From sequence record KJ190158: a stretch of DNA of 64,000 nucleotides. One strand, given 5' to 3'. Source of the stretch: Escherichia phage FFH2. The first letter of the stretch is position 1, and each line of letters opens with the position of its first letter. Shown piece after piece: positions 1-64,000 of the stretch. The notes below the pieces were generated by a model. It made no database searches and had not been told where the DNA came from. It saw nothing but the letters and a program-made list of their open reading frames with translations. The translations under genes were made by a program, and so were the position numbers.

Positions 1-479
1 CTGCTGAGCGTATTGACTGGATCTGCAAACAGGTCAGATATTATATCCACACGCATCACGTTGACACCGTGGTTATGGAAGGGCTTTCCTTTGGATCACG
101 CGGGGATGCCACACGTGAACTGGCTGGGTTGTTTTACGGTCTTGAAATTATGCTTTGGGATGCCTTAGCTGATTGTGAAAATGACGGCCTGTTTAAGGTC
201 CACACAGTGACACCAACAACTGCCAAAAAGTTTGCTCGTAGTCATCTTCCTGAAGAACTTGCTTTTGAGGAGAAGAAAAAGCTTGACAAAAAGACAGGTA
301 AAGAGCATACTGTGAAGAAACCTGTTACAATGGATAAAAAGTTGATGGTTAAGGCCTGCGAAGTATCTGAACCTGGGTTCCTAGACGGGATCAATTTGGT
401 ACAAGGTAAGGCCGATCTCGCAGATGCTTATTGGATAGGCAGGGCTCATCTGGAGGGATTATCGCAAAGCGTAAAATAA
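1..479 (+). CDS. RuvC-like Holliday-junction resolvase, 5' end outside window
   Basis: The frame is open from nt 3 to the stop at 477-479. HHVDTVVMEGLSFGS resembles the RuvC catalytic Glu after a beta strand. The C-terminal GKADLADAYWIGRAH resembles the RuvC D-x-x-DA-x-x-IA motif. Confidence 0.6.
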   Translation, partial: AERIDWICKQVRYYIHTHHVDTVVMEGLSFGSRGDATRELAGLFYGLEIMLWDALADCENDGLFKVHTVTPTTAKKFARSHLPEELAFEEKKKLDKKTGKEHTVKKPVTMDKKLMVKACEVSEPGFLDGINLVQGKADLADAYWIGRAHLEGLSQSVK

Positions 480-1036
480 GAAAGAAAGCTGTCAAAGCCC
501 CAGTTCATAACGGGTGGTTAAAAGATTCTAAGGACATAGCCAACTTTCGAAAAGAATTGTCAGAGGAGCAGGATGGTCTTGATCCGATCTTGTGCGAGCC
601 ACTTCGTAAGCCTTGTTTAGATCATGATCATCTGACTGGTCGTTGCAGGGGTGTTTTGTCTCAATGCACTAATACCTTTGAGGGGTATGTGCTTAAATAC
701 TGGATGAAATACTGTAACGAGTATACAGATTGCAGTTTATCAGAGGCGTTGCGCCGGATGGCTGACTATTTGGAGAAAGACTACAGCGACTTCCCGCTCC
801 ACAAAAACTACAGAGATGATATGACAAAGTTCTTGAGGAGATGCTCTAAAGCTACGATTATTGCACGAGCAGAATCAGATCTCAATCTTGTCATTGATCC
901 GGAGTGCACCAAGCATGAGGCTATTGAGTTCTACATGCAAGAGTTTATAAAGAAAACTGAGGAGAGAGATTTCTATGGGGATGAAAAAGGTATTCAATCC
1001 TTGCGACTCGGTCCTGATCAGGATGAAATACCGTAA
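431..1036 (+). CDS. Endonuclease VII-family nuclease
   Basis: CLDHDHLTGRCRGVLSQCTNTFEG fits the DHDHxTGxxRGxLCxxCN signature of the T4 endonuclease VII family. There is no in-frame ATG before residue 92. The TTG at 431 overlaps the upstream gene by 49 nt, so the start is uncertain. Confidence 0.7.
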   Translation: MDRQGSSGGIIAKRKIRKKAVKAPVHNGWLKDSKDIANFRKELSEEQDGLDPILCEPLRKPCLDHDHLTGRCRGVLSQCTNTFEGYVLKYWMKYCNEYTDCSLSEALRRMADYLEKDYSDFPLHKNYRDDMTKFLRRCSKATIIARAESDLNLVIDPECTKHEAIEFYMQEFIKKTEERDFYGDEKGIQSLRLGPDQDEIP

Positions 1037-1196
1037 CTGGAAAGGTGTTGTTGCAGATCGCTGCGTTACTGAGCCTAATTTATGGTTTGGCTCTACAGAG
1101 TATCATAAAGAAGAGCAGTGGTTGATGCGTGCCTTCGATGTAGACAAGGGCGAATATCGTGACTTCGCTTTAAAAGACATTCTTCAGTTTTACTAA
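975..1196 (+). CDS. hypothetical protein (start uncertain: ATG 975, 981 or 1023)
   Basis: Co-oriented ORF filling the gap between neighbours. No recognisable motif. Confidence 0.4.
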   Translation: MGMKKVFNPCDSVLIRMKYRNWKGVVADRCVTEPNLWFGSTEYHKEEQWLMRAFDVDKGEYRDFALKDILQFY

Positions 1197-1208
1197 GGAA
1201 TCTTAACG

Positions 1209-2192
1209 ATGATGACAAAGTTAACTCTTGAGCAAATTTTAACACTAAAGCAACAGGGATACACTAATAGACAAATTGCTCGTGAATTTTTAGGCCGTGA
1301 GTCACGTGAGAGCTGGATCCGACTGCAGCTTAAACGTGCACAAGAGAATATGTCAGAGATTGTAGGAGAAGCAACGGAGCGCTTCCTTGAAGAGCACAAA
1401 GGTGCTAAAGTTTGGGTGTATGATACAGAGACATCTCCAACAAACGGCTGGTTCTTTGGGCACTATAAGACCAACATTCAAACCTGCGGTATTGAAATTA
1501 TGCCATATATGCTAACTTTCGCAGGTAAGTGGTTAGACAGTCCTAGTGTGGTTGACTGCGCTCTTCCTGATTATAAAATGTGGAGCGAAGATATTCACAA
1601 TGATCTTGAATTGATTCAGGACTTGTGGTATTATCTTGATAAATGCGATGTAGCAGTAGCCCACAATTCAGGTTTTGACTGTGGGTGGGCCAACCAACGA
1701 TTTGCATTTCACGGGTTGCCTCCAACAAGCTCCTACAAAGAGGTTGACACCCTTAAAATGATCAAGAAGGCATTCCGTTTGAATGCAAACACTTTAGAGT
1801 ATGCATGCAAATACTTCCAACTGGCCCGACAGAAACTGATTGACCACACATTTGAAATGTGGATCAAGTGTGTCCATGGCGATCTTGAGGCATTTAAACA
1901 GATGCGGGAGTATAATGTTGGTGATATCCTGTCTCTGGAAGGCTTGTATTTGCTGGCTCGCCCGTTTGCTAAGCAGCACCCAAACATGTCATTGTACTAC
2001 CAGGACGAGGAGCCAAAGGTTCGTTGCCCACGCTGTGGTGGAGAACACCTTCACGAGGAAGAAGCTTTGGCGTATACTCAGCTGAGTGCATTTAAAACAT
2101 ACCGCTGCGAAGGTTGTGGATCTGTTGTTCGTGATCGTAACAACATCCGTACCAGAGAAGAGATGAAAAACACCCTGATTCAGATAATCTAA
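1209..2192 (+). CDS. DEDD-family 3'-5' exonuclease (RNase H-like fold) with N-terminal HTH and C-terminal zinc ribbon
   Basis: VWVYDTETSP (ExoI DxE), VAHNSGFDCGW (ExoII) and YNVGDILSLEGLY (ExoIII Yx3D). The N-terminal QGYTNRQIAREF is HTH-like. The C terminus has CPRCGG...CEGCG. Confidence 0.7.
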   Translation: MMTKLTLEQILTLKQQGYTNRQIAREFLGRESRESWIRLQLKRAQENMSEIVGEATERFLEEHKGAKVWVYDTETSPTNGWFFGHYKTNIQTCGIEIMPYMLTFAGKWLDSPSVVDCALPDYKMWSEDIHNDLELIQDLWYYLDKCDVAVAHNSGFDCGWANQRFAFHGLPPTSSYKEVDTLKMIKKAFRLNANTLEYACKYFQLARQKLIDHTFEMWIKCVHGDLEAFKQMREYNVGDILSLEGLYLLARPFAKQHPNMSLYYQDEEPKVRCPRCGGEHLHEEEALAYTQLSAFKTYRCEGCGSVVRDRNNIRTREEMKNTLIQII

Positions 2193-2200
2193 CAAGTAGA

Positions 2201-2228
2201 GGGAGGCTTGCGCCTCCCTTTTCCTTTT
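2201..2228 (+). terminator. rho-independent terminator after the exonuclease gene
   Basis: GGGAGGC-ttgc-GCCTCCC stem-loop followed by TTTTCCTTTT. Confidence 0.7.
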
Positions 2229-2237
2229 GGAGGCACT

Positions 2238-3056
2238 TTGAGCAAGAAAGAGTCTAACGACAAATACTACACAAACCCTGAGTATGCAGAATATCTTGTT
2301 GGTAGAGTAAAAGACAAGTATGGGAATTGTGCATACGTTGAGCCTTCTGCTGGAAGGGGTTCTTTTTCAAAACTATTTTCAGAGATACTGTCGTACGATC
2401 TAGTACCAGATCCTGAATTTGAAGGACCAACACCGTGCATTCAGGCAAACTTCTTGGAGGTGCATCCCAAGGCAGATGTCTTCATAGGTAACCCACCATT
2501 TGGCAAGAATTCATCTTTAGCTTGCAAATTCTTTAACCATTGTGCATCGTTGCTAGATCTTGGCGGGGCTATAGCCTTCATCTTGCCACGGACATTTGAA
2601 AAAATATTTTTTGCAAACAAACTGGACATGTCTATGCACCTTGTCTACAGCGAAAGGTGCCCTAAGAACTCGTTTTTACTTAATGGCAAACCTTATGACG
2701 TGCCATGTGTTTTCCAAATTTGGGAGAAAAAGGCGTGCAATAGGGATCCTGTAGAGATTGGAGAGAATAGGTTATTTTCTTTTAGCACACCAGATGACTA
2801 CGACTTCTGTGTAAGACGTGTTGGGTATAATGCTGGAAAAGTATTGGGTGATGATGACCCAAAATCTAAAGAATCTACATATTTCATAAAATCTTTAGTT
2901 GACGGTGTTGACAGAGTGTTTGCTGAATGCTATTCTTCTTTTCAAGAAGAAGCAGGTAAGACTGCTGGAATGAAGAGTATAGGCAAGAAAGAACTACAAT
3001 ACATTTTGGAGACCCGGTATGATCAAAAGTATAGACTTGACCAAAGAACTTACTGA
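2238..3056 (+). CDS. DNA N6-adenine methyltransferase (motif I before motif IV, NPPF type)
   Basis: VEPSAGRGSF (SAM-binding motif I) followed by FIGNPPFG (motif IV). The start is placed at TTG 2238, with GGAGG 5 nt upstream, because the longer ORF start at 2208 lies inside the terminator hairpin. Confidence 0.75.
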   Translation: MSKKESNDKYYTNPEYAEYLVGRVKDKYGNCAYVEPSAGRGSFSKLFSEILSYDLVPDPEFEGPTPCIQANFLEVHPKADVFIGNPPFGKNSSLACKFFNHCASLLDLGGAIAFILPRTFEKIFFANKLDMSMHLVYSERCPKNSFLLNGKPYDVPCVFQIWEKKACNRDPVEIGENRLFSFSTPDDYDFCVRRVGYNAGKVLGDDDPKSKESTYFIKSLVDGVDRVFAECYSSFQEEAGKTAGMKSIGKKELQYILETRYDQKYRLDQRTY

Positions 3057-3477
3057 TGCAAAAGCTTTTGGTGAGACAGCAGTACAAAGGGGGCAGGCGA
3101 TGGGACTGGCACTACCTTTCGTCTTAAAAGAGCACTTTACAGATTTTCAACTTATCAAGGGTGATAAGGGAATGCTTATCCTGGAGCATAAGTTGAGTAA
3201 GAAACGCTATAAAGTTGTTTTTAATTCTAAAGCTCCAACAAAACTGGGATTCAGAACTTACAATCTTAACCCATCCTACACTAAGGGTGTTGGAAGGGTA
3301 GAACAACAGCATTTCAGTGCCAGAGCTTCTTTAGCCCCTTTGATGCTAAATTTCTCAGGGGTGGCTTTAGGATACCTTGATAAGAAAAGAGTTCTTCATG
3401 TCCGTTTCACAGACTTTGTAACGCTCTTAGCTAACAACGAGGTTGATGAAAAGGGACGTGTAAAAACAAACTTCTAA
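3019..3477 (+). CDS. hypothetical protein
   Basis: 152-aa ORF with GGAGA upstream of the ATG. It overlaps the methyltransferase 3' end. No recognisable motif. Confidence 0.55.
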   Translation: MIKSIDLTKELTDAKAFGETAVQRGQAMGLALPFVLKEHFTDFQLIKGDKGMLILEHKLSKKRYKVVFNSKAPTKLGFRTYNLNPSYTKGVGRVEQQHFSARASLAPLMLNFSGVALGYLDKKRVLHVRFTDFVTLLANNEVDEKGRVKTNF

Positions 3478-3504
3478 TAACGCATAGTATGATTGGAGAC
3501 CGAA

Positions 3505-3696
3505 ATGACACTAAAGTTAACAATTCCAGACAGCTTTTCAGAAAACTTTATCCCAGAAATGATGAGTAAGATGCGATCATTGCTTGATCAGATTGAGGAG
3601 GCTGTTTGGGAAGACGATGCTGTAGTGGCTAACGAGCTGGTAGATAAGTGTAAAAGTATTATTGATGCAGTTGAAGAATACCACGGAGGTTTTTGA
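3505..3696 (+). CDS. hypothetical acidic protein (63 aa)
   Basis: ATG 3505 is preceded by GGAGAC. The stop overlaps the next start (TGATG). Confidence 0.55.
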   Translation: MTLKLTIPDSFSENFIPEMMSKMRSLLDQIEEAVWEDDAVVANELVDKCKSIIDAVEEYHGGF

Positions 3697-4310
3697 TGGA
3701 TATTATTGTTCTTAACGCCCCACCCAGCAGTGGTAAGGATCACATTGCAGATCTCTTGTTGGAAGCTATTCCTAACTCACACCACCGCGAGGTTAAGGAG
3801 ATGCTCTTTAGTGTGGCAATTAAGGCAGCTGGTGTAACTCCTCAACTCTGGAATGCACTTTATGACCGCCACTACAAAGAAGAGCCTTGCCCTTTCTTAA
3901 TGATAGACGGCAAGCATGTTTCTCCGCGAGAATGGATGATCCATTGTAGTGAAAATCTGATTAAACCTATCTTTGGTGAAGATGCTTTCGGTAAAGCCGC
4001 AGTCGCATCTTTGAAGAAAGATTTCCCTAAAGGTAAAGGGGTTGTTGTTTACTCCGATGGTGGATTCAAAGAGGAGCTGGCATGCCTTAGCGAGTACGCA
4101 TACAGCACAGGTGGAGATCTGTTGTTGTTCCGTATTCACCGTGTCGGATATGACTGGGGAAATGATTCCAGAACCTATCTAAGTCTGGAAAAGAACGGAA
4201 TAAAAGGAATTGAGTTTGATGTTGTAAACCCTGAAGGTGCACCTTGGGAATGTGCATCGGAGATTGTGTGCAAGTATATTGATGCTAAAGAGGCCCAAGA
4301 AGAATGTTAA
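3696..4310 (+). CDS. P-loop kinase, probable deoxynucleoside monophosphate kinase
   Basis: The N-terminal IIVLNAPPSSGKDHIADLL P-loop is arranged as in T4 gp1 and T5 dNMP kinases. GGAGG SD upstream. The gene sits in the nucleotide-metabolism cluster. Confidence 0.5.
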   Translation: MDIIVLNAPPSSGKDHIADLLLEAIPNSHHREVKEMLFSVAIKAAGVTPQLWNALYDRHYKEEPCPFLMIDGKHVSPREWMIHCSENLIKPIFGEDAFGKAAVASLKKDFPKGKGVVVYSDGGFKEELACLSEYAYSTGGDLLLFRIHRVGYDWGNDSRTYLSLEKNGIKGIEFDVVNPEGAPWECASEIVCKYIDAKEAQEEC

Positions 4311-4897
4311 TCGGAATTGATGTAGATTTGACACTGGTAGATTCAGGAACAGCATGGTGGGAGTGGTTGGAGCGTTTGTATGGTCCAGCCAGTAAGACAG
4401 TCGCTAAACCTTCTAATGGACTGATGTATTACGATCTGTCAAAGTATTGGCCTGATCGCCCCAAAGAAAACATCATAGGGCCTTTTGATTTCTGGAGTGA
4501 CCCATTCCTCTACGACTTTCTTAAGCCTGAAGAGGGGGCTATTGAGGTTATGAAAGATTTGGTGGCTCGTGGTCACAAGCTTGCATTTATCTCGGTATGC
4601 AAGAAAGGTCACCTTGCATCTAAATCAAGGTTCTTAAAGCGTTGGACCAGTGATTTTATGGATCTGGACGATCACACCCAGGGTCACGGCTTCTACGCCA
4701 CACATTTCAAAGGAAATGTGGCTGTAGATGTTATAATTGACGACAGGCATGAATACCTTAACCAATTCGCTTCACGACCTGAAGTTATTAAAATCCTAAA
4801 AGATACGCCTTATGAGCAATTCGAGGAGTTAAAGGTCAGTGTTGACTATACCGCTAATAGTTGGTATAAAATAGGAAAGTTTTTAGAAGGTATTTGA
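4304..4897 (+). CDS. HAD-superfamily phosphatase, 5'(3')-deoxyribonucleotidase-like
   Basis: N-terminal GIDVDLTLVD (DxDxT nucleophile motif) and a later VIIDDRHEYL (DD motif). Size and context match phage deoxyribonucleotidases. Confidence 0.55.
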   Translation: MLIGIDVDLTLVDSGTAWWEWLERLYGPASKTVAKPSNGLMYYDLSKYWPDRPKENIIGPFDFWSDPFLYDFLKPEEGAIEVMKDLVARGHKLAFISVCKKGHLASKSRFLKRWTSDFMDLDDHTQGHGFYATHFKGNVAVDVIIDDRHEYLNQFASRPEVIKILKDTPYEQFEELKVSVDYTANSWYKIGKFLEGI

Positions 4898-4898
4898 A

Positions 4899-5099
4899 AT
4901 GGGCAGATGTTCTAAAGGTGGCGATCCTGTAGTCAGATACGGTGACTGGCTGGAGGTATATGATCTGGGGGGTAAGCTAGTGTATGCCTCCAGGATCACC
5001 CAAGATATGTGCTCTGATATGTTTAACAGATACCTTGCATTTAAGGCCAATATAAACCCAGACGAAATTTCCAAAATTAAAACAAGGAGAGCTAAATAA
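4899..5099 (+). CDS. hypothetical protein
   Basis: 66-aa ORF between two enzymes, with an AGAAGG SD. Its stop overlaps the thyX start. Confidence 0.5.
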   Translation: MGRCSKGGDPVVRYGDWLEVYDLGGKLVYASRITQDMCSDMFNRYLAFKANINPDEISKIKTRRAK

Positions 5100-6082
5100 T
5101 GCTAAAACTGTGCACTGCAAAGATCATTGCTGACAGCATTTCCGAGAAAGGTAAGCGTATCACCACTTTTGAACTAGAGTATCCTCGAATTATTCACTCA
5201 GAGCTTATGACGCACCGAGTATTCAGCCGAAACGCCATGTCTTCCCGTGCAGTGCCTGTCGGCAAGATGCTGCAGCAGATTGTGGAGAATCCGGCAATGC
5301 CAGTTCGCTTCGGTGTAAATAAGCGAGGGATGGAAGATGGTGGGGAACACGATCAAAAGATCCGTGTAGAGTACACTGACATGGAGCTAACCCCTGAAGA
5401 GTTTTGGAAAGAAGCTGCAAAAAACGCCGCTTGGCATGCAGAGAAGTTCGCCCTTGCTGGTTACCATAAACAAGTATGTAACCGCTTAGTGGAGCCGTTT
5501 CAGCGCATGAAAACAGTTGTAACAAGCACAGAGTGGAATAATTTTTTCCATCTCCGTTGCTGGCACGATGCGGATCCTACGATTCAGATGTTGGCTAATT
5601 GTATGTGGGAAGCTCTTGTGAATAGCACTCCTGAAATCCTTAAACCAGGTCAATGGCACACTCCATATGTAGAGCACGTTTATTTGGACGGAGAGTTTAA
5701 CTACGCTGTACGTGACACAGAAGGAAAGCTCTGCATTCTTGATACTAAAGAAGCTCTGTCTATTAGTGCTAGTTGCTGTGCACAAGTATCTTATCGAAAT
5801 ATTGACAGCACGTTTGAAAAGGCAGACAGTGTGGCTAAAAAATTGATTGGTGGGGATCGTATTCATGCAAGCCCTTACGAACACCAGGCAACACCTATGG
5901 ATCATGATAACGCAATGGAACGTTTAAACTACTACCTATCTTCATGTGAAATCACACAAGACATTAGTACTTGGCAGGAAGGTGTAACCCATCAAGACCG
6001 TGATGGTAAATTCTGGTCTGCCAACTTTTGTGGGTGGGTTCAGCACAGACAACTGCTTAATAACCACTTCGTGAAAGGTTAA
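5099..6082 (+). CDS. thyX: FAD-dependent thymidylate synthase ThyX
   Basis: HSELMTHRVFSRNAMSSRAVP matches the ThyX signature RHRxxSxxxxSxR. AAGGAG SD upstream. Confidence 0.9.
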   Translation: MLKLCTAKIIADSISEKGKRITTFELEYPRIIHSELMTHRVFSRNAMSSRAVPVGKMLQQIVENPAMPVRFGVNKRGMEDGGEHDQKIRVEYTDMELTPEEFWKEAAKNAAWHAEKFALAGYHKQVCNRLVEPFQRMKTVVTSTEWNNFFHLRCWHDADPTIQMLANCMWEALVNSTPEILKPGQWHTPYVEHVYLDGEFNYAVRDTEGKLCILDTKEALSISASCCAQVSYRNIDSTFEKADSVAKKLIGGDRIHASPYEHQATPMDHDNAMERLNYYLSSCEITQDISTWQEGVTHQDRDGKFWSANFCGWVQHRQLLNNHFVKG

Positions 6083-6111
6083 TCCTATCACAGCGATAGG
6101 TAACTTTTGTG

Positions 6112-6140
6112 TTGACTAATAGTATCAGATAATCTATAAT
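6112..6140 (+). promoter_or_regulatory. sigma70-type promoter
   Basis: TTGACT-17 nt-TATAAT. A GGCTCAC...GTGAGCC hairpin (6144-6164) follows, then an SD and ATG 6181. Confidence 0.7.
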
Positions 6141-6180
6141 AATGGCTCACTTTGTTGGTGAGCCAGAAATGGAGACAGAT

Positions 6181-6642
6181 ATGAGTAATGTTATGATTCC
6201 TAAAAAGACATTTATTTCAGTTACTTTAGATTTCCTAGCTACCGTCCCTGGGTTTAACGTTCGCACACGAAACGGTCTCCGAGCTGCACTCTTCGCCGTA
6301 GGGTTTGATTTAAAAAATATTGATGTTCTTCGTGGAAAAAACGTTAGATGCAAAAATAAGCCAACCCATTATCGAAAGGCAGATGTATTTGCTGGTGTCA
6401 TGCGTGCAGACTTTAGATACCCACAAATGTATAACGGTGTAGATATTTTAGATGTAGATAAAGCACCTGGTGAGGCAATGCTTGTTCAAGATCTTCCGTA
6501 TGATATCCCTGTAGAGGATCGTGTTAATGTAAGAAAGTATACAAAACAATCTGAAAAGGCTGAAGATATTCATATTGTTGATGAACCTTTCAATTTTGAA
6601 GATCTGCATCGCCTAGAAAAATTATTCGGTATTGAAAGCTAA
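6181..6642 (+). CDS. hypothetical protein
   Basis: The start is set at ATG 6181 (GGAGACAGAT upstream). The longer ORF from 6142 would begin at the predicted transcription start and run through the 5' hairpin. Confidence 0.55.
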   Translation: MSNVMIPKKTFISVTLDFLATVPGFNVRTRNGLRAALFAVGFDLKNIDVLRGKNVRCKNKPTHYRKADVFAGVMRADFRYPQMYNGVDILDVDKAPGEAMLVQDLPYDIPVEDRVNVRKYTKQSEKAEDIHIVDEPFNFEDLHRLEKLFGIES

Positions 6643-6652
6643 GGTGGTGAAG

Positions 6653-6883
6653 ATGAGTCATAACTCCAAGTGGAAGGATCTTGGTTTTGCAAGTCGGGCA
6701 GAATATGTTGGCTGGCTTTGGTTCAACGGCCTGACAAACGATATTAAAATGTATGATGATGTTTATTATGACGAGTATACAGGTAAAATTATAAATATCT
6801 CTGTAGAAGAGGATACCTTTGTCCAGCAAGATACTGATACCTGCCTTGATAAATACGTTAATGAAGCGGAGGAAGCAAATTGA
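6653..6883 (+). CDS. hypothetical protein
   Basis: ATG 6653 is preceded by AAGGTGGTGAAG. The stop overlaps the nrdA TTG start. Confidence 0.5.
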   Translation: MSHNSKWKDLGFASRAEYVGWLWFNGLTNDIKMYDDVYYDEYTGKIINISVEEDTFVQQDTDTCLDKYVNEAEEAN

Positions 6884-9195
6884 TCACCAAGGTAATTAAA
6901 AGCAACGGATGTGAAGTGGCATTCGATCCAGAACGTTTAAATAAGGCAGCTATTTTCGGTGACGACGGTAACGGCAATTGGTCACACATTGCACTGGATG
7001 CATACAAACGACTGTATGATGGATGTACAACCAAAGAAGTTAACCAAGCTATCATAGACTCCTGTGTTAGCCGTAAAGACGAAGCACATTCCCGTATGGC
7101 TGGTCGTGTTCTTATTGGTCAGATTTATAAAGAGGCTTTTGGAGGGTTTACAAAGATCCCTTCCTTACCATCATTCTACAATACCATGGTTGAGAAAGGG
7201 TATTGGGAGGATATGGGCTATAGCTTTACCGAGCTAAACACTTTAGACGCTGTTATTGACCACAGTAAAGATCTCGGTTATGGCTATGCAGTCCTTAAAC
7301 AGTTTCGCGACAAATACGGGATCAAGGATACTCTTAAAGACACCTTGTTTGAATCTCCCCAGATGATGTTTATGGGGATAGCAATGGCTGTCATGAAGAA
7401 TATGCCGAAAGAACGTCGTATCAACGATGTTGTAAAATTATACACTTATCTGTCCGACTTAAAGATCAATGCCCCGACACCGTACTTAAACGGGCTGCGC
7501 ACAGGTAAGACAGGGTATGCATCTTGTTGTGTAATAAAAGCTGATGATACAGCAAAATCTATTGGTGTGGCACGTGAAGTTGCGTACACAATGACGGTTA
7601 ACCAAGCAGGTATCGGCTACTATTTATCATCAAGATCTGCAGGCGATGGTGTTCGTGGTAACACTATTAAACACATGGGTAAGATTCCATATTATCGAGG
7701 TATTGATGCTGGGGTTAAGGAGAACAGACAACAATCACGTGGCGGTTCTGCAACAGTATCATTCCTTGCACTAGACCCGCAGATTGATGAGCTAATCCGT
7801 TTGAGAAACCCTATGACTGTTGCTTCAAAAAGAATCAACACCATGGACTACTCTATAGGTATTAATAGGTCGTTTATCAACCGTGTGGCTAAGAATTTAG
7901 ATTGGATGCTTGTTTCTTATAAGCACGCGCCTCAACTGCATGAAGGTATCTTCACCATGTCTATGGAGGAGTTTGATGCAGAGGTTGATCGTATCGCTAA
8001 AGATGACAGTATTCCTAAAACATGGATCCGAGCTAGAGATCTTGCTGTTGAACTGCTCACGCAGCGTATTGAGGTTGGAAGGCTGTTCGTATACTGGACA
8101 GACGAGATGAATAGACATACACCTTTTAAAGATGTGATCTATTCAAGTAACCTGTGTGCAGAAATAGCCCTCCCGACAAAAGGCTATTCAGATATGCGTA
8201 ATATCTTCAAGCACGATGTTGATGATGGCGAAGTTGCATTGTGCTTCCTGTCATCACTTGTAGCTGGAAGGGTTACCCCAGAGGAGTATGAGGATGTTGC
8301 ATATTACACGGTGCTTATGATTGACAATGTTATGGAAATCATGACATATCCGTATGAAAATATGGAGAGCACTGTTAAAAAACGCAGATCCATCGGAGTT
8401 GGCCTTACCAATGTTGCACATTTTATTGCCAGCCACAAGGTTACTTACGGATCTCCTGAAAGTAAACAGCTTGTTCACGATCTTGCAGAACTTCACAGCT
8501 ACAGCTTGCATAAGGCAAGTTTACGGTTGGCAAAAGAGCGTGGTGTCTGCGAGTGGATGCATAAAACAAAATATCCAGAAGGTTGGTTACCAATCGACAC
8601 CTATAACAAAGAGGTCGATAGCGTGGTGAAAGATCCTTCTCTTAAACAGGATTGGGAAGGGTTACGTAAAGAAATCATTGAAAATGGTGGGCTACGTAAT
8701 AGCGTTCTTGAAGCATATATGCCTAATGAAAGCTCTTCGCTGGCAACAAACACCACTAATGGGGTTTATCCTGTCCGTGAGCACATTATCTTTAAAAAAT
8801 CGCCACAAGGGCAGGTGCTGTTTATCGTTCCTGACTATGATGAGTTGAAAGAGTATTACACCTCGGCTTGGGACGTTGATACTAACGACATGATCGATAT
8901 GTATGCTGTGATTCAAAAATTCACAGGTCAGGCAATCAGCGCGGATTTATACATAGACTACACCAAGTTGAAAGATGGTAAAATTTCAATGAAGGAGCAG
9001 CTAGGGTATCTTATCCGTGCCACTAAATTCGGGATGAAGACATGGTATTATTTAAACTCCAGGGTTGGTGCTGGTGACTCCTTGGCAGAGGAACTTCATG
9101 CCAAGAAACAGGCTGAAGATGAAACCAGAAAGAACTATCCTTTGATTGCAGATAGTTCAGTTGAAGATCCGTATTGCGAAAGTTGTGCACTATAA
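6880..9195 (+). CDS. nrdA: Class Ia ribonucleotide reductase large subunit
   Basis: N-terminal ATP cone (VIKSNGCEVAFDPERLNKA), active-site SNLCAEIALPT, and a C-terminal redox tail CESCAL. TTG start with a GAGGAAG SD. Confidence 0.95.
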   Translation: MITKVIKSNGCEVAFDPERLNKAAIFGDDGNGNWSHIALDAYKRLYDGCTTKEVNQAIIDSCVSRKDEAHSRMAGRVLIGQIYKEAFGGFTKIPSLPSFYNTMVEKGYWEDMGYSFTELNTLDAVIDHSKDLGYGYAVLKQFRDKYGIKDTLKDTLFESPQMMFMGIAMAVMKNMPKERRINDVVKLYTYLSDLKINAPTPYLNGLRTGKTGYASCCVIKADDTAKSIGVAREVAYTMTVNQAGIGYYLSSRSAGDGVRGNTIKHMGKIPYYRGIDAGVKENRQQSRGGSATVSFLALDPQIDELIRLRNPMTVASKRINTMDYSIGINRSFINRVAKNLDWMLVSYKHAPQLHEGIFTMSMEEFDAEVDRIAKDDSIPKTWIRARDLAVELLTQRIEVGRLFVYWTDEMNRHTPFKDVIYSSNLCAEIALPTKGYSDMRNIFKHDVDDGEVALCFLSSLVAGRVTPEEYEDVAYYTVLMIDNVMEIMTYPYENMESTVKKRRSIGVGLTNVAHFIASHKVTYGSPESKQLVHDLAELHSYSLHKASLRLAKERGVCEWMHKTKYPEGWLPIDTYNKEVDSVVKDPSLKQDWEGLRKEIIENGGLRNSVLEAYMPNESSSLATNTTNGVYPVREHIIFKKSPQGQVLFIVPDYDELKEYYTSAWDVDTNDMIDMYAVIQKFTGQAISADLYIDYTKLKDGKISMKEQLGYLIRATKFGMKTWYYLNSRVGAGDSLAEELHAKKQAEDETRKNYPLIADSSVEDPYCESCAL

Positions 9196-9234
9196 TTTTA
9201 AAGGGGCTTCGGCCCCATTTTAGAGGTTAGAATA

Positions 9235-10323
9235 ATGGCTGTATTTAATGCTGAGAACACCGCTCATAAAACTGGTGACTATCCGCTGTTTCTAGGACAG
9301 CAAATGGGTATGTACGACTCTATCAACAAAAAATATCCACAACTGTTTGAACTATACAAAAAACAAAAAGAACAAGACTGGGCAGAGGATGAAGTGGATT
9401 TGTCGCAATCTATTTCAGATTTTGTAACATGCTCCAAGTCAACTTATGATGTGATGGTGCAGACCTTGATGTGGCAATGGGAGGCTGATAGCGTTGCGGC
9501 AAGATCGATCATCTGCCTCTTTTCACCATTCATCACTAATAGTGAGCTTTTCACTCTATTGATGAAACAGTCAGAGATTGAAGTTCTTCACGCACTAACT
9601 TACTCAGAGATTGTTAGACAATGCCTCCCCAATGCCCGTGAGATTATAGAAGAGATTCAGGAAAACCAAAACGTTCTGAGCAGATCTGGCGTTATTGTCA
9701 AATACATGCAAGAGCTTGAGGTTATTGGTGCAAAATACCGACTGGATCCTTCTAGTGTTAAAGAAGATATTGTGCGGAAATGCATTCTTAGAGCGCTTTT
9801 TGCACTTTTAGCCCTGGAAAGTATTGAGTTTATTGCAAGTTTTGCATGCACTTTCGCAGTAGCTGAACAGGGTATTTTTGTTCAGGTGGCGCAGCTTGTT
9901 CAAAAAATCATGCTTGACGAAATGCTACACTCGAAAGGTGATTTTGCCATCATTGATATCCTGCTTAATGATCCGGCATGGGAGAAAAGCTTCCTTGAGA
10001 TAAAAGGGGAGTTAAAAGAGATTCTTGATGAAGTACGAACCAAAGAGTACGGTTGGAGTGACTATATTTTCAGCGAAGGAAGAGCGATTATAGGTCTTAA
10101 CTCACCGTTGCTTAAAGAATGGGTTGACTATAACTGCTCACCAATTTATGATTACTATGGCATCGACAAAGACTTTGTGCCGCCAACAAAGGACCCTCTA
10201 CCGTTTATGCAGGTGTGGATGAAACCTTCATTGCAACAGACGGCGAACCAAGAAATGTCGAACACTGACTACCGCGTCAACACAACTGTTAACGACGCTG
10301 AAGAAGAAATTTGGGAGTTTTAA
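9235..10323 (+). CDS. nrdB: Class Ia ribonucleotide reductase small subunit
   Basis: Ferritin-like R2 with E-x-x-H iron-ligand motifs (EIEVLHALTYSE, LDEMLHSKGD). The acidic-aromatic C terminus EEEIWEF is typical of the R1-docking tail. Adjacent to nrdA. Confidence 0.9.
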   Translation: MAVFNAENTAHKTGDYPLFLGQQMGMYDSINKKYPQLFELYKKQKEQDWAEDEVDLSQSISDFVTCSKSTYDVMVQTLMWQWEADSVAARSIICLFSPFITNSELFTLLMKQSEIEVLHALTYSEIVRQCLPNAREIIEEIQENQNVLSRSGVIVKYMQELEVIGAKYRLDPSSVKEDIVRKCILRALFALLALESIEFIASFACTFAVAEQGIFVQVAQLVQKIMLDEMLHSKGDFAIIDILLNDPAWEKSFLEIKGELKEILDEVRTKEYGWSDYIFSEGRAIIGLNSPLLKEWVDYNCSPIYDYYGIDKDFVPPTKDPLPFMQVWMKPSLQQTANQEMSNTDYRVNTTVNDAEEEIWEF

Positions 10324-10326
10324 TAT

Positions 10327-10605
10327 ATGAGCTGTGAAAAATCTTTTTTCTTTATTATTTACGGTAAAGATAACTGCCCACATTGTGTAAGAGCAAAAGA
10401 ATTTGCAGTCAGTAAGGGTCTGCCTTTTGTATATAAGACACTTGGCGAGGGTTACACAAAAGAAGAGCTTATTGAGAAGTGCAGTCCAATCGTACCCAGA
10501 ACGTTGCCGCAGATCTTCTTAGAAAGTAATCTTGAAAGTGTCCATATAGGCGGTGCCGACGATTTCATCTCTTTTGTTAAAAATGGTTTTGGAGAGAAAA
10601 AGTGA
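10327..10605 (+). CDS. Glutaredoxin/NrdC-like redoxin
   Basis: YGKDNCPHCVRAKEF has a CPHC active site. TLPQIF...IGG is the glutaredoxin-fold cis-Pro and GG region. The gene sits between nrdB and nrdD. Confidence 0.8.
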   Translation: MSCEKSFFFIIYGKDNCPHCVRAKEFAVSKGLPFVYKTLGEGYTKEELIEKCSPIVPRTLPQIFLESNLESVHIGGADDFISFVKNGFGEKK

Positions 10606-11462
10606 AAGTTGTAAAACGGGACGGTAGAGAAGAGTTCTATAACGGAATTAAGGTGATCAAGGCGGCAGAGTCCGCCTTACTTGAGTCTGGACATACTGAA
10701 GAAGAAGCTTACCGGATCGCCTGCGCGGTTAATGAAGTTGTTGCTAACAATCTACCAACCGACCAGTGCACGATCTCTGTAAAAAATATCCATATCCTTG
10801 TTGAAGACGCTCTTATGGATATGGGTTTAAAATGTGCAGCCAGAGAATACATCCAGTATAGGCAGACAAGAGATAATAACAGAGAGGCAGGTGGAAAACT
10901 GCTTGCAGATATTAGTGGCTTCTTGGATCGCACTTGTGATGAATTTACAAAAGAAAACGCAAATAAGCCTACCAATCATGTACACACTCATCGTGACCTG
11001 CTTGCAGGCATCCTTAGCAAACACCTTGCATCAACACAGATCCTGACAGACCGTGTCTCAGAAGAGCACAATAAAGGCTTCATCCATGTGCATGATCTTG
11101 ACTACTTGATCAGTCCGTTAACAAACTGTTGTTTGGTAAATTATCCAGATATGTTGGAAAACGGATTCAACATTGGTAACGCCCATGTCAGTAAGCCGAA
11201 GTCAATAGGGGTTGCAACAACAATCCTTAGCCAAATCTCTAGTGCAGTAGCTAGTGCTCAATATGGAGGTCAGACTATGAGCCATATTGATCATTATCTG
11301 GCACAGTATGCTGAAGCGACCTATGAGAAGAACCTTAAATTTTGCCAGGAACATTGGTTGCCAGATGCTGAGACTGTTGCAATGCAAATGACAGATAAAG
11401 ACGTATTTGACAGCATGCAGACTTTGCTCTATCAAATCAATACGTTAACCTCTGTCAACGGT
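10602..11462 (+). CDS. nrdD: Anaerobic ribonucleoside-triphosphate reductase, exon 1
   Basis: ATP cone (KVVKRDGREEFYN) and colinearity with E. coli NrdD up to ...YQINTLTSVNG (E. coli ...YEVNTLHTANG). The frame hits a stop immediately after the proposed 5' splice site. Confidence 0.9.
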
Positions 11463-12260
11463 TAACAAACTGGCCGTTGTAAAACTCTCCTAACCTCATA
11501 AGAGGGGTCGGTAAATCCGGCTAACGGGGAACGCTAAGGCGAAAGCTATGCCAATCCCGTGACTAGTTCTTACAGGAGTTGGAACGGTTGTAACGACTAA
11601 CGAAAGGCAGAGATGCTTGACAAACATTTCTGAACCAAGTAGTGTAGAGGTTAGTTGAAATACTAACTTCGAAATGGAGAGGCTCTATGAAAAAGATCAT
11701 TCTTAATGGTGAAGAATCAAACTATGTGATTGATGAGGTTGGAAACGTATACGGAAAACGTGGAATGCTACACCCAATATTGTGGGGAGGTTATGGAAAA
11801 GGTAACAAGCATGTTAAACGCCGTTATATGTACTCTTTCAACCACAAAGGTAAAAAGATTCGAATCCAAACCTCAAGGATTGTTGCCTTGTATTGTTTGC
11901 CAGATGTCCCAGAAGACCCTGAAAACTGGGAAGTGAATCATAAAGACGGCAATACATTGAATGATCATCCGTCTAACCTAGAGTGGGTTTTGCCGGAAGA
12001 TAATAAGAGACATGCTTTCCGAACAGGGCTTTGCCCAGGCAAGTGCTATAGGAAAGTGCAGGCATACAAAGGGAAAACCTTGGTGGGTGAATATCCTTCA
12101 CTCTATGCCTGTGCAAAAGCCTTAAATTTGAACGTAGGTAACGTTCATAGGGCTATCGAAGGAAATGCCGAAGGTAAGCATCTCACAATAAAGGGTTATT
12201 ATCTTATTGAAGTAGAGTAAGAGATAGTCTGGCCCTGTGGAAACACAGGGGAGGAGACAG
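11463..12260 (+). mobile_element. Group I intron in nrdD carrying an HNH homing-endonuclease ORF
   Basis: The exon end CAACGGU can pair with the intron GCCGUUG (11475-11481) to form P1 with a U.G wobble at the splice site. The intron ends in G (12260). P7 candidates are GACUA (about 11565) and UAGUC (12225-12229). Joining 11462 to 12261 gives NTLTSVNG|QTPFITLSLGLDTS, matching E. coli NTLHTANGQTPFVTFGFGLGTS without a gap. Confidence 0.85.
11687..12220 (+). CDS. HNH homing endonuclease (intron-encoded)
   Basis: VNHKDGNTLNDHPSNLEWV is an HNH motif. A C-terminal NUMOD1-like HTH is present (YPSLYACAKALNLNVGNVHRAI). The ORF lies entirely inside the nrdD intron. Confidence 0.85.
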   Translation: MKKIILNGEESNYVIDEVGNVYGKRGMLHPILWGGYGKGNKHVKRRYMYSFNHKGKKIRIQTSRIVALYCLPDVPEDPENWEVNHKDGNTLNDHPSNLEWVLPEDNKRHAFRTGLCPGKCYRKVQAYKGKTLVGEYPSLYACAKALNLNVGNVHRAIEGNAEGKHLTIKGYYLIEVE

Positions 12261-13523
12261 CAGACTCCATTCATCACATTAAGTTTAGGACTGGATACCT
12301 CGGTCTTTGGTAGAATGATTACCAAAAATTACTTGAAAGTCCACAAAATGGGTCTTGGTGAAGAACGTATCACACCTGTGTTCCCTAAAGTGCTGTTCTT
12401 CCTAGAAGAGGGTGTCAACATGAACCCTGGAGATCCTAACTATGATTTGAAAAGATTGGCTCTGGAATGCTCTGCAGAGCGGATTTATCCTGACTTTGTT
12501 TCTGTTCCACTAAATCGTAAAGTGACAGGCTCGACAGATGGTAAAGTAACGAGCATGGGTTGCCGGAGTTTTCTTAGCAAATACAATGACTTGGAAACAG
12601 GCGAGGAGAAATACCTTGGCAGATTTAACTTAGGCGTTGTTAGCCTTAACCTGCCAATGATTGCGGCAAAAGCTAAAACGGAAGGTGTTGATTTCTTTGC
12701 AGTTCTTGACGAATACTTGGATCTTGCATACGAGGCTCACCTTGTAAGGGTTAACCGTCTAAAAGGAACAAAGGCAGGGCAGAACCCTATCATGTGGTGT
12801 GAAGGCGCTCTTGCTCGCCTGGATCCTGAAGAGAGTATTGATAAACTCTTCTATGACGGGTACGCTTCCATCAGTATTGGGTATATTGGTGTGTATGAAA
12901 CCTGTCAGATTTTGGGCAGAGAGGGTGACAAGGCTTTAGCTCTTGGAATCCTTCAGCACATGAAAGATGCTTGTGAGCGATATAAGAAGGAAAGTGGACT
13001 AGCATTTAGCTTGTACGGCACCCCTTCTGAGAGTTTATGCTATAAAGCTGCAACCTGTCTGGATCGTGAATATCCAGAAGTGTTGAAGCACGAGCATGAA
13101 TACCTCACCAACAGTTTCCATCAGCCAGTATGGATCAATAGTTCACCTTTTGATAAGTGGAAGTATGAAGAAGGTTTTGCTATGATCTCTTCTGGTGGCA
13201 ACATTGGATATATAGAGACACCTAACCTGAAAAACAACCTGGATGCTTTAGAGGCTCTTGTTGACTTCGGGTATAAACACATTATGTATTTTGGTATTAA
13301 CCAACCTGTGGATAAATGTCTCAAGTGTGGTTTCTCTGGTGAGTTCAGTGCAACAGCTAAAGGCTTTGTATGCCCAGAGTGTGGAAACCATGAAGAGGGA
13401 ACGATCAGTGTAATTCGACGTGTGTCCGGATACCTTTCCAGTCCTAACTCCCGTCCTTACAATAAAGGTAAGCAAGCGGAAGTTATCGAGCGAGTTAAGC
13501 ACTATGGAAGTTGTAGTTGCTGA
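12261..13523 (+). CDS. nrdD: Anaerobic ribonucleoside-triphosphate reductase, exon 2
   Basis: Colinear with the E. coli NrdD C-terminal half. It has a Zn ribbon (CLKCGFSGEF...CPECGN) and the glycyl-radical motif RRVSGYLS. Confidence 0.9.
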   Translation, partial: QTPFITLSLGLDTSVFGRMITKNYLKVHKMGLGEERITPVFPKVLFFLEEGVNMNPGDPNYDLKRLALECSAERIYPDFVSVPLNRKVTGSTDGKVTSMGCRSFLSKYNDLETGEEKYLGRFNLGVVSLNLPMIAAKAKTEGVDFFAVLDEYLDLAYEAHLVRVNRLKGTKAGQNPIMWCEGALARLDPEESIDKLFYDGYASISIGYIGVYETCQILGREGDKALALGILQHMKDACERYKKESGLAFSLYGTPSESLCYKAATCLDREYPEVLKHEHEYLTNSFHQPVWINSSPFDKWKYEEGFAMISSGGNIGYIETPNLKNNLDALEALVDFGYKHIMYFGINQPVDKCLKCGFSGEFSATAKGFVCPECGNHEEGTISVIRRVSGYLSSPNSRPYNKGKQAEVIERVKHYGSCSC

Positions 13524-13526
13524 TAC

Positions 13527-13556
13527 TTGACAAAAGCTACAAGGATGTGGCATATT
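13527..13556 (+). promoter_or_regulatory. sigma70-like promoter
   Basis: TTGACA-18 nt-CATATT immediately after the nrdD stop. Confidence 0.45.
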
Positions 13557-13586
13557 ATTGACACACAGTGAGCTAGGAGGTACAGT

Positions 13587-13703
13587 ATGTCTACAGGTAT
13601 TTATAAAATTTGCAAGTGTGGTTGTCGTTGCAATCTTCGTTGGTGCAAGGCACTGGACGATTTTATTTGGCATTGCCCTAAATGTGATGCGGAGTATCTA
13701 TGA
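13587..13703 (+). CDS. Cys-rich mini-protein (38 aa), zinc-ribbon-like
   Basis: MSTGIYKICKCGCRCNLRWCKALDDFIWHCPKCDAEYL. It has a strong SD (TAGGAGG) 7 nt upstream and is below the ORF-track cutoff. Its stop overlaps the nrdG start (ATGA). Confidence 0.5.
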   Translation: MSTGIYKICKCGCRCNLRWCKALDDFIWHCPKCDAEYL

Positions 13704-14173
13704 ACATTGCCGGATACACAGAAATATCTTACACCGAAGGACCAGGTATTAGAACTGCCTTATGGGTATCTGGGTGCCCACACGCTTGCCCTGGTTGCTT
13801 TAATCAGGCATTTTGGTCAAAAGATAAGGGGAGAGAGTTTACTGAAGAAGATTTGCAAAAAATCTTGTCAGATTTAGATAACCCGTCTGTGTGCGGTATC
13901 TCTCTGCTGGGTGGAGAACCATTAGCATACTATAATGAGCCAGATATTATTAGCCTGATGGAGAAAATTAAGGAAAAATTTGGTGACAAGAAAACTATTC
14001 TTGTATATACTGGGTTCACATTTGACCATATCTCTAGTGATGTTCTTAAACTGGCTGATATCATCATTGACGGTAAGTATGTAAAAGATTTACCAACCAA
14101 GAAACCGTTCCGAGGTAGCGATAACCAAAGAATGTTTAAAAAAGTAGCAGGCGGTTGGGTTCAGGTAGACTAG
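13700..14173 (+). CDS. nrdG: Anaerobic RNR activating enzyme (radical SAM)
   Basis: SGCPHACPGCFNQ is a CxxxCxxC cluster, and the protein is colinear with E. coli NrdG (GISLLGGEPL, IIIDGKYV, RGSDNQR). Confidence 0.9.
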   Translation: MNIAGYTEISYTEGPGIRTALWVSGCPHACPGCFNQAFWSKDKGREFTEEDLQKILSDLDNPSVCGISLLGGEPLAYYNEPDIISLMEKIKEKFGDKKTILVYTGFTFDHISSDVLKLADIIIDGKYVKDLPTKKPFRGSDNQRMFKKVAGGWVQVD

Positions 14174-14176
14174 TTG

Positions 14177-14206
14177 TTGACAAAGCTTTGTTTAGATAGG
14201 TATAAT
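14177..14206 (+). promoter_or_regulatory. sigma70-type promoter
   Basis: TTGACA-18 nt-TATAAT. Confidence 0.65.
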
Positions 14207-14237
14207 TATCGTAAAATGAAAGAAGAGGGGGTGCCAA

Positions 14238-14351
14238 ATGGCTAAAAAAGCCTTGAAGAAGGCGTACAAAAAAGAGATTGCGCTTGAGCTTAAGAAAAAA
14301 CACAAGCGTGAAAAGAAATATCATGAGGATGAAGAGGGGGTGCAACAGTGA
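14238..14351 (+). CDS. small highly basic protein (37 aa)
   Basis: MAKKALKKAYKKEIALELKKKHKREKKYHEDEEGVQQ with an AGAGGGGG SD. Below the ORF-track cutoff. Overlaps the next start. Confidence 0.4.
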   Translation: MAKKALKKAYKKEIALELKKKHKREKKYHEDEEGVQQ

Positions 14352-14698
14352 CACAAGAACGTATCGATTTGGCTAATAAGTTTGTAGATCTCATTTTGCC
14401 ACGGTTAGTTACTCAACATGCAGATGCTATTTCTACTAATCTTGATGGCTTACGTCTAATGCTGAATCGCACAGATGACCCTCGTATTCGGGCTGATTTA
14501 GAAGCCTCTGCCAACAAACTGGAAAAGTTCTTGCAAGTGGACACGCAAGAAGCCTTGCACAAGATCATGGTGGAAGGTTTCTCTAAAGAATTTACCGTTA
14601 AAGAGCTTAAGGAGCTGATCCACCAAGAAGAGATGAATATCCGAGTTCAGGCTGTTGCAAGCAGCATGGAAGCGGCTATTGAAAAACTGTTGCAGTAA
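14348..14698 (+). CDS. hypothetical protein
   Basis: 116-aa ORF with a GTG start preceded by the same GAAGAGGGGGTGC box as the upstream mini-ORF. Confidence 0.55.
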   Translation: MTQERIDLANKFVDLILPRLVTQHADAISTNLDGLRLMLNRTDDPRIRADLEASANKLEKFLQVDTQEALHKIMVEGFSKEFTVKELKELIHQEEMNIRVQAVASSMEAAIEKLLQ

Positions 14699-14736
14699 AA
14701 GTACTTGGCACATCTCAATCTGAAAGGAGTCCCAAC

Positions 14737-15525
14737 ATGGGTCGAGCTAAAGAAACAAAACGCATGCGTGATGAAGCTAGAGAGGCTCGCAAATCTGATC
14801 GCCTGCGTAAGGCTGCTGAGAAATTTGCTGACGAAAGAGAGCACACTGCTCCAGCTCTCCGACCAATGAATAAGAAGCAGCAAAAGTATCTTGATTATCT
14901 AGGGTCACGTAAGATTATTATTGTAAACGGTGTGTTTGGATCCGGTAAGACGTTCATGGCATCTGCATATGCAGGTGATCTTCTGCGTAAGAACGAGATT
15001 GATAAGATCATTGTTGCACGTCCTTACGTTCAGACAGGAAAGACTTCAGGATTTAAACCTGGAAATGCAATGCAGAAACTGTGGCCCTATCTTCGAAGCA
15101 TGATGGACACGATTTGTCGTCGTGTTGGCAAAGGTGCTTTTGCCGCAATGCTGGGAGACGGTCAGAACAGCCGTATCGAGATTTGTGAGGTTGAAAGCAT
15201 TCGTGGTCGTAGTTTCGATGAGCGATGCTTTGTCCTGATTGACGAGGCACAGCAAACTAACCCTGAAGAAATGTTGTCAATTATCACAAGGATCTCTGAT
15301 CAGGCCACCCTTGTAATTATGGGCGATAATAGCCAACGTGACATCCCTGGTAAATCTGGCCTTGCATGGGTGACGGATTTCTTTACTCGTCATCCAGATC
15401 CTGAGGTTGGAATGATCAGCTTTGATAGTCCAGACGATGTTGTTCGTTCCGGGTTGGGTCGTCAGATTGCACTCAATCTTATTGAGGATCGTGCAAATCA
15501 TATTTGGACCCCTGTTTCCGAGTAA
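14737..15525 (+). CDS. phoH: PhoH-like ATPase
   Basis: Walker A (VNGVFGSGKTFMA), Walker B (FVLIDEAQQT) and IMGDNSQRDIP, typical of the PhoH family. Confidence 0.9.
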   Translation: MGRAKETKRMRDEAREARKSDRLRKAAEKFADEREHTAPALRPMNKKQQKYLDYLGSRKIIIVNGVFGSGKTFMASAYAGDLLRKNEIDKIIVARPYVQTGKTSGFKPGNAMQKLWPYLRSMMDTICRRVGKGAFAAMLGDGQNSRIEICEVESIRGRSFDERCFVLIDEAQQTNPEEMLSIITRISDQATLVIMGDNSQRDIPGKSGLAWVTDFFTRHPDPEVGMISFDSPDDVVRSGLGRQIALNLIEDRANHIWTPVSE

Positions 15526-15569
15526 TACAGAAGGGTGGTTATTCCACCCTTAGATATCTAAAACAGCTG

Positions 15570-15598
15570 TTGACAAACAGGTAAGATTTAGATATTAT
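15570..15598 (+). promoter_or_regulatory. sigma70-type promoter
   Basis: TTGACA-17 nt-TATTAT. An AGGGTGG...CCACCCT hairpin precedes it, after phoH. Confidence 0.6.
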
Positions 15599-15628
15599 TA
15601 CCGGACAAGACAAGGAGAAGGAGATAGT

Positions 15629-15940
15629 ATGGCTACAATACAAGAGAGGCTGAATAAAATATACTGCCTGTTTGTCTATAACGGCGAGACAATTTTGGCA
15701 TATAAAGGATCCAAGAATGTATGGATCAAGGACAGTGGTGGTAATATAATCAACTTAGCGTTGCTACGTGAGCGCCGACACAGATTCTTTATCGAGTCTC
15801 GGATTATTGAAAGCAACACCTGCTACAGAACAGGCGATAAAGTGATTGTTGACAATGATACGTGGTATGTGGTAGACTGGCAATCATTGAGCTGTGATGC
15901 TTCTGACAATCGTAAGTATTCCCTAGTGATTGCTAAATAA
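15629..15940 (+). CDS. hypothetical protein
   Basis: 103-aa ORF with an AAGGAGAAGGAG SD. Confidence 0.6.
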   Translation: MATIQERLNKIYCLFVYNGETILAYKGSKNVWIKDSGGNIINLALLRERRHRFFIESRIIESNTCYRTGDKVIVDNDTWYVVDWQSLSCDASDNRKYSLVIAK

Positions 15941-16000
15941 AGGTAAATGTGAATCAGGTTTAAATAAATAGCTTTCAACTTCCAATATTAAGGATTTCTC

Positions 16001-17050
16001 ATGAATTTAACACCTCGCAGCACCATGGTACACGGCATGAAAGAAAAACAGAACGGTTTCGAACCTATGAGTAATAAAATGTTTGGTATGCCGGGTGGTA
16101 TTATGGAAACATACAGCTACCCAACACCTGTTGTTGACCACGTTCTTTATATCGACGATTTGGAAGACTTACAAGATCATATGTCTCGTCTGCAGACGAT
16201 CCGTATGGCTCAGCCGGAAGAAAGCATTCGGGTGATCATCAATAGCCCTGGGGGTTGCGTGCACATTGCAATGGCTTATCTGCAGGCATTCCGCGAGTCT
16301 CAGGCAAGCGTTGTTGCACATGCCGAAGGGATGTGTTGCTCTGCTGGAACAATCTTATGGCTTGGTTGCAAAGAACGTACTGTGGCTCCGGACACAGAAT
16401 TTATGTTCCACTACTATCAAGGTGGCACTTATGGTAACGGTGTGAACATGAATACTCAGGTCAGCTACTGGAAAAAACGTTTTGAACGCCTGATCGAAAA
16501 ATACTACGGTGGGGTGCTGACAGAAGATGAGATCGCATCCATCACAGCTGGTGGCGAAGTGTGGTTGGACGGAGAAGAGCTGGCAGCACGCACTGGAGCT
16601 ATTATTCTGGATGAAGGCAACATACAACGCATCCAGAACGGACAAAAACCGAAAAAGCTTCTGGCAAAAGGTGATGAGGAAGGCGTGTTAGGTGAAGCAG
16701 GTCTTCCGGAGATTCACCAGTGCACATCTTTAGATGAGTTAGTTCATGCTGTTGAATCTGCAAAAGCGGGCGGTTCGAAAGGTGATGTTCACACCGTGTT
16801 CCTGAACCTGCAGATGGAAAGTGGCGAGACCGTCAGAATTGCCCTGGGTGAAATTACTTCAGAAGATCTGCAGAGATTCTCTGTCGTTGAACTTCAGGAT
16901 ATTCTGTCTCAATTGAAGACTACTCTGAACGGCGGTGAAGAGGTTAAGGTGAAAGATAAGACTCGCAAGCGTCTGGTGGATAATATTATTAAAACAGCAA
17001 AAGAGCTCAATGAAAAAATCCTGGGTGCAGGAATTGTCGAAGAAGTTTAA
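16001..17050 (+). CDS. ClpP-family (S14) serine protease with a ~140-aa C-terminal extension
   Basis: VIINSPGGCV, GMCCSAGTILW (catalytic Ser context) and FMFHYYQGG (His) follow the ClpP order. The acidic, Lys-rich C-terminal region has no ClpP counterpart. Confidence 0.75.
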   Translation: MNLTPRSTMVHGMKEKQNGFEPMSNKMFGMPGGIMETYSYPTPVVDHVLYIDDLEDLQDHMSRLQTIRMAQPEESIRVIINSPGGCVHIAMAYLQAFRESQASVVAHAEGMCCSAGTILWLGCKERTVAPDTEFMFHYYQGGTYGNGVNMNTQVSYWKKRFERLIEKYYGGVLTEDEIASITAGGEVWLDGEELAARTGAIILDEGNIQRIQNGQKPKKLLAKGDEEGVLGEAGLPEIHQCTSLDELVHAVESAKAGGSKGDVHTVFLNLQMESGETVRIALGEITSEDLQRFSVVELQDILSQLKTTLNGGEEVKVKDKTRKRLVDNIIKTAKELNEKILGAGIVEEV

Positions 17051-17063
17051 ACATTAATTCTAA

Positions 17064-17086
17064 AGCCCTCTTCGGAGGGCTTTTAT
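17064..17086 (+). terminator. rho-independent terminator
   Basis: AGCCCTC-ttcg-GAGGGCT followed by TTT. Confidence 0.7.
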
Positions 17087-17101
17087 GATCTGGAGATTTG
17101 C

Positions 17102-17635
17102 ATGACTTGTGCTAGAAAACCTGATGAACAACGTAACGCCTACGATGAGTATGTGACACCGGAGTGGTGTGCAGAAGGGCTGTATGACCTTATTCCGTTC
17201 CCAGAAGACTGGACCTACTTAGAGCCTTGCAGGAATAGTGCCTCAGGTGTGTTCTACTCCCGTATGCCGTTAGGATCTGCATGGGGAGAAATCCAAGAAG
17301 GTGTTGACTATCTGAATACAGAATACAACCATGTTGACTGTATTATCACCAACCCACCATACAGCTTGGCTCGTGAGTTTGTAGACAAGGCGTTGAAAGA
17401 TGCTGACGTAGTTATTATGCTTTTACGTCTTAATTTTCTGGAAAGCAAAGCCAGATTTGAATGGTGGCTTGATAATGCACCTACCACTGTGATCACAATA
17501 TCTAAGCGTCCATCATTTCAATCAAATGGTAGAACTGACGGGCAAGCATATGCATATTTTGTATGGGACAAGAAAAACCGTCTAGACTTGCCGCCATTTA
17601 TGTGGTTGGCACCACCAGAGGCAGATTTGAAATGA
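17102..17635 (+). CDS. DNA N6-adenine methyltransferase (small, NPPY type)
   Basis: IITNPPYSLAREF is motif IV (NPPY). An upstream DEYVTPEW and LEPCRNSASGVF resemble the SAM pocket. Confidence 0.75.
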   Translation: MTCARKPDEQRNAYDEYVTPEWCAEGLYDLIPFPEDWTYLEPCRNSASGVFYSRMPLGSAWGEIQEGVDYLNTEYNHVDCIITNPPYSLAREFVDKALKDADVVIMLLRLNFLESKARFEWWLDNAPTTVITISKRPSFQSNGRTDGQAYAYFVWDKKNRLDLPPFMWLAPPEADLK

Positions 17636-17916
17636 AAATGAGTGCTAAGGACAAGTTGCACCAGTTAGCGCTAAAACGTCCTGTAACGCTCCCTGACGAG
17701 CTTAACTCCATTTATGATGCGATTGTAGGGGAGATACAAAATAAAGCGTTAGCAGGCTTTCTGGGATGCGGATTTTCGATAAATCTACCCTCGCATCTCT
17801 CAGATTACTTCCCGCACATTGTTGGGGATTTGAGGGCAGGAGGTCTGCAGGTGGATGTTGTTGGCATCTCTCCGGAGAAAAATAACACAGTTGCCTACTT
17901 GACAGTGACCTGGTAG
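17632..17916 (+). CDS. hypothetical protein
   Basis: The start is set at ATG 17632, overlapping the methyltransferase stop (ATGA). The longer ORF from 17563 would overlap the methyltransferase by 70 nt. Confidence 0.5.
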   Translation: MKMSAKDKLHQLALKRPVTLPDELNSIYDAIVGEIQNKALAGFLGCGFSINLPSHLSDYFPHIVGDLRAGGLQVDVVGISPEKNNTVAYLTVTW

Positions 17917-17951
17917 TAGTGTATTTTGTTTTCAACAAGAGGGGGTCATTT

Positions 17952-18191
17952 ATGTACAAGTCATTCTCAATCTACTCAAGACAGGCGAAACACTACACAG
18001 AGATCCTGATCACTCAGAAAAAGTCTGTAGAAGGTGAGTGGGAGTATCACCATAAAATGTTGCGTCCAGATTGGGTTTTTGATAGACTTATTGCTATGAT
18101 CCCTCTTGGAGAAGTATACCCTCTGACAGGTCATAGGGATGCTTGGGATTTAATTGATTACATAGATTCATTTAAGGAGCCCAGTGTATGA
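17952..18191 (+). CDS. hypothetical protein
   Basis: ATG 17952 is preceded by AAGAGGGGG. Confidence 0.5.
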   Translation: MYKSFSIYSRQAKHYTEILITQKKSVEGEWEYHHKMLRPDWVFDRLIAMIPLGEVYPLTGHRDAWDLIDYIDSFKEPSV

Positions 18192-18586
18192 AGATTGAGA
18201 TCACTAAAGAAGGTAAGAAAGTGTCTGGAGACTATGCAACAGTAATTCGAGATTTAATGTTTGAAACCACCAAGTTCGGCACATCTAAAGTTGGTCAAAC
18301 TGTTAGTGTGCAAGGCAATATCACCACAGGGGAGAAGATAATCATCGTGATCAAAGGACAAGATCCTGTGGAAGGAACAGTGGGCCGAGGAGGCTACCTG
18401 TGCATTTCTGAAGAACCGCGCATGCTGGTTGCTGATAACTCCACAGGTAAAAAGCGGGTATGTAACACGGACGAGGTGATGATTATCTATCCAGTCAATC
18501 CAGATGATCCGGCAACATGGATTGTGGGAAATGAAATCTTCTCTTTAGAAGAGTTATCCTTTCCAGCTCCGCGCTCTGTTCAGTAA
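18188..18586 (+). CDS. hypothetical protein
   Basis: 132-aa ORF whose start overlaps the upstream stop (ATGA). Confidence 0.55.
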   Translation: MKIEITKEGKKVSGDYATVIRDLMFETTKFGTSKVGQTVSVQGNITTGEKIIIVIKGQDPVEGTVGRGGYLCISEEPRMLVADNSTGKKRVCNTDEVMIIYPVNPDDPATWIVGNEIFSLEELSFPAPRSVQ

Positions 18587-18625
18587 TAATTTATCTTACC
18601 AGGGACGGTAGAAGTAGGAGGTAGC

Positions 18626-18859
18626 ATGAAAGTTAAATTTCTTACAGATTTAGGGTACCCTTCCTTGGTTGACTGCATTGGTAAAATTGTGGAAGCAAAA
18701 CGGCTATCTGCAAACGATAATGTTGTCATGGTTAAGGGAAAAGATTTATTAGCTGCAGGTGCAGAGTCTGGCAGGATCTCTCCTGACTATACATATTACT
18801 TATCTTTAAGTAATCTACCAGAACGAGGCGGCAAAGGCCTTGAAGTTGTGGAGGAGTGA
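18626..18859 (+). CDS. small paralogue family A member (MKVKxL...VEVVEE)
   Basis: MKVKFLTD...KGKDLLAAGAE...LEVVEE. It shares its N-terminal, central G-x-D-L-x-AAGA and C-terminal motifs with 22289-22513 and 22503-22757. Confidence 0.65.
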   Translation: MKVKFLTDLGYPSLVDCIGKIVEAKRLSANDNVVMVKGKDLLAAGAESGRISPDYTYYLSLSNLPERGGKGLEVVEE

Positions 18860-18864
18860 CAGGT

Positions 18865-19401
18865 ATGCTTCTGATTAACTGGGAAGACCTCTATGGGGAC
18901 AAAGACCCTGTTGCGTTTGTTGATCGTAGATGGAGATACACTGAAGAACAACTGGCTGCAAAAAATTTAACTGCGAAACGCAGAAAGATCATCCAGTGCA
19001 AGTACAAATACGCACAATTTGCTGCAAAAGTGTCTCCACAAATCGAGAGTTTTGTACTTAAATTGTATGACGAATACCTCAAGTTCAAATTGGATTTTGT
19101 ACAGGTGTACCGTGCACAGGTACGCCCAGATACCAACATATGTAGATGGAAGGTTGTTTGTGACGGTAAAGATTTGCCGCTCAGCTTGACAATTGAGTGG
19201 CGTTATGGGTATCATGAGTGTGGTCTGTATGATACTTGGGATGTCATTGTAGATCCTGCTAAGTACCTGAACACAGAGGAGCTGGAATATATCAATAAGG
19301 TTATTCTCGATATGTTTTTCAGATACACCCGTGAAAACTCTGAGAAAGAACGGGATGATTTTCTTGACACCATCAGCAACCATCTGCAGTATACAATTTA
19401 A
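18865..19401 (+). CDS. hypothetical protein
   Basis: ATG 18865 is preceded by GGAGGAG. Confidence 0.55.
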   Translation: MLLINWEDLYGDKDPVAFVDRRWRYTEEQLAAKNLTAKRRKIIQCKYKYAQFAAKVSPQIESFVLKLYDEYLKFKLDFVQVYRAQVRPDTNICRWKVVCDGKDLPLSLTIEWRYGYHECGLYDTWDVIVDPAKYLNTEELEYINKVILDMFFRYTRENSEKERDDFLDTISNHLQYTI

Positions 19402-19419
19402 CCTACAAAGGGAGGGCTA

Positions 19420-19644
19420 ATGAGTATAAATGTTGTGCTAATAGGCTACCTGGTAATAGCCGTTATAACAGCGGTATTCTTGACAGGTATATGCATCGTG
19501 TCTAGACGAAAGGTGAAGTTTGATGATTTTATCACCATCATCACTGCTGCACCTTTTTGGCCTATTGTTATCTTCATCGTAATAATGTGCCTAGTTGATT
19601 ACTACAAGAATATTCGTAAGGAGAAAAAGGAGAGTAGGGATTGA
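19420..19644 (+). CDS. small membrane protein (2 predicted TM helices)
   Basis: Two hydrophobic stretches (VVLIGYLVIAVITAVFLTGICIV and ITAAPFWPIVIFIVIMCLV). GGGAGGG SD. Confidence 0.6.
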   Translation: MSINVVLIGYLVIAVITAVFLTGICIVSRRKVKFDDFITIITAAPFWPIVIFIVIMCLVDYYKNIRKEKKESRD

Positions 19645-19875
19645 GACCGCACCTAAAACTGTTTATACTGTTCTTAAAGAGATTGCGTTCTACGCAGATC
19701 TTAGCCAGGCACCTTTATGGGAAAAGAGCATGTATTTAAAATGGTGCGTTAATTTAGGGAGACCTTCCAGTGTTTCAAGCCATGTTTATTGAGATGCTAT
19801 CTGGGGTATTGTTACTGGTAGCCATCTTAGGTGGTGCAGTTCTGATGTATAACTATCTTGAAAAAGGAGACAGCA

Positions 19876-20061
19876 ATGGCAAAAAATAAATCTTTAGAGC
19901 AGGCTGAAAACCTTCTCCACGAGCTGGTAAAGGAGTGGAAAGTTGAATACTCAGATTTTAATGCACGAGAGGGTGAAGATTATTGGCCTACGGAGCGCTC
20001 AGAGGGCGAATGGTATCAAGATTTTATAGAGTGGTTATATCAGACGTGCGATGAGGGGTGA
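19876..20061 (+). CDS. hypothetical acidic protein
   Basis: ATG 19876 is preceded by AAAGGAGA. Confidence 0.5.
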   Translation: MAKNKSLEQAENLLHELVKEWKVEYSDFNAREGEDYWPTERSEGEWYQDFIEWLYQTCDEG

Positions 20062-20063
20062 CG

Positions 20064-20519
20064 ATGTTTGTTAAATATGTAAAAACGTGCCTCAACAGTC
20101 TTGGCAGAGAGCATTGGTACACCTTACTTGAAAAAGGAGAAATTTTAACAAAATCTGGAAAGATAACTTTGATACCCTTGGACGATAAAGACCCGTCACT
20201 CCTTGTCATAGATGATTACGTTACAGGTGTGTCGTACGAGGTCTCTGTGGAGAGGTTAATACGCAGAGCTGGCGGCCCTTGTGATCAAAGAGAGTATGTT
20301 TTCGATTCCGTTACAGAGAGGGATCATCCGTCTTTAATGTTCAGGATGGTAATCAGGGATATGAGGTCATCTATAGATAGGATCGTAAAGGACATTAAGG
20401 AACCTTTTAGGGTAAAAGTTAAGAAGTTTTTTGATTCTAAGATTAACATACTTGCTGTTGTGCTAGGCGTAATTCAACTTCTGTTAATTTTGCACTATTT
20501 TGAACTGTTGTTTAAGTAG
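20064..20519 (+). CDS. hypothetical protein with C-terminal TM helix
   Basis: ATG 20064 is preceded by GAGGGG. The C terminus is hydrophobic (ILAVVLGVIQLLLILHYF). Confidence 0.55.
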   Translation: MFVKYVKTCLNSLGREHWYTLLEKGEILTKSGKITLIPLDDKDPSLLVIDDYVTGVSYEVSVERLIRRAGGPCDQREYVFDSVTERDHPSLMFRMVIRDMRSSIDRIVKDIKEPFRVKVKKFFDSKINILAVVLGVIQLLLILHYFELLFK

Positions 20520-20579
20520 TGTGCAACAAGGCACAAAGGATGTGCCATAATTAAACAAATTAAGAAAGAGGTAGAGAGA

Positions 20580-20927
20580 ATGTCAAAGATTAAATCGATA
20601 TTAATGTGGGTAGCTGTTGTGGCTTTTGTAGGATACTGGACTTGGGAAACTGAATTAAAAGATATCGGATATACCAGTCTTGAGAGCAAGGCATGCATTG
20701 GCATAACCGATGCATTCAGGCAAAATGCTATGGATCACGAATGTGTCGATGCAGATATAGATGAGAAACTGTCTAAGGACAAGGATTTTTACCATGGTCA
20801 TGCCTTGCTTGATAGTGGTGACACTGTAGAATTCTGGTCGTGGTTCCGTGAAGATGGAACAATAAAGACAGCAGTAAAGATTTCCAACAAAGAGTTAATG
20901 CTGTTGCAGCAGAAGGAGGTGCAATGA
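20580..20927 (+). CDS. hypothetical protein with N-terminal signal-anchor
   Basis: The N-terminal ILMWVAVVAFVGYW is hydrophobic. AGAGGTAGAGAG SD. Confidence 0.55.
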   Translation: MSKIKSILMWVAVVAFVGYWTWETELKDIGYTSLESKACIGITDAFRQNAMDHECVDADIDEKLSKDKDFYHGHALLDSGDTVEFWSWFREDGTIKTAVKISNKELMLLQQKEVQ

Positions 20928-21211
20928 TTTGGATATCCTACACTGATGGCACCATGCTGTATACTGCAGGTACTAGGTATGAAGTTCAGGAGGACGATAA
21001 AAAATTTATCGTAAAAACATTTGACAAGGACGACAACCTTTTGTTAGAATTGACTTACAAGGTTGGGGAGGTATCTAGCATCCAATTGGATTGCGGTCAT
21101 AAAGATAACCCGCTCAAGAAACCTGGGGTAGGTAAAGCTTCAGAAGAACGCCTGTCTCGTATTGCAGAAAGCGTTTCTGCACAAAAATCTAAGAAGAGGA
21201 TTAGAAAATGA
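20924..21211 (+). CDS. hypothetical protein
   Basis: The start overlaps the upstream stop. GGAGG SD. Confidence 0.55.
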   Translation: MIWISYTDGTMLYTAGTRYEVQEDDKKFIVKTFDKDDNLLLELTYKVGEVSSIQLDCGHKDNPLKKPGVGKASEERLSRIAESVSAQKSKKRIRK

Positions 21212-21408
21212 GTGACAAAATTCTTAAATTTAATACCTACTATGAGAATGATTTGAACGATCTGTATTATATAGTGCGTAGCGAAAACCCAAATGTAGTA
21301 CTGTTTTGCCGAGAACCTTTCAAAAAAGAGGAGATTGAATCTACCATGGATGTGGATCAGATTTCACACCTGCTGCTCCTTGGATCATTAAAAGAGGCAG
21401 TATTCTAA
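21208..21408 (+). CDS. hypothetical protein
   Basis: The start overlaps the upstream stop (ATGA). Confidence 0.5.
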   Translation: MSDKILKFNTYYENDLNDLYYIVRSENPNVVLFCREPFKKEEIESTMDVDQISHLLLLGSLKEAVF

Positions 21409-21427
21409 ACCAGGATGGAGGGTTTTT

Positions 21428-21613
21428 ATGAAGCACTATTGTCTGTCTGGTAGAATGGGTGCAGATTGTGATTGGGTTTTCTTAAAACTTGTCAGCATTC
21501 GAGAGTCCATTTCAGAGGAAGAGCAAGAAAGTGAGCTAATGTCCTGGATCAACCATTACGGTAACACTTTTCGGCATGTTAAGGTAGAAGAGTTGCCAAG
21601 TGAGGCTGATTGA
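21428..21613 (+). CDS. hypothetical protein
   Basis: 61-aa ORF with a GGATGGAGGG SD. Confidence 0.5.
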   Translation: MKHYCLSGRMGADCDWVFLKLVSIRESISEEEQESELMSWINHYGNTFRHVKVEELPSEAD

Positions 21614-21615
21614 CT

Positions 21616-21705
21616 ATGATTGCATCAATATTAACGTTTATGGGTGGCGTGGCATTCGGATTCATTGTTTGCCTGTTTATAGTGATTATGTCTATGCGAG
21701 GCTGA
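21616..21705 (+). CDS. hydrophobic micro-protein (29 aa)
   Basis: MIASILTFMGGVAFGFIVCLFIVIMSMRG exactly fills the gap between neighbours. Below the ORF-track cutoff. Confidence 0.4.
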   Translation: MIASILTFMGGVAFGFIVCLFIVIMSMRG

Positions 21706-21708
21706 ATT

Positions 21709-22005
21709 ATGAAACTTTTTGAGTGGTTTAAAAAGTTTAAATATAAAGCTGTAGCCATCGTGCCGTGGTCCATTCAGTGGGTTGATGAAGGTGGTCTACC
21801 AATACCTGGTGACAAAGATACTGGGTACTGGATTATGATGGAGAACGGGTTTGGAAAGCGAAAGTATACGTGCACAAACTCTACTCGATCTGCGCTTAAT
21901 AGAGTGCCTGGTTACAAACTTATGGTTGTGTGGAAAATGTCAGGCGTGCCTCCAGCTAATGCTCAATTTCTTACTGACAATCCGACCACGGTAGAGGAAG
22001 ATTGA
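21709..22005 (+). CDS. hypothetical protein
   Basis: 98-aa ORF in the co-oriented array. Confidence 0.55.
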   Translation: MKLFEWFKKFKYKAVAIVPWSIQWVDEGGLPIPGDKDTGYWIMMENGFGKRKYTCTNSTRSALNRVPGYKLMVVWKMSGVPPANAQFLTDNPTTVEED

Positions 22006-22007
22006 TA

Positions 22008-22289
22008 ATGAAAAAGATTAACAGTGGTGAAGTTGAGTTTAAACTTGTCGGGAAAGGCACTTACTGGGAAGTTCGTCAAAAGGTATATTTGTTCGGTCTT
22101 ATTCCCTATTGGTCTAAATTCTACTGGGGAGCTAACGAGTGGGGAAGATACGCCACCAAATCAATGGCACTTATTGGTATAGCAGAGTACATTGCAGCCA
22201 GAGATAGGGTTGGAGACACTTATTACTATACTGCGGACGATATTCGTAACAGTGTTTACGTCCCACAACCACCTGATGGAGACCGTTGA
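22008..22289 (+). CDS. hypothetical protein
   Basis: ATG 22008. The stop overlaps the next start. Confidence 0.55.
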   Translation: MKKINSGEVEFKLVGKGTYWEVRQKVYLFGLIPYWSKFYWGANEWGRYATKSMALIGIAEYIAARDRVGDTYYYTADDIRNSVYVPQPPDGDR

Positions 22290-22513
22290 TGAAAGTTAAA
22301 GTTTTAGATTCAAGCTTCTATATTGGTCAGGAGCCTTTAGTAGGAAAAGTGTTTACTGCTGTCCCTAACGAAGATTACCCTGACCTTTTAAAAATAAAAG
22401 GAGCAGATCTTATTGCCGCTGGTGCATCTCAGGAATGCTTTGACAGTCAGTGGACCTACAACTTTGCCCTAGGTGAGGATGTAGAGGTAGTGGAGGACGA
22501 TCATGAAGGTTAA
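22289..22513 (+). CDS. small paralogue family A member
   Basis: MKVKVLDSSFYIGQEPLVGKV...KGADLIAAGAS...GEDVEVVED. Confidence 0.65.
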   Translation: MKVKVLDSSFYIGQEPLVGKVFTAVPNEDYPDLLKIKGADLIAAGASQECFDSQWTYNFALGEDVEVVEDDHEG

Positions 22514-22757
22514 AATTCTTGATTCTAACGTCTACTTGGGACAATCCTTCCTGAATGGAAAGGTCGTTCCTGCGGTATACTTTGAAGGGTTGCCGTGGGA
22601 TGATCCTGTGCGGCAACATCACAGTTATGTAGGCCACAACGTGGTGTTTATCTTGGGATCAGACCTGATCACCGCTGGTGCACCTGAATATTATTTCGGG
22701 GAAGAGTCCTACTATGCCTTTGGGGTAGGGTCAGATGCAGATATTGTAGAGCTGTGA
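22503..22757 (+). CDS. small paralogue family A member
   Basis: MKVKILDSNVYLGQSFLNGKV...GSDLITAGAP...GVGSDADIVEL. Confidence 0.65.
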   Translation: MKVKILDSNVYLGQSFLNGKVVPAVYFEGLPWDDPVRQHHSYVGHNVVFILGSDLITAGAPEYYFGEESYYAFGVGSDADIVEL

Positions 22758-22769
22758 TGGGTAACCGTT

Positions 22770-23168
22770 GTGAAAAATAAACTGTTTAAAGTTACAATGA
22801 AAATTCGCGGGGCTTGGAGCGTAAAGCAAGGGCGTATTCCAGAATTTGAGAAAGACTTCTACGTAGTCTCCACCTCGGAGGAGGCTGCATGCTGGCAGGC
22901 TGGCTATGCCTATGCAAGAACCTGGTACGAAGGGTACCAGACTGGGGGCTATGACGGAGAAATTATCAGCAAGGGTGTAGAAGAAATTAATGTGTTGACA
23001 AGTGAAAAAGTTTTTGTTATAGTGCATCCAGATTCCAGAGTGAAGCATTACTGGAATGCCAGAACAAAAACTTGGACACCGTTTGCAGATTCTGCTACGC
23101 CACTTTTAAACCAGAAAGCTCTTGACTCTGCCCCAAGTTATGGGGTTGTTGAAGAAAAGCTAAACTGA
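22770..23168 (+). CDS. hypothetical protein, paralogue of 24975-25370
   Basis: It shares FV..HP.S....YW......WTP....AT.L with the 131-aa protein at 24975. The start is uncertain (GTG 22770 or ATG 22797). Confidence 0.55.
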   Translation: MKNKLFKVTMKIRGAWSVKQGRIPEFEKDFYVVSTSEEAACWQAGYAYARTWYEGYQTGGYDGEIISKGVEEINVLTSEKVFVIVHPDSRVKHYWNARTKTWTPFADSATPLLNQKALDSAPSYGVVEEKLN

Positions 23169-23185
23169 AACAGTGAGGTGTCACC

Positions 23186-23476
23186 ATGATGGATTTAATT
23201 CTAAATATTGATAACGCAGGAGAGTTTAAAGACGATGGTGTAACAAGCATGGACAAACCCTGCTCTGCTAAGGTTGACTCAAAATGGACCTACAAGTTTG
23301 ACGGAGAGATCTTCGCAAATGATGAGAAGGTTGTAGATGCTGCAGCCATTTTAAACGCTCTAGGGTACGACCCTGTGAATTCTTTGATCAAGGATCCTGT
23401 TGAGTTTGCAGAGTATGTTCGAAAAATGGCAGATCTTGCTGTGGATATTTTAAAAACTATCGACAACAAGCTGTAA
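23186..23476 (+). CDS. hypothetical acidic protein
   Basis: 96-aa ORF with a GTGAGGTG SD. Confidence 0.55.
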   Translation: MMDLILNIDNAGEFKDDGVTSMDKPCSAKVDSKWTYKFDGEIFANDEKVVDAAAILNALGYDPVNSLIKDPVEFAEYVRKMADLAVDILKTIDNKL

Positions 23477-23482
23477 AAACTG

Positions 23483-23511
23483 TTGACACAACGCTTCAGA
23501 TTTAGTATCAT
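23483..23511 (+). promoter_or_regulatory. sigma70-type promoter in front of the HPF-like gene
   Basis: TTGACA-17 nt-TATCAT, followed by an AGAGGG-tttggtt-CCCTCT hairpin (23521-23539) and an AAGGA SD. Confidence 0.65.
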
Positions 23512-23558
23512 TGTTTTCAAAGAGGGTTTGGTTCCCTCTTCTTTAAAAGGAACACGTT

Positions 23559-23876
23559 ATGCAAATTGAAATCACTGGCAACGTAGAAATCACTGAAGGT
23601 ATGGTGTCTTTCATTTCCCACAAAATGTCTAAGCTGGAGCGTTTGCACCCCTCTGCCAACTATGCACGTGTGAGTGTAAAAGTTGAAAATGATCACCAGG
23701 AAGTTATGGCGCTCATTTTTGACAATTCTGGAAAAGAAGTTATTGCCAGGGCTAAAGGTAGTGATGCTTACGAGGCAACTGACCGTATGGTAGATGTTGC
23801 AGCACGTCAGCTGGCTAAATGCGGTGGAAAGAAAGGTAAGGGGAAAGGCAAAGTAAAGATTGACTTTGGAGAATGA
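23559..23876 (+). CDS. hpf: Ribosome hibernation promoting factor / RaiA (S30EA) family protein
   Basis: MQIEITGNVEITEGMVSFISHKMSKLERL...VSVKVEN...GSDAYEATDRMVDVAARQLAK aligns along its length with E. coli HPF (MQLNITGNNVEITEALREFVTAKFAKLEQY...VVLKVEK...GQDMYAAIDGLIDKLARQLTK). It is the short form, with a basic KGKGKGK tail. Confidence 0.8.
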   Translation: MQIEITGNVEITEGMVSFISHKMSKLERLHPSANYARVSVKVENDHQEVMALIFDNSGKEVIARAKGSDAYEATDRMVDVAARQLAKCGGKKGKGKGKVKIDFGE

Positions 23877-23885
23877 GGTGCTACA

Positions 23886-23987
23886 ATGGGCGTGATTAAG
23901 AAACTAGTCCCAAATGTAGAGATTGCATGCTTTGAAATTATGTTTGCAATCGCAGTTGTAGTTAATGTGTTAGGTTACGGCTATTAA
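23886..23987 (+). CDS. hydrophobic micro-protein (33 aa)
   Basis: MGVIKKLVPNVEIACFEIMFAIAVVVNVLGYGY with a GAGGTG SD. Below the ORF-track cutoff. Confidence 0.4.
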   Translation: MGVIKKLVPNVEIACFEIMFAIAVVVNVLGYGY

Positions 23988-24013
23988 TATCAAATAATTG
24001 AGGAGACCTCTAA

Positions 24014-24283
24014 ATGAAAATTAAATTATTCAAAACTGAGCTGGCAGACAAAAACTGTGGACTGGTTGAAGGCATGATTGTCGAAGCACGACCAGTTGAC
24101 TATATGAAGGTGGTTCGTGATGCCCTGGGTGAAGGTTTTGATCTGATGGAGCCAGCTCTGCGAGAAGATGTTATCGAGATGGCTAAAAAGCACACACCTG
24201 AAGGAATGGTGGTGTTTGTTGCACCAGGTAACGGAGAAGAGTTGATTGTAACTCCGGATGTGTATGAGATTGTAGAGGAATAA
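24014..24283 (+). CDS. small paralogue family A-related protein
   Basis: MKIKLFKTE...VVFVAPGNGEELIVTPDVYEIVEE. GAGGAGA SD. Confidence 0.6.
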   Translation: MKIKLFKTELADKNCGLVEGMIVEARPVDYMKVVRDALGEGFDLMEPALREDVIEMAKKHTPEGMVVFVAPGNGEELIVTPDVYEIVEE

Positions 24284-24374
24284 TCCTGCTTGGATTAGCA
24301 TACTTCCTCGACAAGGAAGGTTTGTAATTATTTGTGGGAAAGGAATCCCAATCTCTTACCATAGGTGATACTAT

Positions 24375-24638
24375 ATGATTGTTTATTTTAAAACTTCAGG
24401 TGGATACCCTGATTCTCAAAGCTTGATCGGAAAAACGTGCACAGCATACTCACCTCTTGATGAGGAGGTAGGCGATATTCTACGAAATATGTATCGGATT
24501 GATCCCCAAGAAGCCTTTGATCAAAACCTTGTATTTGTCAAGGGCTCAGACATGAAGTCTTTGGGAGCATTCCCTGAAGCAGATGATGATGCCGTTTATT
24601 CGTTCATGACCCCTTTTGAAGCTATGGTTGTCGGGTGA
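24375..24638 (+). CDS. small paralogue family A member
   Basis: ...SLIGKTCTAY...LVFVKGSDMKSLGAFPE... Confidence 0.6.
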   Translation: MIVYFKTSGGYPDSQSLIGKTCTAYSPLDEEVGDILRNMYRIDPQEAFDQNLVFVKGSDMKSLGAFPEADDDAVYSFMTPFEAMVVG

Positions 24639-24642
24639 TAAT

Positions 24643-24975
24643 ATGAAAGTACGCTTTATTGGTGAAACAATTCCTGTGCATCTCCGGTCGCCTGAAGATT
24701 CTGCAGATCTTGCATCTCAGAAGGCGAGAGGTTATGATAAGAAAGTAATCTCAACCGATGTAGAACTTGAGGCTACTAGTCTACCTGACCCTGCTGCATT
24801 CTTTAATCATTATGGATACTATTTCAGCAATCTGATGAATATCGGTGAGCTTGTGTTTATTAGTGGTGGAGAAATTGTTAGCAAGCTTGGCGGCGATCCG
24901 GATGTCTTTCATGAAACCTGTCCTTTTGCATTTGTGGTAGGTTCAGATGTGGAAGTTATTGAGGAGGTGCGGTAA
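24643..24975 (+). CDS. small paralogue family A member
   Basis: MKVRFIGE...LVFISGGEIVSKLGGDP...FVVGSDVEVIEEVR. The start is set at ATG 24643, after the upstream stop. Confidence 0.6.
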   Translation: MKVRFIGETIPVHLRSPEDSADLASQKARGYDKKVISTDVELEATSLPDPAAFFNHYGYYFSNLMNIGELVFISGGEIVSKLGGDPDVFHETCPFAFVVGSDVEVIEEVR

Positions 24976-25370
24976 TGGTAAGCCTATACCGTGTTGAGTA
25001 TAGCTCAGATACTGTGTACAACGTAAGAAGCAAAGATCGCAGCGACAGAGTGCAAGAAATGTATGTTCTTGCCGACAGTCCGTTATCTGCAGCGTTCAAG
25101 GCAGGGGCTCTTGCATCTCGTTGGAAATTTGAAGGCGGATCTTTCTATGAAGAAACCCTTGAAGATTCTGTTGTTATTTCTTCTGTAGAGGTTTCAGATG
25201 ACTACGAAGGGAAAAAGTTCGTAATGCGGCACCCACACAGCAACATTGCGTACTACTGGGATGTTCTGAACAACGAGTGGACCCCAGATCTTCAGAAGGC
25301 TACTGTGCTAACACCGTTTTTGGCAGATAAGTTCCCACCAGAAGGTAATTTATCCGCACTGTTTCAGTAA
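24975..25370 (+). CDS. hypothetical protein, paralogue of 22770-23168
   Basis: FVMRHPHSNIAYYWDVLNNEWTPDLQKATVLTP compares with FVIVHPDSRVKHYWNARTKTWTPFADSATPLLN. Confidence 0.6.
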   Translation: MVSLYRVEYSSDTVYNVRSKDRSDRVQEMYVLADSPLSAAFKAGALASRWKFEGGSFYEETLEDSVVISSVEVSDDYEGKKFVMRHPHSNIAYYWDVLNNEWTPDLQKATVLTPFLADKFPPEGNLSALFQ

Positions 25371-25378
25371 TTTTCTTG

Positions 25379-25417
25379 CACACAGGTGTTGACAACACCA
25401 ACCCTGTGTGAAATAAT
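25379..25417 (+). promoter_or_regulatory. sigma70-like promoter with its -35 box inside an 8-bp inverted repeat
   Basis: CACACAGG-tgTTGACAacaccaac-CCTGTGTG, then AATAAT 17 nt after the -35 box. Confidence 0.5.
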
Positions 25418-25449
25418 ACCTTCATCTTAACAAGACGGGAGACTGATTG

Positions 25450-25707
25450 ATGAAGATTAAACTGAAAAACCTTGAAATGGCAGAGATTCAGGATGGTGTT
25501 GATTTCCGCTCTAAAGATGGTGACATCTTAGAGGTAAATCTTCCAACCTACGAGCTGATTAAAGGTTTTGGCAACGTTCAGGAAGAGGATATTCCAGAAA
25601 TTCTTATGATGTTGATTCTTGACGGAACTGTGTTTGTAGGTGAAGGTGAGAACGCTATTGCAATCCCAGGCCATTTTTATGAAGTAGTTGACGAAGAGGT
25701 GCTGTAA
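25450..25707 (+). CDS. small paralogue family A-related protein
   Basis: MKIKLKNLE...TVFVGEGENAIAIPGHFYEVVDEEVL. Confidence 0.6.
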   Translation: MKIKLKNLEMAEIQDGVDFRSKDGDILEVNLPTYELIKGFGNVQEEDIPEILMMLILDGTVFVGEGENAIAIPGHFYEVVDEEVL

Positions 25708-26058
25708 ATGAAAGTAGAAATTACCGGTTTTGATGTGAATGTGGTTCCGGAAGATATTTTAGCTAAACTTCCAGAAGGTTTTGGTAACGGCGTTGTGGTG
25801 GATGCTGTTCCTCCTACCAAAGACATTCTGCTGCAGTATGGTGTAGCAGAGGAAGATGTCGATAAAGTTCTTACAATGATGGCAATCGATCGTGTTGTCG
25901 TTGTTAAAGGTCTCGATAATTTTGAGAGTGATCCACTGATTATTCGTGGAGATGACTACAAAATCATCGATAATGAAGGCCAAGAGTTCTATGAGCCTTG
26001 TGCAGAAGATATTCTTAACTTATTACTGGAAGCAGGCACCGAAGAGGAGGACGAATAA
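25708..26058 (+). CDS. small paralogue family A-related protein
   Basis: MKVEITGFD...VVVVKGLDNFESDPLIIRGDDYKIIDNE... Confidence 0.6.
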   Translation: MKVEITGFDVNVVPEDILAKLPEGFGNGVVVDAVPPTKDILLQYGVAEEDVDKVLTMMAIDRVVVVKGLDNFESDPLIIRGDDYKIIDNEGQEFYEPCAEDILNLLLEAGTEEEDE

Positions 26059-26387
26059 TGAAGATTGACCCGTTACTGAAGGCTCGTGCAGAAAAAGCGT
26101 ACACCATTAAGTTGACCAACTTGGTTCCTACTTGTCATCCGGATGTAGGTTGGCCCGAAGGTTTGGTGGAGGGAACTGTAACAGCTGCATACCTTCCTAA
26201 CATCAAATACCTCATGGAAATCTTGGAGCTGGATGAGGAAACGGCAGAAGAGTTCCAGTTGGACATGAAACAAAGTGGGACTCTGGTTATTCACGGGTGG
26301 TATAATACTAAAGATGCAGAAGACCCTCTGGTAACTTCTAATCTGGCATATGAAATCTTAGGGCCTTTGAACCTGGAGGAAGACTAA
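26058..26387 (+). CDS. small paralogue family A-related protein
   Basis: ...TLVIHGWYNTKDAEDPLVTSNLAYEILGP... The start overlaps the upstream stop. Confidence 0.55.
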   Translation: MKIDPLLKARAEKAYTIKLTNLVPTCHPDVGWPEGLVEGTVTAAYLPNIKYLMEILELDEETAEEFQLDMKQSGTLVIHGWYNTKDAEDPLVTSNLAYEILGPLNLEED

Positions 26388-26674
26388 TGAAAGATCTGGT
26401 TAAGATTAAGATTAAAGATACCAATGGAGAACTCAGTCATTTTGGAATTAATGATGGTGACGAGCTGATCGCACACCTGCCTACCAAGGAGGTTGTAAGC
26501 AAAGCAGTTGCCGGAGAAGAAGCTGCAATGCAGGCTGCAGGTGTGGATGAAAACTATGTAGCTATGTGCATGTGCCGAGATCAGGTTGTTCTGTATAAAG
26601 CGTATCGACCAAACGGAGCCACGGAGTGGCTTGTATTCCGACCCGAAGGATATGAAATCTTAGAGGCACTATGA
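26387..26674 (+). CDS. small paralogue family A-related protein
   Basis: MKDLVKIKIKD...VVLYKAYRPNGATEWLVFRPEGYEILEAL. Confidence 0.55.
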   Translation: MKDLVKIKIKDTNGELSHFGINDGDELIAHLPTKEVVSKAVAGEEAAMQAAGVDENYVAMCMCRDQVVLYKAYRPNGATEWLVFRPEGYEILEAL

Positions 26675-26754
26675 TAAATCTTGCCAAGGTTGCAACGGCA
26701 CTGTTAATTATTTGCTGGTCAGTAACCTTAACACTGTGTCTTGTATTTCAGTGA
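26671..26754 (+). CDS. hydrophobic micro-protein (27 aa)
   Basis: MINLAKVATALLIICWSVTLTLCLVFQ. The start overlaps the upstream stop (ATGA). Below the ORF-track cutoff. Confidence 0.35.
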   Translation: MINLAKVATALLIICWSVTLTLCLVFQ

Positions 26755-26763
26755 GGTGCTTGT

Positions 26764-27027
26764 ATGAACATCCTGATGTGGGTTATAGCAGTGGCGTTTG
26801 TTGCATGTTTTTGCTGCTGGGTTGCGGTGAGGATTTCTGTAGCTACCCTTCGGAAGTTGGGGTTCTCAGAATGGGATATTAATATCCTTTCTTTTCGCAA
26901 TGAAACAATCTCAGCCGCCCTGCTTTGTAAGAAATTTAAGTGGGAACCTTGTGAGGTCATGAGCTATCTAAGAACAGGCGATATCCCTGAAAGATTTAAA
27001 AAAGTTCTTGACGGCAAGGATAAATGA
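26764..27027 (+). CDS. small membrane protein
   Basis: The N-terminal ILMWVIAVAFVACFCCWVAV is hydrophobic. GTGAGGTG SD. Confidence 0.55.
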   Translation: MNILMWVIAVAFVACFCCWVAVRISVATLRKLGFSEWDINILSFRNETISAALLCKKFKWEPCEVMSYLRTGDIPERFKKVLDGKDK

Positions 27028-27055
27028 CAGTATAGTGACTAACAAGAGGTGAGGG

Positions 27056-27196
27056 GTGACTGATTTTACTGAAGCTTTAATGATGGCCTTGTCTGTTTTA
27101 GCGCTATCGGTGTGTTTTGGGGCGTTATTCACATCTCTGGTTAAAGTTTTACATACAGTATTATTACCCAAGGAGCGCAGTAATGACGAAGATTGA
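27056..27196 (+). CDS. hydrophobic micro-protein (~46 aa, GTG start)
   Basis: GAGGTGAGGG sits upstream of the GTG. ALMMALSVLALSVCFGALFTSLV is a TM-like segment. The ORF overlaps the next start. Confidence 0.3.
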   Translation: MTDFTEALMMALSVLALSVCFGALFTSLVKVLHTVLLPKERSNDED

Positions 27197-27434
27197 CTTG
27201 AATGCTGGTGATCATGTTGTTGTCAAATGCATTGGAGATTATCTTGGATTCACAATCGGCAATACTTACGAGGCGGTAGTGGCGAAGGTTTATCATGATA
27301 AAGTCCTCAGTCTTGTATTTGACTGTGATGATGACGGAGATGACCGTTACGTCTGTGAGGTGCTGGCTCGTGACGATAGTGAAGACCAGAAATTCCTGGT
27401 TATTGAACTGAACGGTATTTTTGTAGAACGTTAA
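27183..27434 (+). CDS. hypothetical protein
   Basis: ATG 27183 is preceded by AAGGAG. The longer ORF from 27117 lacks an SD. Confidence 0.55.
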   Translation: MTKIDLNAGDHVVVKCIGDYLGFTIGNTYEAVVAKVYHDKVLSLVFDCDDDGDDRYVCEVLARDDSEDQKFLVIELNGIFVER

Positions 27435-27462
27435 TTTAAAACAACATAAGGAGACTCTTACT

Positions 27463-27768
27463 ATGGCTAAATCTAAAGTTGAACTGTTCACCTCTCTTCC
27501 TTCTGACACTGCAGAGCGTGATCGCCTTCGCAAAACAATCGAAGAACTGGTGGAACTCCAACTTCAGATTAAAGATCTGAAAGATGCCATTAAGGATATC
27601 ATTCTCGTTGAGAAGCAGGATCACCTGTATTCTCCTAAATTCATCAAATCTCTGGTTGCTACCGAGTTTGATATTCGCTATGAGGCTGAAAAACGTCGAG
27701 CTAAAATCGAAGAAGAGGTTGAGCACATGTCCGAGGCAGACATTCTGTTCAAACGCTCTGTAGAATAA
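27463..27768 (+). CDS. hypothetical coiled-coil protein
   Basis: 101-aa ORF with an AAGGAGA SD. The heptad-rich pattern weakly resembles GapR/DUF2312-type DNA-binding proteins, but I would not rely on that. Confidence 0.6.
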   Translation: MAKSKVELFTSLPSDTAERDRLRKTIEELVELQLQIKDLKDAIKDIILVEKQDHLYSPKFIKSLVATEFDIRYEAEKRRAKIEEEVEHMSEADILFKRSVE

Positions 27769-27774
27769 TGACAA

Positions 27775-27800
27775 AGAGGGGGGCTTGGGCCCCTCTTTTT
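27775..27800 (+). terminator. rho-independent terminator
   Basis: AGAGGGG...CCCCTCT stem followed by TTTTT. Confidence 0.75.
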
Positions 27801-27823
27801 ACTATCTATGGAGGAGATTTAAG

Positions 27824-28156
27824 ATGGGTATACCGATCACTGTAAAAGAATTGAATGAACGTGATGCAGGTGGTCTATGGCCTGCACGAAAAATACGCTG
27901 CATCCGTATGAAAGAGAACCTTGAGCATCTTGAGCAACAGAAACGGATTGAGGTTGGCGATATTTTCGAAGTATTTTATTCTGATCGCCGTAACTGGGAA
28001 ACCATTCAACCTTCCGGTTTTGTTCTTGCTAAGCTTGACACTGGAGAAGTGATTGTTCCTGGGTTGGATATTGTCTTCGAAATTATACAGGAGTGGGATC
28101 CGGACAAGATTAGATACGAAGAGCTATTCGGTGAAGGTATTATCAAACCTGTGTGA
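27824..28156 (+). CDS. hypothetical protein
   Basis: ATG 27824 is preceded by GGAGGAG. Confidence 0.55.
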   Translation: MGIPITVKELNERDAGGLWPARKIRCIRMKENLEHLEQQKRIEVGDIFEVFYSDRRNWETIQPSGFVLAKLDTGEVIVPGLDIVFEIIQEWDPDKIRYEELFGEGIIKPV

Positions 28157-28164
28157 GGTGGATT

Positions 28165-28464
28165 ATGTCTACAAAGGCGGCTAAATACTCCTATATGCCA
28201 TCAACCTCTGCAGAGGTAGACTTTAGTTTCGATGTGTTTCCACTGTTTGAGGTGGTTCTGGCATACCCAACAATACTATCTACTCCTGAATCACTTGTGC
28301 CTGTTAAGTTGCAGAACGCTATGCATTACATGCACTACAACAACAAATGTAGGCACAGATGGTGTCAGGACGAGGAAAAAGATTTGGATAGTTTGAGAGA
28401 TTTTGACAGTCACCTTTTGACACCTTTCAGCTACTCCAACCTTGATAAGCCCTCGTGGGTATAG
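28165..28464 (+). CDS. hypothetical protein
   Basis: ATG 28165 is preceded by GTGAGGTGG. Confidence 0.5.
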   Translation: MSTKAAKYSYMPSTSAEVDFSFDVFPLFEVVLAYPTILSTPESLVPVKLQNAMHYMHYNNKCRHRWCQDEEKDLDSLRDFDSHLLTPFSYSNLDKPSWV

Positions 28465-28488
28465 CAAAATATCAAATTTAAGACACCT

Positions 28489-28515
28489 AGGACGCTCTGT
28501 GGCGTCCTTTTCTTT
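28489..28515 (+). terminator. rho-independent terminator
   Basis: AGGACGC-tctgtg-GCGTCCT followed by TTTTCTTT. Confidence 0.75.
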
Positions 28516-28738
28516 ATCTGGTGCACGATTGCATACCTTGGGTAGTTAATCTCATTACAGAGCGTTTAAGAGCTCCCTACAAACAACTCCATATTTCGAG
28601 CGTAGCGAGAACGCACGTCCGTTTTGACCCAAATCACCATACGCTCGGATTTTAACCAAACCCTCGCGGCGTTTCTGTGGACACATTACCGATCCAGTGA
28701 TAGTATCCACACATAGTTTGTAGAATATGGAGTACACA

Positions 28739-28828
28739 ATGAGAACATTGTCCGAAGTTTTAGTGGTGATCCTGATGATCATTACGTCCATAGCGGCTGT
28801 TGCCGGAATACTCACGGGTGGAACATGA
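28739..28828 (+). CDS. hydrophobic micro-protein (29 aa)
   Basis: MRTLSEVLVVILMIITSIAAVAGILTGGT. The stop overlaps the next start (ATGA). Below the ORF-track cutoff. Confidence 0.4.
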   Translation: MRTLSEVLVVILMIITSIAAVAGILTGGT

Positions 28829-29037
28829 TCAACACACATGCATCTGAAGAGACATCCGAAGGAGTTACCATCTGTCCCTTGGCTGAGCCAGTGAAAGAGG
28901 AAAACTTCGATTCTGAAGATTATCCATCTCCGTCCCAGGTAGATCCTGAGGCTGATGACCTAACGTGGGAAGACATCGTAGATATCTGGTTCTCTATTAT
29001 GCCTGAGCACGAAGAGTTCAGGGGTGGTAGACTATGA
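28825..29037 (+). CDS. hypothetical very acidic protein (70 aa)
   Basis: Rich in D and E (EENFDSEDYPSPSQVDPEADDLTWEDIVD). Confidence 0.5.
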   Translation: MINTHASEETSEGVTICPLAEPVKEENFDSEDYPSPSQVDPEADDLTWEDIVDIWFSIMPEHEEFRGGRL

Positions 29038-29156
29038 AGCACCGAGCCCACACAGGTTCCTCATACTAAAGCATGGCCTGAAGAGGCAAACGTGCATAAT
29101 TCCTGCGCATTTGGACGTATAATCCTGTTCACACTCTCATTTCCAGAGGAGATTTT

Positions 29157-29372
29157 ATGAAGATAGAAATATTTGGTGGAGCTGACAACACTCGTGGCCT
29201 GATTTACCTTGAATTTGATGAATCATACCTGCCAGAGGTGTTAAATATAGACTCTGTTGCTGAGGCTTTGGGAGTAAACCCTAAAGAACTCCACTCTTGT
29301 GCTGAGATCGATGGTTGGGAAGAGACCATGAACATTGATTTCAGTGAAGTAGAGGATGAACCGCTGGACTGA
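29157..29372 (+). CDS. hypothetical acidic protein, last plus-strand gene
   Basis: MKIEIFGG...EVEDEPLD with an AGAGGAGA SD. Confidence 0.55.
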   Translation: MKIEIFGGADNTRGLIYLEFDESYLPEVLNIDSVAEALGVNPKELHSCAEIDGWEETMNIDFSEVEDEPLD

Positions 29373-29499
29373 CACACAATTAGCTGCCCGGCTAAAGTGC
29401 TGGAAGCACCTATAACACATCTTTCAACTAAATTTCCTACCACCACAATCACTTACCTCCCACACATGACTGTTTGCTTGTTTAGTGAGCAGTCATGCC

Positions 29500-29527
29500 T
29501 TGACATTCTTGCCTATCCTGATAAAAT
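29500..29527 (+). promoter_or_regulatory. sigma70-like promoter firing into the ORF-free region
   Basis: TTGACA-16 nt-TAAAAT, just after a CATGACTG...CAGTCATG hairpin (29465-29497). There is no ORF downstream for about 2.3 kb. Confidence 0.5.
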
Positions 29528-30842
29528 TAAGTTCTTCTCTTTTCTTTTACCGAGTAATTCGGGTTTTCTGTTCTCTTCGGTTTGAAGGGGTATAGAGATA
29601 CACCTGAGTGAACAGGGTGAACAACCGAACATTTGGCTATGGCATTAGCATGGCGAAGCGGACGGGTGACGAAAGAGGGGCCGGAGGACACCAGTCACTG
29701 CCATATGATATATGGGTGATAACCTGAAGAGTCTGAATAAGTGTTTAAGTACCAGTCAGAGGAAAAGGTGAATGGTAGCCGAAGGGGGAGGGGGGTTTCT
29801 TGTATCTTTAATTTGTATATTATGTATACACTTGTAAACCAATCTCATCTGAATTTGTTTACCACACAAAGTGGATAGGGACAAATATTACCTATTAAAC
29901 TTGAATTATTTATAGAAATACCACAACACCACTTAAGTCTTTGATTTTACACACAAATCCTACAGATATTCACCCTCCATATTTAACATACCTGTAACAT
30001 ATTCCATACCCTACCTGACCGATCAATTCACCCAACTACATCCCCATATTTTCCCTGTCTGTACTACCCCTGCCCCGCCGGGAGTCCCGTCATATCTGGC
30101 TTTCCAGCAAATATCACACCCACAAATATCATTGCCTGAAGAGGGTTTCATCCCATAATACATGCCTTACCTGAAGAGCGCTTCATACACCACGTAAATT
30201 TTTTAATTGACCCCCTCCCCGCCGCCGGAGAGGTTGGCTTTTCCCACACAGACCTGAAGAGTCAGCCAGAAATATCTGAACAGGTCCAGCTATGCCACGA
30301 TTTTGTGCTTGTCCTACAGGAGTGCCTCCCTGTCAGGAGCCGGTAGCGACTGGAGTGCTGCCAGGCGGACGAAATGGGAATCATTCTCATTCTTATAACA
30401 ATTCTCAAATATCGAGGCAGTGAGGCAAATTAATAGGTGAGGCCGTTCACACAATGGCACAACATTTGCAACCTATCTTGTGGGAGTGAATGAGAATACC
30501 TATCATTGTGAGAATAGTTATCATTACGGGCAATTTAACATAATACCCATTATGCGCACCACTGGCGATCCATACAGGGATTGATAACATGGGTTACTGT
30601 TTACACACATAACAATTATATTTCTTACTATTTGTGTGGGATATAGTTAGCAGCCGATAGATTAGATATTGACCTGTAGACTTCCAACCGTCCAGACGTC
30701 TAAACGCCCACACAACAAGGGTTATACATACACAACTGAATGTAAACAGGGCCGCAAAAATGCTACCATACAAGCTTGTAAATTTTTCATGCAGCACTTG
30801 ACAAAGAGGAGGAAAACTTGTCTGACACTTTAGACACAATAG

Positions 30843-31168
30843 TGACATAATATGACATAATGGTGACACTGAACATAATTGACATGCCTGACTGTTTACA
30901 TAGCTAACTATTCATACAGAAATGATAAGCCATGCCATTCGTTTGCATGATAATAATTAACTTGTTTACAATAGATGACATAATATAAAAGCAGGGCAAC
31001 TATTAGAAGATCTATAGTTGCCTTGCTTGTTATGTCATGATTAACTAAATACAAGGCAACTATGATCTGATTAATAGTTTGCAGACAAACTATCACGGGG
31101 GTGATGGTTACTGCTTTTATATTATGTCGCGACTCCGTCGCGCCATGCCATTCGTTTGCATAGTTGCC
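30843..31168. repeat. cluster of three short repeat families (TGACATAAT, GGCAACTAT half-sites, 20-mer GCCATGCCATTCGTTTGCAT)
   Basis: TGACATAAT at 30843, 30853 and 30976, plus inverted near-copies at 31029 and 31121. GGCAACTAT/ATAGTTGCC at 30995, 31014, 31055, 31074, 31086 and 31160. The 20-mer at 30929-30948 and 31142-31161. Confidence 0.8.
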
Positions 31169-31778
31169 TTATTGTTACAGATAAAATAATTGTATTGTTA
31201 ATTATTTCTTATCTTTCTCTTAGTCATCTAATGATTCCAGTCAGTATAGTAATGTACAGTAAACATTAGACGACTAAAGATTTCTCTGTTTATTATAACT
31301 TACCGTGACAATTTCAGGCTGTTTACGAAAAATGTTGACACCTGGGCCGATTTATGTTATGCAGTTTACACGAATAATTATTTTATGCAGGTATTGACTA
31401 TTCCGTTATTCTATGGTTGGAATAAATACTTAGCAGACTATAGAATGGTGAGCGTACGTAAATTCTGAGATCTGGCGGCTATAGTTATACTCGATTTTTC
31501 ACGTAGAACACGCTTTTGTTAGTGTGTAAGTGTATGACTTATAAAGATTTTTAGTTGTTGACAAGATATTGAAGATGTGCATCAGGTTAAATTTTGTGCA
31601 ATAGCGGCATTACGTGCAATTTTGAGAGAGAAAACGGGTAAAAATGGCCTTGCTATCACACAATGAAAAATTATGCAATAGTTATTTTACATGTATGTTT
31701 GTACAGTGTGTGGGATTGATGGCTAGTCAATTATTCCACTTGCCAGGCTGGGCCGTTTGTGGTAGGAGAAATACAGAC

Positions 31779-31806
31779 AAAAAGAAAGGGGCCTTTTAAA
31801 GCCCCT
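31779..31806 (-). terminator. rho-independent terminator ending the minus-strand small-gene block
   Basis: Minus strand: GGGGC-tttaaaag-GCCCC followed by TTTCTTTTT. Confidence 0.75.
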
Positions 31807-31824
31807 GATAGTTTAGTTAAGAAA

Positions 31825-32244
31825 TTATAATGATTCGTATATTTCATAGATTCGATTTGCCAGGTCGTTACGGTAGCGGAATTTTTCCTCACGTTTGATC
31901 ATCAGATCTTTAAAGCCATATTCTTTAAGCACTTCATTAACTTTATGGCGGCATACCTTCATATTATCCTGTGCGTCACCAATAAACCTGTTGCTATGGT
32001 GCATGGCTTTAATTTCTTCTTCCAGGACCAGAGCAACTATGCGGACCGGATCAAGCTGATAGGCGGTAACATCCATGCGGCATTGTAAACGACTTTTTAC
32101 GTCTGCCACCGGATATACTGCAACCTCTTCCCCGTCAACATTGACAATAATTAGTTTACCATCGATTTCGAATCCTTTCGCCGCCGGACCGTGACAAAAA
32201 GCGTTATCAAAGCTATATGCCGGATTATTAGATTTAATGTTCAT
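31825..32244 (-). CDS. hypothetical protein
   Basis: 139-aa ORF with an AAGAGGTAAAA SD and its own promoter upstream. Confidence 0.6.
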   Translation of the reverse strand: MNIKSNNPAYSFDNAFCHGPAAKGFEIDGKLIIVNVDGEEVAVYPVADVKSRLQCRMDVTAYQLDPVRIVALVLEEEIKAMHHSNRFIGDAQDNMKVCRHKVNEVLKEYGFKDLMIKREEKFRYRNDLANRIYEIYESL

Positions 32245-32293
32245 GGTGTTTTTACCTCTTAGTTAATTTTCTTACAACTTCCCTTCAAAAAAG

Positions 32294-32322
32294 AATATAG
32301 CAAAACTGCCGATCCTTGTCAA
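32294..32322 (-). promoter_or_regulatory. sigma70-type promoter
   Basis: Minus strand: TTGACA-17 nt-TATATT. Confidence 0.65.
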
Positions 32323-32390
32323 CCAAGGATAGCATAATTTTTATGTGATCAAGGGGCTTTATTGCCCCCCTGATCGTGCAACTTGTTGTA

Positions 32391-32654
32391 TTATTTGTTG
32401 CTCATCCAGTTTTCCCAAGCTGCCTGATAATCTGCCTCACTGCGGCGGATCTCTTCTTGTTCTTCAAGCCGGATCTCTTCTTCCAGGTACCCCAGGATAT
32501 CGGCTTTTTTGGTCTGGCGTAACATCCAATCATCTTTTTTACGAGTAAAGATCTTATAAGCTTTCTCGCAAACCTCTTTTTTGCTACCTTTTTGGACTTC
32601 AAGAACACGATAAGCCATATATTGAACTAGTTTGAGCTGGTCAAGACGTTTCAT
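32391..32654 (-). CDS. hypothetical protein
   Basis: 87-aa ORF with an AAAGAGGAAAA SD preceded by a GGGCC-aaaa-GGCCC hairpin. Confidence 0.6.
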   Translation of the reverse strand: MKRLDQLKLVQYMAYRVLEVQKGSKKEVCEKAYKIFTRKKDDWMLRQTKKADILGYLEEEIRLEEQEEIRRSEADYQAAWENWMSNK

Positions 32655-32714
32655 AGTGTTTTCCTCTTTGTGCGGTTCTGATTAGTGGGCCTTTTGGCCC
32701 GTGTCATTATCTTA

Positions 32715-32987
32715 TTACTTATGGCGGCAGAATTCAAGCGTTTTTAATTGATAATCTTCCTCAGCCTGGAGTACTACCGCCTCGATCATTTCGTTGGCAT
32801 TGTTAAAGCCATAACCTTTAGCGAACTCATCCGCGCCACCTTCGTGATCATGTTCTGCGTTCATCGCTTCCACAAAATGGAATTCCAAATTGTTGAGGTA
32901 GGGGCTTGATGTTCCGTCCTCTTTTTCGATGAGATCCCAGATAGCATTAAAACGTGATTCGACTTCTTGATTAATCCAGCTTGACAT
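32715..32987 (-). CDS. hypothetical acidic protein
   Basis: 90-aa ORF with a GAGAGGAAAA SD preceded by a GGGCA...TGCCC hairpin and a TTGACA-17-TAACAT promoter. Confidence 0.6.
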   Translation of the reverse strand: MSSWINQEVESRFNAIWDLIEKEDGTSSPYLNNLEFHFVEAMNAEHDHEGGADEFAKGYGFNNANEMIEAVVLQAEEDYQLKTLEFCRHK

Positions 32988-33095
32988 AATGTTTTCCTCT
33001 CTTCTGGTTGTTGTGTGGGCACTTTTGCCCCTTCAAGATAAATGTTACCCCACCCCCTGGCAGATGTCAACGGTTTTTATAGTTCTTATATGACA

Positions 33096-33138
33096 GGCAG
33101 GCCCGGTGATTGTCTCCCCCCGTCGCCAGGTGCCTGCC
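33096..33138 (-). repeat. GC-rich structured element, copy 3 (see 42421 and 42556)
   Basis: Minus strand: GGCAGGCacctggcgacgGGGGGAGACAATCACCGGGCCTGCC. The outer arms GGCAGGC and GCCTGCC are complementary. The core GGGAGACAAYCACCGGG is shared with the 42.4-kb copies. Confidence 0.7.
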
Positions 33139-33151
33139 GTTGAATAAGTAT

Positions 33152-33184
33152 AACAAAAAACAGGACCATTGCAAGCCCTGTTTT
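33152..33184 (-). terminator. rho-independent terminator
   Basis: Minus strand: AACAGG-gcttgcaatggt-CCTGTT followed by TTTTGTT. Confidence 0.65.
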
Positions 33185-33198
33185 CTAGTCAATAAGGA

Positions 33199-33390
33199 TT
33201 ATATTTTTTCGCCTATGTAGTCCGGTCGGTTTTTCTCTGTCATGCGCTTTAGCAATTCTTGCATGTTACTTATGGCTTGTAGTGTATCCCCTTCCAGGCT
33301 TGAATCAACATAATCAGGATCGTCTATGACCTTTCTATGATTATGATAACGCAGTACCGCTAATACCTTTCTAACTTGTTCGATATTCAT
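33199..33390 (-). CDS. hypothetical protein
   Basis: 63-aa ORF, last gene of a 4-gene mini-operon (33824 to 33199). Confidence 0.5.
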   Translation of the reverse strand: MNIEQVRKVLAVLRYHNHRKVIDDPDYVDSSLEGDTLQAISNMQELLKRMTEKNRPDYIGEKI

Positions 33391-33402
33391 TTTTACCGCT
33401 CT

Positions 33403-33537
33403 TTAAAACAAGGTGCCAACCGTTTCCAATAGATCACTGACTACCAGGACAATACTGATCAGCACATACCTAACCATAAGGGGAAAGAGCGCCAGCGATC
33501 CCGCCACAATCCCCAAGGTGATGATTATCTTTCTCAT
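33403..33537 (-). CDS. hydrophobic micro-protein (44 aa)
   Basis: MRKIIITLGIVAGSLALFPLMVRYVLISIVLVVSDLLETVGTLF exactly fills the gap between neighbours. Below the ORF-track cutoff. Confidence 0.45.
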   Translation of the reverse strand: MRKIIITLGIVAGSLALFPLMVRYVLISIVLVVSDLLETVGTLF

Positions 33538-33539
33538 GG

Positions 33540-33824
33540 TTAACGGTTTACGTAAGCTTTACCGTTTACGGTGATGGGCAGATCTTCCAGGTCTGGATCT
33601 TCCTTAAGGTCGCGAGCAAGCTCACCGCACCGGATACCCTCGAATCCGTAGTACTCTGTCGTGCCGTCCTGGAAAGTTTTAGCGGCAAGGCATAAGCGAT
33701 AAGTAACCCCGATTTGATTGACGGCATGAATATCCGTTAGATTAACCTCTTTTGCCAGCTCTTTAGCCATTACAGGCGCATTAAGTCCAACAACCAGGGC
33801 AACCACTGCGATCATCTTTTTCAT
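33540..33824 (-). CDS. secreted/periplasmic small protein
   Basis: The N-terminal MKKMIAVVALVVGLNAPVMA looks like a Sec signal peptide with an AxA-type cleavage site. Confidence 0.6.
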   Translation of the reverse strand: MKKMIAVVALVVGLNAPVMAKELAKEVNLTDIHAVNQIGVTYRLCLAAKTFQDGTTEYYGFEGIRCGELARDLKEDPDLEDLPITVNGKAYVNR

Positions 33825-33915
33825 TGTGTCTATCCTCTTTCTGCTACGTTTAAGGCGGCGGTAACCGCCTGTTTATGCTTTGTTGGTTAATTTTCGGGTA
33901 TCGGTATAAATTAAA

Positions 33916-34131
33916 CTATGCTGTACGCTCAACTATAACAACGGTTTGGGGGATCTCCCCTTCCACCACTAGTAAGGCCTTTTTCTGCGTGATAGATATC
34001 TTTACCCGTTGCAGCGTGGCGGTGAAGTCTTTCATTTCGTCACGTGGTGTTTTAGTGCAATGCCAGATTTCAGGCTTGCCGATCTGTAAGTTGCGTAAAA
34101 ATTCTGTTTTTCCTGTTTTGTTAGTGATCAT
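33916..34131 (-). CDS. hypothetical protein
   Basis: 71-aa ORF on the same strand as all supported neighbours. The overlapping plus-strand ORF 33875-34267 lacks an SD. Confidence 0.5.
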   Translation of the reverse strand: MITNKTGKTEFLRNLQIGKPEIWHCTKTPRDEMKDFTATLQRVKISITQKKALLVVEGEIPQTVVIVERTA

Positions 34132-34140
34132 TTGTCAACC

Positions 34141-34245
34141 TCACCCGATACCGTTGGAAGACAAGATCACATTAGCCATGGTTGCAATCAGGCCAATACC
34201 TAAGGCAATAACCAGGATCACAGCATCAATTAATTTTTGTTTCAT
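34141..34245 (-). CDS. hydrophobic micro-protein (34 aa)
   Basis: MKQKLIDAVILVIALGIGLIATMANVILSSNGIG with an AGAAGAGAATAAA SD after a GGGGCCG...CGGCCCC hairpin. Confidence 0.4.
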   Translation of the reverse strand: MKQKLIDAVILVIALGIGLIATMANVILSSNGIG

Positions 34246-34322
34246 GGTGTTTATTCTCTTCTGTTAGTAACCTTATTCATGGGGCCGTAGCAGCGGCCCC
34301 AGGGTAAGGCGGCTATATGCTT

Positions 34323-34568
34323 TTAGTGTTTCATTCCAACCATCGCGGCACGGATCGCCGTAGTGCTGTACTTGAAGCCGTCCGGGGTCTTATCTTGTCC
34401 GGTTAGCTCCAGAAAAAGCATCATATCCCGCGCCGCATCATTACGATTAGCATTGGCGTTAATAAAGCCTTGGGCCAACCGGTACAATGACTCATCGTTA
34501 TTAATCCAAAGGCTTACATTCCAATGAGTTTTGTTTTTGTAACCGTTATAACCTTTATTGCTTTTCAT
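34323..34568 (-). CDS. hypothetical protein
   Basis: 81 aa, YNGYKNKTHWNVSLWINNDESLY... I recall this N-terminal pattern as recurrent in phage and plasmid proteins of unknown function, but that is unverified. Confidence 0.6.
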   Translation of the reverse strand: MKSNKGYNGYKNKTHWNVSLWINNDESLYRLAQGFINANANRNDAARDMMLFLELTGQDKTPDGFKYSTTAIRAAMVGMKH

Positions 34569-34659
34569 GGTGTTTACCTCTTCTTTGTTCCAGGTGGCGG
34601 ATCATTCTACCACCTTATGTATTATGCTTTGTTAGATGGTTGTTTGTTGTCAAACTATT

Positions 34660-34839
34660 TTAACGATAATCATCATATGCTTTATTGACCTGGCGAATAT
34701 AACATTCAAAAGCTAGATCAATAGATTTATATTCACGGATATATTCACCGTAGGAAACCACATACATTTCTATAGCTTCCTCATATGCGAGTAGAATAGA
34801 ATCTAAGCCTACGATCTCAGTCTTTGCAATAATAGCCAT
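34660..34839 (-). CDS. hypothetical protein (59 aa)
   Basis: MAIIAKTEIVGLDSILLAYEEAIEMYVVSYGEYIREYKSIDLAFECYIRQVNKAYDDYR with an AAAGAGGATAAAA SD. A TTGACA-16-TAATAT promoter and a GGGGC...GCCCC hairpin lie upstream. One residue under the ORF-track cutoff. Confidence 0.55.
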   Translation of the reverse strand: MAIIAKTEIVGLDSILLAYEEAIEMYVVSYGEYIREYKSIDLAFECYIRQVNKAYDDYR

Positions 34840-34914
34840 GATTTTTATCCTCTTTGTGGTTGGTGGGGCTTGTTGCCCCCTTTGATTTATATATTACAGT
34901 CTTATATGGTCATG

Positions 34915-35148
34915 TCAACTATTTTCAAAAAATTTTTCTGCTGTGATATTCTTCCCGGTAGGGTTCGCTACTTTCAAAATTTTATCATGCACTGGACGCC
35001 CAAAAGAATAAGCGCCGTACACAGTAAACCAATAATCGCCGTCAGGTTGTACTATTACCGCCGCATATGGTACGCCTTTTTCGTTTTTGCTGACAAAATA
35101 GATCACATTGCCATTAATAGCCTCAGCGCGTTTAATTTGTTCCATCAT
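34915..35148 (-). CDS. hypothetical protein
   Basis: 77-aa ORF with an AAGAGAGGTAAA SD after a GGGGCC-gaaaa-GGCCCC hairpin. Confidence 0.55.
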   Translation of the reverse strand: MMEQIKRAEAINGNVIYFVSKNEKGVPYAAVIVQPDGDYWFTVYGAYSFGRPVHDKILKVANPTGKNITAEKFFENS

Positions 35149-35202
35149 GATGATTTACCTCTCTTTATTTTCATAATTGGGGCCTTTTCGGCCCCGCCAG
35201 GT

Positions 35203-35487
35203 TTATTTATTGATAGCGTGCAGTGGGAAAGGTACGCCAGGTTGATAAATAACCTTTACAACCTCATCAGGACAAAAGAAGTTGCAGAACTCACCGCAAT
35301 ATGCCTCATCCTCTTTCAACTCTTCATCAACATACTCAAAAAAGTAGTCGATGCTTGGATAATCCTGGCCGGGATTATAGTCAACCATCGTTAATAATAA
35401 CTCTTGATCATTCCGTAGGATGTGCATACCCGCTTTTAAGTATTTTGCTTCCATTTCTACTACATCGCCAGCGGTAACAATAGCCAT
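35203..35487 (-). CDS. hypothetical acidic protein
   Basis: 94-aa ORF with a TAGGAG SD. Confidence 0.55.
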   Translation of the reverse strand: MAIVTAGDVVEMEAKYLKAGMHILRNDQELLLTMVDYNPGQDYPSIDYFFEYVDEELKEDEAYCGEFCNFFCPDEVVKVIYQPGVPFPLHAINK

Positions 35488-35620
35488 GATTTTAACTCCT
35501 ATCTATCTGGTCAACGATTGGGGGCCTCCCCCTCGACAACTCTTATTATCCATATTGTCGGGAATGATGCAAGTACTTCTTTAAAAATTTTTTAAGCGCC
35601 CCGTATGCCGTTGTAACGCC

Positions 35621-35654
35621 AAAATAATAAAGGCCATGCGGTTGCATGGCCTTT
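35621..35654 (-). terminator. rho-independent terminator
   Basis: Minus strand: AAAGGCCATGC-aacc-GCATGGCCTTT followed by ATTATTTT. Confidence 0.75.
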
Positions 35655-35689
35655 ATGTGATTATATTGCTGCAGGCCCTGCTAGGGGCC

Positions 35690-36040
35690 TTATTTTGCAT
35701 TCTTGCCTGTATTGCCGCCACGGTACCAGCGTCTGCGGTGAAAATGGTAATAATCACCCTCGGCATTAAACATCAGATGATTTTCAATAACCAGCTTACG
35801 AAGGTAGGCCGGATCTTGTTCCATTCTTGCCAGATTCCAGCGGCTGTTACGTAAGCGTATAAATTCCATATTCAGGCCGTTGATTGCAGTATGGATGTCA
35901 AAGTAACCACCTTTGAGACGTTCACGCATGGCGTTAAGCTCAACACAATATACAGATTTCTCACAAATCAAGGTATTAGCTATGGCGCGGACCTGGGCAA
36001 GGGGGTTAAGCTCATTAAGGTAATATAGTTTTATTTTCAT
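35690..36040 (-). CDS. hypothetical protein
   Basis: 116-aa ORF translationally coupled to the upstream gene. Confidence 0.55.
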   Translation of the reverse strand: MKIKLYYLNELNPLAQVRAIANTLICEKSVYCVELNAMRERLKGGYFDIHTAINGLNMEFIRLRNSRWNLARMEQDPAYLRKLVIENHLMFNAEGDYYHFHRRRWYRGGNTGKNAK

Positions 36041-36057
36041 AAAATCACCTGCTGAAA

Positions 36058-36366
36058 TTAGTTTGAGAAAACATCGTTCACAATAGCGATCACAATGCCG
36101 CCCACCTTGTCACGGTCAACAACGCACAAATCACCATAGATCATGCGGTAGTCTGGATGATCTTTCACAGAATAGTCAATAAGTGTTTTCTTGTCGTCCA
36201 GCTTCGTAACTTCCATTCTCATAACGATATGAGAATCATCAAAGGCATTATTCCGAAAAGTCATAGCCTGACCGCCAGGGCACCCGGTGATCTCCACTTC
36301 CACACCATCTACGATCTGACCATCAAAGAAATAAAGATTATTAGCCTGGATAAACATGTCTATCAC
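36058..36366 (-). CDS. hypothetical protein
   Basis: 102-aa ORF with an AAGGAG SD, downstream of promoter cassette copy 1. Confidence 0.55.
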   Translation of the reverse strand: MIDMFIQANNLYFFDGQIVDGVEVEITGCPGGQAMTFRNNAFDDSHIVMRMEVTKLDDKKTLIDYSVKDHPDYRMIYGDLCVVDRDKVGGIVIAIVNDVFSN

Positions 36367-36403
36367 TCCTTGTTAACTGCGTGGTCTTTTAACAGGGTTT
36401 AAA

Positions 36404-36450
36404 TTTACTTTATTGATGGCCCTGAAGTCAAGGCCATCTAAAAATAAATT
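36404..36450 (-). promoter_or_regulatory. 47-bp promoter cassette, copy 1 (-35 box inside a 7-bp inverted repeat)
   Basis: Minus strand: AAATTTATTTTTA-GATGGCC-TTGACTTCA-GGGCCATC-AATAAAG-TAAATT. It begins right after the upstream stop codon. Near-identical copies lie at 40146 and 40765. Confidence 0.7.
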
Positions 36451-36651
36451 TTACAGGCCTACAATCTCTTTGATTCGTTTAACCGCCGCCTCAGCGCCTT
36501 GGGGGTAAAAATTATGGTAACCAATCACGCGAGTGATACTAATCGCCGTTTGATGATCTTCATAGTCGCCCTTGAAGATTTCTTGACCGTCAATCAGCAC
36601 GGCAATTTTTTCTTCTTTTTTGAAGTTAATAACGCGGATATTGTTGCTCAT
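36451..36651 (-). CDS. hypothetical protein
   Basis: 66-aa ORF with an AAAGGAGAAA SD after a GGGGAaacaTCCCC hairpin. A TTGCAA-17-ATAATA promoter lies upstream. Confidence 0.55.
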   Translation of the reverse strand: MSNNIRVINFKKEEKIAVLIDGQEIFKGDYEDHQTAISITRVIGYHNFYPQGAEAAVKRIKEIVGL

Positions 36652-36893
36652 TTTTGTTTCTCCTTTCTGGTTTTTGTGTTGGTGGGGATGTTTCCCCGTT
36701 GATTGTTATTATCCATATTGCGGACCAGATTGCAACACCCTGGAAGAAAAATTTTTTGAAAAAGTTAAGCCCCCATGATCGGGGGCGTTATCAGTTACTT
36801 ATAGCAATAAAGTACATTCCTACCCCTAACAATATTTCAAGGGCGATGATCTCAAGCCATACCATAACACGGCGCACCTTATCAGCGCATGGC

Positions 36894-37019
36894 TTATCCT
36901 TGGTTGTCATCGTCTCCCCCTTCCCTCCTGTTAGTAGTGACGTGGTTTACAATGGCCCCCAGGAGTCCTATCACCACGCACACCACAAGAAAAATTATCT
37001 CCGCTGTTGTTCGATCCAT
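36894..37019 (-). CDS. hydrophobic micro-protein (41 aa)
   Basis: MDRTTAEIIFLVVCVVIGLLGAIVNHVTTNRREGGDDDNQG with GAGGA 11 nt upstream. It overlaps the 3' end of 36931-37152 in another frame. Confidence 0.4.
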   Translation of the reverse strand: MDRTTAEIIFLVVCVVIGLLGAIVNHVTTNRREGGDDDNQG

Positions 37020-37152
37020 TGTTATAAAATTCCTCAAGATCAGGCCTGAAAATAAAGCGTTCGTTATTGAATCCGTCACGCCAGGCGGCTGGCTTCAAAT
37101 CTTCACTAAAGGGATTAATTAACGTGACGTTATTTAAACGGCTGGTCCACAT
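36931..37152 (-). CDS. hypothetical protein (3' part doubtful)
   Basis: ATG 37152 is preceded by GAGAGGAATAGAAAAT. The last ~29 codons overlap a better-looking TM ORF and read as low-complexity sequence. Confidence 0.4.
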   Translation of the reverse strand: MWTSRLNNVTLINPFSEDLKPAAWRDGFNNERFIFRPDLEEFYNNGSNNSGDNFSCGVRGDRTPGGHCKPRHY

Positions 37153-37501
37153 ATTTTCTATTCCTCTCAAATAGGCGATCCGCCTCAGTTAAACATATCT
37201 CATGGGCTTGGTCTCTGGTTTTAGCCTCATCAAAAACCTGTTGTGCCAGGCTGCAGCGTAGGGAGACTGGAAGATCACTATAATAGGCGTTGACAAACGT
37301 TTGTGCGTCATACAGGTCGGAAAACACTTTACCCTTTCTATTATCGCCCTTGTCAACAATTGCAAGGATAACCAATACAATAGTTGCAACCACTCCCAGG
37401 AAAATAGATATAACAAACCATAGAAAAGCGGATCTACCTATCTTGCCAGCGATCCAGGCGTTGAACAAGGCAACTACTACAGCCAAAATAATAAATTCCA
37501 T
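37130..37501 (-). CDS. membrane protein (2 TM helices plus soluble C-terminal domain)
   Basis: The start is set at the internal ATG 37501 (AAAGAGGTACATAGA upstream, after a GGCGGC...GCCGCC hairpin). MEFIILAVVVALFNAWIAGKIGRSAFLWFVISIFLGVVATIVLVILAIV. Confidence 0.6.
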   Translation of the reverse strand: MEFIILAVVVALFNAWIAGKIGRSAFLWFVISIFLGVVATIVLVILAIVDKGDNRKGKVFSDLYDAQTFVNAYYSDLPVSLRCSLAQQVFDEAKTRDQAHEICLTEADRLFERNRKYVDQPFK

Positions 37502-37565
37502 TCTATGTACCTCTTTTGCAGTTCTGTTTAACAATAAGGCGGCAAATATGCCGCCTGTTACCTGA

Positions 37566-37946
37566 TTAAAAATTATCGCCGTAAATCTTTCCGCTTTCTG
37601 CCCACACCACCACGCGGGGCATGTTATCCCATACATCTTGTTTCAGATTTAACGCGTGCAATTCTTCGGTGGTGCTCATACCAGGCACGGGCTGATTGTA
37701 TACTGCAAAACGACCACCTGCATAATCATAGGCCAGGGTTAAATCACACTGAATCATCTTTTTGATCATGGCGTTGAGCATAGCGTTAGCCGCATACTGG
37801 TCACGTTTTAAAGGCAACTCTTTGATTAGTTTGCGATAGTTTTCAATGTGATCGCACACTGTTTCACGTGGAAGATCTTTCATATCCTCGCGAAAGGTAA
37901 CCAGGTTAAACATAACGGTGTCAATAGCTTTAGTAGTGTTTTTCAT
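37566..37946 (-). CDS. hypothetical protein
   Basis: 126-aa ORF. Upstream are a TTGCAA-17-TATATT promoter, a GGGGGCAAGACGTTTGCCCC hairpin and an AAAGAGGAAAA SD. Confidence 0.6.
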   Translation of the reverse strand: MKNTTKAIDTVMFNLVTFREDMKDLPRETVCDHIENYRKLIKELPLKRDQYAANAMLNAMIKKMIQCDLTLAYDYAGGRFAVYNQPVPGMSTTEELHALNLKQDVWDNMPRVVVWAESGKIYGDNF

Positions 37947-38035
37947 AATGTTTTCCTCTTTGTTTTGTGTGGGGCAAACGTCTTGCCCCCTTGAGTTTTA
38001 ATATAGCAGGTTTTTAGATTATTGCAACACTTTAT

Positions 38036-38659
38036 TTATGAAAAACTCATCTCTCCATATTCATCTACATCAAACCGCCAATCATTGGCCTCAATAAGGC
38101 CGATCAGGTTTTCGGTAGTGAACTGCTCTAGATAGGCCTCCTCCAGGTCTACGTAAACCTTGCGGGATAGCTCCCGTACCGTCTCGGTGATCAGCTCTTC
38201 CAGGTCTTCCACTTTGTTTTCTTGTTTGGCGGTCAGATCTAGCCAGGTGGTATCAATGTATCCGCTTACAGTGTTTTCATGGCTGTAATGGCTGTACTTG
38301 TCGCGTTCAATACTGGCTGATAACTCGCCATCGTGCATTGTGCCGAACAAGTGACGAATTGATCGGAACTTGGTCAGGGCCTTTACTTTACGCAAGAATT
38401 TTTCTAAATCCACGTTTTCAGCACTGATTGACGCGCCGTCACCCTGGCACCAAAAGCCGGACCAATGTACATCGGTATCTTCAAGGCCGTACTCTGGAAA
38501 AACTTGTTCTTTATAATATTCAATTACACTTTCTGCGAAAAAATCCTCTCCGCTGTGTTCTTCTCTTTCGCGGACCATTTCAATAGCTTTTTCTTTTTGT
38601 TCGTCGGTCAGCACGTCGAAAGATAAATTGCAACCTGTGGTAATGTTAACGGTGGTCAT
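38036..38659 (-). CDS. hypothetical acidic protein (207 aa)
   Basis: Contains HWSGFWCQGDGASI and YSHYSHENTV motifs. It has its own promoter, hairpin and SD. Function unknown. Confidence 0.6.
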   Translation of the reverse strand: MTTVNITTGCNLSFDVLTDEQKEKAIEMVREREEHSGEDFFAESVIEYYKEQVFPEYGLEDTDVHWSGFWCQGDGASISAENVDLEKFLRKVKALTKFRSIRHLFGTMHDGELSASIERDKYSHYSHENTVSGYIDTTWLDLTAKQENKVEDLEELITETVRELSRKVYVDLEEAYLEQFTTENLIGLIEANDWRFDVDEYGEMSFS

Positions 38660-38716
38660 GATATTTTCTCCTGTTTTCTTTGTTAGTGGCGGGAAGTTTT
38701 CCCGCCTGTGTGTTTA

Positions 38717-38744
38717 ATTATACTTATTGAGATTTACTTGTCAA
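38717..38744 (-). promoter_or_regulatory. sigma70-type promoter
   Basis: Minus strand: TTGACA-16 nt-TATAAT, followed 10 nt later by the hairpin GGCGGGAAaactTTCCCGCC (38688-38706). Confidence 0.7.
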
Positions 38745-38994
38745 CACTATTTTTTAAATTATTGTGGCGCAAAATGTTTAAAATCTCTTCAACGTCATCA
38801 ACACGGCGGCAATTTTTAAACGCTACCAATTGCCCCATGATTTTAATCACTGGGCGGCCTTGCCAGTGCCCCTGGAGAAAGCGCGCCTTGACTTTATCGG
38901 TGGGACTATCACGCCACCAAATGGCCTTGTTATTGCAGTAGTAAAAATTATTCAGGACAATATCAACTTTATCAAAATTTTTTAATTTACGCAT
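38734..38994 (-). CDS. hypothetical protein
   Basis: 86-aa ORF with an AAGGAAGGAG SD and a TTGACA-17-TATACT promoter upstream. Confidence 0.55.
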   Translation of the reverse strand: MRKLKNFDKVDIVLNNFYYCNNKAIWWRDSPTDKVKARFLQGHWQGRPVIKIMGQLVAFKNCRRVDDVEEILNILRHNNLKNSVDK

Positions 38995-39204
38995 AGTGTT
39001 TACTCCTTCCTTCTTGCTTTGATGTGGTTAGTATATCCGGACTATTCCAAGGTGTCAAGCTTTAAATAAAATCACTGTCAATGATATTTTTAACACCATA
39101 AAACGGCCCTAGGCGATGTTTTCAGGTTAATAAAGGGGATTGCATAGGTAGGGGCTTTTGTGGCGTTTGTGGGGCCAACCAGGGGCGCTATTCGTAGGAT
39201 AGAA

Positions 39205-39231
39205 ATAAAAAGCCCCGCACAATGGCGGGGC
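39205..39231 (-). terminator. rho-independent terminator
   Basis: Minus strand: GCCCCGC-cattgt-GCGGGGC followed by TTTTTATTT. Confidence 0.75.
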
Positions 39232-39239
39232 GTTGGTTG

Positions 39240-39437
39240 CTATTTGTCTTTGTGGCGGTATCGTTCCGCCTGTCGTTCACGTTCCAAAAGCAGGCCCGGT
39301 AATTTGCGATCATAGTGATTTCTCCAGATCTTCCCGAACCTTTTCGGTTTATTCAGTTTATTGTTACGCTGGCGGCGTTCCGGCAGCTCTTCGGAATCGT
39401 GGGGGCGCTTTACAATTTTTTCGAAATTAATTTTCAT
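39240..39437 (-). CDS. small basic protein (65 aa)
   Basis: ATG 39437 is preceded by AAAGGGGG. Rich in Arg and Lys. Confidence 0.5.
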   Translation of the reverse strand: MKINFEKIVKRPHDSEELPERRQRNNKLNKPKRFGKIWRNHYDRKLPGLLLERERQAERYRHKDK

Positions 39438-39798
39438 AAACGCCCCCTTTACTGATCTCAATATTTGCCTGAATCGCCCGGATACGACGTTTTATAGTCT
39501 CCTGATCCTTGCAATCATATCCCCAAAAGTCTACGATTTTTGCGCCGCCAGCCTTTAAGCGGTATAATGTTTCTTGCATCTTGTAAGCTGGGATCGGTCT
39601 CGGTGTTACCTGGTCCCCTTTCCCATCCTTGTACTTGATAATGTAGTCTTCGTTGTCGTTGAATACCCAAAATGGGTATTCTGTAAGCGCGTTGCTCTCT
39701 TTTTCGTTTTTGGATTGGATCTTGTTTACAATTAAAGCCGTAGCAATAGCGCCAATAATAAAACTTGCCCCGCTGATCATGTTACTTTCTCCTTTCAT
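39427..39798 (-). CDS. membrane-anchored protein
   Basis: The N-terminal ISGASFIIGAIATALIV looks like a TM anchor, followed by a soluble domain. Confidence 0.55.
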   Translation of the reverse strand: MKGESNMISGASFIIGAIATALIVNKIQSKNEKESNALTEYPFWVFNDNEDYIIKYKDGKGDQVTPRPIPAYKMQETLYRLKAGGAKIVDFWGYDCKDQETIKRRIRAIQANIEISKGGVYEN

Positions 39799-39856
39799 TG
39801 TGCTGATAAACTATCTTTATAGATGGCCCTGCCACCAGGACCACCGAAAAAACAGT

Positions 39857-40102
39857 TTATTTGACGATACCGACAAAACAGATCCCGCCTTCCCCTATAT
39901 AGGCAATATCGGTAATTTTATAATTTGTCAAGATCCGCGTGTTCAGATCATTAATAAAATCGGTCATCGCGTTGGTGTAGTTGTCTTCCGTGTCTAAGGC
40001 ATAATCCCAGGTGTAAACCTTTTTACGTCCGAAGCCTTTTACCATGATACGGGCGCTTTTGGTGTTGGTAGGGGCATAATATTTGGTAATTAGTGCGGCC
40101 AT
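39857..40102 (-). CDS. hypothetical protein
   Basis: 81-aa ORF with a TAGAGGAG SD, downstream of promoter cassette copy 2. Confidence 0.55.
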   Translation of the reverse strand: MAALITKYYAPTNTKSARIMVKGFGRKKVYTWDYALDTEDNYTNAMTDFINDLNTRILTNYKITDIAYIGEGGICFVGIVK

Positions 40103-40145
40103 TGTTTTAACTCCTCTATATTAGTTCAGTGTTAACAGTGTAAAG

Positions 40146-40192
40146 TTTACTTTATTGATGGCCCTGGAGTCAAGGCCATCTAAAAATAAATT
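40146..40192 (-). promoter_or_regulatory. 47-bp promoter cassette, copy 2
   Basis: Minus strand: AAATTTATTTTTA-GATGGCC-TTGACTCCA-GGGCCATC-AATAAAG-TAAACT. Confidence 0.7.
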
Positions 40193-40533
40193 TACTCGTT
40201 TTCTTCCAGTTCTGCAAGCTCTTCTTTCACTTCTTCAAGCTCTGTCTGTAATTCTTGGTATTCTTCATCGTCCTCAATATCCAGGCTGTCGATGTAGTCG
40301 CTAAATCCGCAGCGGTAAGCGATAGGATCTAGCTCCTTGAGGATACGCGACGGAAGAAAAGAAATGTTTCCGATCATAATTTCGCCGTAGATCTCGTCTA
40401 ACCATTCATCATAGTTTTCGTCGTACTTGTCCTCGTCGATTTCAAAGTTATCGATCTTATTCTCAAGGTCTGCGATCTGTTTTTTCAGCGCGGCGATCTG
40501 CATGGCTTTTTCTGCGGCGGTCATAGTAGTCAT
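40192..40533 (-). CDS. highly acidic coiled-coil protein (113 aa)
   Basis: About one third of residues are D or E (IDEDKYDENYDEWLDE..., DIEDDEEYQELQTELEEVKEELAELEENE). It has its own TTGACA-16-TATACT promoter and hairpin. Confidence 0.6.
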   Translation of the reverse strand: MTTMTAAEKAMQIAALKKQIADLENKIDNFEIDEDKYDENYDEWLDEIYGEIMIGNISFLPSRILKELDPIAYRCGFSDYIDSLDIEDDEEYQELQTELEEVKEELAELEENE

Positions 40534-40611
40534 GGTGTTTTCTCCTTTTGTGTGTTCTGGGAAGTTTTCCCGTTTATGTGTTTAGTATACTGATCTAAGT
40601 TAGCTTGTCAA

Positions 40612-40731
40612 TTAAAAGTTTAAGAAAAATTTTGCGATACCGTTGGCGCTACCCATCAACATTTGCGCCAGGATGTAACCAATGATGCAAACGATAATAG
40701 TTACCTTTGTGTGCTGGCGTGTAGTACTCAT
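40612..40731 (-). CDS. hydrophobic micro-protein (39 aa)
   Basis: MSTTRQHTKVTIIVCIIGYILAQMLMGSANGIAKFFLNF with an AAAGGAGG SD, downstream of promoter cassette copy 3. Confidence 0.45.
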   Translation of the reverse strand: MSTTRQHTKVTIIVCIIGYILAQMLMGSANGIAKFFLNF

Positions 40732-40764
40732 CTTCAAGCCTCCTTTTAGCTTAACTGGGATTAG

Positions 40765-40810
40765 TTTACTTTATTGATGGCCCTGGCGTCAAGACCATCT
40801 AAAAATAAAC
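40765..40810 (-). promoter_or_regulatory. 47-bp promoter cassette, copy 3
   Basis: Minus strand: AAGTTTATTTTTA-GATGGTC-TTGACGCCA-GGGCCATC-AATAAAG-TAAACT. Confidence 0.65.
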
Positions 40811-41206
40811 TTAGTAAGTTTTCAGTACTTTCCCGTCCAATCTGTCAAGCTGGATCTCGATAGCTGCAGAAAACCTATTATAAACCACATCGCCCATGGA
40901 GTCCAGCCAATCTATGACGTTATACACCTGCTCTTTATTCTTGCAAGTCCGGATCCGTTTCATTACGTAAGACGGATCAATATTAGTGCTCTCGTTGTTG
41001 TGGTCATGCGCCTGGCCTGCTGCATTAGTTATAGATTTTACAACCACCTGAAAGGGCTTTAAGGTGCCTTTTGCGTTCATCTCACGCGCTTTTGCGGCGC
41101 GGTTGTTATATGTTACACAACGGCGGCAAATGTTGACCAAATGCATATCAATAATTTTTTCATCGTTTGCCAGTTCGTTCATGATGCGGCGTACGTTCTT
41201 ATTCAT
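40811..41206 (-). CDS. hypothetical protein
   Basis: 131-aa ORF. Upstream are a TTGACA-TAAACT promoter and the hairpin GGCGGGAATGTTTCCCGCC (41225-41243). Confidence 0.6.
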   Translation of the reverse strand: MNKNVRRIMNELANDEKIIDMHLVNICRRCVTYNNRAAKAREMNAKGTLKPFQVVVKSITNAAGQAHDHNNESTNIDPSYVMKRIRTCKNKEQVYNVIDWLDSMGDVVYNRFSAAIEIQLDRLDGKVLKTY

Positions 41207-41292
41207 GATCTTTTTCCTTTGTGTTGGCGGGAAACATTCCCGCCTTTTGTGCCCAGTTTACTTTAATTTTGCAGCGTGTCAATAATTTTTTT

Positions 41293-41691
41293 TTATTCGT
41301 GGGCGCATGTCACAATGTGCTTTTTATACCCCAGGTGGGCAGCAAGTGCTGACAAAAACTCATCTTCATAGATCCAGCCGTTGGCAGTGATCCCCATAGC
41401 ATTTAACGCGCTTTCAAGTGCTGCATTGGCCTTATCATAACCGTGACCGCTCGCCTTGCCACCAGTATAACCGTACTTGTTGTTCTTGCTGTCGTGCATC
41501 CAAAAGACGCAATAATGAGTGTTACCGCTGGAGGCGGCATAGTACCGGATCTCCGCTACTTCGTGCAAATTATTATCATCGTCCAGGCCAACCAGATTAT
41601 AAGCCTTGTAAAATCCACGATCACGGCGGCAGTTCTTGACATCAGAAAAAGAGAAGTCGGCATTGTCAAAATTAAAGGTTGTGGTTTTCAT
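41293..41691 (-). CDS. hypothetical protein
   Basis: 132 aa, containing GGKASGHGYDKANAALESAL. A TTGACA-17-TATACT promoter lies upstream. Confidence 0.6.
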   Translation of the reverse strand: MKTTTFNFDNADFSFSDVKNCRRDRGFYKAYNLVGLDDDNNLHEVAEIRYYAASSGNTHYCVFWMHDSKNNKYGYTGGKASGHGYDKANAALESALNAMGITANGWIYEDEFLSALAAHLGYKKHIVTCAHE

Positions 41692-41755
41692 GATTTTATC
41701 CTCTTAGTGTCTTTTGTGATTTCAGTATATTTTGTGTCGGGGCGTATGTCAATAC

Positions 41756-41953
41756 TTATTTTTTATTAAACCAGTGATTGATCTGACCTTTTGTCAGGGC
41801 GCAACGATTAAGTTGGTGCCGGGTATAGCTCTGACCGCGACGGAATTTATAAAGGCCTTGCCCGTTGTTGATGGTTACGTCCACCTGGCAAACCATTTGA
41901 TCGGTGACCACCTGGCGAGCGTTGCGACGTACTTTGATTCCGTAGGCGTTCAT
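41756..41953 (-). CDS. small basic protein
   Basis: 65-aa ORF with an AGAGAGGATAAAA SD and a TTGACA-17-TATTCT promoter. Confidence 0.5.
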   Translation of the reverse strand: MNAYGIKVRRNARQVVTDQMVCQVDVTINNGQGLYKFRRGQSYTRHQLNRCALTKGQINHWFNKK

Positions 41954-42038
41954 GATTTTTTATCCTCTCTGTTAATTAGTGTGGTGTTGTTCACCTTGCG
42001 AGGATAAGAATAACAAGAACTGTCCGAGCTGTCAACTA

Positions 42039-42215
42039 TTAGTTAAAATTATTTTTTGGGCGGAATTCTCCAGCCGCCGCCCCTGCCAGGTTAACCATCA
42101 TTTTTTCGTACTCTTCTTTATATTCCAACGCTCCCGCTATAGCCTTTTCAACCAGGGCGATAGCCTCAGCGTCATTAATAGCTACATTTTCCAGGGGGAT
42201 CATATTACCTTTCAT
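42039..42215 (-). CDS. hypothetical protein (58 aa)
   Basis: MKGNMIPLENVAINDAEAIALVEKAIAGALEYKEEYEKMMVNLAGAAAGEFRPKNNFN with a strong SD (GAAGAGGAGG). Below the ORF-track cutoff. It is the first gene of the small-gene island. Confidence 0.55.
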   Translation of the reverse strand: MKGNMIPLENVAINDAEAIALVEKAIAGALEYKEEYEKMMVNLAGAAAGEFRPKNNFN

Positions 42216-42374
42216 TTTTGTACCTCCTCTTCAATTGTTACCTATCCTATAGCATAGGCCCACCAGGTTTACAAGCCTTCATTCTCTCCTACCTGGTCAG
42301 TTAGGTCCTGCCAGGCTGGCCCCACTAGGTTGCAGCGGTTAGTGCATCAGGTTAGAAAAATTTTTTGAAAAGTG

Positions 42375-42403
42375 TTGACAGCGGCCCCGCCAGGTGGCAC
42401 AAT
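42375..42403 (+). promoter_or_regulatory. plus-strand sigma70-like promoter P1 in the ORF-free island
   Basis: GAAAAATTTTTTGAAAA (UP-like), then TTGACA-17 nt-CACAAT. It is oriented opposite to all flanking genes. Confidence 0.5.
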
Positions 42404-42420
42404 ATACCTATCGAAAGGAC

Positions 42421-42493
42421 GGCAGGCACCGGTGACGGGGGAGACAACCACCGGGGATGGGCGCTGCATAAAATGAGAACGGTTATCATTATC
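42421..42493 (+). repeat. GC-rich structured element copy 1 plus Fur-box-like motif
   Basis: GGCAGGCACCGGTGACGGGGGAGACAACCACCGGGG... contains the CCGGTG/CACCGG stem. It is followed by GAGAACGGTTATCATTATC (42475-42493). Confidence 0.7.
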
Positions 42494-42518
42494 ATTTAAA
42501 AATTTATGCAAAAAATCC

Positions 42519-42546
42519 TTGCTTTCTTTGTCCTGTGTGATACTAT
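42519..42546 (+). promoter_or_regulatory. plus-strand sigma70-like promoter P2 (extended -10)
   Basis: TTGCTT-16 nt-TGaTACTAT. Confidence 0.45.
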
Positions 42547-42555
42547 AATAACAAG

Positions 42556-42629
42556 CCGGGGCAACAGGGGCCGGGAGACAATCACCGGGCCTGCCCGTTA
42601 TTCTGCAAACGAGAATGATTATCATTCAA
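42556..42629 (+). repeat. GC-rich structured element copy 2 plus Fur-box-like motif
   Basis: CCGGGGCAACAGGGGCCGGGAGACAATCACCGGGCCTGCCCG followed by GAGAATGATTATCATTCAA (42611-42629). Confidence 0.7.
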
Positions 42630-42742
42630 AATTCTAAATGAGAACTCCTCGCATTTAATAAATTTAATTAGCACGCTAATTACACTCCGTAACAATTTAC
42701 TATAAAATAGTATCCACTAAAATATTCCCATATAGAAATTTT

Positions 42743-43200
42743 AAAAATCCATTTCTGAAAACGAAAAATCGATTTCGTCCCTAAAAATTTCAGGCCTAGA
42801 TCCGGAACGATTTCCAGAAAATCCGATTCAGAAAACGAAAAACAGATCGAGTACTGAGAAATTTATCGAGAAAAATTTTCAGAAAATCCAAGCCCTGAAA
42901 TGAAAAGTAGATCGAGTACCTGGAAAGCTGCACCGCAACTTCAAGATAGTGGTTAGATTGTTACCATAGAAGGTCAAGGGTAAGTGGAGGAAGTTCTAGT
43001 AGAGGGAGGTTAGCATGTGTGGGAAATCTATAATGGTGGCCTGGAATATAGTGCAAACGATAGGATGAGTTATTCAGCTTGTCGCGCCTACTCTGAAAAA
43101 TCCATTTTAGTTTTCGATCCATTTTCTGATTTTCTAAGAATTTTAAAATATCCGGCCCGGTGAAATATCAAAAGGAGGAAATCCATTTTAGAAATCCCCC
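42743..43200. repeat. A/T-rich iteron field: three tandem ~65-73-nt units plus inverted copies of (A/G)GAAAATCC
   Basis: Units start at 42743, 42816 and 42881 (AGAAAATCCnnTTCnGAAAAYGAAAAnnAGATCGAGTAC...). Further AAATCCATTTT copies lie at 43095, 43177 and 43190, with inverted copies at 43115-43135. Confidence 0.75.
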
Positions 43201-43231
43201 TTATACTTGATATGCCAGGAATTTTCAAGTA

Positions 43232-43561
43232 TCAGCTGTCTTTGTTTTTAGGTTTGTACATGCGCAGAGGTATGGTCTTTGTAACATTCCATTTCCTCAA
43301 CCCTTCCCAGCTCCAGTTGTGGGCGTGATACCCGGTTATGCATGCACTGCTGGCGTGATCATAAGCATAAGAGAACGCTATGTGCACCAGGTGGGGCCAG
43401 TCCTTCCACGGCTGTGGACCGTAAGCCTTTCTCCAACACCGACACAAACTAATTGTCTCAAGAATAGGGAGAATAACAATTCCATATACCACCACCAGAA
43501 TGGTCAGTGCAATGATTGTCAGGAACACATACCCTGCAGTTGAAATGATGATCTCTGTCAT
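43232..43561 (-). CDS. membrane protein
   Basis: The N-terminal IIISTAGYVFLTIIALTILVVVYGIVILPIL is hydrophobic. Last gene of the 64-to-43-kb minus-strand block. Confidence 0.55.
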   Translation of the reverse strand: MTEIIISTAGYVFLTIIALTILVVVYGIVILPILETISLCRCWRKAYGPQPWKDWPHLVHIAFSYAYDHASSACITGYHAHNWSWEGLRKWNVTKTIPLRMYKPKNKDS

Positions 43562-43761
43562 TTGTCGTCCCCTTTCTTACGAATATAGATGTGAGAGCCT
43601 GCCTGTATATAAATTTCTCGACCATCCTCTGCAAAGATATGAAATACACGATCACCTTCGTACTCGATACGAGATATCTTCATAATGGTCTTTCCACCTG
43701 GGATACGGATCTCGTCCCCCACAGCGATGTTCCATGCAGATTTAAGCTTAAACATCTGCAC
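43558..43761 (-). CDS. hypothetical protein
   Basis: 67-aa ORF overlapping its neighbours by a few nt, consistent with translational coupling. Confidence 0.5.
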   Translation of the reverse strand: MQMFKLKSAWNIAVGDEIRIPGGKTIMKISRIEYEGDRVFHIFAEDGREIYIQAGSHIYIRKKGDDK

Positions 43762-43993
43762 CCTCCTTTGGGAACTTGAACTCTGGCATAGCCATATACG
43801 CTACAACAGGGTTGTGATCAAAGTAGAACTGACCGTTAATTATCCCGGTTTTGTCCACATAGTTACCAGATCCTGCAAGAACAACCTCGCAAGCTCCGAA
43901 ATCCACATTGCCATTCTCATCTGCCATGGCTACAATATACTTTCCTAGAGGCATGTTTTTAACGCCGTCTACAAATGTCCACCCTTTGTTCAT
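43748..43993 (-). CDS. hypothetical protein
   Basis: 81-aa ORF with an AGGAGA SD. Confidence 0.55.
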   Translation of the reverse strand: MNKGWTFVDGVKNMPLGKYIVAMADENGNVDFGACEVVLAGSGNYVDKTGIINGQFYFDHNPVVAYMAMPEFKFPKEGADV

Positions 43994-44014
43994 AACTTTA
44001 TCTCCTGGACTTTC

Positions 44015-44347
44015 TTAAGGTAACCAGTAAACAATTTCGCCTTTCAGTTCCATGTCGTTACCGACATAGATTTTCCAGCCATCCATTTTAGCCACTGCAG
44101 GAGTGAAGTCCGAAGAACCACTAACCTCTTTCCAAGTCCCGTAGTCAGGTTGCCAGATATAGAATCCACCTTCCTTGTCCCATGCTCCATATACCACATC
44201 GAGCAGGTTGCCCATTGCAACAATAGTAGGCCGTGGGAACAATGCATCTACAGATGCGCCACAATATCTAGTATCTTTTAAATTGCACTCCCAAAAGATG
44301 TCTGCCAGTGTGGCGGCGATAGCTTTACGTCTTTCTAATGTTACCAT
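44015..44347 (-). CDS. hypothetical protein
   Basis: 110-aa ORF in the co-oriented array. Confidence 0.55.
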   Translation of the reverse strand: MVTLERRKAIAATLADIFWECNLKDTRYCGASVDALFPRPTIVAMGNLLDVVYGAWDKEGGFYIWQPDYGTWKEVSGSSDFTPAVAKMDGWKIYVGNDMELKGEIVYWLP

Positions 44348-44354
44348 ATCATAC

Positions 44355-44546
44355 TCACTTGTTGTTGATAAGTTCTAAAACTTTCTGTCTTACTTTGTCA
44401 AGGTCTGTGGATTCAAAAACTGTACGATATCCCCAACTTTGCCCATAGGAGTGACTGCAATCCCCGTAGCACCATTGCTCAATTTGATAGTATTCAAGGA
44501 ACGGGTGCTGTCTAACTATGATACCATCCCGGTTAAAAATTACCAT
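44355..44546 (-). CDS. hypothetical protein
   Basis: 63-aa ORF in the co-oriented array. Confidence 0.5.
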   Translation of the reverse strand: MVIFNRDGIIVRQHPFLEYYQIEQWCYGDCSHSYGQSWGYRTVFESTDLDKVRQKVLELINNK

Positions 44547-44609
44547 AATACATCACTCTCTGTTAGTTTATGCATATATTATACACTGCAGTTTTCAGAT
44601 GTCAATCTT

Positions 44610-44804
44610 TTACAGGTTACTCCAGTATAATCGGCATTTACATTTTGGGCAATAAGGTTCTTTTATGTAATAACCATCAGTCTTTGGAACACTTTTTGGT
44701 GCAGTTTTAAGATTGTACCTGGTAAAACATCGGAAGCAGGTTACCTCTCCCACCTGTTGATCGTTGATCCACTCACCAGAGTAAAGCTCTTTCTTGTTTC
44801 TCAT
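44610..44804 (-). CDS. zinc-ribbon protein (64 aa)
   Basis: ATG 44804 is preceded by GGGAGAG. CFRCFTRY...CPKCKC form two Cys pairs. Confidence 0.5.
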   Translation of the reverse strand: MRNKKELYSGEWINDQQVGEVTCFRCFTRYNLKTAPKSVPKTDGYYIKEPYCPKCKCRLYWSNL

Positions 44805-44830
44805 AATTCTCTCCCAAATCCTCTGCAATC

Positions 44831-45001
44831 TTATACCAAAATCTCCAGCCAGAAAGCACACGGGAACACTTTGAGGATTGAATCTTTACTTGGCTCGGAA
44901 GTTCTTTTTCCGTATGGTAGGTAGAAATACCCTCCTGCAGACTCTAACACAGCCCCTTCGGTTGTATCTATCACAGCCAGAATTAAGATTTTAGTCTCCA
45001 T
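44831..45001 (-). CDS. hypothetical protein (56 aa)
   Basis: METKILILAVIDTTEGAVLESAGGYFYLPYGKRTSEPSKDSILKVFPCAFWLEILV with a GAGAGAGGGAG SD. The TTGACA-17-TATAGT promoter (45024-45057) overlaps the macro gene stop. Below the ORF-track cutoff. Confidence 0.5.
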   Translation of the reverse strand: METKILILAVIDTTEGAVLESAGGYFYLPYGKRTSEPSKDSILKVFPCAFWLEILV

Positions 45002-45054
45002 AGTGCTCCCTCTCTCAATCGTTGTGGTGACTATACCATCTCAAAAACCAGCTG

Positions 45055-45513
45055 TCAACACTTTTTGTACTCCACCACGATAATATCCATATCAAAAGTG
45101 GCAAGGTTAATAACGTCCTCTACGTGCTCCCACTTCAAACCGCCTATGCCGCACCCGATCTTAGGGATGTAGAATGGTAAAGTCGATCCACTGAATACCT
45201 CATTGACTAGCTCAAAGCCTTTCAGGATTGAGAAATATTCAGCATTAGGTCCTGGGTAGAACTGAGTATACAGATTGATTCCGTAGACAATACCTCTCGG
45301 AGATAAGTGCTCCCATCGGGAGAACGCACCCAGTTTACTTAGGCAACCATGTCTGGTCTCTTTGTCAGCTGCCAATGCTTGAGGGAACTCACGGGCAATC
45401 TGTTTTGCTATCCCCTTGCCCATTGTGTGGAAGCAGTTACAACCGTGGATCAGGTGACCAGCACCACTCTTAAAAAGGGAGATTAAATCTCCCTCTACAG
45501 TATCAATAATCAC
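45055..45513 (-). CDS. Macro domain (ADP-ribose binding / ADP-ribosylhydrolase) protein
   Basis: VEGDLISLFKSGAGHLIHGCNCFHTMGKGIAKQIAREFP and PKIGCGIGGLKWEHV match the macrodomain GD...N...G.GIA and IG.G.GG motifs. The start is set at GTG 45513 (GAGGAG 11 nt upstream). Confidence 0.75.
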   Translation of the reverse strand: MIIDTVEGDLISLFKSGAGHLIHGCNCFHTMGKGIAKQIAREFPQALAADKETRHGCLSKLGAFSRWEHLSPRGIVYGINLYTQFYPGPNAEYFSILKGFELVNEVFSGSTLPFYIPKIGCGIGGLKWEHVEDVINLATFDMDIIVVEYKKC

Positions 45514-45928
45514 GGTATGCCAGCTCCTCTTCCACAATTTCAAAAAACTCATCCCAACCTTGTGGCATATTTGAGTTACCGAAGTGGCTTTCATAGTAAA
45601 GGTTCTTACCGCTAGGAAGGTAGAAATCTGTTACCTCATAAAATCCACAATCGTCGCACTCACCTTCTTCAAACTTGGCCTTAACCTTAATACCGAGGAA
45701 GGTGAAAAGTTTATGGACATCTTCAGTTTCGAACTCCCAGGGAATGTTGTTTTCCGCATCGGTGTAGAACTGGATCAGCAGACCATTGTCCAGTTTACCA
45801 AAATACTCTGTGAAGTAACTTCCTTCCCAGAAATCTTTATGACAAATAATATCCATGCGTTTGCCCATAATAATGGTGTGAGCGTTTTGGGCATCGTCAC
45901 GAATCAGTTTTGGCATTTCATAGATCAT
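45503..45928 (-). CDS. hypothetical protein
   Basis: 141-aa ORF that overlaps the macro gene start by 11 nt. Confidence 0.55.
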   Translation of the reverse strand: MIYEMPKLIRDDAQNAHTIIMGKRMDIICHKDFWEGSYFTEYFGKLDNGLLIQFYTDAENNIPWEFETEDVHKLFTFLGIKVKAKFEEGECDDCGFYEVTDFYLPSGKNLYYESHFGNSNMPQGWDEFFEIVEEELAYRDY

Positions 45929-45996
45929 CTTAGTTCTCCGGGTTCAACAGGTGGTGGCGCTACAGGAAGATCATAAAACATAGCTATCACAGTCTC

Positions 45997-46194
45997 TTAC
46001 ACAGGAATTGCTTCAAACAGGCCGTTATCTATACCGTCCTTCAGATAGAGATTATATTCTATGTCGGTATCTGTGTAAAGGGCAGCATCCAGCATTCTAT
46101 CTGTGAGTCCATCCATTGGGTGGAGAAACCACCACCCACGCCAGTCAAAGTAACAGCCTGGTGCATCTTCTCTTACACGGATTCGATAAATCAT
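45997..46194 (-). CDS. hypothetical protein
   Basis: 65-aa ORF with a CAGGAGG SD. Confidence 0.5.
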   Translation of the reverse strand: MIYRIRVREDAPGCYFDWRGWWFLHPMDGLTDRMLDAALYTDTDIEYNLYLKDGIDNGLFEAIPV

Positions 46195-46290
46195 GGGCAG
46201 TGGCCTCCTGTTAGTTATACATCCCAGTTTTCTTCGTTCATCACGTCCTCCCGTTCTATGAAGTTATAATTGCACACCTTTCAACCTGTG

Positions 46291-46707
46291 TCAACAGAAA
46301 ACTTCAACAAATTCTTCCACAGTTTTAATGTCGTGGGAAAAAGGTTTACGGCTATAACGGGCAATAGCACTATCAACCACCGCCCGGTACTCTAAATCTT
46401 CAGAGTATTTCATGAAGCATTGTAGCGTCTCTGGACAGATAGCTAAATAGCTCCACCACCCCTCTTCAGATTGGTAGTCGAATCCCATACTCTCCAACCA
46501 TGAAGCGTACACACCTGCACCCTCTAGCCAGTGGGTATTTTCATCAAGAAATTTATTCACCGACATGTGTGCTTCCAGGCACTCGTCAAGCTCTTTTCCG
46601 TTAACCAGCCATGCACTGACTGTGGCGCATCCGAGGTCTACAGATTGAGTTGACAGGTTGTATTGGTCATAGTTCTCAGGTTTAACAATGATATCTTCTA
46701 ATGTCAT
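46291..46707 (-). CDS. hypothetical protein
   Basis: 138-aa ORF with an AAGGAGA SD right after a terminator. Confidence 0.55.
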   Translation of the reverse strand: MTLEDIIVKPENYDQYNLSTQSVDLGCATVSAWLVNGKELDECLEAHMSVNKFLDENTHWLEGAGVYASWLESMGFDYQSEEGWWSYLAICPETLQCFMKYSEDLEYRAVVDSAIARYSRKPFSHDIKTVEEFVEVFC

Positions 46708-46723
46708 TTTTCAGATCTCCTTA

Positions 46724-46754
46724 TACAAAAATGCCCCACCCTTTCGGGCAGGGC
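46724..46754 (-). terminator. rho-independent terminator (same 22-nt stem-loop as at 58453)
   Basis: Minus strand: GCCCTGCCC-gaaa-GGGTGGGGC followed by ATTTTT. Confidence 0.75.
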
Positions 46755-46769
46755 TATGTTAACTAGATG

Positions 46770-47996
46770 TTAAAACGGTATGTCATCATCAAAGGCGTAC
46801 TGTGCTGGATTCTGATCCATCGGGTCATCTTCCTCATCATTTACAGGAGGAGCGTCTACAGTGTTTTGCTGTGGAGCTGCTTCCTGTTTGGCAGCCTGAG
46901 GTTCTTGATGGTCAGTTGACCCAGCACCGTTCTTGATCCAATCGTACAACGGCTCAGCCAGATTAGTCAAGACATCTTTTGCTTCTGCAGTAATTGCCAC
47001 TGCAAAATCATCAACTTTCGTTTTCTTGTCAATACGGCGACAAGCGTTCAACACCGCATTACCGACACTGGCACCTACTTCATCTTCAGTTCGGTTGGTG
47101 GCTTGAGCATACTCTTTCTTAAGCTCAATGGTGACTACGTGCAGTGTTTTAGCCACTCCCAGTGGGTCGTCTACCTTAAACCCGCGATCCAGGATGATCT
47201 GCAACGCATTGATGCTATGCCCCGTTTCCACACCGATAGGGTCGTAAGAGGATTTACGCTTGCCACCAGATCCTTGAGTGCCGTTCTCTGCCTTAGGGGG
47301 ATAGGCCTTGAAACCACTGATAATGTTTCCGGTGTCTTTGTCAACAATGGCTGCAACACGACCACCTACCACCAGGTCTTTAAGCTGCTCATCAGTTACA
47401 ACCATAGCACCTTCGCCAATCTTGTGGTCATTAACAGTAACCACGTTGCCAACAATCTGAGTCACATCACCATAGATGCGTAAAACGTCCTGATTGGCAT
47501 TCTGCTGAGGTTTCTGCTTCTGGCCTTGTGATTGTGCACCTTGTTGCTGTTTTTGCTGCTGAGTCGCTGCTGGAGCCTCTCCTGCACCCAGCTTAACCAT
47601 CTTAGCCAGTGAGCCCTTGTAATAGGTCTTACCGTTATGCTCGTTTGCCTTCAAAGGGATATTTACGATCCATCCTGGCGTTACGGTTTCCCACTTGTCA
47701 TCAATCTTAACAGAGACAGAGTCTTGATGACCTGGTTTAAGCAGCTTATCACCCATGCTGATCCAGACTTCTTCACCACCTTGAAGCAGGTTATCAGAGG
47801 AATCCAGTTCAGAAATCAGTAAAGAGATGGTGTGGCTGGATTCAATTTTCTTACCTTGCCACACAGTGGTTTTAATACCTGTTGTAGGATCAGCACCTTT
47901 AATAGGCTTGATGCTAACACGTTTAATCATGCCGTGAGCTAGTAAAACAGTTTCACGCGGATTCATTGGGTTAGCGAATTGTTGAATAACGCTCAT
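46770..47996 (-). CDS. single-stranded DNA-binding protein (atypical, 408 aa)
   Basis: The C terminus ...AQYAFDDDIPF has the same last six residues as E. coli SSB. A Gln/Gly-rich linker (QQQKQQQGAQSQGQKQKPQQ) separates beta-rich domains. The gene lies in the replication module. Confidence 0.7.
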   Translation of the reverse strand: MSVIQQFANPMNPRETVLLAHGMIKRVSIKPIKGADPTTGIKTTVWQGKKIESSHTISLLISELDSSDNLLQGGEEVWISMGDKLLKPGHQDSVSVKIDDKWETVTPGWIVNIPLKANEHNGKTYYKGSLAKMVKLGAGEAPAATQQQKQQQGAQSQGQKQKPQQNANQDVLRIYGDVTQIVGNVVTVNDHKIGEGAMVVTDEQLKDLVVGGRVAAIVDKDTGNIISGFKAYPPKAENGTQGSGGKRKSSYDPIGVETGHSINALQIILDRGFKVDDPLGVAKTLHVVTIELKKEYAQATNRTEDEVGASVGNAVLNACRRIDKKTKVDDFAVAITAEAKDVLTNLAEPLYDWIKNGAGSTDHQEPQAAKQEAAPQQNTVDAPPVNDEEDDPMDQNPAQYAFDDDIPF

Positions 47997-48361
47997 TATT
48001 TGTCTCCTTGTTCTTCGTTAGTGCTTGCCGTGTGTGCGAACCCTGCTTGAATTAATTTGTCCTGAACTTGAGCCAACAGGCCCATTGCAAAACTTGTGGT
48101 CCCAGAGAGGGCCATCAGCATATCCCGTTGTTGAGCTACCCAACCTAAGGCATAGTCCAAACGACGATATTTTTCTTCTTCACGCAGAGCCTGAAATAAT
48201 TGTTCAGCCTCCGGTTGTTGTGTGAGCTCCTGAAGTCTTCCCATGAAAGAAGAAAGCACTAGCAAAAGAGACACTTGATCTTTACTTAACCCTAAGAAAA
48301 ATTCTTGAGGTTGTTCTTGCTCGTTCATCGCAACCGACTCTTGATCGTTCATTTGTTCCAT
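47996..48361 (-). CDS. hypothetical protein
   Basis: 121-aa ORF whose stop overlaps the SSB start. Confidence 0.55.
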   Translation of the reverse strand: MEQMNDQESVAMNEQEQPQEFFLGLSKDQVSLLLVLSSFMGRLQELTQQPEAEQLFQALREEEKYRRLDYALGWVAQQRDMLMALSGTTSFAMGLLAQVQDKLIQAGFAHTASTNEEQGDK

Positions 48362-48444
48362 TATGGAATCTCCGATTTTATTTGAACAACATAGAAGGAG
48401 ACACTATTTTAGCATCCCCTTCTGTAAATTACAATAGGTATTTG

Positions 48445-48690
48445 TTAGCCAATCACTTCGAAAGTTCCCCAATTCCCGTCCAGCAGGCAGGTGATCGGAT
48501 CCCCATCGTCGTCAAAGATTTCAAAGTTTTCAGCATCCAGGATGTGGCCCTCGAACACAATACTTTCGTCGCCACCACCAGAGATAACAGCGTATTCCTT
48601 ACCTTGAGTCAAGTTTTGACACCCTTTGCCACCAAAACCTACTTCAACACAACGTACTTTCTGTCCTGCGCGAGCAACTACTTCAGTCAT
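48445..48690 (-). CDS. hypothetical protein
   Basis: 81-aa ORF with an AGGAGA SD. Confidence 0.55.
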   Translation of the reverse strand: MTEVVARAGQKVRCVEVGFGGKGCQNLTQGKEYAVISGGGDESIVFEGHILDAENFEIFDDDGDPITCLLDGNWGTFEVIG

Positions 48691-48707
48691 CTTAAGGTCT
48701 CCTGATA

Positions 48708-49028
48708 TTAATCGTCAAGTTCAAAATAGATTTTAACAGCTTCATCGAAGATTGGAATCCCGATGTTGTTGATAAGCTGCCAAACTACCATATCTTTACC
48801 TGGATCTGGGAGAATGTCAACCTTTCTCCATGCGCTGTATACCCAGTTCGGACCGCCTTCTGCACTAACTGGCAGATTTTCACCAGCCTCCTGTAGATAC
48901 TTATACAGCAAAAGATATTCTGGATACTCCAGAACACTGTCCTCTGTAGTATATAGCAGTTCACGGTATACTTTTAAGAACCCTGCTGGGGTGATGTTTT
49001 CAGTCTTCATTTGCTGCTTCTCCTGCAT
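48708..49028 (-). CDS. hypothetical protein
   Basis: 106-aa ORF in the co-oriented array. Confidence 0.55.
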   Translation of the reverse strand: MQEKQQMKTENITPAGFLKVYRELLYTTEDSVLEYPEYLLLYKYLQEAGENLPVSAEGGPNWVYSAWRKVDILPDPGKDMVVWQLINNIGIPIFDEAVKIYFELDD

Positions 49029-49389
49029 TCATCAGATCTGCCATAGCGTCACCCACGAAGAGAACAACCACATCGTTTACCGCGTCAGCATCATCTTTGT
49101 TGACGTTGCTGAATTTAGGACACACAGCAATAATCATATAGACACCGTTACCCACCTGAACTGTCCGTGTGGTGCACATCATGGCGGTATTTGTGCCTTC
49201 TTTGAAGGCGAAGCCTTGAAGACGCTCCTCTAGAGTGTTACCGGTAGACTTCAGAAGCGCCAGCTCGTCCAAGGCATAGATGATATCTCCGGAAGTTAGT
49301 GTTGCCTTGCCATCAGACACCATAATCACTCCATCAGCACCGTCAAGCTTAGAGGCTTCAAAGATATCAATATCCCAAATATTTTTCAT
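49000..49389 (-). CDS. hypothetical protein
   Basis: 129-aa ORF whose start overlaps the upstream stop. Confidence 0.55.
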   Translation of the reverse strand: MKNIWDIDIFEASKLDGADGVIMVSDGKATLTSGDIIYALDELALLKSTGNTLEERLQGFAFKEGTNTAMMCTTRTVQVGNGVYMIIAVCPKFSNVNKDDADAVNDVVVLFVGDAMADLMNAGEAANED

Positions 49390-49661
49390 TACGCTTCCTC
49401 GTCGTCTAAGTAATCATCAAGAGAGGTGAAGATTTCACCGAAGTATTCTAAGATTTCTAGCTCACGTGTGGTGCAGCAAACATAATCGCCTTGGTCGTCC
49501 TTAATAGTGGCCTCTTTACCCAGAATATCTACTTCAAGTTCATCGTTCAACAGGACGGCCCCTGTGTAAACTTTGTCAGCTGTGCAGTCCCGAAAAGCAG
49601 AGTCCTTCTCCAGATAGTCTGGCTTAACCTTGGCTTTAATTCGTTGGTATTGTTTGGTCAT
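49389..49661 (-). CDS. hypothetical protein, paralogue of 49725-49979
   Basis: ATG 49661 is preceded by AAAGGGGA. KVKPDYLEKDSAFRDCTADKVY...KDDQGDYVCCT compares with LKPECVANDRAFKDCTVGAIY...KDDEGDSVWCT. Confidence 0.55.
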   Translation of the reverse strand: MTKQYQRIKAKVKPDYLEKDSAFRDCTADKVYTGAVLLNDELEVDILGKEATIKDDQGDYVCCTTRELEILEYFGEIFTSLDDYLDDEEA

Positions 49662-49683
49662 TGTTGTGGTCCCCTTTCGTTTT

Positions 49684-49721
49684 GATAGGACCATTGTATT
49701 AGGTCCTATCGCTGTTGTCAA
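49684..49721 (-). promoter_or_regulatory. sigma70-type promoter with its -10 box in the loop of a 9-bp inverted repeat
   Basis: Minus strand: TTGACA-acagc-GATAGGACC-taaTACAAT-GGTCCTATC. The spacer is 17 nt. Confidence 0.6.
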
Positions 49722-49724
49722 GTA

Positions 49725-49979
49725 TTAATGTTCAGGTTTTACAAAAACGACTTCATTAACAGTGCACCAGACAGAGTCTCCTTCATCATCTTTAAAGGTA
49801 AGGCACTGTGCTGAGTTTTCCAGCTCATCGATCTCTTCTTGTGATAAAGGGGCCCCTTCTTCCAGAAGGGCTTTTACCAGAGGGTTCTCACAAAACTCTG
49901 CTTCATAAATTGCACCGACTGTGCAATCTTTAAAAGCTCGGTCATTTGCAACGCATTCTGGCTTCAAAGTAATTTTCAT
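49725..49979 (-). CDS. hypothetical protein
   Basis: 84-aa ORF with an AAGGAGA SD. Confidence 0.55.
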   Translation of the reverse strand: MKITLKPECVANDRAFKDCTVGAIYEAEFCENPLVKALLEEGAPLSQEEIDELENSAQCLTFKDDEGDSVWCTVNEVVFVKPEH

Positions 49980-50055
49980 CTTGGCAGTCTCCTTAGTTAT
50001 TTAAAAATCACCGATCTGTTTGTGTGAAGCATCTTATATCTAATCTTACTTCTTG

Positions 50056-50427
50056 TCAATGGCTATTTTCAATCAGCCACACAGGGTCGAGGTAAATTTG
50101 TTGGCGTGTTGCCCAATGACAAACTTCATTGTACATCTGAATCTCTTTGTCCGTCAGTTCACGAATAGGCTCATCTATACCCTCATTTTTGTGGTAATCC
50201 CAGTCGGCATCGATTTCCCACAGCCATGACTTGTTGTCACCACGCTTACGCACACAGAAGTCACCGGGACGGCCTGCCAATGCATTTAAGAACTCGTTCT
50301 CCGCTCGCTCTTGGAGAATACTAAGGAGCAAAACGTTAGAACATGACCGTAGAATATGCTTCAGCTCACAATCATCAATCTCAACTTCAATACGTTGTTT
50401 GACTGTGTGGGTACCTTTTACTAACAT
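50056..50427 (-). CDS. hypothetical protein
   Basis: ATG 50427 is preceded by TAGAGGAGGTAGG. Confidence 0.55.
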   Translation of the reverse strand: MLVKGTHTVKQRIEVEIDDCELKHILRSCSNVLLLSILQERAENEFLNALAGRPGDFCVRKRGDNKSWLWEIDADWDYHKNEGIDEPIRELTDKEIQMYNEVCHWATRQQIYLDPVWLIENSH

Positions 50428-50437
50428 CCTACCTCCT

Positions 50438-50632
50438 CTAAACGAACTCTGCAAGGGTTGTGTTGTTCACTGCACCGCAGTAAATGGAGTATCCCAGCCC
50501 ATTAGAGTGCAGAAACCACGGCGTTCCGAAATTATCTTTCACGTAGACATCGCCGTTGCTTGTAAAGGGCCAATATTCTTCGCCAAGGGTAAAATACCTA
50601 CTCATACCTTCAGCAAGATACTTTACTTTCAT
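50438..50632 (-). CDS. small paralogue family B member
   Basis: ...GEEYWPFTSNGDVYVKDNFGTPWFLHSNG... shares the G..Y....(I/V)KD..G..W(F/Y)L pattern with the next two genes. Confidence 0.55.
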   Translation of the reverse strand: MKVKYLAEGMSRYFTLGEEYWPFTSNGDVYVKDNFGTPWFLHSNGLGYSIYCGAVNNTTLAEFV

Positions 50633-50856
50633 AGGTCCTCTTCTACAGCTACAAACTTGGCAAGCAGGGTGGTTCCGTAGATATGATACTCACCGTTTGC
50701 CAGATGGGAGATAAACCAGGCAATCCCTTCCTCGTCTTTAATCATCTTGTTTGCACGATTTTTATCGTAATAAACCTCGTAGGTCTTTCCTTCTTTAAAG
50801 AATGACAGGTCTGTCATCTTTTCTTCTACAAAAGTAGCTTTAACCAAAGTTGTCAT
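50629..50856 (-). CDS. small paralogue family B member
   Basis: ...EGKTYEVYYDKNRANKMIKDEEGIAWFISHLANG... Confidence 0.55.
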   Translation of the reverse strand: MTTLVKATFVEEKMTDLSFFKEGKTYEVYYDKNRANKMIKDEEGIAWFISHLANGEYHIYGTTLLAKFVAVEEDL

Positions 50857-51137
50857 TGATCGGTCTCCTTCTTGTTAAGTCTGAATACTGCAATAATAAC
50901 ATTCCCAAGGTGCAGTGTCAAATCATTTCCAAGATACCACAACATTCCACGGTCATCTTTGATGAAAGGGTAACAATCTGGTGCCTTCCAGACATTGTAC
51001 ACTTTCCCAACCTGAAAGAAATCAGGCCCTGTTGGGATTTTGGTACCAGGCCACACTTGAGATACCTGAACACACTCCACCTGCATAATAACAGGGATAG
51101 TCATAGATGTAAATGTTTTTGTTGGTTCTACTACCAT
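50853..51137 (-). CDS. small paralogue family B member
   Basis: ATG 51137 is preceded by AAAGAGGAGA. ...VGKVYNVWKAPDCYPFIKDDRGMLWYLGNDL... Confidence 0.5.
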   Translation of the reverse strand: MVVEPTKTFTSMTIPVIMQVECVQVSQVWPGTKIPTGPDFFQVGKVYNVWKAPDCYPFIKDDRGMLWYLGNDLTLHLGNVIIAVFRLNKKETDQ

Positions 51138-51186
51138 AAAAGTCTCCTCTTTGCTCAACAACACTTCCATGTGTTGATAGTTTACA

Positions 51187-51540
51187 TTAGTGACAATCAC
51201 CCCAATTACGACCACACAAGTATTCACCTGTGATCTGGAACGGGACTCCCATCATTTTAGAAGCTTGCCAGAAGCAATGTACCACCATTTCGCCCACAGG
51301 ACTCCAGATAAGTTCAAGCTTTCCGTCATCGTTCAAGATAGGATCGTACACCGTGTTTCCGTCTCTGTCAACCACTTCGTTTCCGTCCTCATCCTTGCGT
51401 GCCTTTTTGTACTTATGACCGTCGAACACATGAAGTTTGGCCTCCTGCTCTGCCTTAAATGCTTCCAGTTCTTCGATTGTGTCGAAGGTGTACACAGTCT
51501 TATACTTCGGTGTGTCAGGGACTTGAAGCTGATATTCATC
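51187..51540 (-). CDS. DNA polymerase (family A, T7 gp5-like), exon 2
   Basis: It begins DEYQLQV..., completing motif C (YYH|DE). It ends ...GRNWGDCH, like the T7 polymerase C terminus ...GPNWAICH. Confidence 0.85.
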   Translation of the reverse strand, partial: DEYQLQVPDTPKYKTVYTFDTIEELEAFKAEQEAKLHVFDGHKYKKARKDEDGNEVVDRDGNTVYDPILNDDGKLELIWSPVGEMVVHCFWQASKMMGVPFQITGEYLCGRNWGDCH

Positions 51541-52383
51541 CATCTGTTCAGGTAGGTCGTTAAGCTACCCCGCACCATTACGTGCATAGCCATACAGTTT
51601 CCTGTATGGATCGGACTACCTCACTGCCTTGGTAACAAGGCACCTCCCATTTCGACCGCACTTGCTGGCCTACTCTACTCGCTTCTTCACACCAACCTAT
51701 GTTGGAGCTATGCTTTCGATAGTCTCTGAACGTTACTACCAGGTGTAGTTTTTAGAGATATGTTTCCACTGTCTTCTTTGCTTTATAGCCCTGACGGTCT
51801 CATAAGGATATCCAAGATCCCTAATCTCGCATTGTCGTAGACCACTCTGCAACAGTTCGCAAATCTCTATTACCTCATCTTCTGTCAGCACAGCGTTAGC
51901 ATTATACTCACCAACTGGCCTTACTCTGAGGTCATTATCATAGGCGTGCTTGATATTTCCACCAGGGGTGGTCCATTCTAGGTTCCAGTATGCATTGTTG
52001 TACTTATTCCCATCCTTATGGTTCACCCATGTGAGTCTTTCAGGATCTGGGTTTGATACAAAGCATTCAGCAACCAGGTGGTGGACACCTTTTGTGCACT
52101 GCTTCCCCTCGATTAGCATGGTTACGCAAAGGTAACCTCTACCATTATCAAAACAAAACATTGTTGTATGATCACGTTTCGATAAAGGTATTGTTCCATC
52201 ATCAAACACGGTATACCCGTGATAATCAGCTGTTCTAGCCATTTTAACTACACCCCTTTAGTCTTCGCTGCGGATTAGCATATTGAGCTTTTACCATACT
52301 CAGGTGTAAAAGTCAACTTAGCTTCCCCGTCAATTAAAGAGGTTATTCGACATAGATTACTCTATGAAGCCACAATGTTATTT
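51541..52383 (-). mobile_element. Group I intron in the DNA polymerase gene carrying an HNH ORF
   Basis: Minus strand: exon 1 ends ...UACCAU, which can pair with the intron UGUGG (U.G at the splice site). The intron ends ...ACAGAUG. P7 candidates are GACUA (5' part) and UAGUC (3' part). About 135 nt and 195 nt of GC-rich noncoding flanks surround the HNH ORF. Splicing restores the HDE of pol A motif C. Confidence 0.8.
51736..52242 (-). CDS. HNH homing endonuclease (intron-encoded)
   Basis: WVNHKDGNKYNNAYWNLEWTT is an HNH motif. The C terminus has an HTH-like region (LRQCEIRDLGYPYETVRAIKQRR). Confidence 0.85.
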   Translation of the reverse strand: MARTADYHGYTVFDDGTIPLSKRDHTTMFCFDNGRGYLCVTMLIEGKQCTKGVHHLVAECFVSNPDPERLTWVNHKDGNKYNNAYWNLEWTTPGGNIKHAYDNDLRVRPVGEYNANAVLTEDEVIEICELLQSGLRQCEIRDLGYPYETVRAIKQRRQWKHISKNYTW

Positions 52384-54807
52384 ATGGTAATAAATAATAC
52401 GACGAACACCTTCATCGTACCACCCACGCTTCACCATTTGGTGGTGCATGAGTATCCCAACTAAGTCACACAACGATGCACCACCATTTTGTTGGTATGC
52501 ATTAAGTAAAGAGTGTTTAGATCGGGTCCAGATGGCATGACCATCAAAAGAGTAGATAAACTTCTTACCCGTTGCTTCCCAGAATTTCTCCAGATCCTCT
52601 TTACGGCCCTTAAGACCAGGGTTGGCATCCCAAAGCGCATCGATTACCCTTTGTCCCAACTCTGGAGAGATGTCCAGCATATCTGCAACTTTATCTTTTT
52701 GTGCCCCGTACATAACCCCATACGTGATAGGTTTACCGTCGTTACGGGACACCTCTCTGCCTGCTACTTTTGTATATGCCTCAGCATTGTTTTGGTGTGC
52801 GTCTCCGTTACTTACAACATCATAATACAAGCCGTTGTCGAACTCAAAGGCACCCCAAGCCCCGATAAGCTGCTCTAAGTTGGACCCGTCAATACCGATC
52901 TCAAAGTATCCAGGAGGAACACCCCACAGACTACGCATCTCTTTACCCATAACCACTTTAGGAGATGGTTTAGGCATGTTTGCACAAATACTGTGTTTCT
53001 GTCTGGAAGTGTTTGTTAATCCAGAGCTTTTAGCAGGAAGCTTATGGTCAATCTTCAAACGTGGGTGATTAAGAAGACCAGTGTCAACCTTATCCTCCTT
53101 GATTGGATCAAGTACCGATCTGCGGTTTCGCAATGATAACCATAAGACGATATCTTTAGCCATCTCTCCGTTCAATTTTTCAAGATTCGGACACAGGTGT
53201 CCAAACGTATCTTTCAGTTGCGGAGAAGTAATAAGTGCCCTAGCTTTTCTACGTATTTTCCCGAATACTTCCTTTTTAATCCTTTCGGAGTTAGGAAAGC
53301 TTCGGAACTTGTGCACTGTTGTCTGAAACTTAGCATCAGTTTTGTTCCAGAAGTTGATAATTAGGTCACAATACTCTGACTCTAAAAGCTCGTCCATGTA
53401 TGCATATACTCGTGCATCAACATCTGCATCAGGTAGAGCTTTCTTCTTGCTGTCTTTAGTTACATCCTTAGTTCTCCACATTGTCGGAAGCCAACCAGCA
53501 CTGATCAGGTATCGCTTAATGTCGTCCTGATTGCTGATTTTCATAGGTATCTTGCAGTCAGGCATTCGCTTCTGCTGCAGATCGCTTATTGCCTGATCCA
53601 TCAGCTCTTTAGGCAAAGGTTGTGGTGTGGAGGTGCCCTTAATATAGCCTCTCAAGAAATCAGCCATCTTATCGTGGTCTTTGCAGCCCATCTCTTCACA
53701 CCATTTTATCCCCATTTTACTGACATCTCCTGTGGAGGTAAATGCTCGCTTAGGTGGGGCTTTGAACTCTAAAGCGCTCATGTCTACAGGATAGCCAAGC
53801 TTATCTTTTAACCATTTCCAACCATTATTGGAGATTGTCCCATCTTGGTTAAACGGCTTTTCAGGGAACTTGGGCCGCTGAGACATTGACAGCTCTTTTA
53901 AAGGTAGTTGTGGTTCAACACGATCAGCTATTTCTTTCATCCACGCATCGCAACGGTCACGTAAAGCAATAGCCCCGTCTATGTCGAAATACACACCCTG
54001 ACGGGCCTGCAGCTCCATCAGGAAGTGCTGCAGCATGCCTCGACGTAGTGCGTTCTTCCAGGTGATCTTCTTGAACCCTTTCGGCTTCTCTTTGGCTGGA
54101 TCGTACATAAAGTTCTGCATGTCAGATTTGCCGTAGAATACACCTTTTGATTCCGCTACCAGCTCTTTCCAGAGCAGCTCCTGGATGATAACGTCCTCGA
54201 ATACACGATCCACATACTTCCACAACGGAAGATCGCGCCAGTCATCAATTTGAACTTTCTGGTTACCAAGGGCGTAGCCCCATGCCATAAGGCCGTGAGG
54301 ACCAACAGGCTGCATTTTCTTAGTAACCGGGTTGAATACAGAGTCCGGACAACCTTTTGGTAAAGGGCGATCAGGCCACAAGATTCGGCTCATCGCCAAC
54401 GTATCAAACAGGTTAACCTGGTGGTCGTTGATAGTCCCCATACATTTAGGATCACGGAACATATCAAAATGAATACCGGATAATCTCTCCATCAGCATAA
54501 AGTCATAACTGTAGCAGTTATGGCAGTTCAAAGCTGTTGGTGACCAGTCGGAATTGCCTGTAAGCCAACCCTCCAACTCCGAAAAATCTGCTATGCGAAC
54601 TTCAAAATCCTTATAAAGAGTTTTCTTTGCCAGAATAAAGTTCTTAGCCTTCTCTATATCCTCCTCGGAGTAGTGTGTGCGGTCATTTAGAGGAAGGAAC
54701 AGCATAAAACGGTTCTTATTCAGCTCTTTAAACAGGCCGCAATGATAATAAAGATCTGGGTCTTCCAAAAGCCCTGAGGCCTCCAGATCGAAGCACCAAT
54801 TACTCAT
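52384..54807 (-). CDS. DNA polymerase (family A, T7 gp5-like), exon 1
   Basis: N-terminal 3'-5' exonuclease motif WCFDLEASGL (DxE). Polymerase motifs follow (DGSNLEQL region, KPITYGVMYG motif B-like). As a plain ORF it stops one codon after ...IIYYH, inside motif C. Confidence 0.9.
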
Positions 54808-55538
54808 ACTGTCTCCTCCTGTGTCTTCTCAGCATTCTTTCTTGCAGCTATTGCATCGTCCCTGTTCTTGAAATACCCAAGGCATTTCCTTTTACCATCT
54901 ACATGAATTCTGGCTACCCATCTTTCATGGGTTTTATCCCAATTCACCCCTGAGCAACCGCTGGTGTTATTATACTGCACGGCTCTTCCACTCTTGTGCG
55001 AAAAACCATTATCTTCGAAGAACTTTCTTGCCCACTCTGCCTCTTCAAAAGTTCTGTACTGGCCTAGCCAGACCCTTTCACCTACAGAGTCTGTGCCTTG
55101 AGCTACCCATGCCCCTCTTTCTTCAGAATAGTGCACCCCGACCCTGCCAGATTTGTTGTTGCTACGAGGTATCTTGCAACTTTTCTTTTTGTTATCTGTA
55201 GGTTCGAGTAGTTGCAAATTATGAATACTGTTGTCAGCCACACCACCTGTTTCCCTTATCTCCTTGATGTGGTCAACCTCATACCCTTCCGGTACAGGAC
55301 CGTTAAACATTTCCCAGATTATAACGTGGGCACCTTTAGTGCAATGCTTTCCTAGACTAACCACAGGCCTGCCATCAGCATCTTGCCCCTTGTCAGCTCT
55401 GGAGCCTGCTGAAGTTTTAACATATCCTACACCGCTGCCTGCCAGAATGTCTATCTTCCAAAAAAGATTTTGACCGTCATACTCCAATATTTCTGACCAC
55501 AAGTGATTAGCTACACAGTGATCTCTGAACTCGTTCAT
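54804..55538 (-). CDS. free-standing HNH endonuclease with two AP2 DNA-binding domains
   Basis: EVDHIKEI...NSIHNLQLLEPTDNKKKS is an HNH motif. Two AP2-like repeats follow (SGRVGVHYSEERGAWVAQ...LGQYRTFEEAEWARK and SGCSGVNWDKTHERWVARI...LGYFKNRDDAIAARK). Confidence 0.8.
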   Translation of the reverse strand: MNEFRDHCVANHLWSEILEYDGQNLFWKIDILAGSGVGYVKTSAGSRADKGQDADGRPVVSLGKHCTKGAHVIIWEMFNGPVPEGYEVDHIKEIRETGGVADNSIHNLQLLEPTDNKKKSCKIPRSNNKSGRVGVHYSEERGAWVAQGTDSVGERVWLGQYRTFEEAEWARKFFEDNGFSHKSGRAVQYNNTSGCSGVNWDKTHERWVARIHVDGKRKCLGYFKNRDDAIAARKNAEKTQEETV

Positions 55539-55596
55539 AAAGTGTTCTCCTTAAAGGGGAGGCGGTTGTACTACCCCTCCCACTCTTTGTTAAACA

Positions 55597-57675
55597 TTAA
55601 AAAGGTGTTTCATCATCCTCAAAACCAGGGACCGGATCAGAGGATGGATCATCGTATTGGAGGTCTTCCTGCGTGTCAATAGGCTTGACAGTGGGTGTTA
55701 CAACCTTATCAGCCACAACCTTGCCCATAGGTGTTTCTACAACTGCATGCTCTTGATCCTCAAACATAGCCTGAGGTCTCCAAACAACCTCCCCACCTTC
55801 TCCGTCTGTAAACATTTGCATTTCTTTGTCCCAGTACCAATTACTGGCATCATGGAACTTACCTGTGTGCGGGTCCATAACTAAAGTGTCAGCAATACCT
55901 AAAGTTTTTGCTGGACGGTTCTTAAGACCTACCAGACGGACACGTCCACGAGAACGATCCACCATTTCTTCGGCCTCGACACCTATGACTACCCAACTCA
56001 ACTGTTCAAGCCCAGCCGATCCTCGCAAATTCTCTTTTCGCACAGGATACCAGAAAGGTAACGGGTTACCATCTTTGTCCTTAGGAGGCACAATCTCTGT
56101 ACGTTTGAGGTGAGCGATCACCAAGATAAACACGTTAAACTGCTTACAAAACGCAGCCAGTTGGGTCATAGCCATGTCCAGTTCTTTTCGCTCATCCTTA
56201 ACATTAAGCCCTGAAATTACCATGGACAGGTGATCCAGCACAATATAACGACAATAGTACAGGCAAACCATTTGCTTAAGCTTGGTAATCAACTCGTCCA
56301 CCGGAATAGACCCGAAATGTTTGAACACTTTGATTTTTCCAGCTTTTGCCCATGATTGGTGAATCTCTGCGTGTTCTTGATCAGTTAAAAACTGGCTAGG
56401 ATCTTCAACAAACTCTTTAACATCAAACCCTAACTGGTTTGCATACAAGGAGTTAATTGCTTCCTCTGGATCCTCCTCAAGATGGATCATGCATAGACGA
56501 TCATCCTCTTCATAGTCATCGGCCTTCGGGCATGTCGGGTCCATTAAGTATCTTGCAATACAGTGTTCCAGTTTTTTAGCCACGGTTGTTTTACCGCCGC
56601 CTGATGGACCTGTAAGCATTACGAGTGTCCCTTTGTGCAAGCCTTTTAGCATTTTTTGCAGTTTTGGGAACTCTGCACTGATATCTACCCCGTTGGAAGT
56701 CTTTTTCCGCAAAGACTCGATAGAGAAGTCTTCTAAATCCGACACAGCATCAGGCACATATTTAACAGGGTGCCGGAACATGTTGACAATATCTTCCAGC
56801 TTTTTAGCCTTCAGCATGTCTCGGATATCTTTTACACCGTCAGGGTCATTTACTTCACCAGGGTATTCTACGTGGTAAACGTTATCAGCCATCAAAAATG
56901 CTGCGATATTGTGCGTGGCCTCAACACCTTTAATGACGTGTTTTTGCTTCTCTACCTCGTTAGCTGCATCGTTATCCATTGCCAGCACAACTGTTCCATA
57001 GCTACGGATAAACTTCTCATTGTTTGCAAAAGTATCTACTGCGTTTGCACATCCACAGTTAATTCCAACAAAAGGCAGGCAGGGTTTTCCTGCCAGATCA
57101 CCACCGTTGATAACTGCGTCGATCCCGTCCTGGACCTCTTTAGCCCACTGCTTCACCTTTGCCGGGGCTTTAGCGTTGGTGAGAATCCCTTTTACTTGTA
57201 TCTGATATGCAGCCTGCCATGCTGCAATAACATCACCTTCTCCCTCACAAACGTTAATCTGCTTACGGTTGTTGGAAGATGCACACAGCTTTTGACCAAA
57301 CATCTGGGAGTTGGCCTTTACGATGCCAACAACGGAGAAATGGCCCCTTTGCTCTTTAGGAATAGTCCAGTCACGCTTTTTGAAACCAGACAGATTTCCG
57401 TAGCGGTCGTAATATGGGAAATATGTTGCAGTGACTGTCACACCGTCTTCTTGGGACAATGCTGATCGCACACCAAAATATTGTGCAGCCATCAGACCGA
57501 TATTTTGTTGTGGGACAGGGACAATTTTAGTATTTTCTAAAACAGTCTCTACAGTTTCAACTTCTTTTTCATCACGATAGTCTCGTTTCACACTTCCCCC
57601 ACTTTTATACTTAGTTGCTTTCGGGTTTGGCTCACCGAAACGGTTGTATGCAGATGCCATAAATTTACTTCCCAT
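55597..57675 (-). CDS. bifunctional primase-helicase (T7 gp4-like) without an N-terminal zinc ribbon
   Basis: TOPRIM (NVCEGEGDVIAA ... VLAMDNDAAN), Walker A (LTGPSGGGKTT) and Walker B (YIVLDHLS). Acidic C-terminal tail ...GFEDDETPF. There is no Cys in the first ~128 residues. Confidence 0.9.
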   Translation of the reverse strand: MGSKFMASAYNRFGEPNPKATKYKSGGSVKRDYRDEKEVETVETVLENTKIVPVPQQNIGLMAAQYFGVRSALSQEDGVTVTATYFPYYDRYGNLSGFKKRDWTIPKEQRGHFSVVGIVKANSQMFGQKLCASSNNRKQINVCEGEGDVIAAWQAAYQIQVKGILTNAKAPAKVKQWAKEVQDGIDAVINGGDLAGKPCLPFVGINCGCANAVDTFANNEKFIRSYGTVVLAMDNDAANEVEKQKHVIKGVEATHNIAAFLMADNVYHVEYPGEVNDPDGVKDIRDMLKAKKLEDIVNMFRHPVKYVPDAVSDLEDFSIESLRKKTSNGVDISAEFPKLQKMLKGLHKGTLVMLTGPSGGGKTTVAKKLEHCIARYLMDPTCPKADDYEEDDRLCMIHLEEDPEEAINSLYANQLGFDVKEFVEDPSQFLTDQEHAEIHQSWAKAGKIKVFKHFGSIPVDELITKLKQMVCLYYCRYIVLDHLSMVISGLNVKDERKELDMAMTQLAAFCKQFNVFILVIAHLKRTEIVPPKDKDGNPLPFWYPVRKENLRGSAGLEQLSWVVIGVEAEEMVDRSRGRVRLVGLKNRPAKTLGIADTLVMDPHTGKFHDASNWYWDKEMQMFTDGEGGEVVWRPQAMFEDQEHAVVETPMGKVVADKVVTPTVKPIDTQEDLQYDDPSSDPVPGFEDDETPF

Positions 57676-58429
57676 TAATTCTGCTCCTTACTACAGGCTC
57701 GTTTGCTAAGAATACGGCTTTTGCCCAGCCACGTGGTGTGAGGCTTCGGATCATCTTCGTTCTTGCACTCTTTCCACCCAGCTTGGCGTGTTGCATGGAA
57801 TACCCGCTAACCGCGTCAACTATTTGCGGGACAGGTTTTGTGGCCGGGATTATAAATCCATTACCTATCCAGCCGCAAGTTATTTTTGGATAGGCATCAC
57901 GTGGAGCTATAAATTCAGGAAACCAGGGGTTTACATCATCCTCCGGTAAATACCCGCCATAGTCAGAAGGGTGAAAACGGTAATCAGGTTTGCGCCACAG
58001 TGTGGACATAACACCCACAGGATTCTCTACATGCCACGGGCAATCGTAAATCTCTCCCAACTCTTCTGCAACCCGAGCATCCTTTACAGCATTAATCTGG
58101 ATCAGCGGGTCCTTAGCCAGCTTCTTCTTAAAGTGTGCAGCACCTGACACCGCTAAGTGGGTGCACGGAGGAAATGCAAGAACAAAGTCCGGAGCGGGGT
58201 ACATGCAGAAAGTTTCCTGAGGGAACCATGGATCAATCCAATAATCTACATAGTGAATATTTGGATGATCGGTGATCACCTCTGCATAACTGCCGTGGTC
58301 AGCACCTTCTGCATTAAAGCACAGGCACAGGTACCCAGCTTTTGCCCAGTCAATAACTGCACCACCAGACCCGTCAAATAGGCTCCACACAACACCTTTG
58401 TGGTAGTGTTCTTTGTAGATGAATTTCAA
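57665..58429 (-). CDS. DNA (cytosine-5) methyltransferase-like enzyme
   Basis: LFDGSGG (motif I FxGxG), FPPCTHLAVSG (motif IV PC), HVENPVG (motif VI ENV-like) and IRSLTPRGWAKAV (R-x-L-T-P-R). The start is set at TTG 58429 (AGGAGA upstream) because the longer ORF starts inside the terminator. Confidence 0.7.
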   Translation of the reverse strand: MKFIYKEHYHKGVVWSLFDGSGGAVIDWAKAGYLCLCFNAEGADHGSYAEVITDHPNIHYVDYWIDPWFPQETFCMYPAPDFVLAFPPCTHLAVSGAAHFKKKLAKDPLIQINAVKDARVAEELGEIYDCPWHVENPVGVMSTLWRKPDYRFHPSDYGGYLPEDDVNPWFPEFIAPRDAYPKITCGWIGNGFIIPATKPVPQIVDAVSGYSMQHAKLGGKSARTKMIRSLTPRGWAKAVFLANEPVVRSRINGK

Positions 58430-58445
58430 TTTGCTGTCTCCTAAT

Positions 58446-58474
58446 GCAAAAAGCCCCACCCTTTCGGGCAGGGC
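58446..58474 (-). terminator. rho-independent terminator (same stem-loop as at 46733)
   Basis: Minus strand: GCCCTGCCC-gaaa-GGGTGGGGC followed by TTTTT. Confidence 0.75.
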
Positions 58475-58480
58475 CTAATG

Positions 58481-58963
58481 TTAAACCCGGATACCTATTG
58501 TATACTCGGTGGATACCAATGTCAAATCTAAATTTAAAATTTCTTGCATCTCATAGTATGCGTCCAGGGTGAGATACATTTCCCCATCCTTTTCTACATA
58601 TTTGTCCAAGTGCTTGAGGCATTTCGGATAACTATCAAGTGCAGCTTTCAGGCACTCAAACTCTGTGCTGTTGATGAACCCTTCCATCTTGGCTACCCGT
58701 TCTGGGGTAACGATAGCACTGTAGTGAGATTTAGCTTCCTGAATGCAATGCGTCCAAGCATCAACCTTCTCTTCGAAAAGCCCGAAGAACTTCTTTTTGG
58801 TGAGCTTCAGATTCTTCAAGTGCTTAAGCACTCGGTTGCCGATTACAGCCACATCACGAAACTTAAGGATCACCTTGTCGATATCCTCGCGGCCTATTTT
58901 CACAAAGCAGGCTTCGCACATTTCAGGGGCTGCGTAACCTACTTTCCACATAAAATCTGACAT
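58481..58963 (-). CDS. hypothetical protein
   Basis: 160-aa ORF with an AAGGAGAAGG SD. Confidence 0.6.
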   Translation of the reverse strand: MSDFMWKVGYAAPEMCEACFVKIGREDIDKVILKFRDVAVIGNRVLKHLKNLKLTKKKFFGLFEEKVDAWTHCIQEAKSHYSAIVTPERVAKMEGFINSTEFECLKAALDSYPKCLKHLDKYVEKDGEMYLTLDAYYEMQEILNLDLTLVSTEYTIGIRV

Positions 58964-58975
58964 ACCGCCTTCTCC

Positions 58976-59371
58976 TTATTCCTTAAAAGCTATGATATCA
59001 TAGGAACTTGCAGATGATTCTGGTGAAGAATGACTCCAGTCCAGGTCATCAGAATAGTCAGCGTACTGTGCGCCACTACGCAGTTTGTATTTTACCCACT
59101 TACCTGGTGCAGGGTTTTCACCACCTTCCCATACTTCCCAGCCTTCTGGCAGGCCGTCCTGAGCGTAGTCATCCACCTCACTAATGATCTTAGGGTTTGG
59201 CACCAAGATCCCCGCAGGCTCTTCCTTCCGGATAAGTGTCCACACAGCGTAGGTGTCTGAGCAGGCGCATGATAGTAAAGTATATCCACTATTCAGAACT
59301 TCTGCAAGCTCTTTTTCAGCATCTTCCAATTTGGTTAAGTGGTATTGGATAATCTTCACACCTGTAATCAT
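58976..59371 (-). CDS. hypothetical protein
   Basis: 131-aa ORF whose start overlaps the upstream stop. Confidence 0.55.
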   Translation of the reverse strand: MITGVKIIQYHLTKLEDAEKELAEVLNSGYTLLSCACSDTYAVWTLIRKEEPAGILVPNPKIISEVDDYAQDGLPEGWEVWEGGENPAPGKWVKYKLRSGAQYADYSDDLDWSHSSPESSASSYDIIAFKE

Positions 59372-59676
59372 CAGAAACCTCCCACTTCTTCAGCAAATGC
59401 AGCTGCTGTCGTCGCTGCATCCAGATATGACTCTAGTTCACGGGCTGCACGTTTGTAAATTGAGTGGCGCATATCGTTTGGCAGTTGGTGGAAGTCCACC
59501 TCTTCACCGTTGTGGTAAACATGCACATCAGTGATTTGTCTAAATCCATAATAGTCAACATCAGAATCACGGCACTCTGGGTCTGGCAACTGGACAACTG
59601 CCTGAGCTTCCACAGTGAACATATCGTCAAGTTCGAAATCGATTTCAAAAGTGTATGGTTTATAACGTTTCATCAT
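59371..59676 (-). CDS. hypothetical protein
   Basis: 101-aa ORF in the co-oriented array. Confidence 0.55.
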   Translation of the reverse strand: MMKRYKPYTFEIDFELDDMFTVEAQAVVQLPDPECRDSDVDYYGFRQITDVHVYHNGEEVDFHQLPNDMRHSIYKRAARELESYLDAATTAAAFAEEVGGF

Positions 59677-59689
59677 TTGATTGTACTCT

Positions 59690-61015
59690 TTATTGATCAG
59701 ACTTATCTTTCGTAATTAAGGTCGGAGTAAGTTTGTAATAGCGGAAGCCACCACCACCTTGCCAGTTTACAGACTTAGAAATACCCCCTTGATCTTCACC
59801 ATCGATCACTTTTTCCAAGCGCGGAATAATATGGGTATGACAATGATCACCTAGCTCGATTGAGATCCAACGTCTTTTCATCTTGTGAGCTACAGCAGCA
59901 GTAGTTCCCGAACCACCGAATGAATCCAATACCAAATCGCCTTCTAGCGTACACATTTCGAAAATCCGCTTCAAAAGAGCTTCTGGTTTTTTCCCATTTT
60001 TGAAACTAACGCCGCCTTCATTTGCTATTCCATTCCAACTAATGTCTGTCCAAACATCAGTTATTAGTTCTGCAGGTTGCATCTCACCGTCAATTTCCAA
60101 AAGTCTATTGGAGTAAAAGACCATTTGCCTACCATTTGCGATATAAAATCCTTCAACATCCTCATTTGGATGTACATAAACCTTATTCCTATCTCTCTTT
60201 GACTTCTCGATAGTTTCTTTTCTCTTTATTTTAGCTCCACCACCAATTGCAACAGATTGAAATACACGTTCTGCATTATCAATTGCGAATTGTGCTAATT
60301 CATCATCGAATGTATCAGGCAGTTTTTTCTTGGCTTCTTTTGCATCTTTATAGCCATTGGCCTTTGCAAACGCATCGGCAATACCGCACCACGTCCAATT
60401 TTTATAATGGTCGTCCGGGTTTAATAAGTATTTGTTATACCCTGTATCATACCCTTTAGGTATATAGATTTTGTTAAGCGGTTTCTGGGTGCGATCTTTT
60501 GCATATACAAGCAAAAAGTTTGCTGTGGAGAAAACTGTAGCTCCTGTTGCCTTAAATCCTGAAGGGGAGTTTGTGGTCATCGATATGGTATTTAACTGAT
60601 TTGCACGACCAAAAATCTCGTCCATCAAAACTTTTAAATACGCCATTTCGCAATCATCTAAGTGAACGAATATTACCCCATCATCACTTAGAAGATTACG
60701 AATTATTTCTAACCTATCCCTCATTAAGCCCAGCCAAATGGAATGCTCCAGGCTATCATCGTAGTGCTCAAAAGCCCTTCCGGTATTGAATGGTGGGTCG
60801 ATGTAAACACACTTCACTTTGCCTGTATACTCTTGCTCTAGCGCCTTCAATGCTAATAAGTTATCTCCAAAAATCAGTTTATTATCAAAAATATCGTTTT
60901 CGGTCACTTTCTGGCTGCGGTAAGACTTGCTCGAATCTTCTAACAAAATGTGCGGCTCTAGCTTTTTGCGCTCGTTTTTACCTATCCAGGTAAGTTCTAA
61001 TTTAGTTTTGCTCAT
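59690..61015 (-). CDS. DNA methyltransferase, N6/N4 class (beta-type, type III Mod-like), orphan
   Basis: VKCVYIDPPFNTG (motif IV DPPF) lies upstream of VLDSFGGSGTTAAVAHKMKRRWISIE (motif I). No Res or other endonuclease partner is nearby. Confidence 0.85.
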   Translation of the reverse strand: MSKTKLELTWIGKNERKKLEPHILLEDSSKSYRSQKVTENDIFDNKLIFGDNLLALKALEQEYTGKVKCVYIDPPFNTGRAFEHYDDSLEHSIWLGLMRDRLEIIRNLLSDDGVIFVHLDDCEMAYLKVLMDEIFGRANQLNTISMTTNSPSGFKATGATVFSTANFLLVYAKDRTQKPLNKIYIPKGYDTGYNKYLLNPDDHYKNWTWCGIADAFAKANGYKDAKEAKKKLPDTFDDELAQFAIDNAERVFQSVAIGGGAKIKRKETIEKSKRDRNKVYVHPNEDVEGFYIANGRQMVFYSNRLLEIDGEMQPAELITDVWTDISWNGIANEGGVSFKNGKKPEALLKRIFEMCTLEGDLVLDSFGGSGTTAAVAHKMKRRWISIELGDHCHTHIIPRLEKVIDGEDQGGISKSVNWQGGGGFRYYKLTPTLITKDKSDQ

Positions 61016-61076
61016 CGTTTGGTGCTCTCCTTAGTTTTTGTGGGGAGGAGTGCCTCCCCTTTATACTCACATCTTA

Positions 61077-61418
61077 CTACTCAAGGTCTTCAGAGTCAAG
61101 CTCAAAAAGAATCAAACTGTGCATGCCTGCAGAGAGATCAACACACCCTGCAACAATAAGGGTCTGATAGTAAGGTTCAGCACCCTCAATGTCTTCGTTA
61201 AAATCTACAACAAGATAGTCACCTTTGTTAAAGGTGTATTTGTCCGATGTAAACGCAAAACCTGCCCAGTCCCCGACTGCAGGATCTTTATCAGTCACCT
61301 TTGTTAGCAGCAGGTCTTTTTCACGAGATCTTTTAGTAAAATCGTGAATCACAACATCCTTCTCTTCAGGAGTTGGATTGCCACACACGTAGTTAACTAT
61401 ATTTCTCCACAAACTCAT
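61077..61418 (-). CDS. hypothetical protein
   Basis: 113-aa ORF whose start overlaps the helicase stop. Confidence 0.55.
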   Translation of the reverse strand: MSLWRNIVNYVCGNPTPEEKDVVIHDFTKRSREKDLLLTKVTDKDPAVGDWAGFAFTSDKYTFNKGDYLVVDFNEDIEGAEPYYQTLIVAGCVDLSAGMHSLILFELDSEDLE

Positions 61419-62785
61419 ACGTCCCCCTCTTCTGCTCTGGTTTCAAAATCTTTCCTGACAATTTTGTCTAAGTCAGGGAATGTTGTATTGTAAAACTCTA
61501 CGACTCGCGGGTCAACAATAATGTCAACTTCTCTTAGTGGACGCAACAAGTTTATTCCTTGTATTGTCTTAACTCTACTCAAAGCGACATACGTCATCCC
61601 AGGAGAGAAAGCTCCGTTCTTTCCAAGGTCTAGGTTGTAACAATCTAGCGTAAGTCCTTGACTTTTATGAGATGTTACGGCGTACCCAGATTTCAGAGGA
61701 AGTTGCTTGTATGACCCAATCACTACCCTCTCTATAAACTTCTCCATCTTCCTTTCTGCAATGTTGTATCTTTGAGAGGGCTTATACTCGTTATTCTCCC
61801 ACAACCTCTGCTCTATGTCAACCTGTGTTCCATCTTCAAGCTCTACCACCACCGCCTTGTTCTTAAATTTAACAATTGTGGCACGTGTTCCGTTAACATA
61901 ATAAGGTACTTTGTGCGTCGGGTCAACATCGTTGGCGGTTATCATAACTTTCATGCCAATTTTCAACTTCATCTCCTGCTCAACTGGCAGGGTGGAGGGA
62001 AACTTACCCTTCATTTCACCAGTGTATACCTTCTCTGGGGCGTTGATGGCATCATAGAACCTTCTGTTTACTTCCTCTGCTTGTTTGTTGGTGGCGCAAA
62101 TTGTGAGAGCATCTGTTGGTACACCACCTTTGTAACAGCGAGCATTAAGTTCTGCTACAACCTCTTTTATGCGACGACCCTCACGAACACAGTTGAGCAT
62201 TGTGGCAAATCGAATAGACTCCTGTCGGAACTGATCTATTAGGGCTATGTTGTGGAGGTCAAGCTCTTTCCAAGATTCGGTGTAGCAACACAGGTCCGTA
62301 TGGTAGAAGTTGAAGTAGGCTTCCTTCTCCATAGAAGAGACAACAGGAGGTGCCTGGTAAAAATCGCCAAACAATATGACCTGTATGCCTCCGAAAGGTT
62401 TGTCATTTTTTCGAAGGAAGCGGAGTTTCCTATCCATCTCTATAAACTTATCAGCACGGATCATAGAGATTTCATCGATAATTAGGATGGTAAATGCCTT
62501 GCTTTTCAAAGGCTTTGCTGTTTTTGCCCTTATTGCGGTCCAGTCCGACTCCATGCTCACACCTGCTGCAAGATCGAATGTTCGGTGTGCTGTTGCTCCA
62601 TTAACGTTTAAAGCGGCTACCCCTGTCGGGGCAACCGTTATGCAAGAGTCTCCATACATTGACTGGATCATGTTGATGAGATACGTCTTCCCACAACCTG
62701 CAGGTCCTGAAACGAAGACATTCTCACCGCTCATGATTGCAATGAGGGCAGCATCTGTGCCTACGTCATACTGCCCTTTTTCCAT
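61415..62785 (-). CDS. SF1B helicase (Pif1/RecD/Dda-like)
   Basis: Walker A (VSGPAGCGKTYL), Walker B (ILIIDEISMI), and the C-terminal TSHKSQGLT and YVALSRVK motifs typical of the Pif1/RecD family. Confidence 0.85.
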   Translation of the reverse strand: MEKGQYDVGTDAALIAIMSGENVFVSGPAGCGKTYLINMIQSMYGDSCITVAPTGVAALNVNGATAHRTFDLAAGVSMESDWTAIRAKTAKPLKSKAFTILIIDEISMIRADKFIEMDRKLRFLRKNDKPFGGIQVILFGDFYQAPPVVSSMEKEAYFNFYHTDLCCYTESWKELDLHNIALIDQFRQESIRFATMLNCVREGRRIKEVVAELNARCYKGGVPTDALTICATNKQAEEVNRRFYDAINAPEKVYTGEMKGKFPSTLPVEQEMKLKIGMKVMITANDVDPTHKVPYYVNGTRATIVKFKNKAVVVELEDGTQVDIEQRLWENNEYKPSQRYNIAERKMEKFIERVVIGSYKQLPLKSGYAVTSHKSQGLTLDCYNLDLGKNGAFSPGMTYVALSRVKTIQGINLLRPLREVDIIVDPRVVEFYNTTFPDLDKIVRKDFETRAEEGDV

Positions 62786-63990
62786 TACGCCTCCTCGTAG
62801 ATAATGTCGATGATGTTACCATCACGGTCAACTACGTATTCAATCGGATCGCCATCTTTGCGTGATTCCGGTGCTGCTACGATTTCGTAGCGGCATGCAC
62901 GGCACTTAGCACTGTTGTGTTGGTATGGCACACTAACCACATCCGCAGGGTCAACCATAACCATCATTACAGTGCCATAGCCCGCTGCATACTCTTTGCT
63001 GGCGCAGTGCAGGCCATAAGAACACGCAGCTTCCGGATCATCTTCTACAAAGTTACGAGGCATGGACACAAAAGCACCCTGGTATTGTGGAACTTTACCG
63101 CTGTGCCAATCCACCCACCTGCTCCCGTTAAACTGAACCCCCTTATAGCAAATGATTCGACCATCTTCTGCAACCTGGATGTCATTAGCCTGCATGAAAT
63201 CGTAGAGCATGTTCACAGATTTTGCAGACGGGTTGCGTAGCAGACGGACAAGGAATTTAACATATCGGTCGTCCAGTGTTCCATCTACATAATCTTCCTC
63301 AATTTTCTTTGCAATGGTGGATCGCATCTCTACACCGTAGTAGTAGAGCTTACCATCTTTCATGATCAGGTTGTCTGCAAGTGTGGTGAACTCATTCTTG
63401 CGTTCCAGCCAGACAAGGATTTCACCAATTGCCTCGTCATATTCCTGAACAGAGATATGATCGAAGACTTTCTGGTAAACTTCCTCACTTTCGCTGCGGC
63501 GAATTTCAAAAATGCCTTCGTTGCAGGTGATCTGGAGGAGTTCCCCGCAAATAACTACCAAAGGCTCGATGCTTCGAGTCTGTTGCTGAGACACACTGCT
63601 CACCACCTCCAGCACCGGATCTTTGACTTCTACTAAAGGTTCTTCTGACTTGATTGCCACTCCAGTGAACCCCACACCGTGAACAACACACAGTGGGTAT
63701 ACCACACCCCAACGTTTAACGGAACCTTCCCCTAAGTCTAAGATCATGGCGTACTTACCGTTATCTTCCAGCCCATATCGAAATAAACGGGCCTCTTCAC
63801 GGGTTTCAAAATCCTCACGGGTGTAGCAGACGCTGTCACGGTCAGGATCGAACAGCTCTGGGGCACCTACTGCCAGTGTCCAGGTTGTGTCACCTTTCTC
63901 AATGGCACATGTGAAACCCTTCTTCTCAAGTTCTGCACGGCGGTCGCGTGCTTCTTTACGAGTTTTGAAATGTTCGTAGATGAAAATCAT
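62785..63990 (-). CDS. hypothetical protein (401 aa)
   Basis: GGAGA SD. Two N-terminal repeats (REEARDRRAELEKKGFTCAIEKG... and REEARLFRYGLEDNGKYAMILDLG...). The C-terminal region has CSYGLHCAS and KCRACRYEIV. Function unknown. Confidence 0.6.
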   Translation of the reverse strand: MIFIYEHFKTRKEARDRRAELEKKGFTCAIEKGDTTWTLAVGAPELFDPDRDSVCYTREDFETREEARLFRYGLEDNGKYAMILDLGEGSVKRWGVVYPLCVVHGVGFTGVAIKSEEPLVEVKDPVLEVVSSVSQQQTRSIEPLVVICGELLQITCNEGIFEIRRSESEEVYQKVFDHISVQEYDEAIGEILVWLERKNEFTTLADNLIMKDGKLYYYGVEMRSTIAKKIEEDYVDGTLDDRYVKFLVRLLRNPSAKSVNMLYDFMQANDIQVAEDGRIICYKGVQFNGSRWVDWHSGKVPQYQGAFVSMPRNFVEDDPEAACSYGLHCASKEYAAGYGTVMMVMVDPADVVSVPYQHNSAKCRACRYEIVAAPESRKDGDPIEYVVDRDGNIIDIIYEEA

Positions 63991-64000
63991 CTTGGTCTCC

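Follow-up and report, generated by a model that had tools for sequence, protein, structure and literature searches.

A conserved short-form HPF/RaiA-family protein encoded by rV5-like Vequintavirus phages

The bacterial hibernation factors HPF and RaiA fill the positions of the A- and P-site tRNAs and of the mRNA on the ribosome (bioRxiv 10.1101/2025.10.07.680626). RaiA (YfiA, protein Y; 4v8i, 1n3g) has the same fold as the short HPF of Escherichia coli and Vibrio cholerae (YhbH; 2rql, 6h4n, 4hei) and binds the same ribosomal site. The tail of RaiA/YfiA, which continues past helix alpha-2, heads to the RMF site and is linked with 70S, not 100S, hibernation, unlike that of short HPF, which is not clearly directed at the RMF site. 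Proteins of the same Pfam family (PF02482) are also encoded in large myovirus genomes, as exemplified by phrog_8990, Cronobacter phage GAP32 (AFC21633) and Xanthomonas phage XaC1.

The gene analysed here has a described counterpart in coliphage rV5, whose record (DQ832317/NC_011041) annotates both gene and promoter; the label has been in use since the first rV5 genome, and across dozens of records the product is called 'sigma 54 modulation factor', HPF or RaiA. Mizuno et al. (2019, Nat Commun 10:752; PMC6375957) listed the rV5 protein and proposed that it competes with host HPF. When they expressed it in E. coli from pBAD24, its peptides were found in the lysate, yet none was found in purified 70S or 100S ribosomes, and the 100S peak was unchanged. 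The cells had been harvested at OD600 = 1 and a 500 mM NH4Cl cushion was used; the authors considered the result inconclusive, leaving open the wrong growth phase, wash-off by salt or a true loss of binding. A literature search for later work on phage HPF, or for the timing of Vequintavirus expression, returned nothing relevant.

I analysed the copy carried by a 64,000-nucleotide stretch of Escherichia phage FFH2 (KJ190158), hereafter the window, which derives from an rV5-like Vequintavirus. Its protein is 98% identical to rV5 gp144 (ABI79209, the cluster representative, listed by NCBI under Escherichia phage V5), from which it differs by two substitutions, F52L and K64R; position, promoter P144 and neighbours are shared, and the two are the same gene. 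Position 52 corresponds to T53 of HPF, an rRNA-contact position that is variable elsewhere in the clade. The first-pass annotation of this DNA, made from the sequence alone, had presented the gene as a phage homologue without a characterised precedent. That part of it falls, the gene having been annotated since rV5 and both described and tested in PMC6375957, where the competition idea and the ribosome profiling on ectopic expression that the annotation put forward are both already found. Since public records and the 2019 paper already contain gene, family assignment, promoter and competition hypothesis, the identification is no new discovery. What is added here is the lack of a close donor, purifying selection, the retention of about half of the contacts, and a tail that is variable, basic and predicted to be disordered.

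Family assignment and predicted structure

The 105-residue ORF, with its ATG start, exists exactly as the first-pass annotation had described it (Table 1), and by sequence and predicted fold its product almost certainly belongs to the S30AE/HPF-RaiA family. The Pfam search that the annotation had suggested as a check returned PF02482 at 48.2 bits, above the cut-off of 23.7 (residues 3-88, profile positions 1-83 of 88). TIGR00741 scored 46.0 bits against a cut-off of 40.9, so that the curated thresholds of both Pfam and TIGRFAM are passed, and the PHROG family phrog_12469 scored 233.8 bits. Beyond PF02482, no other Pfam match was obtained at E <= 1. The best sequence matches in the PDB are E. 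coli HPF structures (2rql, E = 5e-12, phmmer). The end-to-end alignment with E. coli HPF that had been claimed is borne out: residues 1-89 of both proteins align at 41-44% identity, and every shared segment quoted at the time is present. So is the attribution to the short form, a class of about 95 residues, since the protein has a single PF02482 domain and lacks the C-terminal domain of long HPF. In a 22-sequence alignment, the family columns that are at least 90% conserved (T12, K22, G58, A63, D69, Y71, D75) are all kept in the phage protein.

The stricter models give a different picture. NF007780 (PRK10470), the E. coli-type HPF equivalog model, is the best-scoring NCBIfam model for the protein but reaches only 55.5 bits, far under its cut-off of 125; on this score it counts as HPF-like and not as an equivalog of HPF. 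The RaiA equivalog model NF007654 (PRK10324) reaches 17.4 bits against a cut-off of 158, which marks the RefSeq product name 'RaiA' as generic, not specific. In its core the phage protein clearly resembles HPF more than RaiA.

Table 1. Predicted features of the locus, in window coordinates
Feature	Position	Strand	Basis or remark
Sigma-70-type promoter: TTGACA (23483-23488), 17-nt spacer, TATCAT (23506-23511)	23483..23511	+	P144 of rV5
Stem-loop AAGAGGG / CCCTCTT, 7 bp, 7-nt loop, near predicted transcript 5' end	23520..23540	+	weak, lineage-specific
Shine-Dalgarno AAGGA, 7 nt before ATG	23547..23551	+	read from sequence; invariant in genus alignment
CDS, short-form S30AE/HPF-RaiA family protein, rV5 ORF144 homologue	23559..23876	+	ORF call; PF02482 and TIGR00741 profiles
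HPF-like core	23559..23822	+	AlphaFold2 model, Foldseek, dN/dS, near-invariant columns
Lys/Gly-rich basic C-terminal tail GGKKGKGKGKVKIDFGE, residues 89-105	23823..23873	+	predicted disordered
33-aa hydrophobic ORF, rV5 ORF145 homologue	23886..23987	+	annotated CDS in rV5 and others
89-aa ORF, rV5 ORF146 homologue	24014..24283	+	probably last gene of unit

The AlphaFold2 model of the protein has a mean pLDDT of 82.5, with about 90 in the core and less than 50 for residues 91-105, and its secondary structure elements are E2-7, H13-29, E33-43, E46-55, E60-67 and H70-92. When this model was compared with the PDB using Foldseek, the top 36 matches were all HPF, RaiA or protein Y. The predicted fold thus matches solved HPF structures, as shown by V. 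cholerae HPF (4hei_A, TM 0.82/0.93, rmsd 1.0 Å) and ribosome-bound E. coli HPF (6h4n_x, TM 0.81/0.90, rmsd 1.1 Å). A 2024 preprint has related the Acb4 anti-CBASS sponges to hibernation factors, and an Acb4-like nucleotide sponge was therefore considered as the family of the protein. It was rejected: Acb4 of Bacillus phage SPO1 (9e4w_N) is the 49th structural match (E = 0.026, TM 0.51/0.60, 14% identity), behind the 36 HPF/RaiA structures. Acb4 has extra N-terminal helices, a tetrameric assembly and nucleotide pockets, whereas the phage protein is modelled with a plain HPF topology in which the extra helices are absent, and nothing in the analysis pointed to a tetramer or to nucleotide pockets.

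The added Lys/Gly tail that the first-pass annotation had pointed out is present. Short HPF and the phage protein have in common a basic C-terminus with alternating lysines, those of the phage tail resembling K87/K89/K91/K93 of HPF, but the phage tail is Gly/Lys-rich, predicted to be disordered and 10 residues longer: past position 88 it extends for 17 residues, the corresponding lengths being 7 residues for HPF and about 25 for RaiA. Besides being shorter than its counterpart in RaiA, it is strongly basic, while E. coli RaiA has an acidic stretch at the end of its tail. In the divergent lineage L002/L004, whose protein is 63% identical, the tail reads SKSKGIDKRTAKWDY, so that its sequence is not conserved while its basic character is kept, and homopolymer frameshift variants occur in the tail in the APCEc02 and Murica records. 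What the copies compared have in common in this tail is its charge and not its sequence.

Promoter and transcription unit

The sigma-70-type promoter predicted directly upstream of the gene is, judging from its sequence and conservation, real. It matches the consensus at 11 of 12 positions and lies within the 82-nt gap that follows the upstream ORF. Across 8 Vequintavirus genomes neither hexamer varies. In L002/L004 the -35 box and its flanks are likewise invariant and the spacing is unchanged, the -10 element being TG-extended. The rV5 record DQ832317 annotates the site as 'Sigma70-type promoter; P144'. A 12-kb scan yielded 34 promoter-like sites, as compared with 24.7 ± 4.9 in shuffled sequences, which is a modest enrichment, and the sites matching at 11 of 12 positions all lie on the coding strand (6/6).

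The promoter had been described as dedicated to the HPF-like gene. Its existence and conservation stand, but the word 'dedicated' is overstated, since no terminator-like site was found between the stop codon of the gene and the 33-aa ORF downstream. The gene is the first behind the promoter, inside a long block of small genes without assigned function, and both the 33-aa and the 89-aa ORFs are probably co-transcribed with it, as suggested by the arrangement of these sequences; a weak terminator-like site is found after the latter, at 24303-24319. The 33-aa ORF has no Pfam match and is not called in L002. The 89-aa protein was considered as a second HPF-like gene product and rejected, having neither a Pfam match nor any similarity to HPF; the label 'sigma 54 modulation factor' that it bears in several records is for the same reason an annotation slip. 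None of nine flanking proteins belongs to a Pfam family, and neither an RMF-like partner, sought with an RMF query, nor a second S30AE copy was found within the window. The E. coli HPF gene sits in the host rpoN operon. The phage gene differs from this host copy in residing in a lytic phage with a sigma-70-type promoter upstream.

The 5' hairpin noted in the first-pass annotation is also present but finds no support as a meaningful element. Its minimum free energy of -9.9 kcal/mol corresponds to a z-score of -0.36 relative to shuffled sequence. Within the genus its arms are mostly conserved and its loop varies; Murica and nomo carry an uncompensated change in the stem, and neither compensatory changes nor covariation were detected in the stem in the genus alignment. 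L002/L004 lack the hairpin, the homologous GAGGG being there the Shine-Dalgarno sequence itself. The hairpin is not terminator-like either, and the idea of a conserved 5' element or of a terminator was rejected.

Distribution, selection and origin

The gene is found in 116 phage records, to be compared with 117 that carry the genus-level DNA polymerase; it is a fixed component of the genus, present in essentially every Vequintavirus genome. Strong purifying selection acts on the core (dN/dS = 0.03-0.20; dS within the genus reaches 0.75), and every copy examined has an uninterrupted reading frame. In the divergent lineage synonymous sites are saturated, yet the 63%-identical orthologue is retained at the syntenic position, with the same -35 box upstream. 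The acquisition of the gene was a single event that predates the diversification of the genus, and is ancient, not recent.

An exhaustive HMMER search among 1.84 billion representatives gave 24 matches at E <= 1e-3, and the nearest non-phage relative is 45% identical (E = 3.6e-07). By these comparisons the phage proteins form an isolated, divergent branch without a close cellular donor. Recent capture from the E. coli host, which had been suggested in PMC6375957, is unsupported, as E. coli HPF is 41-44% identical and nothing outside the phage clade exceeds 45% in that search. The window protein scores only 29 bits against phrog_8990, the rV5-type proteins having a PHROG of their own (phrog_12469), and in the tree of PMC6375957 GAP32 groups with Firmicutes while the rV5 proteins group with gammaproteobacterial sequences; the rV5-type and the other phage S30AE proteins appear to be independent acquisitions.

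Possible roles at and away from the ribosome

Transcription by unmodified host RNA polymerase would lead to expression of the gene early in infection. On vacant host ribosomes the protein would take up the place that HPF and RaiA take in cells, the decoding channel of the 30S subunit, by way of helix alpha-2 (R83, K87), the face of the beta-sheet and the lysine-rich C-terminus. Owing to the longer basic tail the outcome would be RaiA-like: the protein would cap ribosomes, protect them as 70S monomers and prevent host HPF and RMF from locking them into 100S dimers, so that the host ribosome pool would be intact and quickly reusable upon infection of slow-growing or stationary cells. Ribosome binding and an anti-dimerisation or protective role are hypotheses, to which I assign a probability of roughly one half. 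By family, the protein is among the very small number of ribosome hibernation factors encoded by viruses, and it is fixed and strongly constrained throughout a genus of coliphages of therapeutic and biocontrol interest. Its role would bear on the way in which lytic phages handle dormant, stationary-phase hosts, a matter relevant to phage therapy.

Ribosome contacts were examined using the positions given in bioRxiv 10.1101/2025.10.07.680626, mapped onto the phage protein by sequence only. About half of the known contact positions are kept by this mapping: K26, E44, N57, D75, R83 and K87 are retained, and Q29 is replaced by Arg. The equivalents of K23, K26, D75, R83 and K87 are shared with the HPFs of E. 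coli and V. cholerae, and the R83 equivalent is the contact to m4C1402. Together with the alternating-lysine tail, the six retained contacts speak for the binding model. Against it, four contact positions are replaced (Y30L, R33S, T53L/F/R, K80V), the cut-offs of NF007780 and NF007654 are failed, and the window was found to encode no RMF-like partner. A precise tail-dependent mechanism is disfavoured by the lack of conservation of the tail sequence and by its frameshifts in two records. The Y30L change would abolish stacking on A790, and T53, which contacts m2G966 in HPF, is replaced by residues that vary even inside the phage clade. Ribosome binding, on which the first-pass annotation had made its reading depend, has been the object of a sole experiment, that of PMC6375957; it argues against stable binding, as no peptide was found in ribosomes and 100S particles did not change, although its authors held it to be inconclusive. 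The conditions used were such that its negative outcome could not settle the matter.

A more specific version of the proposed role is a viral counter-hibernation factor, in which the HPF-like core docks in the decoding channel and the extended lysine-rich tail occupies or occludes the RMF/anti-Shine-Dalgarno region, so that 100S dimers are no longer formed by RMF and HPF. This version is unlikely. If it were true, the ribosomes of starved or stationary hosts would stay protected as 70S particles instantly reusable for phage translation, and it would represent a viral take-over of ribosome dormancy, a possibility so far only proposed.

Alternatively, the protein may descend from a hibernation factor and no longer act at the decoding site of the ribosome, its fold having been re-used for a non-ribosomal target. 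Such an exaptation, which would be about as novel as counter-hibernation, is possible if somewhat improbable. It would account for a protein that was expressed in E. coli and yet left no peptides in purified ribosomes and 100S particles unaffected, for the four replaced contacts, for the failure of both strict equivalog models and for the long isolated branch on which the phage proteins lie, and it has a precedent in the phage sponges that share the fold, the Acb4 proteins having apparently arisen from this general fold. However, the most conserved residues of the family are all kept, including the rRNA contacts R83 and D75, for which there would be little reason if the ribosome were no longer the target. 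The model, moreover, superposes on HPF at about 1 Å and lacks, as predicted, the extra N-terminal helices of Acb4, which ranks only 49th (9e4w, TM 0.51), and factors that are only loosely bound are stripped off under the conditions of the negative binding experiment. Another reading is a shut-off of host translation: expressed early from a strong host-type promoter, the protein would block free 30S and 70S particles and suppress host protein synthesis, induced defence proteins included, phage mRNAs escaping the block by means that are not specified. A near-consensus sigma-70 promoter within a block of small genes without assigned function fits this scheme, as does occupancy of the A and P sites by HPF and RaiA, given which an excess of protein should inhibit initiation. 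But when the protein was expressed in E. coli, overnight and in exponential phase, the ribosome profiles were normal, cultures reached OD600 = 1 and no toxicity was reported. A blocker of the decoding site cannot separate phage from host mRNA, an element conferring selectivity is not evident, and early expression is only inferred. I consider shut-off quite unlikely.

Finally, the gene could be a functionless passenger, captured from a host and drifting without benefit to the phage. The absence of a reported phenotype, the negative ribosome-binding test of PMC6375957 and the disruption of the tail in two records would all be compatible with drift. Yet dN/dS is as low as 0.03-0.20 despite substantial synonymous divergence, all copies examined have an intact frame, the gene occurs in essentially every genome of the genus, and a lineage with saturated synonymous sites still has the orthologue, its position and its promoter. 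Drift without function is extremely improbable and is already contradicted by the data on selection and distribution.

Family membership and fold

The first-pass annotation had assigned the 105-aa product to the HPF/RaiA family and named PF02482 as the profile by which to confirm this. Profile, structure-match and conserved-column results show that the identification is correct. Residues 3-88 match Pfam PF02482 (Ribosomal_S30AE) with 48.2 bits, above its gathering score (23.7), and the protein also passes TIGR00741 (HPF/YfiA family; 46.0 versus a cut-off of 40.9). It fails the strict equivalog models, both that of E. coli HPF (55.5 versus 125) and that of RaiA (17.4 versus 158). The top sequence matches among solved structures are E. 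coli HPF (2rql, 4v8h and 6h4n; E ~1e-11 to 5e-12), residues 1-89 of the phage protein aligning with residues 1-89 of the E. coli protein. When its predicted model was compared with the PDB using Foldseek, 36 consecutive HPF/RaiA/pY structures were returned, led by V. cholerae HPF (TM 0.82/0.93, rmsd 1.0 Å) and ribosome-bound E. coli HPF (rmsd 1.1 Å). Every column that is at least 90% conserved in 22 family members is retained. The core of the phage protein is HPF-like, not RaiA-like, and is too divergent for the HPF equivalog.

Distribution, origin and promoter

The gene is already known, being both annotated and published. In the founding record, DQ832317, it is ORF144 and the same promoter is entered as "Sigma70-type promoter; P144"; the rV5 genome paper predicts 33 promoters of the P144 kind and describes an 88-gene block, mostly of small ORFs, inside which the gene lies (PMC3606486). 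A virome study published afterwards refers to the rV5 hpf gene as one previously described (PMC6969025). Record labels include "sigma 54 modulation factor", "hpf: ribosome hibernation promoting factor" and "ribosome hibernation factor", and the RefSeq name is "ribosome-associated translation inhibitor RaiA". In OR062528.1, OR062525.1, MT884008.2 and MT884010.2 (database matches H37, H161, H55 and H56) the homologue is labelled "ATP-dependent protease La Type I", clearly a wrong name for a PF02482 protein of 105 aa.

The window comes from a Vequintavirus, an Escherichia phage of the rV5 type. A 1.4-kb stretch spanning the gene and its surroundings has matches in 117 phage records (90-99.8% identity), and the protein in 116 (92-99%). 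The DNA polymerase of the window finds 117 records at 90% identity or above, matching the HPF count, and no HPF match was found in phages with 55-60% polymerase identity (Klebsiella, Raoultella, Pectobacterium, Enterobacter and phi92-like). A search started from E. coli HPF adds only a handful of phage matches, among them XaC1, a jumbo phage of Xanthomonas, and some short fragments. Since the two counts agree and other phage matches are few, the gene is a fixed hallmark of one genus (Vequintavirus) that is rare elsewhere. Among the records are 18-21 unannotated "Campylobacter phage" entries with host Campylobacter jejuni (MG065635-MG065690; e.g. matches H1-H3, H8, H26-H30) that are 97-99.8% identical to the window over the HPF region and likewise over the DNA polymerase. 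Mis-assignment of rV5-like coliphages, or contamination of the phage preparations, is the probable cause. In some relatives tblastn finds the polymerase in two pieces, interrupted by an insert that is intron-like or an HNH endonuclease.

When 1.84 billion cluster representatives were scanned exhaustively with HMMER, only 24 matched at E <= 1e-3. The closest is P0004, the orthologue in the sister lineage (64% identical), which lies on phage contigs of ~125-137 kb at a syntenic position in a similar block of small ORFs. Recent capture from the host is disfavoured, since E. coli HPF is 41-44% identical and the best match after P0004 only 45% (E = 3.6e-07).

The first-pass annotation had described a dedicated promoter and a 5' hairpin, and both elements are present. 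The promoter lies in an 82-nt gap after the preceding ORF (end, 23476), and both hexamers are unchanged across eight Vequintavirus genomes. Six 11/12 sites occur in the 12 kb scanned, 6/6 on the coding strand; the excess of promoter-like sites overall is modest (34 versus 24.7 ± 4.9 in shuffles). The hairpin (-9.9 kcal/mol) is not significant against dinucleotide shuffles (z = -0.36; 70/200 fold as well or better). In the same eight genomes its arms are mostly retained and its loop is variable, the sole stem change (Murica, nomo) being uncompensated. Upstream of its orthologue the sister lineage keeps AAACTGTTGACACA without change, with a TG-extended -10 and unchanged spacing, and is without the hairpin; there GAGGG, which in the window belongs to the 5' arm, serves as the Shine-Dalgarno sequence. 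By this comparison the promoter is ancestral and the hairpin a later insertion specific to one lineage. Because no terminator-like site occurs 3' of the gene before 24303, HPF probably heads a transcription unit of three genes, and the promoter is not exclusive to it. Two further promoter-like sites (see table) are not annotated in the corresponding stretch of rV5 (DQ832317). In JES2013 (locus L010, position 301) the start codon is GTG, not ATG, and one further upstream base differs; this natural start-codon variant could lower HPF translation.

Features of the window in and around the HPF gene, and the DNA polymerase
Feature	Position	Strand	Basis or remark
HPF-family CDS, 105 aa, ATG start	23559..23876	+	ORF read from sequence
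Promoter TTGACA / 17-nt spacer / TATCAT	23483-23488 / 23506-23511	+	consensus scan, 11/12
Stem-loop, 7 bp, AAGAGGG-N7-CCCTCTT	23520-23540	+	between -10 box and Shine-Dalgarno
Shine-Dalgarno AAGGA	7 nt 5' of HPF ATG	+	sequence
Promoter-like TTGACT-16-TACAAT, upstream TG	23860-23887	+	10/12; overlaps last HPF codons
Promoter-like TTGACA-17-TATAGT, upstream TG	22995-23023	+	11/12; within 132-aa ORF
33-aa hydrophobic ORF (MGVIKKLVPNVEIACFEIMFAIAVVVNVLGYGY)	23886-23987	+	starts 10 nt past HPF stop codon
89-aa ORF, two ORFs 3' of HPF	24014-24283	+	homologous: loci L005 (APCEc02) 757-864, L008 759-918, L009 756-909
Paralogue family 1, three proteins, ~75-84 aa	18626-18859, 22286-22513, 22503-22757	+	E = 2e-14, 2e-07
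Paralogue pair, ~131 aa	22770-23168, 24975-25370	+	E = 3e-08, 28% identity; common HP.S...YW......WTP segment
DNA polymerase	52378-54807	-	window

Ribosome binding and possible roles

Hibernation factors are peripheral ribosome ligands and tend to come off in high-salt washes. The first-pass annotation had known of no characterised phage homologue and had proposed ribosome profiling on ectopic expression; Mizuno et al. 2019 (PMC6375957) contradict the former, and had already run such profiling once. They list the rV5 protein (ABI79209) among virus-encoded ribosomal proteins and suggest that HPF of viral origin might rival its cellular counterpart and so keep ribosomes from forming dimers. On expression from pBAD24 in E. 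coli, its peptides turned up in the crude extract but not in purified ribosomes (70S/100S), and there was no change in the 100S peak. Cells were taken at OD600 = 1, and before the gradient a 20-h spin pelleted the ribosomes through 1.1 M sucrose with 500 mM NH4Cl; the authors offer inadequate growth phase, wash-off by salt or genuine loss of binding as explanations, and the available text makes no mention of a host HPF/RaiA positive control. Given the growth stage, the high salt and the absence of any mentioned control, this negative counts weakly against stable ribosome binding and is no refutation. No later functional study of the phage protein was found in the literature.

A conserved promoter of host type precedes the gene, whose product belongs to the HPF family, has the HPF fold, and is fixed and under constraint in the genus. 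Its role during infection is a real, testable question, though not a new finding. With a probability of about 0.5, I favour the reading that it binds ribosomes and either protects them or counters their dimerisation. Host RNA polymerase would transcribe the gene early, and the product would dock on vacant ribosomes, in the A/P-site channel of the 30S subunit, and, with a RaiA-like outcome, cap 70S monomers. Its longer basic tail could then antagonise RMF/HPF-driven 100S formation, a step suggested by the path of the RaiA tail towards the RMF site, a course not clearly shared by the tail of short HPF. The tail (residues 89-105, GGKKGKGKGKVKIDFGE) is predicted to be disordered and raises the pI from 5.9 (core) to 8.7; its run KGKGKGKVK echoes the alternating lysines (K87/K89/K91/K93) of the HPF basic patch, and the tail of the sister lineage differs in sequence but is still basic.

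When the contact positions known from HPF of E. hormaechei, P. aeruginosa and E. coli (bioRxiv 10.1101/2025.10.07.680626) are mapped by sequence onto the phage protein, K26, E44, N57, D75, R83 (m4C1402) and K87 are kept, with Arg at Q29; Y30, R33 and K80 are replaced by Leu, Ser and Val, and T53 (m2G966 contact) by Leu, Phe or Arg in different isolates. Re-use of the fold for a non-ribosomal target is a rather unlikely alternative. The Acb4 sponge was examined as a model for such exaptation because its discoverers had noted a structural similarity to hibernation factors; the predicted phage model is far nearer to HPF, Acb4 ranking 49th (TM 0.51). That the protein is a host shut-off factor is improbable, and that it is a functionless passenger barely credible: over codons 1-88, Nei-Gojobori dN/dS is 0.03-0.20 within the genus, where dS reaches 0.75, and against the sister lineage dN is ~0.25 with synonymous sites saturated.

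In APCEc02 (L005) and Murica (L006), homopolymer frameshifts through single-base length changes in the GGGGAAAGG run, from codon 89 onwards, give altered or shortened C-termini (101 and 99 aa); these may be sequencing errors or real slippage in the repetitive Lys/Gly-coding tract.

Neighbouring small ORFs

Neither an RMF-like sequence nor a second S30AE copy was found in the window, nor a tRNA gene anywhere in its 64 kb, and nine proteins neighbouring HPF match no Pfam family. The 33-aa ORF, annotated in rV5 and relatives and not called in the divergent lineage L002, may encode a small membrane peptide co-transcribed with HPF. In APCEc02, nomo, ECP32 and further records the 89-aa ORF bears the name "sigma 54 modulation factor"; it matches no Pfam family and is not similar to HPF (BLASTP E = 53), and the genuine HPF gene of APCEc02 is entered as "hypothetical protein". 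The name looks like an off-by-two label copied by later annotations. Two small paralogous families, all of whose members lack a Pfam family, flank the HPF gene. No ORF of at least 150 aa occurs in 20519-34870, which fits the small-ORF block described for rV5, and many small proteins of the block carry acidic C-terminal runs (e.g. VVEE, EVVDEE, EEDE).

Follow-up and report, generated by a model that had tools for sequence, protein, structure and literature searches.

CCTGAAGAG as a probable strand-polar recognition word near the right chromosome end of rV5-like phages

We analyzed a 64,000-nt stretch of Escherichia phage FFH2, a Vequintavirus of the rV5-like type, referred to here as the window. 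In this stretch, the 9-mer CCTGAAGAG is very likely a conserved, strand-polar recognition word of a control region located at the right-hand end of the virion chromosome. Since three related genera retain it at the corresponding chromosome end, such a recognition word is probable, and it probably serves a putative factor that acts either on transcription running into the genome end or on the processing of that end. The first-pass annotation had suggested a protein-recognition site or a repeated RNA motif. Sequence-specific recognition is well supported by the conserved positions of the word, by its lower variation than that of the flanks and by its recurrence in three unalignable lineages, although sequence alone does not separate protein from RNA.

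The window contains nine exact matches to CCTGAAGAG, as compared to 0.67 ± 0.80 expected from dinucleotide-preserving shuffles, none of which (0 of 100) reached nine copies and the richest of which had three. Five of these matches share one strand, are all intergenic and lie within 1.2 kb, exactly where first annotated, at spacings of 646, 412, 35 and 83 bp (Table 1), with the extended forms CCTGAAGAGGGTTTCAT at 30135 and CCTGAAGAGCGCTTCAT at 30170 also as described. The outlying four, at 4526, 5393 and 12825 on the plus strand and at 61362 on the minus strand, fall in ORFs 4304-4897, 5099-6082, 12237-13523 and 61077-61418, respectively, where they read in frame as Pro-Glu-Glu (offsets divisible by 3). 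The first-pass annotation had assigned such codons to the other copies but had overlooked the one at 61362. The only near-copies are TCTGAAGAG at 28843 and TCTGAACAG at 30275, and no exact copy was found on either strand from 30262 to 33000. In the complete genome of a relative, Gotham (137,025 bp), the word is likewise clustered, with 8 + 1 copies on the two strands against about 0.4 expected per strand. Five of these lie at 135282-136466, the right terminal repeat beginning at 136567, and no 9-mer in Gotham is more clustered, with one other word tying for this rank. Elsewhere in the whole Gotham genome, no copy was found outside coding sequence; as the word is thus missing from the many other intergenic regions, it is not a general promoter or terminator element.

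The array adjoins what appears to be a direct terminal repeat (DTR). The 459-bp DTR of Gotham aligns to window positions 30364-30822 at 94.8% identity, several GenBank records begin at 30364 or finish at 30822, and the left boundary reads GGCGGAC with AAATATC at +43, a signature kept in eight genomes. We infer that this segment represents the physical chromosome ends and, as such, the concatemer junction. DTRs of 458-459 bp were reported in relatives (PMC7471380, PMC6563267). With the DTR so placed, the five copies lie 111-1287 bp left of its left boundary, the last exact one at 111 bp, in an array that is sparse (five copies in 1.2 kb). In rV5, the stretch 104013-106618 lacks ORFs and was published as "non-coding", and the GC skew has its turning point in this region (PMC3606486). 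This published box is the concatemer junction and has CCTGAAGAG copies inside it, with copies 2-5 lying in the matching stretch of the window.

Several further features surround the array. The DNA directly outside both DTR boundaries is hypervariable, and the right flank, at 30823-30885, carries a TGACAY array with an 11-bp period, which differs from the left-side word. The strong promoter-like site at 29500-29527 points to the array and the DTR, is embedded in DNA that is 97-100% conserved, and is followed by a purine-rich stretch ending in GGGGGAGGGGGG and then by AT-rich DNA, with an AT-rich segment at 29800-29960. No strong intrinsic terminator for the rightward gene block was predicted in the 1.3-1.5 kb that precede the DTR, and no tRNA or tmRNA was found. 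The motif had been placed within a single proposed transcript. Copies 2-5 do lie downstream of 29500-29527 but copy 1 does not, so that a single-transcript explanation leaves out copy 1.

Table 1 Features of the word array and the adjoining terminal repeat in the window. Offsets are relative to the left DTR boundary.
Feature	Position	Strand	Remarks
Direct terminal repeat (DTR)	30364-30822	.	Inferred from Gotham alignment, record ends and boundary signature
Sigma-70-type promoter-like site, strong	29500-29527	+	TTGACA-16-TAAAAT, TG ahead; 11 of 12 matches
AAATATC words	30109, 30124, 30270	+	Interleaved with copies 3-5 of CCTGAAGAG; another at 30407 inside the DTR
Copy 1 of CCTGAAGAG	29077-29085	+	At -1287; flanked by the small ORFs 28825-29037 and 29157-29372
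Copy 2 of CCTGAAGAG	29723-29731	+	At -641; in nearly invariant purine-rich stretch downstream of 29500-29527
Copy 3 of CCTGAAGAG	30135-30143	+	At -229; preceded by two AAATATC words
Copy 4 of CCTGAAGAG	30170-30178	+	At -194; 5' arm of weak hairpin TGAAG-agcg-CTTCA
Copy 5 of CCTGAAGAG	30253-30261	+	At -111; within CACACAGACCTGAAGAGTCAGCC
Degenerate copy TCTGAACAG	30275-30283	+	Directly 3' of AAATATC; reads TCTGAAGAG in L008 and L011
One-mismatch copy TCTGAAGAG	28843-28851	+	Near start of ORF 28825-29037, coding

Among close relatives, lack of conservation in position or number had been named as what would speak against the motif; in the 12 relatives compared, the copies keep both. Varying columns amount to 4 of 45 in the motif and to 332 of 1218 in the neighboring non-coding DNA (Fisher p = 0.005), with per-cell divergence of 0.7% and 5.1%, respectively. 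Indels and rearrangements concentrate in this region, including a duplication in I29, loop swaps and a 46-bp insertion inside copy 1 of L006, this copy being invariant in 13 aligned genomes. Copy 4 carries a point mutation in 2 of the 12 relatives. In L008, copy 5 is lost and the neighboring degenerate copy reads TCTGAAGAG, which we interpret as site turnover.

The surroundings of the individual copies differ. Copy 1 caps a 9-bp hairpin with a GAAG loop (-11.3 kcal/mol, z -3.1), from which a T-run is absent, and has CATAAT at the same offset as copy 3, which itself overlaps the first hexamer of the promoter-like TTGCCT-16-CATAAT (30132-30159; 9 of 12 matches). These two represent the only, and partial, hairpin or promoter cassettes in the window. 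Local structure at copy 2 is not significant (z +0.1), and the small hairpin that had been noted, present at copy 4, is weak (-3.5 kcal/mol, z -1.1). The context of copy 5 is a decayed counterpart of the hairpin/promoter element CACACAAAgggTTGACCTGAAGAGTCAGCCC, which comes after the last rightward gene in Seunavirus and Mydovirus. The degenerate copy at 30275-30283 corresponds to Seunavirus AAATATCCTGAAGAGGC, 63 nt before the boundary, while membership of the one-mismatch copy at 28843 in the array is uncertain because it is coding. There are also two instances of a larger, degenerate repeat, C-rich box...GGCTTT...CACAC...CCTGAAGAG.

The non-coding DNA of Seunavirus, Mydovirus and the A5-4 group cannot be aligned with the window (no blastn similarity), blastn between junction regions of different genera returned nothing but a 139-aa gene, and CCTGAAGAG is among the top 9-mers common to these regions. 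In the three groups, forward CCTGAAGNG always has one orientation and is found only left of the conserved boundary signature. Across eight genomes, all 31 forward instances (including a few coding ones, e.g., GAP31 at -852 and -707) lie left of the boundary and none right of it, while 6 of 6 reverse copies lie right of it. The word is therefore always on the sense strand of converging transcription units. Distances to the boundary are partly repeated, with a copy at a fixed -63 in three Seunaviruses, in an imperfect palindrome adjoining AAATATC, at -111 in Vequintavirus and at -113 in A5-4, and with reverse copies in Mydovirus at +87 and +303, a short way into the DTR. Between genera, however, the geometry varies (-63, -111, -316), as does the gene content between copies, whereas G[AG]CGGAC at 0 and AAATATC at +43 are the words of fixed geometry. 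Phapecoctavirus has AAATATC at about +42 but no CCTGAAGAG, and the 9-mer found in the largest number of lineages, Phapecoctavirus included, is CAAAATATC.

In Seunavirus and Mydovirus, the word is found in two kinds of context. In terminator-type hairpins, it caps GGGAGCC-TGAAGA-GGCTCC followed by a T-run (terminator scan; -16.2 kcal/mol, z -3.8) and, downstream of the last rightward gene, forms the loop of GGGTTGAC-CTGAAGA-GTCAGCCC (-14.1 kcal/mol, z -3.7). In promoter-like sites, it adjoins the -35 hexamer, with TTGAC directly followed by CTGAAGAG, as in TTGACC-17-TATACT and the corresponding sites with TATTCT and TATAGT (10, 9 and 10 of 12 matches, respectively). KPP-1 presents both, a terminator-like hairpin at 1983-2006 and then TTGACC-17-TATACT at 2038-2066, an arrangement also found in 4MG and GAP31. 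A -10-like hexamer starts 18-19 nt after the start of the word at copies 1 and 3, at KPP-1 2042 and 3000, KE22 1685 and GAP31 1858, an offset that does not hold for copies 2, 4 and 5. Of 49 distinct instances, only 16 have a stem of at least 4 bp (13% in the null), hairpin registers vary between contexts, and a GAAG tetraloop is predicted only if the next base after the word is G (copy 1, KPP-1). Longer cores, CCTGAAGAGGC and GACCTGAAGAGTC(A), are shared within two sub-families. In 4MG, KE22 and PVP-SE1, GTAAACTG stands in place of the word in the same promoter and hairpin (TTGAC-GTAAACTG-TC), so that neither the promoter nor the hairpin needs the word.

We tentatively propose that CCTGAAGAG is a candidate binding word through which a factor, encoded by phage or host, would control rightward transcription at the right chromosome end. 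This factor would recognize the word in one of two forms, as duplex DNA in the -35/spacer part of rightward promoters or as nascent RNA at the apices of hairpins, and its binding would determine the extent of start, stop or read-through of rightward transcription over the final 1.3-1.5 kb left of the DTR. Copies spread over this distance, with genes between them, suit a local regulon more than a compact packaging site, and the location of the word at predicted terminator apices and beside -35 hexamers recurs across genera. However, a plausible promoter or hairpin context is confined to copies 1 and 3 in the window, copies 2, 4 and 5 being conserved without one, and the GTAAACTG replacement, the varying registers, the few stems of at least 4 bp and the absence of the word from other intergenic regions also count against this proposal. 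A somewhat unlikely alternative, examined here through position and polarity, is that the terminase (small subunit or motor) or an accessory protein reads the array as a signal for packaging or end processing. Such a signal would act either as a loading site of the pac/cosB kind for cutting at the DTR or as polar marks that the end is near, read by the motor before the terminal cut, as a multi-copy analogue of cosQ. The confinement of the word, in four lineages, to the last 1.3-1.5 kb on the left of the DTR, with no other copy outside coding sequence in a whole genome, fits this, as do the strict polarity toward the boundary, the Mydovirus copies inside the DTR, the repeated distances of -63, -111 and -113 and the hypervariable DNA outside both boundaries. 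Precedents exist in the short repeat arrays on either side of the T7 terminal repeat, in the hexamer arrays of P1 pac and in the R sites of lambda cosB. Known terminase-binding sites are, however, compact (under ~300 bp), while here genes lie between copies, the boundary geometry is not constant across genera, the distal copies are within a predicted terminator and a promoter-like site, and it is G[AG]CGGAC and AAATATC that keep their places, the latter also in Phapecoctavirus. We consider it quite doubtful that the word belongs to a new class of polar signals at chromosome ends, in which an oriented array of ~1.3 kb is read by a translocating machine. The reader would be the packaging motor nearing a sequence-specific terminal cut or RNA polymerase with an antiterminator that binds hairpin apices. 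The array would thereby ready the terminal repeat for cutting or read-through and be the phage equivalent of polar words such as KOPS or Chi.

The copies might also have no reader. In this view, a regulatory cassette made up of a terminator hairpin and an early promoter was duplicated several times at a hot spot of gene shuffling close to the chromosome end, and the 9-mer is the best-kept core of the relics. The Seunavirus and Mydovirus cassettes that hold the word in both halves, the sub-families with longer cores, the degenerate repeat found twice, the clustered indels and rearrangements and the variable gene content between copies agree with such a history. Nonetheless, we find it unlikely, as hairpin stems and promoter hexamers in the window are decayed or variable while the 9-mer is exact and significantly less variable than its flanks, as the word outlived a divergence that removed all alignable similarity around it, and as 9 bp are too short for upkeep by gene conversion. 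Iterons or another initiator-bound origin element near the AT-rich segment at 29800-29960 are very improbable. Although a strong promoter-like site, a purine-rich RNA ending in GGGGGAGGGGGG, AT-rich DNA and the rV5 skew turning point (PMC3606486) are what such an element could present, the spacing is irregular and wide, with neither helical phasing nor a tandem array, one copy lies 1.3 kb away between genes, only copy 2 is within 100 bp of the AT-rich segment, and copies in other genera are in predicted terminator and promoter-like sites. Equally remote is an active RNA module, be it a ribozyme core, an antitermination hairpin of the nut/boxB type or a decoy/sponge RNA. All copies are sense-oriented, copies 2-5 lie downstream of the promoter-like site, CUGAAGA fits the hammerhead CUGANGA box, and CCUGAAGA is also present in lambda nutL boxB. 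The expression of a repeat ncRNA in PhiTE sets a precedent in this phage group (PMC3475682). Nonetheless, there is no Rfam match even at E <= 10, no shared secondary-structure context and no boxA-like word, the copies are not tandem 34-36-nt units, and promoter-embedded copies lie upstream of predicted start sites.

Specific identities were also considered and rejected. Neither the hammerhead nor another Rfam family matched at the gathering threshold or at E <= 10, and at copy 2, where CUGAAGA...GAAA can be seen by eye, the stem I/III partner is absent. A lambda-type nut site is not consistent with the lack of [CT]GCTCTT in 28000-32000, with a loop that is a GAAG tetraloop rather than a GAARA pentaloop closed by U-A, or with copies 2, 4 and 5, which do not fold as boxB. 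For a ToxI or pseudo-ToxI antitoxin RNA, Tandem Repeats Finder gave only 18-nt and 11-nt arrays elsewhere in the region, while an iteron origin was dismissed for its spacing and phasing, and T7-type arrays on both sides for the absence of CCTGAAGAG right of the array (30262-33000). The embedded hexamer CTGAAG, the Eco57I/AcuI site, is not depleted in Gotham (52 + 51 copies, about 30 expected per strand) and follows the coding strand, which argues against restriction-site avoidance or enrichment. Chi (GCTGGTGG) is absent from the non-coding region. Copy 1 is not the ribosome-binding site of a longer gp158 (rV5 annotation), as 1-2-nt indels in relatives break the frame, and the 'FtsK translocase' label of a neighboring 87-aa ORF has no Pfam support (PHROGs: unknown function).

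A literature search on the motif, on Vequintavirus transcriptomics and on T7 junction repeats gave nothing usable, and the function of CCTGAAGAG is apparently undescribed. Partial likenesses to known systems can, however, be drawn. Dunn and Studier are said to have described in 1983 the SRL/SRR short repeat arrays that flank the T7 terminal repetition, and their function is reportedly still undefined. Like these, CCTGAAGAG is a short, non-coding word of one orientation beside the short DTR of a concatemer-packaged phage, but the T7 arrays have about a dozen heptamers in ~150 bp on both sides, as compared to five 9-mers in 1.2 kb on one side, one of them between genes. Lambda cosB R sites and cosQ, P1 pac hexamers and SPP1 pacL/pacR are also short repeats near a cut, orientation-dependent there, yet those terminase sites are compact and of defined geometry, whereas the geometry of CCTGAAGAG varies between genera. 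The Seunavirus and Mydovirus contexts, with a terminator-type hairpin and a sigma-70 promoter between small early ORFs, resemble the PeSL (promoter-early stem-loop) cassettes of T4-type phages, reportedly described by Arbiol and colleagues in 2010; PeSLs, however, share tens of bases across hyperplastic regions, while here a 9-12-nt core is confined to the last 1.5 kb. The T4 MotA box is centered near -30 and the lambda Q-binding element lies between -35 and -10; similarly, CCTGAAGAG is an asymmetric word of ~9 bp at -31 to -23 of sigma-70-like promoters (TTGAC, then CTGAAGAG...TATAnT). Unlike those boxes, most window copies are without promoter hexamers and the word also caps terminator hairpins, and no MotA or Q homologue was identified. 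In the rV5-like PhiTE, pseudo-ToxI is built from 36-nt units in tandem, which fold into pseudoknots and are expressed as RNA (PMC3475682). It is likewise a repeated non-coding intergenic element of the same phage group, while CCTGAAGAG is a dispersed 9-mer without a tandem unit.

Phages of the rV5-like group (Vequintavirinae) are isolated widely and investigated for therapy and biocontrol, yet their 2.5-kb "non-coding" box has remained uncharted since 2013. With the chromosome ends placed in this box, CCTGAAGAG, AAATATC, G[AG]CGGAC and the TGACAY array become targets, a small vocabulary that outlasts all surrounding sequence similarity. These targets bear on how short-terminal-repeat myoviruses recognize and cut their ends, stop convergent transcription and possibly start replication. 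A defined word for end recognition or regulation would, moreover, aid engineering, in terms of safe insertion sites and the packaging of synthetic genomes.

Further to these analyses, we scanned IMG/VR, with uninformative results. The pattern CCTGAAGAG-N20-45-CCTGAAGAG gave more than 120 loci, mostly spaced in multiples of three and thus apparently coding repeats, GACCTGAAGAGTCAGCC gave eight loci, only one of which, already known, is a relative, and a protein-anchored scan gave three. In the search for a binder, no Pfam domains were found in the neighboring small proteins. The gp153-like 'transcriptional regulator' (phrog_639, window 27463-27768), which has neither a junction link in other genera nor a solved relative, is a candidate binder only; this protein is conserved across Vequintavirinae.

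The nine-base word CCTGAAGAG was found nine times in the window, against 0.67 +/- 0.80 expected from shuffled sequences, none of which held more than three. The first-pass annotation had described five same-strand intergenic copies, and all five were recovered (copies 1-5 in the table, numbered left to right). It had also assigned the other copies to Pro-Glu-Glu codons within genes, which holds for every one of them, although its list lacked the minus-strand copy. The extended forms of copies 3 and 4 are present as it gave them, while the small hairpin proposed for them is weak. As allowing one or two mismatches added only TCTGAAGAG (28843, coding) and TCTGAACAG (30275), the cluster consists of exact copies and not of a graded family.

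Positions of CCTGAAGAG and of associated features (DTR, direct terminal repeat; distances are from its inferred left boundary; contexts A-D are those of Seunavirus and Mydovirus)
Feature	Position (strand)	Description
Copy 1	29077 (+)	intergenic; 1287 bp left of DTR
Copy 2	29723 (+)	intergenic; 641 bp left
Copy 3	30135 (+)	intergenic; 229 bp left
Copy 4	30170 (+)	intergenic; 194 bp left
Copy 5	30253 (+)	intergenic; 111 bp left
Outlying copies	4526, 5393, 12825 (+); 61362 (-)	coding strand of long ORFs; in-frame Pro-Glu-Glu
Junction, part 1	29373-30363	about 1 kb of right-end unique DNA
Junction, part 2	30364-30822	DTR inferred from homology to relatives; mid 'non-coding' box
Junction, part 3	right of DTR	about 1 kb of left-end unique DNA
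Hypervariable patches	30300-30360, 30823-30930	identity 0.39-0.70 (0.9-1.0 in the rest of the region)
AAATATC	30109, 30124, 30270, 30407	both sides of left DTR boundary
139-aa ORF	31825-32244 (-)	adjoins left chromosome end
TGACAY array	30823-30885	six words, period 9-11 bp, from first base right of DTR
ACCCC(T)NCCCCGCCG...GGAG	30066-30080, 30210-30224	C-rich box, each 50-70 nt upstream of a CCTGAAGAG copy
GGGNAGGG (KOPS-like)	29785 (+), 30068 (-), 30213 (-)	pointing inward on the TGTATATTATGT segment
TGTATATTATGT	29814-29825
Context A		terminator-type hairpin apex, GGGAGCC-TGAAGA-GGCTCC + T-run; -16.2 kcal/mol, z -3.8
Context B		right behind TTGA in promoter-like site 5' of gene, TTGACCTGAAG[AT]GTCA...TATACT; 10/12 matches
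Context C		past last rightward gene, CACACAAAgggTTGACCTGAAGAGTCAGCCC; hairpin + promoter-like site
Context D		AAATATCCTGAAGAGGC, 63 nt before boundary, within imperfect palindrome

The window phage is a Vequintavirus (rV5-like coliphage), and 120 phage records align to the region with identities of about 88-96%. Nineteen of these are GenBank records named 'Campylobacter phage' that match it at about 85-95% and carry Vequintavirus taxonomy; since the two inspected, A12a and A135, are UNVERIFIED and classified as Vequintavirus, this host label is probably wrong. Copies 1-5 lie in and just left of the stretch equivalent to rV5 104013-106618. On the published rV5 map this stretch is a grey 'non-coding' box that separates two convergent transcription units, 82-163 and 164-..., and no bidirectional terminator was found there (PMC3606486). 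Vequintaviruses have DTRs of 458-459 bp, as described for Gotham (PMC7471380) and EdH4/HdK5 (PMC6563267). Because the 459-bp repeat annotated in Gotham aligns with the inferred DTR at 94.8% identity, and several independent records start at its first base or stop at its last, the box is, by homology, the concatemer junction, with the FFH2 boundaries placed accordingly from relatives. Identity to the window is mostly 0.84-1.0 per 30-nt bin over the non-coding region, and the only hypervariable patches abut the DTR boundaries from outside. The right-hand patch holds the TGACAY array, itself hypervariable among relatives, for which Tandem Repeats Finder gives an 11-nt period at 30833-30868 and which on the minus strand looks like a Pho-box-like TGTCAY array. 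Phage I29 (ON286975, locus 2058-2850) carries a 594-bp duplication that takes in copies 3-5 as well as the left portion of the DTR. It is joined via a perfect palindrome about 100 nt long, and is either the product of a snap-back rearrangement or an artefact of assembly.

Counting the word in a full genome and in relatives, a check suggested by the first-pass annotation, gave eight copies plus one in the complete Gotham genome, five of them within the 1.3 kb leading up to the right DTR, making it the most clustered 9-mer of that genome, tied with one other word. In each of 12 relatives, four or five copies are retained at matching positions with no change of strand. Variable columns make up 4 of 45 in the motif vs 332 of the 1218 others in 29038-30300 (Fisher p = 0.005), and cell divergence is 0.7% vs 5.1%. 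One relative has lost copy 5 through a point change and has an adjoining degenerate copy reading TCTGAAGAG, which are signs of site turnover. A further relative (IMG/VR 3300010279_000001) carries a 46-bp insertion exactly within copy 1, at window 29081, with duplicated AAGAG on its flanks and a GGTGAC/GTCACC hairpin of its own.

Beyond the genus, the junctions of other Vequintavirinae show no blastn similarity to the window except in the 139-aa gene, yet several short words recur there with their orientation unchanged. The window, three Mydovirus genomes (KPP-1, Mydo, K18PH07C1) and four Seunavirus genomes (KE22, 4MG, GAP31, PVP-SE1) share a signature at the boundary: G[AG]CGGAC, with AAATATC after it at +43. 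KPP-1 has a 514-bp DTR determined with PhageTerm (PMC9862379), and the signature falls at its left end. In these eight genomes, all 31 forward copies of CCTGAAGNG lie left of the boundary (-1538 to -63), a few of them coding (e.g. GAP31 -852 and -707), and all six reverse copies lie right of it. The unclassified A5-4/A73 group has a copy at about -113. Schickermooser, a Phapecoctavirus with a 329-bp DTR, lacks CCTGAAGAG and has the 139-aa gene and the AAATATC word in common with the window. AAATATC also surrounds the left boundary in loci L136-L150. The 139-aa ORF is about 81-83% identical in DNA to a gene present in the A5-4 group and in Phapecoctavirus, which belongs to a different subfamily; the Phapecoctavirus counterpart likewise lies about 1 kb from a genome terminus, which suggests an exchanged end module.

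In Seuna- and Mydovirus the word recurs in four contexts (A-D in the table). The context C sequence is at once a hairpin, in which a stem of 8-9 bp closes a loop formed by the word (-14.1 kcal/mol, z -3.7), and a promoter-like site, TTGACC-17-TATAGT/TATTCT. Window copy 5 (CACACAGACCTGAAGAGTCAGCC) is the decayed counterpart of context C, and 30270-30283 that of context D, whose AAATATC...CCTGAAGAGG arrangement is also that of copy 3. A flanking stem of at least 4 bp accompanies 16 of 49 distinct instances vs 13% in a flank-swapped null, and the pairing register differs from context to context; of the window copies, copy 1 alone sits at the apex of a convincing hairpin. Seuna- and Mydovirus have C-rich hairpin boxes similar to the C-rich boxes of the window, at 100-150 nt before the boundary.

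These features point to a sequence-specific word with a putative reader of its own: the word is exact, is more conserved than its flanks, survives their complete divergence, is strictly polar and is confined to one chromosome end. With every copy on the sense strand of the converging transcription around it, and with predicted transcription signals making up half of the conserved contexts, we favour a factor that would act on rightward transcription over the final 1.3-1.5 kb leading to the terminal repeat, by affecting initiation, termination or read-through. We hold this only tentatively, as neither a promoter nor a hairpin context accompanies three of the window's five copies, and as in some genomes the word of contexts B and C is swapped as a block for GTAAACTG with TTGAC, stem and -10 unchanged, so that the promoter or hairpin does without it.

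The strongest rival, a role in packaging or end processing, is a somewhat less probable explanation: the copies are end-specific, their polarity points toward the boundary and some are close to it, but the array is far wider than known terminase sites and its geometry varies. The words fixed relative to the cut are instead AAATATC, at about +43 in all examined lineages with an identifiable boundary, Phapecoctavirus included, and G[AG]CGGAC, found in Vequinta-, Seuna- and Mydovirus; these are better candidates than CCTGAAGAG for a cut-site signal. That the copies are relics of terminator/promoter cassettes duplicated in a plastic region is improbable; it accounts for the sub-families and local rearrangements, though not for a 9-mer outlasting stems and hexamers. 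Iteron, ribozyme, nut-type and ToxI-type readings of the array failed their defining tests. No account of CCTGAAGAG or of cis-elements of the Vequintavirinae junction was found in the searchable literature. Short repeats beside terminal repeats and regulator boxes inside promoters are already known kinds of feature; what is new in this array is that it is dispersed, one-sided and conserved across genera.

Several other elements were observed nearby. The stretch 29500-29960 opens with a promoter-like site close to consensus (TTGACA-16-TG-TAAAAT), behind which come, in order, a small T-run hairpin (29550-29562), a near-invariant purine-rich tract of 200 nt that ends with GGGGGAGGGGGG+TTT (29784-29798), and AT-rich DNA (27-31% GC); it may encode a non-coding RNA or serve as a transcript-primed (R-loop type) origin. 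Its G-run resembles mitochondrial CSB II. Across 29900-30130 the plus strand is strongly C-rich and G-poor (GC skew -0.6 to -0.8), and its RNA is predicted to be nearly unstructured (-2.6 to -11 kcal/mol per 120 nt). The tract resembles a Rho-loading (rut-like) site for rightward transcripts, for which no strong intrinsic terminator is predicted around it. GGGNAGGG occurs nine times in the window vs 4.7 expected, and TGTATATTATGT is identical to the core of E. coli dif. Pfam gives no support for the 'FtsK' label of an 87-aa ORF nearby. The GTG start of rV5 gp158 (ORF 163; window 29092-29160) is annotated 6 nt past copy 1; as 1-2-nt indels near 29121 in relatives disrupt its frame, the true start is probably the ATG at 29157, with a GAGGAG ribosome-binding site. 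CACACA(A) is enriched on the plus strand of 28708-31657, with 12 of its 32 window copies in these 3 kb, and in all genera examined it typically stands just past stop codons and just before hairpin or promoter elements.
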